A stretch of 60,076 nt of DNA, counting the filler, from Sphacelaria rigidula (lineage: Eukaryota), in assembly GCA_964200075.2 (NCBI GenBank). It is 8 parts of 8 records of this genome, joined end to end, with 100 filler letters (N's around TTAATTAATTAA, not from the genome) between each part and the next. Parts side by side here need not be neighbours in the genome. Positions count along the whole stretch, not along the records: positions 1 to 7,422 come from CAXNAA020014991.1; 7 more parts are not named here. One strand, written 5' to 3'. The notes below the pieces were generated by a model. That model was not told the origin of the DNA and made no database searches. It saw nothing but the letters and a program-made list of their open reading frames with translations. A program made the translations under genes and the position numbers. Below are positions 1-60,076 of this stretch, piece after piece. The first letter of the stretch is position 1; each line of letters starts with the position of its first letter.

Positions 1-424
1 AGAGAAAAGAAATCGGCCTTGATCTGTGACCAAGCATATCGTGACGCTCGTCCTGTGTCATTCTACGTTGGACTTACCCACATGCTGTGAGCTTACGATT
101 GTTTCAAGAGTAACGGTGAGACAGTAAGATGTTTGATTCCAGCATCGAGCAGATGCTAGAATGTTGACATGATAGTAAAATCGAACTGTGCCAAATGGAA
201 TGGTGAAATGTGTAGCCATATATAATAGTAAAAGTAAGTCATATTTGCATGAGCTAGCAAAACCTCGTAACCTGCATGACCGAAATGCTATTGTTGTTCG
301 CTCTAGTACTCGACTTGTACAGTAGAGACATGCATGTGGACGACCACTATGAACAACAGTATTCCGTTTGTATCATACGAACACGATGTTGAAAGTGTAC
401 TGGACCAATGCTACGATAGGGGTT

Positions 425-545
425 GCACTTTTTATTTCTGGGTCTCGTTTTTGCAGGAGCCCAAATATATGGGGCTTACTGTGCAACCCAAATCTCCGGG
501 GACAGGATATGGAGATGTACAGAGGGGCCTTTTCGTGAATCGGCA
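425..545. repeat. Dispersed repeat; inverted homolog at about 28585-28730
   Basis: GGAGCCCAAATATATGGGGCTT shared in opposite orientation, with flanking similarity. Confidence 0.75.
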
Positions 546-671
546 TCATTTTCATTCTTTTTCAAGTGAAAATGATGCCGATTCTCAAAATGATGCTTGC
601 AACACCCCGAGAAACATTATCGCTGAAAAAGTGCAACCCTGCCGTAGCATCACTCACTGCGCAACGTCGAG

Positions 672-748
672 TGTGCTGTGTGTATTGTCGTCCCATCTAT
701 TCTGGACGCCGGTCTCCACCTTTCGGTATGTGTGGGCGCACCAGCCGC
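672..748 (-). mobile_element. SINE family 1, 3' fragment
   Basis: Matches the tail of the full copies (TTGTCGTCCCATCTATTCTGGACGCCGGTCT...GGGCGCACCAGCCG). Confidence 0.85.
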
Positions 749-1793
749 GGCTGTGTTACCATACAGCTTCGCCCAAGATACAGGCAGCCATTACAGCGGC
801 GGAGACGGCCCTAGTTTTACAAAATGTGATGTAGCAATGTTGCAATATAGCGCGTGGCGAGGAGGTTCACATCCTGCGTACACGTTGACCGCGATACAAC
901 GGCTGCACTCATGATGTGGCGAACTGCATAGAACAACGCGAAATCAATGGAGGACAGGGATAGACTGAGGGTGCGACGCTCTGCGGTGTGCTTTGTCACC
1001 CTGAACCCTGCCGCTGTGCAGTGAGCAGGTAGTACCGCCGCAGGCGTCACGCCGCGGTTGGTACACAGTATCGACTCCACACCCGAAGGGTAATCTTTGC
1101 ATTGAATTCAATAAAACGCACTGAATTAAATTACACAGGCGGAGCGCGGTATTTTGGAGCAGCACGCGCGCTAGCCTTTCCGTGTTGCCGACACCGTGCC
1201 GGCGCGCTTGTGCACTACAGCGTTGTACTCTTCTGTGGCAGCCCGTCACGGTATTGCTCCTCATGTTTCGTGACGCTTCATTCGAAAGCACGCAGCAAAG
1301 ATGCCAGCAAGTCTATCGTTATTGCACTTGGAGGTGTGGTGAACCAGTTTTTCGATCTAATACTGCCGCATGCTCCGTGCTGTACCAGGTAGCATTCCGT
1401 ACCAGTTCAAAAACGGATATGCATGGAATAAACGCCTCTGACATGCTCTGGTTATCATGAACTGTGTACGAGGCGCGGGGAGCGTAGTTTTTGTCAAGGA
1501 ATGCAAGGACGCAACCATACTGCAGTACAGGTAGTTTCTATCATCAGCATGCAACACGTGATTCGAACGAGACACAAAATATAGTGTTTACATTGTAATG
1601 GGGTTACGGTGCTGTTATAGCAACCACAGGCTTACAAGGCAAAGTGGACAGTCGACAGACCGTGGAGCCAAGCACCAACCTTACACACAACGTGTCAGGA
1701 TATCAAAGTCTCGCGCGCAGTTGTGTCTTCTTTATCTTCCGGTTTCCACCTTCCAGTATCCAATCAATCAATCCAATCTCACGCTCAGTCCGA

Positions 1794-2187
1794 TGTTAGA
1801 CTTCTTTGCTGGAAGAGGGGTGTAGATGGTAGTGTCAGAGGGTGGCTCTCGCTTGCCCAAGGGACGCTCAAGCCATCATCGTCTGTGCCATATACAAATT
1901 CACACTCATACCTGACCATCTCTGAACAGACCTGCAGTCTTGGGTCTTACAACACCCTCATTGCAAATATAAAGCCGGATTCATCAACGGGTCTGAGGCG
2001 GCATGATAACAGACTAATATGCGTCCTCATGACACTAACCCACCTAGACGAACCTTTATTGCAGCTGCGGGGATCTATCCTCAAAGCAGCGAAAACCGAG
2101 GTTTTTCTTTACCCGTAAATTCACGAGCGGCTCATAAAGCATACCTAAGGAAACACTCCCTTACCCAACACTCCCGTACCCACTTCC
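1794..2187 (-). repeat. Putative polypurine tract (2171-2187) and 3' LTR (about 1794-2170)
   Basis: Minus strand GGAAGTGGGTACGGGAG directly followed by TGTTGG; a matching TGTT on the plus strand at 1794 is a guess for the far end; no second LTR to compare. Confidence 0.45.
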
Positions 2188-2340
2188 ACACCTCAAAAGA
2201 AGTGAAGCATAGACTTCTTCGAGGAGCAGAAAAACTGCTCCGAAACGCGGAAGCATAAACTGCTTCTGCGTGCTAGCGATCAACGAAGAAGCACACATTG
2301 CTTCGGCGTCCCAGCAAACGTTAGGGGGGGAAAACAGGGA

Positions 2341-2468
2341 GGTACAACAGGGAGCAGAGCTGTAACCTGGGGGAAGCCAAAGGTACAACCGGGAGCAGAA
2401 CTTCAACCTGGGGAAATCCAAAGGTACAACAGGGAGCAGAGCTTCAACGTGGGGGAATCCAAAGGTGC
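2341..2468. repeat. 41-bp tandem repeat x3 in the retrotransposon 3' UTR
   Basis: GGT(A/G)CA unit starts at 2341, 2382, 2423, 2464. Confidence 0.9.
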
Positions 2469-2708
2469 AGAAACAATGCAAGATCAGAAATCTGAAAATC
2501 GGTAATCCAACGAGATCGAGCGCCAGCCGCAAGGGGATACTATAGCTCCAGCAGTCGAGATGGAGGTCATCTTCAGTAATTCTTCGATCGTCGTCCGATG
2601 TAGGTCGCCCTGTTGTGATGTCGTAGACGAGGGTCCTGGTAGAGAAGGGAGGGCAAACAATGCCACAGAAAAATGGGGGGGGCAGCAGTTGCGACGAAGG
2701 AGCGTGGT

Positions 2709-4930
2709 TCAAAGCGGGGTGTGGACGTCGTGGGTGTGGTCGATGTTGCGCTGGAGACCGCGGCGAAGTTCTTTGGACTTAACGCGCTGGAGGCACCAAG
2801 ATCCGCGTGGTGCAGATAGGCTGGTGGTGTATAGTGCTGGTCGAAGCTTGAGCTGAATGGGTCCAGGGTCATCGATGAAGCGCACGATGTATGTGTCGGC
2901 CGAAACCAGGTTAGCGGAGTGGGTCTGACCCAACCACCAGAGGTTGTCGCTGCCTTTGAACCAAAGGTAGCTGCCCTTGGGCAGTATTTGCTGGTTTGCG
3001 AAGAACTTCGTCTTACAAGTCTTGGTGGGTACAACTTCGTAACCATCGGCGACGACGCGGAGTCCCTGATCGCGGTGAAGTTCGCGGGCTGCTGCGCCAC
3101 GACGCATGTTGCGATATTTCTTGTTGTGAGCAAGATGTTGATGTTGGGATTGCGTCCAGTACAGAAGGATTGCACGGCGGTGCAATTGAAGGTCGGATTC
3201 GCGTTCCCAAGACACTCTCCGGAGACCGTGCCAGTGTGTCTTATACATGACAGTAATTTTGCCACCTCGACCACGGGTTATCTGGTGGCCGGAGATGGTG
3301 GACACGGTCAATCGGAGGGGCTGTTCCATCACGTCGTCGGAGGTAACGTGGTAGGGCGGAGACTTGGTGGAGTAGCTGTTGAGAACATACTGTGTGAGTC
3401 CGGCAGGCAGGTACTTAGGCATGTCACTTGTATCATGCGGGTTCGTGTAGGGTTGCATCTGTGCACGGAAACGCGGGGTTTGGTGTCCTAGCCCTGGAAG
3501 TCACGAGGCAAGTCGAGATAGAGTAGTTTGTCACCAACGGGTTTATCATCCGGTGATGATGACGATGGTCCGGCTGTCAGGATCTCGAATGGTCCTGCCT
3601 AACTGAGGGGAAACTTTGTCTTCAAAATTGTTTCGTTGGCAGCCTTGCTGGTGCCTTGGCGGATGGTGGACAAACTGTTGTAGATATAAACCCAATCACC
3701 AACTTTCCAGTTAGGGCGTTTGCGCATGAGGTTGTAGAGAGCAGTGTTAGATCTCTCTAGGCGCGAGGCGTTGATAGCGTGCTGTTCGTGCATGAGGGTA
3801 AACGCTTTGCGTTGTCGTGCATGCGCTAGCTCGTGGTAGGATACCTGATCCAATCCTTGGTGGCCGTCGAACGTGTGGCGCTCAAACACGGTGATGGGCA
3901 GCCGAGGGTAACGTCCAAGATGGAATTCGTTCGGAGAAAGGCCTGTTGCGGCGTTAACCGAGTTGTTGTAGGGCAACATGATGTGCGAGAGATGTAGGTC
4001 CCAGTCATTTTGGCGGTCATTGACAACCGTAGAGAGCATTTGGGCTATGGTGTGATTAACGGTGCCACCGTTACCGTTCGGGTGGTAGGCGCTCGTGGCA
4101 ATTTTGCGGATGCCCAGGAGCTTGTAAAGCTCATCAGAGAGATCTGATCAAAATTGCTTACCATTGCCTGAAAGGAGTCGCTTTGGGCAACCGTAGTGCT
4201 TAATGTAATCGTGGATCAATGTGTCGGCCGTTCCGGCGGCAGTGAAATCTGCGGTGGTTACCGCGTACATGGACGCGTGGCGGGTGAAGCGGTCAGTGAA
4301 GAATAAGATGTAGGTGTTGCCGCGACCTGTGGTCGGTAGAGGGCCAAAGTAGTCAAAGGACACAAGGTGGCCGGGCTCGTCGGGGAGTCCCATAGGGATG
4401 ACGGGCCAGCGTACTGTCTGTCGTGGAGTCTTTCGAGCTTAGCATTTGAAGCATCGCCGGATCCAGAAGCGGATGGCAATTTTCATGCCAACCCACCAGT
4501 AGAAGCGTTCCAAGAGCGCTAGGGTGCGGGTGGCGCCAAGGTGACATGACAAGTCTGTGTGGCAGCCTGTTATGACCCAGGGGCTCATTAATAATGGGGC
4601 ATATATGCGCGTTGGTTCGTCATCGAGTAGTCGTGCGTGGCGTCCCGTGGTTGAGGCGGCAATTGCGCCCGTCAAAGGCGTGGGGCGACGCACGAGTAGT
4701 TGCACACTTTCATCCGTAGTAAAAAGGGTACCTTTACGCACGAGCTCGTATACGTCAAAAATAAGTGGTGGTGACAGTGTGCCAACCGGGGCCAGGAGTG
4801 TGGATGGAAAAGGGACTGGACACTCGAGTTGTAAGTACCGGATGGCTGCGCGACATAGCGGTTCTGCGTTTTGTTCGCGAGCCCAATCCTGGTGAGAGTA
4901 GCTAGCGAGAAACTCGCGTAGTTAGCCTTC
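2709..4930 (-). pseudogene. Integrase: HHCC zinc finger, DDE core, GPF/Y module, chromodomain and an extra C-terminal domain
   Basis: CHTDLSCHLG..FYWW..CFKC; VSFDYFGPLP..FTDRFTR; YHPNGNG; WDLHLSHI..YNNSVNAATGLSP; WKVGDWV..GPFEI; YKTHWHG..SWERESDL. Confidence 0.9.
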
Positions 4931-5694
4931 CGCTGGCGAGCCGACCAAACATTGTGGGGCAGGCGGCGAGAGAATAGACGACGGGGCAGAGATGCCGACG
5001 TCGATATCTATCCCGGAAGCAGGAGCTAAGTCGTCAGCTCCGTGCTCGGGAGGGATGGATCTTGGCGGCGCCGTTATGGGTGGCGCCGCTGTATCAGTGC
5101 GCGGCGAAGATTGTTCGTGGCGCGTGGTGCACGTTGCAGAAATTTTCGCGGGGCGTTGCGTGCTGGTCCGTGGAACGTGTGCTGCGTGGCTCGTGGAATT
5201 TGTAGGTGTTATCGGTGGCGGCAGGGCACTCGGGGTAGTGCGGGCGGCAAACCGGGAGCGCGTGTTGTCGGAGATTAGGTGGGTGACTGTAGGTGTCTCC
5301 GCGAAGAGCTTCGCGCGAGTACCGAAAGTGCGGAAATCGACGAAATCAGAAGTAGTGGGCTTTAACCCACCCAAGACGGCGTCATATGGTAGAGGGCGAG
5401 GTCCTCCCATATGCATACCGGTTCTCGGGCACTGGAGGTCGAGGACGTAAACGGGTGTGTTGAAAAACGTCTCTGACAGCAAAAACGCACGGCGGATGAT
5501 CCGCCGGTGAGTCAGATGTCTCACCAGAGAAGGGGGTGGACGGTATATTTTTTTCAGGTGTGGCACAGTCAGAGTGACCATTGGCGATTTGGTCAATGAT
5601 CGTCTTTGGTTGACAGGGATCACCGTCCAAGAGGGATCCAGATTGTGCGGGGCTGGAGTCGTCGATTGAGGAAGTAGTGCCGTCAGAATAATTC

Positions 5695-7422
5695 TCCATT
5701 TCGGGTGTGAAGGAAAACACGGCTCCTTTCTTGAGTACCTCGGTAAGGGGGCGAATCCGTTTAGATAAATTCGGCAAAAATTGCGGTAGTAGGATAGCCC
5801 GCCCAACAATCAGCGAAGTTGAGAAATAATGTTAGTTGGCATCGGCAAGTCAGTCATCGTCTTGACTTTGTTTGTATCCGGATGCAGGCCTGCTGGCGAA
5901 ACGGAATTACCCAAGAAATCCAAGTTAGCCGCACCAAGGCGAGCTTTGGATGGAGACAGTTTCAAATCGTGCGTGCGTAGGCGAGAGAGAAATTCTCGTA
6001 GAGTGCGGATATGTGCAATAGGTGAGGCATCGAAAGCGATAGCGTCATCCAGGTACACGATGATGTGCTCGAGGCCGTCGGTGACGCGTTGCATTAAGCG
6101 TTGAAAGCATCCCGGGGCAGTGGCGGCGCCTTGTGGCATTCGAAGCCACTCACATAGAGCCCGGACGAGGTACAATAAGCCGTCAATGGGACTGTGTCAG
6201 GGTGTATAGCATTCTGAAAAAATCCAGAAGCGAGGTCGAATGTGCTGAATATGTTTCCTTCGCCTAAGGAGTCGGAGACTTCATCAATGCGGGGAATTGG
6301 GAGTTTACGGACTACAGTGACGCGGTTTAACCGTTGATAGTTCACCGTTATGCGTATGTTTCCATCTTTTTGGGGGACCACCACAACAAGGGGCGAGGCC
6401 CAAGGAGAGGAGGAATGTTGTATTAATCCCGCCCCCAAATATGCATTCAAGGTGGCGTTAACCTTCTTGGTAAGGATTGGGTTTGTCCGGTGTGGCCGAG
6501 AAGAAATCGGCGAGACGCCGGGTTGGAGGGTAACCTCGAAGGGCAGCGTTTTGCAATGCCCAAGATCCGTCTTGAGTCGGGAAAATCGGTCTTGGTACTG
6601 TAGCAGGACATCACTGAATTCTCGGATGACTGCTGGTTCCCAGCCGGGCCCATGAAGGTCAAAATTGATGTCGCGTATGTGTGGCGGCAGTTGGTTCCAC
6701 ATGTGCAAGAAACTCTTCCGAGAATCTGGTGATAAGCGTTGAAGCACGTCAGCAGGAGGATCGGAATTTGACTGGGCAGGATCCACGGTGTGGACCTGGG
6801 GTGGAATCGCGGAGGCGAGGTCGAAATAGGGTTCATCGACACAGTGGACTGACTCCGCCGGAGATTTGGGGTTTGGAGCGACAGGTGCTGTTACGCACGT
6901 CTCGAGTGGGATGTGCATCAGGGGAGCAGCGGCGATTCCTAAAACATCGCCGGGTTCCAAGTTAGCATGACCCGTAAGAGGGAGGAGTTGTTGTCCCGCC
7001 GTGAAAAAATGTTCTGTGTCGGCTGGTGCGCCAATACGGGGTAACATTTCGGCAAGATAATAGCCCGTAAGTGCTGGCATGCCATTTCGGCGAACTAGTG
7101 CAACTTCGAGAAGTTGAGGGTCGTCGGAGAGTGTAATACCAATGCTACCGTTGTATCGTAGGTGGTAAGCAGCTCCGGTTGCTTGAGTATTCTTCTGGTA
7201 GGCCAGGGCGCCGTGGAGAGTACCAAAGTGCTCGAAGTTGAATTCTCCACGAGGCGTGGAATGTGGCGATAGTGGTGGAAGCGTGCGGTAGGTGCGTTTA
7301 ATAAACCGCATATAGCTATCTCTGCCCAATAATATGGCGTGGTGCATTGTGCTATCGGGGACAATGTACGCTGTTACGCTAGCAGGTTTGCTAGTACTGC
7401 AGCGTCTAAATGCTGTTGAGGG
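5695..7422 (-). pseudogene. pol: pol: end of aspartic protease plus reverse transcriptase (frameshifted)
   Basis: ILLGRD; SSPWASPLVVV..KDGNIRITVNYQRLN; FDLASGFFQ; RMPQG; VYLDD; FLG; LLGGLSYYRNF; LTEVLKKGAVFSFT. Confidence 0.93.
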
Positions 7423-7522
7423 NNNNNNNNNNNNNNNNNNNNNNNNNNNNNNNNNNNNNNNNNNNNTTAATTAATTAANNNNNNNNNNNNNNNNNNNNNN
7501 NNNNNNNNNNNNNNNNNNNNNN
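7423..7522. other. Artificial contig linker (same linker at 14945-15044, 22467-22566, 29989-30088, 37511-37610, 45033-45132, 52555-52654)
   Basis: 44 N + TTAATTAATTAA (stops in all six frames) + 44 N; 8 x 7422 + 7 x 100 = 60076. Confidence 0.98.
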
Positions 7523-8440
7523 GGAAGTGGCGGTGCCAGGAAATGAAGCAACTCACCGTAGGCTGTCATCCAAATGCAAGATAATCAGTAGACTTGGGAC
7601 CGAACAATCTTAGCAGGATGCAGCTCACCCTTCATGCGGCTCGCCGAATACACCACGGCGCTCCGCTCTTGGTGATTGAGTGCGAGCCTGGTCCGGCGAA
7701 AACCCGGCGTGCTCCGTCCCGGCTTTGTAGGGAATCGAGGCCAATGGTCATCTGACTATGGCGTGCATGATCATGAGTACATTCCCCTCCCCCCCCGCGC
7801 GCACCCTTCTAATGCGAGATGACTCATGTGAAATTAACGGAGTAATCGTCGCGCCACATACGACTAATCGTTTTGAGTGCAAGTACGCGAGGTCTTTTAC
7901 GTCAGTAGTGTTGGTATCATGCAGGCCGAGAATAATGAAAGATTAGTGTCCGCGATGACCTGCCTGCCAAAATGGACACAGCCGATCATCCCCATTCTCG
8001 GCACTGAAAAAGGCTCCAACGCTTCTGGCGAAAGACTGCAGCATTAAAAAAAATGGCGTGCCGAGGTCTTTCTTCCTCTCCGCATGGTTGTTTTTGTCTC
8101 CCACCGAACTCTGTCCGGTAGTGGGCGTCCGTTGAAGACATCAGGGCAATTGTTACTGCCTTCACAACTGGATTAATAGAGGTCAGTCATTCATTCAACC
8201 AATCTGCGAGTGGCAACTGGTCTGCTTGGCACCGACCAAAAACTCGCTGTTTTAGCTCTGCGTTTCGCACACGTCACTCGATCAGTTTGCGGCTTGTAAG
8301 CCCGACATGGTGCACACGTGTGTCTCGCTATGATGAGCGTCTTTTTTCTTTTTTCTCATTTCTGGCCTGATCATTATCCACCACTTTTTCGGCCGTACCG
8401 TCATATTCTATGGTACAAGATACTATATCTCGGAATATTT

Positions 8441-9883
8441 CAAGGGCAGGTCGAGTAGAGTATACTCAATACTCAGAATTTGCGAAGAGTCATACTTTTA
8501 GTACTCAAATTTTGAGTAGAGTATCTGAGGTCTTACTCAATCTACTCAATTGTTTGAGTAACGTATGTTAGGCCGTACTCAATCTACTCAAAATTTGAGT
8601 AGAGTATTTGAAGTCATACTCAAGTGATACGCTATACTCGAGTATTACTGAGAGTGCTTACTCAATATTTGAGTAGAGTATTTGAGGTCGTACTCGATCT
8701 ACTCAGAATTCGAGCAGAGTATTTGAGGCCGTACTCGACCTACTCAAATTTTGAGTAGAGTATTGGAGGTCACACCCCAGTGATACGCTATACTCAAGTA
8801 TTACTGACGGTGCTCACTCAAGATTTGAGTATTTGAGGTCGTACTCGATTTCCTCAATTTGTTTAGTAGAGTCTTTGAGGCCGTACCCAATCTACCCGAA
8901 AGTTTGGTAGAGTATCTGAGGCGGACCCGATGTACCGAAAACCTATAACCTCAACTTCAGTATTCAAGTTCGCACGCAAGATACTCAAACTCGGGTAGAG
9001 GAAATACCGAGGTATTCCCAGAGTTGCCTACCTATGATTAGTGCTGATTCAAGATCAAACTTCAGCGAACATTCGGATACAGTGTATTCGAGAAAGCATT
9101 TGGATCAGAACCAAATGGTACGAATCTAGGGTAGAATGAATATTGGGGGATTATCGAAGGGTATTCGGATTGTACCGTAAACTTGCTGTACGGCGCCAGT
9201 ATATCGAAGGCGCCGCGAGGCATTGAGTATGTACTGCCGTGGGTGGGGGCTGGCAAGATGGGGCGCTGGGGCAGGTAGGTTCACTGACCACTTACCTGCA
9301 CGCTTTTTTACCTTTTTCATGGCCATCATTCGCTTATACTCCGTGTAACCTGCAATGTAACGCCACCCATCTAATTGATGGTCATCGTTCGCCCATGTAT
9401 GCAACATAGCCTGTGAAATGACGTCACGAAGTCGCCGACGGTCACGGATACTCACCATACCCAAGTGATACTCCACACTCAAGTAATATTGGGAGTGCTC
9501 GCTCAAGATGTGAGTAGAGTATTGAAGGTCGTACTCGATCTACTCAAAGTTTGAGTAGAGTGTTTGAGGGCATACTCAATCTGTTCAGAATTTGAGCGGA
9601 GTATTTGAGGCCGTACTCGACCTACTCAAAATTTGAGTAGAGTATTGAGTATTGAGTATTGAGTATTGAGGTCATACTCAAGTGACACTCTTTACTCAGG
9701 TTCTGCTAAGAGTGAGTGCTTACTCAATATTTTAGGAGAGTATTTGAGGTCGTACTCGATCTCCTCAAACTTTGAGTAGAGTATTTGAGGCCGTACCCCA
9801 CCTACTCAAACTTTGAGTGGAGTAAATACTCGAGTATTTTACTCGAGTACCCAAAAGTACGTAGTCTACTCGACCCGCCCTTG
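8441..9883. mobile_element. Non-autonomous TIR element (hAT- or P-type) with satellite-like GAGTA/TACTC arms
   Basis: TIR CAAGGGC(A/G)GGTCGAGTAG at both ends; perfect 8-bp TSD GAATATTT at 8433-8440 and 9884-9891; about 41-bp degenerate units in both arms. Confidence 0.92.
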
Positions 9884-9905
9884 GAATATTTCCTTCTGTA
9901 GAAAC

Positions 9906-10200
9906 GGCGCCCCGGTGGTGTAATGGTACAACTGACTCCTTTAGGGTGAGAAAAACGCGGGTTCGACTGCCGCCAGATGTATCTAGTTTTGGCCTTTTTC
10001 TCGGCAAGGACATGATTTCTGGCGTTGAACGCGTGACGATATGAGTAGCAGAAACAGTCTGCTTGGGTGAGTTTGTTTCGATGACAGTCTACGCAGTGGG
10101 GGAGTACTGATCCAAAGAGTCCGCGAGACCAAAAATGCGAGGCGTGTTCCGGGGGAGAGATTGATCCATTGAGGCCACGAACCAGTCCCGAGGAAGGGGA
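9906..10200 (+). mobile_element. SINE family 2 (tRNA-like head), 3' truncated
   Basis: A-box TGGTGTAATGG, B-box-like GGTTCGACTGC; body colinear with 54728-55150. Confidence 0.7.
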
Positions 10201-10219
10201 GAGTGGTGCCGCGATAGCC

Positions 10220-10816
10220 CCCACCCCGCGCTCCCAAAACCAGCCCCCACAACTGTCACGGAGAACATGGTCATGCGTGTGTGTTGTAGTCCCATTTATT
10301 ATGGACGCCGGTCTACACCTGTCGGTATATGTGGACGCACCAGCCGGGGTCACACAGGAGGAAGGTCAATACAGGAGTTTATTTTATTTTATTTGTTTTT
10401 AGTTCCCCACCTTTCTTCTGCAGTGCTTGCATTTTTTATTTCTTCTATCGCGAGAGGGGTTCAGCAGTCCCTTTCCATTGTCGGCCGTAAAGTCGAATTT
10501 TGTGTACCCACGACATCGTCGCTCTCCACTGTTGGGCATGGTGTGAGAAAAAAACCCATATCGCTCCGAGAATGGAACCCACGACCAAACCGTCAGCAAA
10601 CCGTGAGAAGGTTTCGAGGTTACCAACTAAGCCACCGGGGCGACCGGTTCGTCATACAACGCATGATAGCTAGCGTCAGACTGCATAAAGCACTACATAT
10701 GGGCGACATTGGCGAAAACGATCCCAAGCGTGGGAATTCCCAGCTGCTTGACGTGCTCGGCTGTTGTCGTTTTTATTTTCATGTAGATTTTGCCTCCTCA
10801 AACCAGTCGCTTTTTT
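10220..10816. repeat. Dispersed repeat of about 210 bp (homolog 45205-45416) interrupted by a SINE1 insertion
   Basis: AAACCAGCCCC...CAGACTGCAT...GAAAACGATCCCAAGCGTGGGA...GATTTTGCCTCC shared; uninterrupted at 45205. Confidence 0.8.
10275..10650 (-). mobile_element. SINE family 1, full length
   Basis: tRNA-like head (TGGCTTAGTTGG, GGTTCCATTCT), (CA)n-type tail, TSD GTCAT at 10270-10274 and 10651-10655. Confidence 0.88.
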
Positions 10817-10920
10817 GGGGGGTGGGGTGGGGGGGGGGCAAACTCATTTGTTGCTTGCCCTAGACGTTTGACCATTGACCACGCATCCGTATCGAGACGT
10901 AGCGCCGGTCCCAACCTAAT
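10817..10920 (-). mobile_element. Poly(C)-tailed short retroposon copy
   Basis: G-run followed by ACTCATTTGTTGCTTGCC..TTTGACCATTGACCACGCATCC. Confidence 0.75.
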
Positions 10921-11963
10921 AAGAGACACCTTCAATATTTCGGTGATCATGACGTTTCTTGCGTACATTACGTGAGAACCTTTTACATACCTTATCCCCG
11001 TCCTGCTTCGCCGCCTGTGGCCACCATCTATGCCATTTGTTTTGGTGAGGGAAATATCGCGTCATTCGAGAGGAGGTAAAAGTGAGAACAAGCAAAAAAA
11101 ATGGCATCATGACATTGATGAGGATTATTGTACGTGAGAGATCGTGCGAGGGTTTGTTAAGAATCAAATCACAACGTAGCCCGCCTCTCGTACGAAGGTT
11201 TGTGTTATGTCACCCTCATGTCAGCTGGTCATATTTTGCGTTCATTACCCTCGCTTCGTGATCATCCTATTCTTCTCATCACTCGACGGCATTTGACTTT
11301 TTGCGTTTCTTGTGCATGCCGTACAGGCGGTGAACGACGACACTTGCTCGACAACGCCGTTCGCAGTTGCTCACTTGTTTTCCACGCACTCGTCAAAGTC
11401 AAGCCGACTCCTTTCCGCATTTTTGCGCCATCAATTTTCCGCCTCAGGGTGATCTTTGTTCCATTTTTTTCTTCTTGTCAGACAACATGTAGAAAATGCC
11501 ATAACTCTTTTTCTCGTCATCGTTATCCCGTTCGGTTCCATTGGTTTCTTCTCCTGGCACAACGATATAAAGGCTGCGCATCATGACGTACGTGGGCACG
11601 ATGCTGCTGGCCAACGTTCCTTGGGAAGATCATTTTTATACGGCGTTGTAATTTCGTTACTTTCGTTCCCTCTTTCCACCGGTTTCACGTATCCATGTGT
11701 GTGTGTGCGTGCGTTTTCTCCTGCTCTAGGCCATGTCTATGTCATATACTAAACCATGCACCACACCATACACCACGTATGCACTTCACCCTATACTTCG
11801 CAATGTACTTGACCCCATACTTTGGCGGGCCATATGCCACACAATATCTCATATTATATACTCTGCGATACACGCACAACACACACCATATTTGTTTACC
11901 ACATACTATGAATTATACTCTCAAATATACCATGTACTATCAAATACACTGTATCATGTACAG

Positions 11964-12353
11964 GTGGCACACGACGACGTAAGCACGGTCGTACTCACCA
12001 ACGATGCCATGCGAGACCATCGGAATTTCATGCCCAGCGAGCGCCACTTCAGGCGCTGGAAACAGGGCCACATGGTGCGATTCTCGTTCACCTGGGGGCC
12101 GGAGGGAACGCATCCATGGCTGGCCAAGTGGAAGGCCGACTCCGATGCGTCCGAGCAGGATCAGGCGAGCGATCTGGACAAATTCGCGCATCTCAAGCCT
12201 CCCGAGATCACCTTGACGTCTGGCCTTGGGTGGGGGGAGGTGCAGAGGTCGGGGGATCACTGGCATCTTCCCGTTCGACTAAGGTACGCGTCAAGCTCTT
12301 GGGTGCAGAACCCCCTCGAATGGACCCCGGGTGGGACCGTTAAGAATGTGTGA
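11964..12353 (+). CDS. PRORP: Protein-only RNase P (PRORP), C-terminal NYN-domain exon; may instead end at the donor AAG|GTACG after 12283
   Basis: Acceptor CAG at 11961-11963; VVLTNDAMRDH...FRRWKQGHMVRF...PP...Q.SGDHWHLPV matches PRORP motifs (TNDxMRDH, RWKxxH, WHxP); upstream exons not found. Confidence 0.85.
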   Translation: MAHDDVSTVVLTNDAMRDHRNFMPSERHFRRWKQGHMVRFSFTWGPEGTHPWLAKWKADSDASEQDQASDLDKFAHLKPPEITLTSGLGWGEVQRSGDHWHLPVRLRYASSSWVQNPLEWTPGGTVKNV

Positions 12354-14779
12354 AGAGCTGTTGCCTGGGTTAGGGGTTGGGAAACTATGGCATACACTGT
12401 TTGGTGTTGTTGGGGGTGGGGTTTTCAACCGGAAGGAGTTCCTCCGGTGTAACGTCGGGGTTGCCGGTGTTGAGAGTCAGCCGGTGATATTGTTCCGAAA
12501 TGATGCCTGGCGCCCGAGGGATAAATCTGATTGTTGGATTCACATTTTTTTTTTCTGTAACAGCTGGTGCTTCGAAAATAAAACTTTTTGTGTTTTGTTG
12601 CTTTTGATTATTTCGACTCAGATTGACATCTTCATTCTGCTGTATAATCCCACGTTCTGCTGTATACTCCGTTGGTCGAGGAGCGAAATTGCGAAGTCTC
12701 CCGCTTACGATCATCCTCGACGCACACAGTTTTCTCATCGCTGGGACGTGTGAAGTCGCGTCTTGGTTTCTCTTGTGCTGTACTGCTGAGAGCGTTTTTT
12801 TTTGAGACACGGAGAAGAACCGCAAAGGCTGAAAAAATAGCAATACTACCGCTAAAGATTGACCCGTAAGATTATGCTTGAACACGCATTTGAATCGCAA
12901 GTGAAGGTCAGCACGACTGCAACGGTGGTGCGGGCTTGTATCATGTATAAGCTATTGTTGAGTATCACTTGTACGACGGCTTCCGCCAAGACTCTTGCAT
13001 TGCTTAGTGCAACTTGTTGAAGATAGTAAACGCGCTTCTCCCGTCAAAATATATGCGTCTTTCCGGAGTGTTCTACATGCCCATTTATCAGTCAGTCGTG
13101 TTTACTGACCAAGCAGGCAATATGAAAACTGTCGTGGTGATAGCGCAACCTCCGGTGCTTCTCGTAGTAAATATACGCAGGTGAGCGCATTTTATTTTCG
13201 TTCGGGTATGAGTGAATGCGCTTCTTGCGCAAAACGTCCTCCATCTACACCCATGTTGCGGAGGCTGCCCATATCTGTTTCTTACTTGTTTTCATTGTTT
13301 TTTGTTGCTGTCTTTTTAGCAAACTCTGTATTTTTATCTCTTTTTGTTGTGTCTTCATATTTTCGTCAACTTTCTTCGGCGAGCGTTCCCGTGTTGTCCA
13401 CCTTGGGTCCGTCTGTCTCGTGGATAATGACCACGGCTGGATCATGACTACCTCGGGGATCTGTCAATGTGCGACAATCGATCAATCAAATGCATGTTTT
13501 CTCAAGAACATCGACGTGTCCCATTTTTGATGCAAAGCTGAGCACATGCCAAGCCTCTCCACTACGATATCCATGTAATATCACTACGTTCCTCCGCATG
13601 CACCTGAAGTCTATGCCCCCATTCCCCCGCCACGCCACGCAAGCGCCGATCCTTCCGATGCCCCTCCTTCTCCTACAACTATCACTACCGTCGAACCTGC
13701 CGCCTGCAGTGACTCCGACGACACACGGAAGAAGCACCGACTGCGAGAAGCGAAGGACAGAGTCCACATCACCGCCGCACCTGGAGAAGACAGGAAAAAA
13801 TGGCTGTGCGTGCCCGTGCCTAAATCCCGAAAATCTGCCGAAGTGGAAGATTCTATCTCCGAGATGGTGGCAGCCGTTGGACGTGAAGAGTTCGGAAGCT
13901 CCCGCGCGGGGTTAGAACTTGAGTTGGATTCGTCCCGCGATGCCGAGAATGACGAGGACCGCCAGCATTCCTTTTCAAGAGGTGACGACGGCGATTTGAC
14001 ACATGCTCTCAAGCCATCACTCTCCGACTCTGGAAACGTTTCCACCGCACCACGTGGTTACCGGGATGATCTCGTTGTTAGCGGGGCGATTAATGCCCCG
14101 CCAATTGGTGGTATCACCCCGCACGCCGCCGATGACGCGGCGCCTGACACTAGCGATACCCCTCCTGTCGCGGGGGGATCGGGATTCAGCATCTTGCCTG
14201 GAGGGAGGGGATCCGCCAGCCGAAAACCTGGCCGGCCATTGTTGTTTTGATCTGTTTCGATGGTTGAGCTTCCGAGAGGGTCTGTGCTGCTAAGTTTGAC
14301 ACTCACGATGGCTGATAGGGATGGGTTGTATAAATGTGGTACTGAGTTACAGTAAGATGACTTTTGGAGCGCATCCGCTTCGCAGTGGTGACAGATAGCG
14401 TTGGTATGCGGAGTAGAGATTATTGTTCAATTTTTTGCTTGCGGTTGCCGTGACTACACATTTTTTCTCTGGATGGATCATAGCTAAGTTTGTAAAGCTG
14501 GAAATCTGTAGTTTTTATATGCTGGGTTCGGCACACTTTCGGGTGCTTATCGTGCTTAATCAGAATGTGTCACCGGTTTTTGCAAACAGAGTATATCGCG
14601 CACATCGTTAGTCCTCGACCAGTTCGGTCAAACAATCGCCCCCTGTGGTTTGGAGGACCGATTGTCATACAGCAGCTACCGCAGGCGATGGTGTGTTTTG
14701 TCACCGATGAAATGTGTATTGCCCGTGATTGAGAAAGATATCATACGTCGGACGAGCACGAGTGTCACTCGTGGCACTC

Positions 14780-14920
14780 GCACTCGTTGGGCTGCTCGTT
14801 GGCCGAAAAATTAATAGGGCGTGCACTCGAGTCATTGCTCGTTGTGCAAAAACTGATTAGGGCGAGCACTCGAGTCATTGCTCGTTGCGCAAAAAATGAA
14901 TAGGGCGAGCACTCGAGTCC
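14780..14920. repeat. 43-bp tandem repeat x3.3
   Basis: GCACTCG unit starts at 14780, 14823, 14866, 14909; no unique spacers. Confidence 0.9.
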
Positions 14921-17343
14921 TTCGTCGAGGGGAAAAGAGTGGATNNNNNNNNNNNNNNNNNNNNNNNNNNNNNNNNNNNNNNNNNNNNTTAATTAATTAA
15001 NNNNNNNNNNNNNNNNNNNNNNNNNNNNNNNNNNNNNNNNNNNNATAATCTGTGGAGATCGCCGTAAATTTTGTTGCACGCGGATTTTTGTTCAGCGGCC
15101 ACTCTCGAAACCTTGGAGCCAAGCAAAACTGGAAAGTGGGCTAGGGTCCTCTCTGTGGGGTGGTCCAAAGTGTTCAAGACGTGTGTTGGCGATTTTCTCT
15201 GTTTGGGGGTCAAAAAGGGGGTCAAACATCCCAAAAATGAACAATCCGTGCGGCAAAATCTGTGTGCCATAATATCCGGCCTTACTGACCAGATTGACGG
15301 AAAATCCGGCCGGGCAAAACAAAGTCCATGGGAGGGGACGAATATTAAACATCCCTTCTTTTTTTACATTTCTTGAACGGTACTAACGATGGGAGCGCGA
15401 CAAAAAAAATGGTGCCACAATACCTCCTGTAACGCCCTCAACAACAAATCGGCCTTATATTACGGATATCCTTATCGGCCTTATATTCCCGGCCAGAGGG
15501 AGTATATAGCGACCCGTACTTATGAACTCGGTGCCACTTAGAGTAACCACATTTTCAAAAACATGCTGCCATCATGCCGCTGTCACCCAAACAACTCAAA
15601 ATCAAATGGTCGAGAGGGCTAGCACTCTCCATCTCGAACAAAGCGACCCGCAATCTCTATTTCTGCCCAGAGATGATCGCGGGAACGCGGGAACAGACGT
15701 CCCTACCCGATGGCTGGAAATGCTCCGAGAATCCATGACTGCCGCCATGCATATCCAACCACGCGAGCCGTGTTGGAAGTGAGGAGGTGTCATCTCTTCC
15801 CAGCGCAGATATCGGAACGGTTTTTCGATGTGGAGACAACAATAAAATCATCGAGGTTGAGCCGAAGAAACCATTGAAACCAACGGCAGTGAAGTCTGTC
15901 GGCATCCCCGCTTCACGTCTGGGTTCATGCACTGCACCCTACCTTACCGCTGTGATGTGACCCGCGGTACATGTACACGCCTGAGCGCGATCATGACAGC
16001 AGTATCACGCTTGCGGGGCCTCCATGCAGTCCGTGCACAGATACACGAACGGGGTGGGCAACAGAGGTCCCTATATATCGTGCAAGATTCCTCGTTGAAC
16101 TGACTGCGTTGCTGATCCCAGGATCTAGGCGAACACAGCTGACTGCGCTAAGACGTAGGTTGGCACAGCACGCTTGCTGACGCGTTGCCGGAGCGAGACG
16201 GGACGTGCGCTACCGAACGCCCCGAGGGAATTTATAGTCTGCGCCATTTGTACGGTATTGCAGCACGTCGAGAACCTCACCAATTTCACCAGTGATCGAA
16301 TCTGTTACTAGAGTGCTCCTTGCCATGACTGTAACGCAGATAGCACATCTGGTACGGAATACAAAGTAGTATCAGGTCTGCATCAGCGCAAACCTAGTAC
16401 ATTGATGCCCTCCTGGTGGTGCCGACAGAGCAACAGCCAGATAAGGCCACCGTGCTGGGTGGGAAGGGAAGTATCCCAGAGACCTGGCGCACAGATGGTA
16501 TTGACTAATGTACTAATGTCTGTACCGCTTGTCTGATTCTGTTTCGAATTTTTATCTCAACGCCAAGACAGACTCAAGCACACAGATCCTCAAGGCACAC
16601 ATATGTCGAATTGCAGCATTGTCTATATCTTATCTTATCATCGCAGCATGTTGCCGAGTGCTCGGCACTACTGCCCAGTACTGCCGTACATTACCACTGC
16701 ACTGCGGTGTAGTGAACAGTCTGTTACGCCCTCCTGTTCACATGCCACTACATGCCATTTCTCGTCTGTAGGTGGAACAAACACAGCTGATCAATCGGAG
16801 AAAAAGATGAGGAATGACTGCATTCTGCACAGATGCATATACATACTGCCGAACCGCACGACATACCCACTGACATACCCACCCACACAAACACGCGGCC
16901 CACCTGCTGCACCGACTGCACGCGATCGCTGTTGAACAGGATAGTGCAATGCTGCTCGATAGCCGCCATTTTCTGCACGGCTAAGTAACCACCCCGTTCT
17001 TCCCCAGCTACCTTCCACCCTCTCCAGCTCCCCTTGTGGCTCAAGCTTCTCCCTCGTGAACCCAAGGACCACAAACAATTCCGGGCAGGTTGCCTCAACA
17101 GAACACTAGTGTTTTATCCCTCCAGAGATAGCTGAGACAACCCAGCAAAATTAGTGGAGGTAAGATTAGTGGTTATCTATCAGAGCGAAGTCTGGGTCGC
17201 TTTCCGTGCAGCTTTCCGGCTGCGCCTTGCTAGTTCTCGTTCGCGGTCCGGTTTCTAGCGCATCGAAAGTTGAAAGGGTGTTCGTGAATTATGAATAAGA
17301 ATTATGAGGCATACTTTCCCCTGAAAAAATATACATGCTACAC

Positions 17344-17577
17344 CCTTGACGGGTGACGGTGTATAACACCCCTGAGTGATACCGTGTTCAACCTTGAGGC
17401 TTTGACGATAAAATACGTCCTTCTGATGGTTTTTCAGGTTTATAGATATTTTCGAGTGGATTAAGAGCTTTAGGGTCCCAAAAAACTCAATTAGAGCTGC
17501 TTGACCCTCTCAGATCTTGATAAAATCGATGTCAAGCAAAGTTATAGGAGGGTGTTATATAACGTCACGTAGGGTCT
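17344..17577. mobile_element. Degenerate MITE-like element
   Basis: Imperfect inverted ends CCCT..GTGACGGTGTATAACACCC / GGGTGTTATATAACGTCAC..AGGG; no clear TSD. Confidence 0.45.
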
Positions 17578-17673
17578 TCCCTCTTCCGGCAAAAGTACGG
17601 TGTGTACCTCAAAAAAATTCAATGCTCTGGGGCACTAGCAACACACGACAATCGGCAACATCACCCTTTTAAC

Positions 17674-17985
17674 ATGAGGAGACGAAAGAAAGACAAGCTA
17701 ACCAAGCCGGCCTCCTACGCAGAAGCCGCAGCTTCAGCCGCAGCCGCCGACACTCTGCTCGACAACTTCCTTCATATTCACCACCACAACACTGTGCCAA
17801 CAACTGCAGCAGGAGATTCATCCTTGACCCCTGCGGTCGCAGTTGCAGAAGGCGTTCCATCAAGTGGCAGCCTCGGCAAAATATCGTTGCTAGCCATGGC
17901 AAGAAGCAGGTCGCCCCCTCAGCAGCAACGACGTCGCAGTGGCTTATTGGGTCTCAGTGGCAGCGTACGAGAACTGGTAGAGCAG
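17674..17985 (+). CDS. Possible first coding exon of an unknown gene
   Basis: ATG-initiated 104-codon Ala/Ser-rich frame with a basic N-terminus (MRRRKKDK) ending at CAG|GTACT; no homology recognised. Confidence 0.3.
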
Positions 17986-19024
17986 GTACTCCAATGTACA
18001 ACAGTAACCACCTGTACGTACTTTCGTGACTCTTTCTCTCTGTTTAACTTTTAAAAGACCGAGATTCGTCGATCTGAATTTTAGTATGTACCGACAATTA
18101 TCAACGATGTGTGCCAAAAATTGGGTGTTGTGTTCGCGAGGTTTTGGGGGAGGGTCGGGGGAGGGTCGCTCGGGACGTGGACACACAGCTGGATACAGTA
18201 CGAGGTGGAGTACTTTCTGGATCGAGAAAGAAGGGGAGGCTGTCTGTATGTGCATGGATCCACGTTGCCTTTGTTTTTGTGAGTTGAAAACTTGGTGGGA
18301 ACATTTTTGCACTCCTACCATTTGTGCTCCTGTTGTAGTTTCAACTGGCTCTAGCCTGCCTCTCCTATTCTACAAGTGAATCGATATATTCAACGAATCC
18401 TCAGCTGATGTCGAAGGAGGGCGTTGAATATGCTGCCAGCCCAGGAAGCAGCATGCCCGCCCAATCCTAAAGATAGGGAGGTACAACTGAGTTAGAAATC
18501 GCGCCCTCTTGTCACATTTGCCTTTTTCATAGCCAGTGTTGTGCACACACGGAATGCAGAAGCTTCCATGGATCGTGAGCATGATGACCCAACACAACCC
18601 AAGGGCACGTGTCGGTTTTCCGTTGTTTCATGATCCGGTCCATCACATTTTATCCGCATAAACGCTTTAGGGGTTTGCTGGCGGACCCGCCTAGAGAATA
18701 CCGAGCACCTTGTTCTATCGGTTGCAAATTCGAACTCTTCACGCGTTTGAGATACACGGTCGGGGTGTGCTACAACACAATGGACGGGATGGGCTTCAAG
18801 GCATGGGGGCGCATAGCATATGTGAGAAGTTCCGATCTGCCCCCCCTTACTCGTTCATCCGCTACCCGTTTCACACCTGCACCGTATTCTGCCGTCGTTT
18901 TTGTGTGCGTCCCGTGTGGAGAGCTCCCGCTCAGATATTTCGAAAACCTCGCTCTGATGATGTCACAGGCTTGGGTACTTTATGTCGGGAGTACAGGTGG
19001 CATAATTGTTACCTGGAGGACTAT

Positions 19025-19151
19025 TGTTTTCGTTTTTGTTGTTGTTGTTGTCTTGACATTGAAAACCGTTCCGATATCTGCGCAGTACTCTGTATCTGTA
19101 CTAATATAGTACTGGGCATCGGAAGCGGTCACCTTCCGTGGTCACAGGCTA
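19025..19151 (-). mobile_element. (AAC)n-tailed non-LTR 3'-end fragment (also 15802-15846 + and 48402-48525 +)
   Basis: TAGCCTGTGACCACGGAAGG...GCGCAGATATCGGAACGGTTTT..ATGT.AAGAC then (AAC)n; RTE-like assignment is inferred from the tail only. Confidence 0.7.
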
Positions 19152-19459
19152 ACTAAGTATCCAAAATAAGAGGTATAAAATAAAAAAAATCAGGTCCAGA
19201 AAAATTAAAAATTAAAACTGGTTTCTGGTGGATCCATGGCTCACCTCCCACAGATGGGGGTATAACTCAGAGTGAGTCTTTTTTTTTTCGCGCAAGCGCG
19301 ATTATGACCCGGATGTTTGAAAACGGCACTCGGCAAAAATCGAAGACCCGTCTGAAATCAGGGGACGAACTATCACATGGGACATGTTGTGTCTCACTGT
19401 GCTGCAGCATGAACACTCTCATGCCCTCACTCATATGCTGTAGCTGTCACTGCGATGTG

Positions 19460-19801
19460 GTGTGTTGTCGCCCCATCTATCGTGGGCGCCGCTTTACACA
19501 TTTCGGTGTAAGTGGGCGCACCAGCTGGGGTCAAACAGGAGAAAGGCCAACACATGAGTTTTTTTTTCCTAGTTCTCCACCTTTCTTCTGCGGTGCTTGC
19601 CTTTTTTTTTTATCGCGAAAGGAGTTCAGCCGTCCCTTTACCCACGTCGACCATAAAGTCAAATTTTGTGTAACCATGACATGGTCGCTCTCCTCTGTTG
19701 GGCATTGCGTGAGAAAAAATCCCACATCGCTCCGAGAATTGAACCCACGACCCGACCGTCAGAAGGTCGAGGTTTCCAACTGAGCCACCGGAGCGATCGA
19801 T
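19460..19801 (-). mobile_element. SINE family 1, full length
   Basis: Head TGGCTCAGTTGG / GGTTCAATTCT; flanking near-repeat TGCG(A/G)TGTG at 19451-19459 and 19802-19810. Confidence 0.85.
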
Positions 19802-20773
19802 TGCGGTGTGTTGAAATCTTTGCGAAGATGGTTTGATCTCCGCTGGGACTGCTTGAGTCGCCTTTACTGTCACTGCGTTCGTCTCTACAGAAAATAAGGG
19901 GGAAAAAATAACGTTGGTCAGCACTGTAGTGCTGTCTATACACGGTTGAAACCTTCCTAGTGTGTTGGCTGTTTTGTCTCCCGTAAAACGAACAAGGCGT
20001 TTCCCACACCCATCATTTCTATGCTGTGGTTGTCGCTGTGCTGTTATGCACTTGAACAGTCGTACTGCTGCATGCCGCGTTTCGGGCTGCACAGAATTGG
20101 GGTGGGGTAGATCAAAATGCTGTCTACACAAACTTGAAACGATTACTTGGCGGCTGTGCAGCTGTCTGTTGCGTCTTCTCTGATACTTCAGTTGTAGTCG
20201 GGTGCTGTAATCGGGGAAGACACGCAAGGCGGGTGCTTGCAAGTTAGGGCAGATAAACTGAGCCAGCACGGAGCTGCCGTATCCCCAGCGATTGGTGGTG
20301 GCAGCTGTCTGACTCGCAGCGGCGCAATGTGTGGGCCAATCAGAGCTATTTGGTTACTCAATTCCCACTCGATTCTTTCATCTGATCGAAGAAAGGTCGC
20401 CGCATTTTCGTATATTGAGAGGCTCTGATTGCTCGAAAAATATTGCCAATCGAAATTCTTGACCCCATCTGTGGGCCCTGTGCCGGATCCATAGATACGG
20501 GTCAAAGTATATAACGCGTGCACTAATATTAAGATATTACATGTATCTGTCTTGCGTGTGCAACCCCGTGTGCTACTATAGAACATCGCCCCCTTTCGAA
20601 GTTATACCGTAAGCTTGTGAAAATATCATCGATATACTATCCTGGGCTGTAGCCAGCTAGCGGAGAGAAACGAAGCCCAGACTGGGCCTGTATAGAAAAG
20701 AACCCAAACATTTCAGTCTTGTTGACTTCTCTGCGGTACATGAGTCTTGCGTAGCGCACGTGTGCTCACCAAC

Positions 20774-21647
20774 GGCGCGACCTATTTGCAGGTGGGGTAT
20801 GCAAATATGAGTGCGCAGGTCGCGAACGCCTCCAGACCCAAATCCACAATAAACCCAATTTCAAATTGAAATGCTGCACACACGAAACAACCACCAGTCG
20901 TACTCCACAGCAATCCACAGCAGGGCAGGCAAGAAAGGATCTTGTCGTCGGGCAGGAGACCGCATACGTCAGCGGCGATGAGCTCTTTACTCGATATTGA
21001 CAGACAAAAGTCGAATTGGGTTCTTGGTCAACCAAGCTCCGCGCATGCTCGATTGAACGGATGCCCTGAGCACACTGTATACGCATCAGCTGCTTGCTAT
21101 CGAAAATACCGCCTGTTGCAATGCTGTCAAAAGTTGTCGCCGTACAACGACACCACGCTGTCTCTACACTGACTGTTCTTGAGGCGGCGGCACGAGTAGT
21201 AGGAGTGTTGTATCGTACTACCAACTGTGTACAGAGCACAACAACCCCTGTACGGTATCAGTCGTGGCGACGTATTCACACACAATGGCAGGATTACGCT
21301 TGAACACTCGGATGATGACATGTTGTCCATGACGCCGCAGCATCAACATTATTTTTTCTTTGAGAAATTGCCTCGAAGAGGTGCTCCAAGAAAAAAACGA
21401 TTCAACTAATTATTCCCGATAATGTCGAGCAGAAAACTTAACAACACCCACATTTGCGGTATCCTGTCTGGCTACAAGAAGATTCTGTTCGGTGTTACTG
21501 TCCTGCTGTGATGTGCTGTGGAGTACGATTGTTGTCTATTATAGTCTGTTCAGCATCTGAAATTGAGCTTCTTGCAGATTTGGCTCTGGAGGTGTTCGCG
21601 ACCTGCTCGCTCTTATCTGCATACCCCACCTGCAAATAAGTCGCGCC
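20774..21647. mobile_element. Mutator-like non-autonomous element with about 190-bp TIRs
   Basis: GGCGCGACCTATTTGCAGGTGGGGTATGC inverted at both ends; degenerate 9-bp flanks CTCACCAAC / ACCGCCAAC (6/9). Confidence 0.75.
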
Positions 21648-22566
21648 ACCGCCAACACAAAAATCCCGACTTGAATCCGCTCAAGAATCATGGAAAACAA
21701 CGAAATTATAACTTATTTCAATCCAATTGTTTTATAACGACCCGTTCCTATGAACTCGGTGCCAACCGATTGTTCCTGTTTTTCCCCGCCTTGACTTTTT
21801 CTCGAGAAACAAGCCCAGCAAGGCAGGTTAGTGCGACTTCGCTGTACGAAAAACCACGACTGTTGCGCACGTTCTTGATTTTGTATACCCCAGCTCTATC
21901 CCTGACTCGAACCTCAACCCAAGGCAGCCGGAAAATTATCGGGCAAGGGGGGATTTCCCAGCGTGCCCTATTATTAGGTATGGTTTGCTTTGGCAAGAGC
22001 CTGGTCGTCGTTCACACTCAAGACAAGTAATATCAACTATGAGTAGATTGTAGCCCAAGTCCGGTTGACTCCGCCGTTTACATCGGTGGAGCTCAAATCG
22101 ATGCCTCCTTTTACCATGGTACGTCTTGTATCCCCCCCACCCCCTCCCCCTCCCCCTCTCTCCTGTCCCCCGAACACCAACACTAACACTCGCGGGTAAG
22201 GATTTTTCGAAAAATTTGTCCCCCGGGAGTGTGTAGGTCGGAATATGCGGCACAACATGCGAAGAGTTGAGTGTTCTCCGTGCTGTCTCCTTTTCTGTTT
22301 CATCAGGTTGGCTTCGTGGGAGACTCATGTGCCCTCCCGTCCATGCGTACTATCCAGTTTTGCTTCCTATTCCCCCTTCCTCCCCCCCCCCCCCCCGCCC
22401 CTCCGGGCGAGCCCCCCCGGGGCCCCGCCCCGCCCTTGTGGGGGGGGGCCCCCGCGGGGGGGGGCGNNNNNNNNNNNNNNNNNNNNNNNNNNNNNNNNNN
22501 NNNNNNNNNNTTAATTAATTAANNNNNNNNNNNNNNNNNNNNNNNNNNNNNNNNNNNNNNNNNNNN

Positions 22567-22635
22567 CCCCGGCTGATGCGCCCACATATCCCGAAAGGGG
22601 TAGACTGACGCTCAGTATAAATGGGACGACAACAC
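22567..22635 (+). mobile_element. SINE family 1, 3' tail at the contig start
   Basis: CCCCGGCTG.TGCGCCCACATA...ATGGGACGACAACAC. Confidence 0.8.
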
Positions 22636-25338
22636 TCAACCCTTCAATATTCTGACAATATGCTGACTCTCTGTATACGAGCTATACAATACATGAATTA
22701 TACATTATTCTACGACGAATATCTCAGACACACTGCACTACTTCGGTTATTCCGACGATCTGTATTATAACGATGAGCCGTTACTGGTTTTACCGCTAAT
22801 TCGAATATATATGTACATTCGGCGCTGTTATTTCTCAAACTTCCAACATGTGCGTGTTCCCTCATCTTTTCCCGGCAGATAATTGCGCCGTTGTATCGTC
22901 AACTAACCGTACCTCTGCTTGACGCAAGTATACCGTGTTTCCAGGAGCTCTGGGTTCTAGTAGAGAGACAGTTGCTCTCCACACACGGCAAGTTGAACCT
23001 CGCACAGCAAGATGCATCATAGTATATCACGACAGCAGTGCCAACTAAACTGTCGATTATCCACGTTCTGTAAACACATGATGAACAGTGCATGTTGTTT
23101 CACCCATCCTGTGGTGCCTGGTTGAGCATCCAGTTTAGGGAGTGGTGCAATTTTCCGGTCGACCAAAAGCTTCCGGTTTATATGCGTTCCGTTGCATCGC
23201 GGCAGCGAGTAGTGATCGCACGGCACGGGGTTGAAGTGTGCAGCCTATTCAACCGTTTTCCCCCGAGGAGATACACCCCATTCCAGTGCCCTGTTTTTAT
23301 GGTTGATTTTTCTTGGTTTGAGGACTACACCGAGATTCGGATCCCAAGCGCCGCTGATAGGTCCTAGGGCTCCTACCACGCGCGCGTTTTTGCCTAAATC
23401 CCCCAAAGGCGTCGATCTGATGTCTGCAAACTCACGCTCTACATAGAGCTCTCCGTGCTCCCCCCTTATTACCCGATGGTTCGTTCTCGGCATGTCTAGG
23501 GCTGGGGTTAGGGCTAGGGTTGGGGTTGTTTGGAAATAGTGTCATCCATGGACGTTGCGAACAACTGGAAGGGAACCATCTCCACAGAAATGGTCTTCAG
23601 TTGACCGAAGACAGTTTCAACTCTCAGAAGTCGCTAGAAACTCCGAAAATTGCGAAGAGACCATCACCAATACGCGGTTCCAGGTTTTCGTTGATTGCTG
23701 TAGGGCCCTACAAGATTACTGACTACAAAAAAATCACTCGATTCCGACCGAGTTTCATGTGCGGCAATCTGGATAAAAGCAGTCCCGGTGATGTGATCTG
23801 TTGAGCGAGGTGATTTTCGGTTGTTGATTGGGTATTCCGAGATCGCCATGATCGACGTTTGTGCATAGTTCTCGTGATGCGTATGAAGGTGACAAATGTG
23901 GCCGGGGCACACCGACGACTACACAGGGGAAAACATTTATGGTGGCAGAATGACACGACTACGTGTGATGTGTGTGTGGCTTAGTACTATTGAAAAGCAA
24001 GACAAGCGCGATGTCGCTCTAATCAAGACCAGGATGATTGAAACGACCTCCTTGTCCCCTCCTACACATCGGTACCAAAAGTTGTGTTCGCTGTAAATGC
24101 TTGCAAGTGTGAATTAGAAGCGCCGCACAGTGTCGACATACAAGCTACCAACATAACACATCTCACGTTTCTCACAGAGTACAACAACCACGATGCCTTC
24201 ATGGGTGAGACCGGGTTTTCCGAACGGCCCCTAGGTGAGCAAAACATCGCTTGCATTAGCCACGTTCCTTCTCCGCTACACAGTGAGCCGTGCAGCCACA
24301 TAACACCGCGCTACCAGCACAAAAGTCAAGGCTCGGACGCCTCTTCAACGACGATTCCGCAGATCCAGGGGTCCTAAAATGCTGGTGATTTCGAGCCCAG
24401 ATTTGCCGAAACATTTCAGCGCAATAATTCCTCCAGTCGATATCGATCCCGGTGATATGACCAGGCTACCCAACATGACATTAGGTCATGCGATCCAACA
24501 GCAGGTAACCGGCGCGTCCGAGATGCGTTTCGGCCCCGATCGCCTCGAAAAGAAGTTGACCGCAGCAGGCTCGCTGGTTACAAGTGCAATGAATGATGGT
24601 TGCATGTTCTAGATCGAGCTGGCTTCGTTTATGCTCTTGTTCTGAAACTTCGGAGAGGAAACGTCCTGACCCGACAGGAAAAGGGACCTTGTTCCTAATT
24701 CAGCATGGCCTTTTGGTGTTTCTTGAACGGTTGCATAGCTGCGATTGTGAATCACCGCAGAAACAGAGCGGTACCGATTGCGATGCTTCAAATAACGGTA
24801 TACTGTACTGGCACAATGAATGAATACATAATCAATCGCGTATGGCACGCTGGGTCCCTCGGGGATCAATTTATGTGCAAAAAATGTTGAAGAAAAAACA
24901 ACGTGCTAATGGCGAATCAAAATCTTGCGGGAGCAGACCGTGTGTCGCGGCAGAACTTCGGCGCATTCCAAAGTGAAGTGTTTTGTTCTTACAATGACGT
25001 CGGTGGTCGGCCAAACGTACATGTTATGTCGTCTTGATTCGTGCTGAACCATGTATTACTATCCTCGATTTCTTCACTTTTCTTTCACTTCAAAGCTCGT
25101 TCAGGTGAGTAGGATACCCCGTCGGAATATGTCGTGTGCATAATTAGACCCGGACGCGGGGAGTTTGTAATGTGCCGTTTTTCGCACCAGCCCCGGCTAA
25201 ATGTTGATCCATCTCACGGGAAGAGCACCCCCCGTTTCACCACGCCAATCACTCATCTCAGCAACTTGACTTGTGCCACCGAAAAAAGGAATCTCGTAGC
25301 CCCGGCTCCCTCTCTCTCTTCGCACGCTAGAGTCAATC

Positions 25339-25423
25339 ATGAAGATCAGCAGCAGGATGATGATCATCTTGCACTTTTCGGCCCTGATGCTGGCGGGCTT
25401 CGTATTGGCTGAACACGAAGAAG
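25339..25423 (+). CDS. Possible signal-peptide-encoding first exon (MKISSRMMIILHFSALMLAGFVLA-EHEE)
   Basis: Basic N-region, hydrophobic core, VLA cleavage-like site, donor AAG|GTTAG; not in the ORF track. Confidence 0.45.
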
Positions 25424-50380: not shown

Positions 50381-51071
50381 CTGGACGGTGAAATGTAGCG
50401 ATCAAGAGGAGCGGCGGCGGCCACGGGCATCGATAACAGCAATTAAAAACAGACACGAAAAGGAATATAGATCAGGAATAGGAACAAGAAGAAGAATGAG
50501 GAAAAGCGGATGAAAGAAGATGAGAACAATAACGAGCATAAGAATGAAATACACACTGATAAACGAACGCAGGTATATGGATTTTCCAGGCAAGCTCAAC
50601 ACCATGAAGAAGCTGAAGAAGAAAAAAAAACATGAGATCATCACAGTGATCGTTTGACTTGTGCGGAAGGGAAGTATGCAAGCGAACTGGAAGCTTCGAC
50701 GTGCGGGATTTCCACGTCGGAGACGACAGGGGAGATGCACATCGCCAAACATATGCATCATACTCTACCGATCAATGAAACTTGATCTAGCTTTGGTTCC
50801 GCCATGACCCCCCTCGACATCACGTTCCATCAACATTTTTTAGTGAATGCCTTGTGCTCCGCTGAAGAAGACGAGTGAATGCTAGAAAACTGAAAATTTT
50901 GAAAACGCAAAACTACGAGCGTTTACACAAATTGGGATTAAAAAAAACGCAAAACCACATACAAGCCAACATCGGGTGTAAAGCATTGAGTAATTGCAAA
51001 AAAATAAATAGGATGAAACTATCCAGGCGCACTCGAGATAAAATCTTGTCGTACGTCCACCCATCACTCAC

Positions 51072-51195
51072 CGTCATCATCGTTGTCGTGTAATTGCACC
51101 CCCCTAGACTCGTCCCATATTCTCCACGCAACGATGTTGTGTGTTGCCCTCGCTATTTTGCTATTTTCCATCAGCTTATTTCTCGCCCATACCAC
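51072..51195 (-). CDS. IMPACT: IMPACT/YIH1 exon
   Basis: VVWARNKLMENSKIARATHNIVAWRIWDESRGVQLHDNDDD(G); CAG and GTGAGT boundaries. Confidence 0.93.
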
Positions 51196-52012
51196 CTGGG
51201 ATGTTTTCAGAAAGAAGCGACTCATGATTGGTGATTAATTTGATGGTTGATTGTCGCATTTTTTTTTTATCCGTCGCAAATCTGGCCGTGGTCACACGAT
51301 AGACGTACTCAGAATAAAAAAACAAAATGGAAACACTCGCTGAAAAATAAATGAAAAAAGCAGAAAGTTAGAACAAAGAGCAACGTAAGAGAAGAAGAGA
51401 GAAAAGACGTGCGCGTTTTTCCTTTCGCAGAATGAATAACATGTTTCCAAGCAACGAAAACGCCATGAAGTGCTACATACAAATGAACAGTCATCGAAGT
51501 TCACTAACTTGGACAGTATGCACAAGCGTGTAGGCGTGGGTCTGCGTCAAACGATGGCCAAAAAGCACCAACCTAATGAGTGTGCACGTGGCGTGCCGTA
51601 GGCGGCGCTGCATATCATTGATACGTGACAAATCAACCTCCAGATGACAACCCCGAGTGACGCGTTGGCGGCTATTTTTGGCACATTTTGATACCTACAG
51701 CACGGATTAGGGGTACATAGTGCCCCACCCTTATGACCACCCCCATCAAGTGATGTGCTTTTCGGGTCCCAAAAAACTCACACCGTGGGGCGGAACACAT
51801 GATGGTCTACGGTAGTCATGGGGGCCGCCTGTATCGTACGAAGGTCAGGGGAAGCTATATTGAATGTTCAACTCTGAAGGAAGTCTGGATCCAACCCACC
51901 ACGGTGTGGCCGAAACTATTCATCACTTGTACACGCGTCCGATATACATGCCGACCGCACTATGCCGGGACCCCCACTGCACTGTGCTACCACAGTGAGT
52001 GTACACATTCAC

Positions 52013-52417
52013 CTGTCGCTCCGAAGATACCCTGGCGAGGTGAGCCTGGAACGTACTCTTTCGATCCGTAAACGCCTCTCCATGCACAATATCTACAAAC
52101 CCCTCATCCTCAGCGAGATGCCCCTCCCCAGCTCGGTCCAACGCCGAACGATCACCATTGCCACCATCACCACCACCACTTCCACCTTCTCTTCCCCAAT
52201 CCGTACGGCCGCTAACGTGCTCGTCGCTTCTGTAGTCCCCCTCCTTTTGTTGGTCGCTACATGGAAATTCTGCATCGAGGTGTTCTGCGCCCTCTTCCTC
52301 GTGCAGAACGTCGTTTTCGTACGTTTCGGAGAGCAGACCCCGTAGAGTTTCCGCCCAATCGAACACCACGACAGCACCACCCGGCGATGAGGCGATTCCA
52401 TCCCCGGATTTTTGTTC
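52013..52417 (-). CDS. IMPACT: IMPACT/YIH1 exon: end of RWD domain, linker, start of UPF0029 domain; 5' boundary uncertain
   Basis: VVFDWAETLR...IVHGEAFTDRKSTFQAHLARVSSERQ|GTGAAT. Confidence 0.88.
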
Positions 52418-54727
52418 CTGGAGAAGCGCTGGATTTTTTTGTTTTTTTCGTGTTGAGAGTAGGGCGGGGCGGGGCGGGCGGGGGCGGGGGGGGGGGGGGG
52501 GGAGGGGGGACCCACGGGGAAGTTAGTCAAGGGGAGGTTTTTGGAAAATAGGGGNNNNNNNNNNNNNNNNNNNNNNNNNNNNNNNNNNNNNNNNNNNNTT
52601 AATTAATTAANNNNNNNNNNNNNNNNNNNNNNNNNNNNNNNNNNNNNNNNNNNNCCCCCCCCCCCCCCCTTGCTGATGACGTGATCTTCTGAATTTTAAT
52701 CATAAAAATTGCTGTCAAAATTTCAGCGTCCAACTCCTAATATCGCGCGTGCGTCGCCTGGGCGAGATTCACACCTACTCGTGGCTGGCCCAGCTCGTGG
52801 ACACTGGGAATGTGAGAAAACGTACCATGTAGACAGTGCAGGGTTTTGCTCGTGAGGTGCACTGTTATACTCCGCATCGACACACACAGGACGCGCTCCA
52901 AAGCAACACTTTTCAAGGGTCGCACGGTACGTTTTGGAGTCGAACAGATGGTATTCAATAGTGACCGCGGGTGAGACAATTTTTTCTTCCTTGTAGTTAC
53001 CGCAAACTTCACCAGCAGCGGTTTTGGCTGGAATGGTGACACGCTTCGTCGCATTTAAGCTGTGCGGCTCACGCAGTCAAGGGCGGGAAAACAGGCAGGG
53101 GTAGCGATCCGGGACCGCAAGCTCCTGCGTGGCTCCGACATTGTTTTGAAGAGTGGCAGCTGGTCAGATGGATGTGCATCCCCCCCAGCCTACATCCGTC
53201 GCTCTTAACACGTTTCCTCAACCTCGCACCTAGTGCAATAAAACGCACGGGTTTCATTCAAGCGTATAGGATGCGCTCCGCAACCAACAGGGCACGAGTT
53301 GGCGAAAGAACAGCGGGCAAGGCTGTAGGTCATGCTGTTCTCGTCTACGCGTGTGCTTGTATCGTACTCGTGCCGGTTTGGGTTTGCTTCCCTGCACTGT
53401 ACACTATTTATCCCCAGTCGGGCGGTGGTCGGGGTGGCTATGCCATAGATACATATAATATCACCAATTGGGGAAGAAATCACGGTACATATATACATTG
53501 TAGACCTGGTATCACGACCAGCCACACAACGGAGAAATGGACGGCAGCAAACCATGCCGAGAAAGAGGAAGCGGCGAAAAAACTTTTGCCGATCTCGGTA
53601 CTGGGATGTATTCATAGATTTTGGCGCATCATACATACCTAAAACATTGACGGAAAGAAACATCTGGTTCTCGCAGACGTGTACATAAACACACACCTCA
53701 ATCACGCACAGTCACGACATCCACACATGGCCTAGATAACAACCTAGCTCCACAAAGTACAAGAGATAAATACGGTACATTGAAAAACGAACAATCGACA
53801 GACACGGCAGCACATCTCCTCCATCACGATGCGATTCTGCGCCCGTGCACGAGCCCGTGACTCTCGCGCAAGTTCCAGTCGAGAAACGGCTGACGAACCC
53901 ATCCCCCCCGCCGTGTACGGGTACCACGGGACTACCGCTGCGCAACACTACAAATGTCCCAAATCGCCTGTTCGGAAGCACTTAAACGACTTCATGGCAG
54001 CACAACTTGATGACATGTATCATGTACAGTATGCAACGTGCGTGATCATCAATCGGAGTACCGTCGCGTCACACTGCACACTTTCGACGCGATGAACTGG
54101 ATCATGTGTCAGGAATCACTTGAAAAACTTGCTGTCACAGCACAAGCCAGCTATCAAGTACTGAAGCACACACGCGCTTAGACTCTGAAACTCTGAAACT
54201 CTGACACTGGGGCACTACAGTATTACACCAGACTCATTCCATGCACACTGGACTGTCAAAGCACTATACCAGCCGCTTGAGCACCGAAGAAGCATGAATT
54301 TATATCAGGGCACTGCCACGCTTCAGTGAGATGCACTCCTGCAACGCTTTCGCAGTACATCGCCACTGCACGCAAGAGCTTGACCACGCTACGGCGGAAC
54401 GCAGTAGTAGTGCAGGGATCGCTAGAGTCTTAGCTCTGGCGGACCTGCTCCACTGCTATAGAAAGATAATCGATCAGCGAAGACGTCGAGAACCAGCTTC
54501 AAGTCATCAGGAGACACCTGTCATTTCACGGGTGGGCAAAGGCGTCAGGGTAGCGGAGGGGGGCTCAATTCAATTACACAACACATGTTGAGCGGGGGTA
54601 TACGTTAAATGGCCGGTCCAACAGAGGAAGTACCGAGATATTTCGAACAACGCACACGGAACAAAATGTTCAATAGTGCAAGTGTCGCCCTATTTTTAAC
54701 GAGGAAAATGACGATGCGTTCTTCAAC

Positions 54728-55150
54728 ACCGCGGCCGGGGGGTCTACTGGTCCAAGTGTCATCTTTAGGCTGGAGAGAATGTGGCTTCGATTCCCGCCAG
54801 GCGTATTGTTTTTTCTCCTTCTCCCACGTATCTGATTTCCACCGGCGAAAGCGAGTTCACACGAGTAGACAAGGAAGTAGTTGACGGAGTGTTGCTCGTT
54901 CGACGAGAGTTGAAGCGGTGCGGGAGTGCTGATAGTCATGATCCAATCCACGAGACCGAAATGCAAGCCGTATACCGGGGGGGGGGGGGGGGGGTACATA
55001 TTTGCTGCTTGCCTGAGTCGTTTGGCCATTGGCCACGCATCTCTTTCGAGACGGAGCACCGCGTACCGGGGAGAGATGGGTCCATACTTCAAGACCACAG
55101 ATTCGTCCCGAGGATTGGGAGGGGTTCGAAGTATGACAAAAGAAATGAAA
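54728..55150 (+). mobile_element. SINE family 2 copy interrupted by the poly(C) retroposon; a 3' fragment with an A-rich tail is at 56937-57030
   Basis: Degenerate A/B boxes (GGTCTACTGG, TTCGATTCC); body colinear with 9906-10200. Confidence 0.7.
54977..55063 (-). mobile_element. Poly(C)-tailed short retroposon with TSD
   Basis: TACCGGGG at 54973-54980 and 55064-55071; empty-site homolog near 10145-10160. Confidence 0.85.
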
Positions 55151-57585
55151 TCAATTTCTTGACAGCGTTATCTCCGCTATTCCCTTAATAGATGCGAATA
55201 AACCGACATCTTCAACATGACTACGTGCGACACATTCCCAACAGGATGAATGAACCGACATTTTCAACAAGGAACGCATAAACGACGGGCCCAGCGTTTT
55301 ACAAGTGAAATAATGATATATGGTGACAGCGTCTTCATTTGCCAGCCGAGAAAAACTCGAAACAAGTGACGATGTTCTCACAGTAGGTGTGGTGGAATAC
55401 TCCAACACACTTCAAAACACCATGAAATAAAACGATATACAAGAGTACTGCTCTTTTCTAAGCACGGTACCTCCGCACAGTGTCTTGAAAACCGCTTGTC
55501 GTTCGAGTCCGACTAGTTATACAATCATCCTCAAGTACAAGAACCGAAGTACTGTACAATTGCGTCCCGATAACGTTCCTGAGGTTCCCGGGGTTCCGTG
55601 ATTTTGATCTCCTAGATCACACATCCAAAACAAGTGACCACGAGCCACGACCCGCAGCTTCCTAGCTGTCTGGGCTGTCTGATGTGCGTGAGGGGCTCAC
55701 TCTCTGCCGTACTACCGAACTGCGTGTGGCCACTCCACACTACAATCAGAGCACAGCAGCCGTAGCGGCCAGCCTTCCGTAGGAGGATGGTGTCGTCAAT
55801 TGGCGTCGGCGGTAGGACTTGAAACGAAACGCACATAACACGACTCACTCCTTTTTCCCTGCTCTCCTCTCGTTTATTCAGTTCCTTTCTGAGCCGTGCT
55901 GAGACCACCTGTCTCAACAGTACTGTCTTTAGAGAGCTGAGTCGCAACCTCGGCCTTCTTTTGTTGAACGGATTTGTTACTCTAACAGTGAAACCTCGGG
56001 AGGGGCCTGCCAGGTGTTTCCCCCCCTAGAACGGTAATATTTCTCAGTTTGGGGTCTTGCTCTTTTTCACTTCTTGGTCTGGTGTCTATTTCCTCATTCC
56101 CCATTTTTGCTCCGCTTCTTGAGTTCCCCTTGGGACGTGTTTTCGTTTCTTTAGCTACCCTTCGGTACGACGACTATGTTGCGGCCACGACAGTATTTTG
56201 TAGCGGATGAGTCCATGTACGACAATCAGTCAGTCACTCACTCAGTCAATCAACCAATGTACCTCCCAATGCCAGAGTGATAATGTCCGGATATTTCAGG
56301 GAAACCCGCAAGTACTCCGCCGGCTGTTTCACGCAAGATAATTTGGATTGCCAATCTTTATCGCAGCAGCATCTGCACATCGGAATCAAATCACAACACG
56401 CTGACGATGGCATGCACACACATCGACTTTAGACTTTAGGATGGTAATTTCCGCATCGAAGAGTTTGCCTCAACACCGATAGAACATGTGCGGGCGCTGC
56501 GGCTTTCCGTGTTGGCCGGCTTGCTCCAAGGTGCTCGAGGTCTCACACATGTACAGTCACGCCTACCTGTACCTGGGTATTTCGGGATCATATTGCCGCC
56601 GACCACGTCGGGCGTTGCAAAGAAAAAAACAGTCTACATACCAACATGAGAACGCGACGGCTGCAAGCCGGGGTTGTCAGGGAGTTTTTTTCGGATAACT
56701 TCTTCCCTAGTGTCCAACACGGTTATTGGCAATTGGCGAAGACAAATTTACAAATCCGCGACACGCCAGTGGAATGCAACTATTCAGCTTGCGATCCAGC
56801 CTCGCACCAGTACAATTTAACGGCAATTTGAGTCACAATACACACACACACACACAAGGCTTGTAATCGTGCAACAGTCCGATGAATTGAATCTTCTCCG
56901 TGGATTTCTTTTTGCACCGGGAAAAGGAAGTCACCGGGGAGAGATGGATTGATCCCTCGAGACCACAGACTCGTCCCGAGGAAGGGCAGGGGTTCAAAGT
57001 GCGACAAATAAAAAAATAAAAATAAAATAGTAAAGTAAGTCAGAGGGCGATCAAATTTTACAGCACAGTACTTCTCACGCTCAAAATATTCTGCCGTAAA
57101 CATATTGCTGCTTGAATGTTTCTCTTTCAAGATGGCATATACCTTGCGCTGAATATACAGCGAGGGACGTAGTGCAGAGCGTTGGTTGTCCGTCGACTCT
57201 GATCGTGCTTGAACGATCTCTCCAAAAGAGCAATACTCCACAGTCTAAGGAAAAAATGTGTGTAGTGTGCAACAGTGTGCAGTAGTGTGCTTCAGCTTCC
57301 TCCTGAAATGCTTTCCGCGTGCATCCCTGCAACATGTGTAGCTGTGTGCATCTGAAATCTCTGCTGTCCGAAGCCCAACGGGGTCAAACCCTATATTCCA
57401 ATTGGAGATAAGTACATCTTGATCGAAACCGACAGCGTCCTACGCGACAAAAACAGTCGACTATGAAGGTATGTGTATGTGTATGTATGTTGTGCTCATC
57501 AGACCTGGGACATCACCAGATGCGACTCACGGAACATATGTTGGTCGCAAAACTGTCGTGTACACCGCACGTAGCAAACACACAC

Positions 57586-57670
57586 CTTGAGCATGGCCTT
57601 GAAATAGTCGAAAGCGAAGAACTGCAGCGCGATCGCAGCACCGAAAAATACGGCTCTCAAACCCAAGCCA
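57586..57670 (-). CDS. Mitochondrial carrier (SLC25, phosphate-carrier-like), helix 6 exon
   Basis: (S)GLGLRAVFFGAAIALQFFAFDYFKAMLK; TGCAG acceptor, AAG|GT donor; phase fits the previous exon. Confidence 0.87.
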
Positions 57671-57814
57671 CTGCACACGCAGGCAAAAAAAAGAAGAAAA
57701 AAGCGGGGTGAGAAAAAAAAATGCGGTCATGATTCACGGACACCAAATACATCAAGGTTGAAAAAGAACGGTCGCGTGGGGCAAAAGAACTCGATAAAAA
57801 AATCGACAGGCTAC

Positions 57815-57885
57815 GGGGGGGGGGTACGCACTTGTTGCTTGCCTTAGTCGTTTGGCCATTGACCATGCATCCCTTCCGAGACGGA
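57815..57885 (-). mobile_element. Poly(C)-tailed short retroposon with TSD, intronic
   Basis: GCTACGGG at 57810-57817 and 57886-57893. Confidence 0.85.
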
Positions 57886-58814
57886 GCTACGGGAGAATTT
57901 GCTGTGAGTGCCCACTGATCCGTTACCCGATAGATCTGCATGGAAGTGCTAGACAGCTAGGTGTGTACTGGCACTAAGCTGGTCCCTTCAGAGTACAGAT
58001 TGACTCATTGCGAGGAAACGGGCGGCTTCCAGCGGTTGAGGAAGTACGACAAGGAAAATAAAGAACGAACAAGGATTTATTCAATGTTCACGTGTAACTC
58101 AACCGATTCCGACAGACACAACACGTATCCATGTTAGCTTCGCAATGACAACTTGGTCAAACGGTCAGTTCTAACTCATCGGAACCTTGTGACTGCCGAG
58201 CCACGAGCGATGCTACTAAATTTGGCCCTTCCGCGCGAGCGCTTGCAAGAAATACAAGCAACAGGGGAGGAATTGCCGACACGCCGGCTACCTGGCAGCG
58301 CCAGCGATGCGAGCGAGAACACGCATACGCGCCGCGTAATTAATTTCTTCTAGTGCGAGGCAAATGACAGAGACAAAATGTACACACGCTGGACAACTAA
58401 CAACGAATATCGAGCAGCTGTTCGCTGAACAAATAGCTTGCGTATATGATTCATCGGAGACGTGTCTACAGGATGATGCATGATGTTCGTGTCCGAGCAT
58501 TGTGTACGGACAACTAGTTGCTCCAACGATACATCCGACAGTTGTATTCCGGGATGGTAGTTGGTGCATGTTCTCGTTCGAGATATTACCCCTAAATTAG
58601 TTCCCTGATACTTTCATGCGAGCGTCAACCACAAGCAGACAGTCAACAATCCAAACACCTTGTTATAGCTCGAACGTCCATGCTCGTATTTTCAACGCAC
58701 ATGCGCGAGGGATTTCCTACAAAGCACCGCTTCATCGCTCGATACAAGTTGAGTGGGAGCACAGGGCAAGAATCCTTACAGTACGAAAATCTGTGCACCA
58801 CCATCAATCATCAC

Positions 58815-59326
58815 CTGAACAGCCCCATCACCCCATCATCTCCGTTCACCATCTCCTTCACCACCTCCCTCCAATCACTGTCCGCACCATTTTCCTCTCC
58901 TTGCTCCAATCCAAATTCTTGGGTATCCCCCCGTAATTTTCCCGCAATCTCCGAAGATACCCCGCCTGCCTTGACCGACGCACCCGTACTACCCTCAAGA
59001 TCCCCATTCAGGTCACTGGCCCCACCGGCTCCACCATTTCTACCTTCCGCGCTCCCAAACCCTCTCCGTAATCTCAACCCCAAATCAGCCATGGTCGTTG
59101 TGCCTCCCCCCGAAGAGCCCACAGCAGCAGCGACCACAGATGGACGGGGTGACGCTGCCACGCTATCCCACGGCCTTCGCCTCGAGGGCGCGGGCGGGGG
59201 GGTAGGTGGAGCTACAGGTGTCGTGGGCGGTTTTTTTGTGGTGTTGAGTCGCGTGAGCACCGTGTCCGCAGGGTTCGAGACAATTGCTCCGACCACCCCC
59301 GCCGCCATGCCCGCCATGATGGAGAC
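58815..59326 (-). CDS. Mitochondrial carrier (SLC25, phosphate-carrier-like), helix 5 plus a long loop
   Basis: VSIMAGMAAGVVGAIVSNPADTVLTRLN (carrier signature-like PAD motif) ... GVMGLF; CAG acceptor, AG|GTGAT donor. Confidence 0.88.
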
Positions 59327-59450
59327 CTGATTGTTCATTTCCCAGCGTATCGGTGGGGGTGGGGAGGAGGAAATGGTGTCGGAGGTGAAGAACACGAATT
59401 TTGACCGCATGACGTGGACAAATGTTGCTGTCCTACTCTGCGATGTCTTT

Positions 59451-59647
59451 CACACGTCGGACAAGTCAACTCCGTGGTACCTTTTTCCATTGGCTGAGTT
59501 ATACGGTATAGCTCACCGGTACTGAACGGTACATTTTTTTTTGGCTGAGTTATACGCTCATCCAGGGGTACTTATTTCCATTGGTTGTTGACTGAGTTAT
59601 ACCGCGTACTACATGACTAACTTGTCTTGTCAGTTGTCCGACGTGTT
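59451..59647. mobile_element. Short CACAC-terminated MITE with three internal CTGAGTTATAC repeats
   Basis: ACACGTCGGACAA inverted ends, the same terminus as 31146-31677. Confidence 0.7.
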
Positions 59648-60076
59648 CAAGATGTGTAGTATCTTGTATCAAGCGCAAAACTGCCACATGCTTGATTAAC
59701 TTCTGCATCTGTGCCTTTCAGGGGAGGATGAGACGGAAGCTATGGCTATGCTTTTTGTACATATACTGCTGCAGAGAAAGGGATCGCTAATTTCTTGCAC
59801 TTCTCATGTTGCTTGTAGTAGCATGGTTCTTGTTGTGTACTACTGCGCCACACGACAAATGCAGCATTTGTTTCAGACCTCACGACGGAGTATGGCAGCC
59901 ATGGTGTAGAGCTGTAACGAGAGACACCTCACTACCCAGCGGTTACACGATGGGCACAGATACATGCCCGCTTCCATCACTGTGATTCCACTACCGTCCC
60001 CCGCACGAGACCGTAATTTGAACCTTGCTTCGTTTTACTAGTCTTGAACCTACCTCGTTGCATCCTGCGGGGGGGG

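Follow-up and report, generated by a model that had tools for sequence, protein, structure and literature searches.

A divergent chromodomain and a predicted Tudor-like barrel in the integrase tail of a brown-alga-type Ty3/Gypsy family

What is encoded by a short open reading frame at the downstream end of a broken retrotransposon, and what could two small folds in a row do at the end of an integrase? The frame lies in DNA of Sphacelaria rigidula (GCA_964200075.2), in a composite stretch of 60,076 nucleotides, filler included, made of 8 parts joined end to end (the window), of which positions 1 to 7,422 are CAXNAA020014991.1. Spacers of the form N44-TTAATTAATTAA-N44 recur every 7522 bases in the window, and the piece that carries the element stops at 7422. 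A preliminary description had read the frame as the end of a Gypsy integrase with a chromodomain and a second, PWWP/Tudor-like domain. The features of the element and of its tail are given in Table 1.

Table 1. Coordinates of the element and of the parts of the integrase tail in the window.
Feature	Position	Strand	Basis and remarks
ORF P0001, 249 aa + stop, integrase C-terminal extension of a decayed Ty3/Gypsy element	2709..3458	-	translation; 15 integrase/pol proteins matched at their C-termini
Residues 157-228, Tudor-like five-stranded SH3-type barrel (predicted)	2775..2990	-	models, structure matches
Residues 105-156, linker	2991..3146	-	helix 113-130, strand 140-142, helix 145-153; pLDDT mostly 78-96
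Residues 47-104, divergent chromodomain (predicted)	3147..3320	-	AlphaFold2 model, structural superposition
Residues 1-46, conserved segment, predicted largely unstructured, between GPF module and chromodomain	3321..3458	-	alignment, model
Spacer and integrase (H2C2 zinc finger, core, GPF/SH3 module), frame -1, 5 in-frame stops	3443..5314	-	alignment to relatives
Protease-proximal region and reverse transcriptase, two frames	5603..7380	-	6154-7380: 0 stops; 5603-6157: 1 stop
Artificial spacer (N44, TTAATTAATTAA, N44)	7423..7522	.	ends the element's piece; DNA beyond is not contiguous

The stop-to-stop frame around the ORF extends from 2709 to 3500 (263 codons, 0 stops), and its product, P0001, corresponds to the very C-terminal end of integrase/pol proteins that have Pfam rve, Integrase_H2C2 and RVT_1 domains. 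The switch from the integrase frame to that of the tail falls between 3443 and 3512. The GPF module that had been placed before the tail is indeed present upstream (AGPFEIL), but it lies in another frame, directly after a stop. Both the window's element and the relative P0009 have a protease-like N-terminus; the RNase H part (residues 724-976 of P0009) is absent from the element, between 5603 and 5314. No LTRs were found when positions 1-2740 were compared with 7300-13000, the element's piece ending at 7422. The sole repeat between these two regions was a 73-nt dispersed repeat that is present in other pieces too. A polypurine tract was not evident after the stop of the tail, and the search for other coding on either strand of 2161-3491 gave three overlapping ORFs, all without a Pfam match.

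The motif blocks described earlier are not a product of chance: 15 database proteins match P0001 at E≤1e-3, and for 14 the identity is 41-56% across 89-99% of the query. An exhaustive phmmer search with P0001 reached 739 cluster representatives at E≤1e-3, of which 325 were also within E≤1e-10. Both domains are present in 14 of the 15 related integrases and the second in all 15, so that a lack of conservation in related elements, named in the preliminary description as a ground for refutation, was not observed; the 16-sequence alignment has 18 invariant columns, and 12 of these lie in the second block (residues 162-221). A divergent subgroup (P0061, P0075 and P0142; 32-36% identity) has the same layout. 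The mean pairwise identity among relatives is 0.72 in the integrase core, 0.66 in residues 1-46, 0.68 in the chromodomain, 0.53 in the barrel and 0.37 past the barrel. Copies of the family are very numerous in at least one algal organism, and some members have an uninterrupted polyprotein. Two sequencing runs that are only guessed to be RNA contained 167 and 231 family contig pieces, with the deepest bin over 2828-2991.

The copy in the window is an inactive relic, a dead fragment of the element. Upstream of the tail, 6 in-frame stops occur in 1218 aligned codons, together with two frame changes and the loss of the RNase H segment, and the active site of the integrase is mutated, the DDE region being altered (SGNG here vs SDNG in relatives; GGTVNHT here vs GGVERVNHT in relatives). 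Of 84 strongly conserved columns of the family, 8 are changed in P0001 itself, and the initial CKPC motif is among these changes. The earlier remark that the C-terminal frame is intact while the upstream pol is broken is literally true (0 vs 6 stops), but 1.3 stops would be expected in the tail at the upstream rate (P(none)=0.27), so that the open frame is unremarkable and the difference lies within chance. The window's copy matters only as a pointer to the family.

The structure of the whole tail was predicted with AlphaFold2 (mean pLDDT 82.3, pTM 0.71; 146 residues at pLDDT ≥90), which yielded a confident two-domain model. Judged from the models, the assignment of the two folds as a chromodomain and a Tudor-like barrel is very probably correct, and the AlphaFold2, Foldseek and VIA results bear out the proposal of two Royal-family-type folds in tandem in an integrase tail. 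Residues 1-46 follow the family consensus CKPCxNPHDTxDxPxYLPAGLTxYVLNxxSxKSPPYHVTxDDV, with invariant P3, P7, D9, P14, L17 and P18 (pLDDT 48-59). The long linker helix (residues 113-130) holds the conserved motif YRxMRxGAAxRELxR, in which Y115, R119, A123, R125, E126 and R129 are almost invariant.

Searches with the single sequence gave little: P0001 alone matched no Pfam family at E≤1, and its single phmmer match in the PDB was an irrelevant coronavirus replicase fragment (E 0.9). With the family profile the top PDB match was YedJ (E 0.0096), which was discounted for its long, gap-ridden alignment across the linker. None of the structure matches described below reached Z 8 or Foldseek E≤0.001, and a Z below 8 can mean a common arrangement. 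Among the viral structures of BFVD there was no match at E≤0.001, only high-rmsd phage proteins. An internal duplication is not indicated by hhalign: the barrel has a probability of 1.3% with the family's GPF/SH3 module and of 0.1% with the chromodomain, and the chromodomain one of 0.1% with the SH3 module. The motif GP[IF]KI, common to the barrel and the GPF/SH3 module, spans six columns only.

The chromodomain-like block (VSTISGHQ...YKTHWHG...SWERESDL) was located at residues 52-90 (3189-3305), within the range 3156-3311 first given for it. Residues 47-104 are predicted to form the three-stranded antiparallel sheet (strands 52-62, 68-76 and 83-86; pLDDT 92-96 with the helix) packed against a C-terminal helix (87-102), as chromodomains require. 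Superposition with VIA-align on the chromodomains of Chp1, HP1, Chd1 and Polycomb covered 49-57 residues at rmsd 1.6-2.0 Å with Z 6.0-6.9: Z 6.9 for Chp1 (rmsd 1.7, 53/55 residues) and for Chd1, 6.4 for HP1 (51/53 residues at 1.6 Å) and 6.0 for Polycomb, at 29% identity. Pfam Chromo was matched weakly by 23 of 150 family members (best E 1.7e-4); among the six full relatives it was matched by two, at E 0.014 and 0.031 (15.8 and 14.6 bits vs a cut-off of 25.1). The family profile matched the MPP8 chromodomain in the PDB at E 0.35 and also the chromodomain of Swi6, and the chromo-box Y-x-T-H-W-x-G is kept across the family. The aromatic cage of chromodomains consists of Tyr24, Trp45 and Tyr48 in HP1 numbering, as given in the available part of PMC3350952. 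P0001 has Leu50-Trp76-Leu79 in place of Tyr-Trp-Tyr, and the classical cage is thus absent. The family agrees: the Tyr24-equivalent column holds L in 63, V in 11, I in 9 and F in 5 of 104 rows, the Trp45-equivalent column W in 101 of 119 rows, and the Tyr48-equivalent column L in 86, I in 14, F in 6 and Y in 2 of 123 rows. The cage pattern corresponds to the group II or shadow type rather than to the classical one.

The second block (PKGSYLWFKGSDNLWWLGQ...YIVRFIDD) spans residues 160-197 (2868-2981), inside the earlier range of 2829-2984; the distance between the two blocks is 69 residues rather than the estimated 55 or so. Residues 157-228 are predicted to form a strongly bent antiparallel barrel of ~60 residues, as is typical of Tudor and other Royal-family domains, with strands 164-168, 174-182, 189-194, 200-204 and 221-226 in both the whole-tail model and a domain-only model (pLDDT 89.4, pTM 0.78). 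The top ten Foldseek matches listed for the barrel were all PHF1 or PHF19 Tudor domains (prob 1.00, E 0.025-0.038; rmsd 1.6-2.4 Å, 22-24% identity, 44-46 columns). VIA gave Z 6.1 for the RDM15 Tudor domain (56/58 residues at 2.0 Å), Z 6.0 for PHF19 (56/57 residues at 2.0 Å) and a TMt of 0.72 for TDRD3. Among the matches listed, the nearest solved structures are thus the Tudor domains of PHF1, PHF19, MTF2, TDRD3 and RDM15, and eukaryotic Royal-family domains, counted by entry titles, account for 29 of the 50 VIA matches listed. The family profile matched the PHF19 Tudor domain at E 0.032-0.037 in three PDB entries of that one protein, and the loop lengths of the barrel equal those of PHF19 in the HMMER alignment. 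Pfam matches per member were sparse (Agenet 4/150, best E 0.02; Tudor_2 1/150, E 0.14; SH3_VIII-1_N 9/150), none of them over the curated threshold. Atlas feature neighbours, which we regard as leads only, were Spin/Ssty, PTM/DIR17 Tudor, SAWADEE and MSL3 chromo-like (scores 0.77-0.81).

The cage of the PHF19 Tudor domain, which we take to be W50, Y56, F74 and Y80, is only half kept. In the HMMER alignment Y56 corresponds to W175 (W in 53/73 rows) and F74 to F194 (F in 52/71 rows), the two aromatic positions, whereas W50 corresponds to G169 (A 28, G 25 and S 15 of 85 rows) and Y80 to P200 (P in 62/74 rows). The aromatic cage, whose conservation the preliminary description had set out as a check, is complete in neither domain, the chromodomain keeping its central Trp only. 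Because both cages are incomplete, neither domain is expected to form a canonical trimethyl-lysine pocket, and with two of the four PHF19 positions kept, methyl-lysine reading by the Tudor-like domain is unproven.

What, then, would the tail do? The ORF is the integrase C-terminal tail of a stramenopile (brown-alga-type) Ty3/Gypsy family, and we lean, with some reserve, towards the reading that this tail is a built-in chromatin tether; a tethering or targeting role is slightly favoured. In the family's integrase the usual zinc finger, catalytic core and GPF/SH3 module are followed by the flexible segment, the divergent chromodomain, the two-helix linker and the Tudor-like barrel. Chromatin binding by the module and a part in guiding integration are our inference: such a two-part tether would anchor the intasome to chromatin of a certain state and thereby bias the insertion sites of new copies, an effect established for chromoviruses with their single chromodomain. 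H3K36me3 is an improbable candidate for the specific ligand.

The absence of stops in the tail and its smaller share of altered conserved columns (6/78 vs 26/174 in the integrase) could be taken to mean that the 249-codon frame is a domesticated host gene, an exapted chromo-Tudor protein. We give this next to no credence: both differences fall short of significance (P(no stop)=0.27 for the stops, Fisher P=0.15 for the columns), the conserved CKPC start is lost and the ORF opens at an internal Met, and the relatives are all integrase tails. Moreover, in two DNA runs thousands of contig pieces cover the tail, with a summed depth equal to that of the reverse transcriptase and integrase; being repeated to the same extent as the remainder of the element, the tail gives no sign of a separate domesticated gene. 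A protein-protein unit, either chromoshadow-like and multimerising the intasome or serving as a dock for a host targeting factor, is improbable as well. It would agree with a cage that keeps Trp45 and has lost Tyr24 and Tyr48, the pattern described for shadow chromodomains in the available part of PMC3350952, with a Z of 6.4 for HP1 chromoshadow domains, equal to that of the chromodomains, and with the two helices after the sheet in the model. Yet identity to chromoshadow entries is 9%, vs 17-29% to chromodomains; Pfam Chromo is the family found (in the 23 members noted above), there being no shadow family among the 25 listed; and it is chromodomains, those of MPP8 and Swi6, that the profile matches.

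The identity of the barrel itself admits two further readings. As a PWWP-type reader of methylated H3K36 it would be a built-in equivalent of the LEDGF tether, and its pattern G-x-x-x-W-[YF]-K...L-W-W-L-G...V-R-F does resemble the PWWP signature; one PWWP structure (6kco) among the VIA matches listed, at Z 6.0 and rmsd 3.1, ties with the Tudor domains, and the closest Tudor relatives (PHF1, PHF19 and MTF2) have PDB entry titles that describe them as H3K36me3 readers. We nevertheless consider this reading highly improbable and a PWWP identity unsupported, since the models contain no C-terminal helical bundle: after strand 5, pLDDT is below 50 at residues 232-236 and 238-249, and the domain-only model stops after its last strand (E86-91). 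In addition, Pfam PWWP was matched by one of 150 members at E 0.12, no PWWP domain is among the Foldseek matches listed, and the motif reads L-W-W-L where PWWP has P-W-W-P, the residue preceding the WW pair being a non-aromatic G, S or N. Of the two names first offered for the second domain, Tudor-like is therefore supported and PWWP is not; the SH3-like fold itself was predicted by AlphaFold and recovered by Foldseek. More weight, although still well short of an even chance, is due to the possibility that the barrel is a nucleic-acid- or nucleosome-surface-binding SH3-type module, a second integrase CTD-like domain that would help to capture target DNA or cDNA ends; any chromatin targeting would then be the work of the chromodomain alone. 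The incomplete aromatic cage is consistent with such a module, as are conserved basic residues (K168 and R193 in the barrel, R119/R125/R129 in the linker helix). Non-reader SH3-like barrels score like Tudor domains: Z is 6.8 for the TraI translocation-signal domain, 4.9-5.0 for NusG/Spt5 KOW and 4.9-5.2 for KOW and UvrD/PcrA Tudor-like domains together, the PWWP domain at Z 6.0 was solved with ssDNA, and retroviral intasome chains occur low in the Foldseek matches listed (prob 0.2). Against it, the highest identity and lowest rmsd among the matches listed belong to histone-reading Tudor domains, the sole near-significant sequence match is the PHF19 Tudor domain, and by hhalign the barrel shows no relation to the family's own GPF/SH3 module (probability 1.3%, over 6 columns).

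If the tail is a chromatin tether, its ligand could be informative about brown algae in general. According to the available part of PMC12477816, H3K9me1/2/3 and H3K27me3 are absent from Ectocarpus, and H3K79me2 and H4K20me3 mark repeats; the ligand of the module could thus point to the feature that replaces heterochromatin in brown algae, where H3K9 and H3K27 methyl marks are reported absent. More speculatively, and with considerable doubt, chromodomain and barrel may together form a bivalent reader, complete in itself and adapted to hosts without the classical heterochromatin marks, of one of these non-canonical marks or of a nucleosome-surface feature; the degenerate cage and the added barrel would then steer integration into already silenced, TE-rich chromatin without a host cofactor. 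If true, this would be the first retrotransposon integrase shown with two different Royal-family domains acting together. In nature, self-encoded targeting of integration is seen most clearly in reader-integrase fusions, and each published fusion that we found has a single reader: a chromodomain or, in a report of 2025 as far as its available part goes (PMC12477816), a Tudor domain. Pfam-based domain surveys would miss the barrel, because Pfam does not detect the second domain. The tether idea is testable, given the family's abundance and its members with an uninterrupted polyprotein.

The closest published system is the NADAR-carrying Gypsy lineage of Ectocarpus (e.g. Gypsy-12_Ec32), for which the available part of the report describes a putative C-terminal chromodomain fused to integrase (Genome Biol 2025, PMC12477816). 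The present family is close to it in pol: P0168, at NCBI an 'unnamed protein product [Ectocarpus sp. CCAP 1310/34]' with the order NADAR-RT-RNaseH-integrase (NADAR E 1.9e-40), shows identities to the family member P0009 of 69% (RT-RNH), 62% (integrase) and 58% (tail), to P0010 of 82% and 72%, and to P0001 of 47% over residues 78-242, a stretch that takes in the whole barrel. NADAR had no match in P0009 or P0167, and residues 1-201 of P0168 had no match in the window, where the element's piece ends at 7422, short of its 5' part. Compared by description, and within the available part of PMC12477816, the NADAR lineage was published with a chromodomain only and the Tudor domain was assigned to another lineage. 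That other Ectocarpus lineage likewise has a stramenopile integrase ending in a Tudor-superfamily domain; it is reported to carry the Tudor domain only, whereas here the barrel follows a chromodomain in one protein. We found no published report of the second domain or of a chromodomain-Tudor tandem, and on integrases with such a tandem or with a PWWP domain PMC12477816 was the one relevant paper that we found; the lineage is already known, and the second domain and the tandem appear to be unreported.

Where a Gypsy integrase is fused to a chromodomain, the latter is considered to target integration (PMC5348765 and PMC3350952, in the parts available). The chromoviruses (MAGGY, Tf1 and plant CRM/Tekay/Galadriel) share with the present family the order integrase, GPF module, chromodomain, and the group II chromodomains of plant elements likewise have a cage without Tyr24 and Tyr48, as described in the part of PMC3350952 available; they have one reader domain, whereas the present family has two folds. 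In the published RT phylogeny, as far as the text of PMC12477816 was available, the Ectocarpus chromodomain lineages fall outside the chromoviruses. Chronos of oomycetes is also a stramenopile Gypsy element with an independently gained C-terminal chromodomain; it has a dual RNase H, an archaeal-type RNH being added, and the available part of PMC5348765 describes no second reader domain. P0009 has a single RT_RNaseH: in P0009, P0167 and P0168, RT_RNaseH and RT_RNaseH_2 overlap on one region, and no further RNase H was found at E≤1.

Among host proteins, the Tudor domains of the Polycomb-like PHF1, PHF19 and MTF2 are the best matches to the barrel both in sequence profile (E 0.03) and in structure. 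These are host Polycomb accessory proteins with a four-residue H3K36me3 cage, of which the present barrel has two positions aromatic. Lentiviral integrase binds LEDGF/p75, a separate host protein that reads chromatin through a PWWP domain, helical bundle included. The tail would resemble this arrangement in concept alone, in that a Royal-family barrel connects integrase to marked chromatin; the barrel of the present family is fused in cis and is predicted to be Tudor-like rather than PWWP.

The fold of the C-terminal integrase tail (P0001, a 249-residue protein) was predicted with AlphaFold2, using a 150-row alignment with 47–125 rows per column. The model had a mean pLDDT of 82.3 and a pTM of 0.71, with residues 45–230 mostly above 90; it consists of three strands and a helix (residues 52–102), two helices (113–130 and 145–153) and five strands (164–226). 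Residues 136–232 modelled alone gave a pLDDT of 89.4. In a VIA-align search of 48,161 chains, the first domain matched the chromodomains of Chp1 (Z 6.9, rmsd 1.7 Å, 53/55 residues), Chd1 (Z 6.9, 2.0 Å, 57 residues), HP1 (Z 6.4, 1.6 Å, 51/53 residues) and Polycomb (Z 6.0, 1.9 Å, 49/51 residues, 29% identity). The second domain matched RDM15 (Z 6.1, 2.0 Å, 56/58 residues), PHF19 (Z 6.0, 2.0 Å, 56/57), TDRD3 (Z 5.9, 2.6 Å, 59/60) and Spindlin-4 (Z 6.2, 3.0 Å, 66). Counted by title, eukaryotic Royal-family domains were 29 of its best 50 VIA-align matches and the remainder other SH3-like barrels (KOW, UvrD Tudor-like, R67 DHFR and others); a TraI domain aligned with Z 6.8 and rmsd 3.8. With Foldseek, the best 10 matches of the domain-only model were all PHF1/PHF19 Tudor domains (E 0.025–0.038, prob 1.00, TMt 0.59–0.65, rmsd 1.6–2.4), and the Tudor domains of TDRD3, MTF2 and Drosophila Pcl ranked lower. 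No VIA-align or Foldseek match of either domain reached Z 8 or E≤0.001; we read the end-to-end alignment of predicted domains of ~56 residues as the same fold, which does not by itself prove homology. Two Royal-family folds in the integrase tail had been proposed in the preliminary description, and the chromodomain and Tudor-type matches bear this out. Both motif blocks lie where it had placed them, separated by 69 residues rather than about 55. Residues 1–46, which link the GPF module to the chromodomain, are strongly conserved, with six invariant positions and the motif SPPYHVT, but were modelled at a pLDDT of only 48–59; they are a possible linear docking motif.

Sequence-level support for both domains was weak yet concordant. 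The 150-row profile matched eight PDB sequences at E≤10: three PHF19 Tudor sequences at the second block (E 0.032–0.037), three MPP8 chromodomains (0.35–0.41) and one Swi6 chromodomain (1.5) at the first, and YedJ, which was discounted for its gap-ridden alignment. When the 150 members were scanned singly, Pfam Chromo was found in 23 (best E 1.7e-4), SH3_VIII-1_N in 9, Agenet in 4, and PWWP and Tudor_2 in one each (E 0.12 and 0.14, respectively). The protein-atlas feature neighbours of residues 133–232 (Spin/Ssty, KIF2A-like N-terminal domain, PTM/DIR17 Tudor, SAWADEE and MSL3 chromo-like) all scored below 0.85 and are thus leads only.

Relatives were collected by a word-indexed search of longer proteins with P0001, which yielded 15 matches at E≤1e-3 among 1131 candidates; 14 of these share 41–56% identity over 89–99% of P0001, and precomputed Pfam domains of integrase are annotated in all except two. 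In the 16-sequence alignment, both domains are present in 14/15 relatives and the second in 15/15; its retention in related elements, which the preliminary description had singled out for checking, extends to all 15 of these. One relative, P0016, known from a single 2-kb contig, has no chromodomain; an internal deletion is the probable cause. Residues 162–221 hold 12 of the 18 invariant columns. The mean pairwise identity among relatives was 0.72 for the integrase core, 0.68 for the chromodomain, 0.53 for the second-domain barrel, 0.48 for the linker and 0.37 for the extreme tail, and the same layout is retained in a divergent subgroup (32–36% identity). Exhaustive phmmer returned 739 cluster representatives, mostly fragments, at E≤1e-3 (325 at E≤1e-10, 29 at E≤1e-30). 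The gene models of P0006 (EukProt) and P0015 appear chimeric or run-on: P0006 has a hydrophobic, transporter-like stretch ahead of the integrase (residues 1–230), and P0015 a long Pro/Leu/Ser-rich repeat after the barrel (residues 230–446).

PMC3350952 describes Tyr24, Trp45 and Tyr48 as the cage of classical chromodomains; Tyr24 is absent from group II retrotransposon chromodomains, as Tyr48 usually is, and in shadow chromodomains Trp45 alone is retained. In the register given by the MPP8 alignment and the chromo-box, the family equivalents are Leu50 (L 63/104), Trp76 (W 101/119) and Leu79 (L 86/123). A HMMER alignment of the barrel to PHF19, with equal loop lengths, pairs the PHF19 cage positions W50, Y56, F74 and Y80 with G169 (A/G/S in 68/85), W175 (W 53/73), F194 (F 52/71) and P200 (P 62/74), respectively. 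Given these substitutions, both cages are incomplete. Residue 167, two positions before G169, is aromatic (Y/F) in 16/16 aligned sequences and D196 is invariant; we conjecture that the two could form a smaller pocket in the barrel.

A broken Ty3/Gypsy pol is found upstream of P0001 on its strand, with Pfam matches to RVT_1, Integrase_H2C2 and, below threshold, rve. When P0009, a full-length relative, was aligned by tblastn, this pol fell into four pieces (Table). In the active-site region and the stretch just downstream, SGNG and GGTVNHT stand where relatives have SDNG and GGVERVNHT, so the DDE triad is damaged besides the frame. With in-frame stops, its RNase H part missing and its active site altered, this copy is dead. 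The window is a composite of eight pieces of about 7.4 kb, and the piece with the element ends at 7422; the 5′ part and LTR pair, looked for in the window and not found, are missing for that reason. The pieces are non-contiguous; repeats common to several of them are dispersed repeats, not LTR pairs.

The preliminary description had noted an intact C-terminal frame. The frame is indeed open, but this is not informative: there are 6 stops in 1218 codons upstream, and with that rate the 263 codons of the stop-to-stop frame would be expected to hold 1.3 (P(none) = 0.27). Strongly conserved columns were changed in 6/78 cases in the tail versus 26/174 in the integrase (Fisher P 0.15), and the conserved CKPC start is missing from the tail. 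Public contigs from two DNA runs, aligned to window 2500–7400, gave 8812 and 7949 pieces at 90–99+% identity. Tail, RT and integrase are covered to a similar summed depth; the tail therefore belongs to a very high-copy element and is no separate gene. Depth drops about ten-fold below 2664, with loose ends at 2697 and 7368, and what the window preserves of the element is an internal fragment, from roughly 2697 to 7368. The family was extremely abundant, as thousands of short contig pieces, in one organism's run and an 'algae metagenome' run.

Table. Positions of the element, its motif blocks and other features in the window.
Feature	Position	Strand or frame	Remarks
Pol piece	7380-6154	frame -2	0 in-frame stops
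Pol piece	6157-5603	frame -1	1 in-frame stop
RNase H part	between 5603 and 5314		absent (P0009 residues 724-976)
Pol piece	5314-3443	frame -1	5 in-frame stops
Integrase active-site region	about 4160-4171	-, frame -1	
Pol piece (tail)	3512-2739	frame -3	0 in-frame stops
P0001 ORF	2709-3458	-	249 codons
P0001 residues 1-46	3321-3458	-	
Chromodomain-like block VSTISGHQ...SWERESDL	3189-3305	-	P0001 residues 52-90
Second block PKGSYLWFKGSDNLWWLGQ...YIVRFIDD	2868-2981	-	P0001 residues 160-197
N44-TTAATTAATTAA-N44 spacer	7423-7522		recurs every 7522 bases (14945, 22467, 29989, 37511, 45033, 52555)
N10 run	36869-36878		
Repeat arrays, about 41 nt, core TACTCAAANTTTGAGTAGAGTAT	8489-9831		second piece; blocks 8489-8790 and 9456-9831
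Dispersed repeat, about 375 nt	10274-10649; 45594-45953; 19460-19802; 36400-36750		several pieces; 69-82% identity
Short copies of this repeat	671-750; 22567-22638		up to 94% identity
ORF	11730-12353	+	weak, sub-threshold Pfam match to protein-only RNase P (PRORP): E 1.1e-5, 25.7 bits vs cut-off 39.1
Open frame, 600 codons	43282-45084	-	no Pfam match; overlapped by long opposite-strand open frames; region 52-54% G+C

These comparisons show both folds, the order and conservation of the two domains, and the family to which they belong. The best-supported reading is that the integrase carries a cis-encoded, two-part chromatin tether that would bias integration; it builds on the accepted view that single chromodomains of integrases act in integration targeting (PMC5348765, PMC3350952). 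Chromatin binding and targeting by the module are what we infer. Excerpts of PMC12477816 report that Ectocarpus lacks H3K9me1/2/3 and H3K27me3 and that its repeats are marked by H3K79me2 and H4K20me3. Classical HP1-type reading would have no substrate there. The degenerate cage of the chromodomain is in keeping with this, and interest shifts to the added barrel.

There are four rival explanations. The second domain could be a DNA-binding or nucleosome-binding barrel, a reading to be set beside the SH3-like folds from outside the Royal family among its matches, or the module could be a protein-interaction (shadow-like) unit, its chromodomain cage having kept a tryptophan between two leucines. 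A third rival is a true PWWP domain reading H3K36me; the preliminary description had raised a PWWP/Tudor-like domain as a possible built-in equivalent of the LEDGF tether. Neither predicted model (whole tail or domain-only) has a helical bundle after the barrel, and sequence and structure matches favour Tudor, so PWWP membership is rejected on these tests. We call the second domain Tudor-like on the strength of alignments and models; what had been observed is confirmed, and its interpretation is supported in part, for the two folds and not for PWWP; the H3K36me tether is a hypothesis. Least likely is a domesticated gene, which the open frame might suggest and the contig depth speaks against.

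The family has a relative in Ectocarpus. A region-restricted search with the P0009 barrel found P0168 (NCBI 'unnamed protein product [Ectocarpus sp. CCAP 1310/34]', 1398 aa), with Pfam NADAR (E 1.9e-40), RVT_1, RT_RNaseH, Integrase_H2C2 and rve. It is 69% (RT-RNH), 62% (integrase) and 58% (tail) identical to P0009, 82% and 72% to the relative P0010, and 47% to P0001 over residues 78–242. Its NADAR domain is N-terminal (residues 59–203). At about residues 1210–1225 the gene model jumps from DLPSDLPG to LLRPSWERE, omitting the conserved linker together with strands one and two of the chromodomain; either a deletion or a mis-called intron could account for this. The available parts of a 2025 TE paper (PMC12477816) describe four Gypsy lineages in Ectocarpus, not related to chromoviruses or Chronos; Gypsy-12_Ec32 has an N-terminal NADAR and a putative C-terminal chromodomain, and Gypsy-10_Ec32, a separate lineage, a C-terminal Tudor, called the first reported in a TE. 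Those passages, supplement rows and legends make no mention of a second, Tudor-like domain for the NADAR/chromodomain lineage; such a domain may be visible in the paper's image alignment or TE library. A full-text literature search found no further publication on an integrase with chromodomain plus Tudor or with PWWP. Chronos has a dual RNase H, which the window's family lacks, and P0168 has a NADAR domain, whereas none was found in P0009 and the window copy. Taken with the lineage description in those parts of PMC12477816, the similarity to P0168 makes the window's family a close relative of the published lineage.
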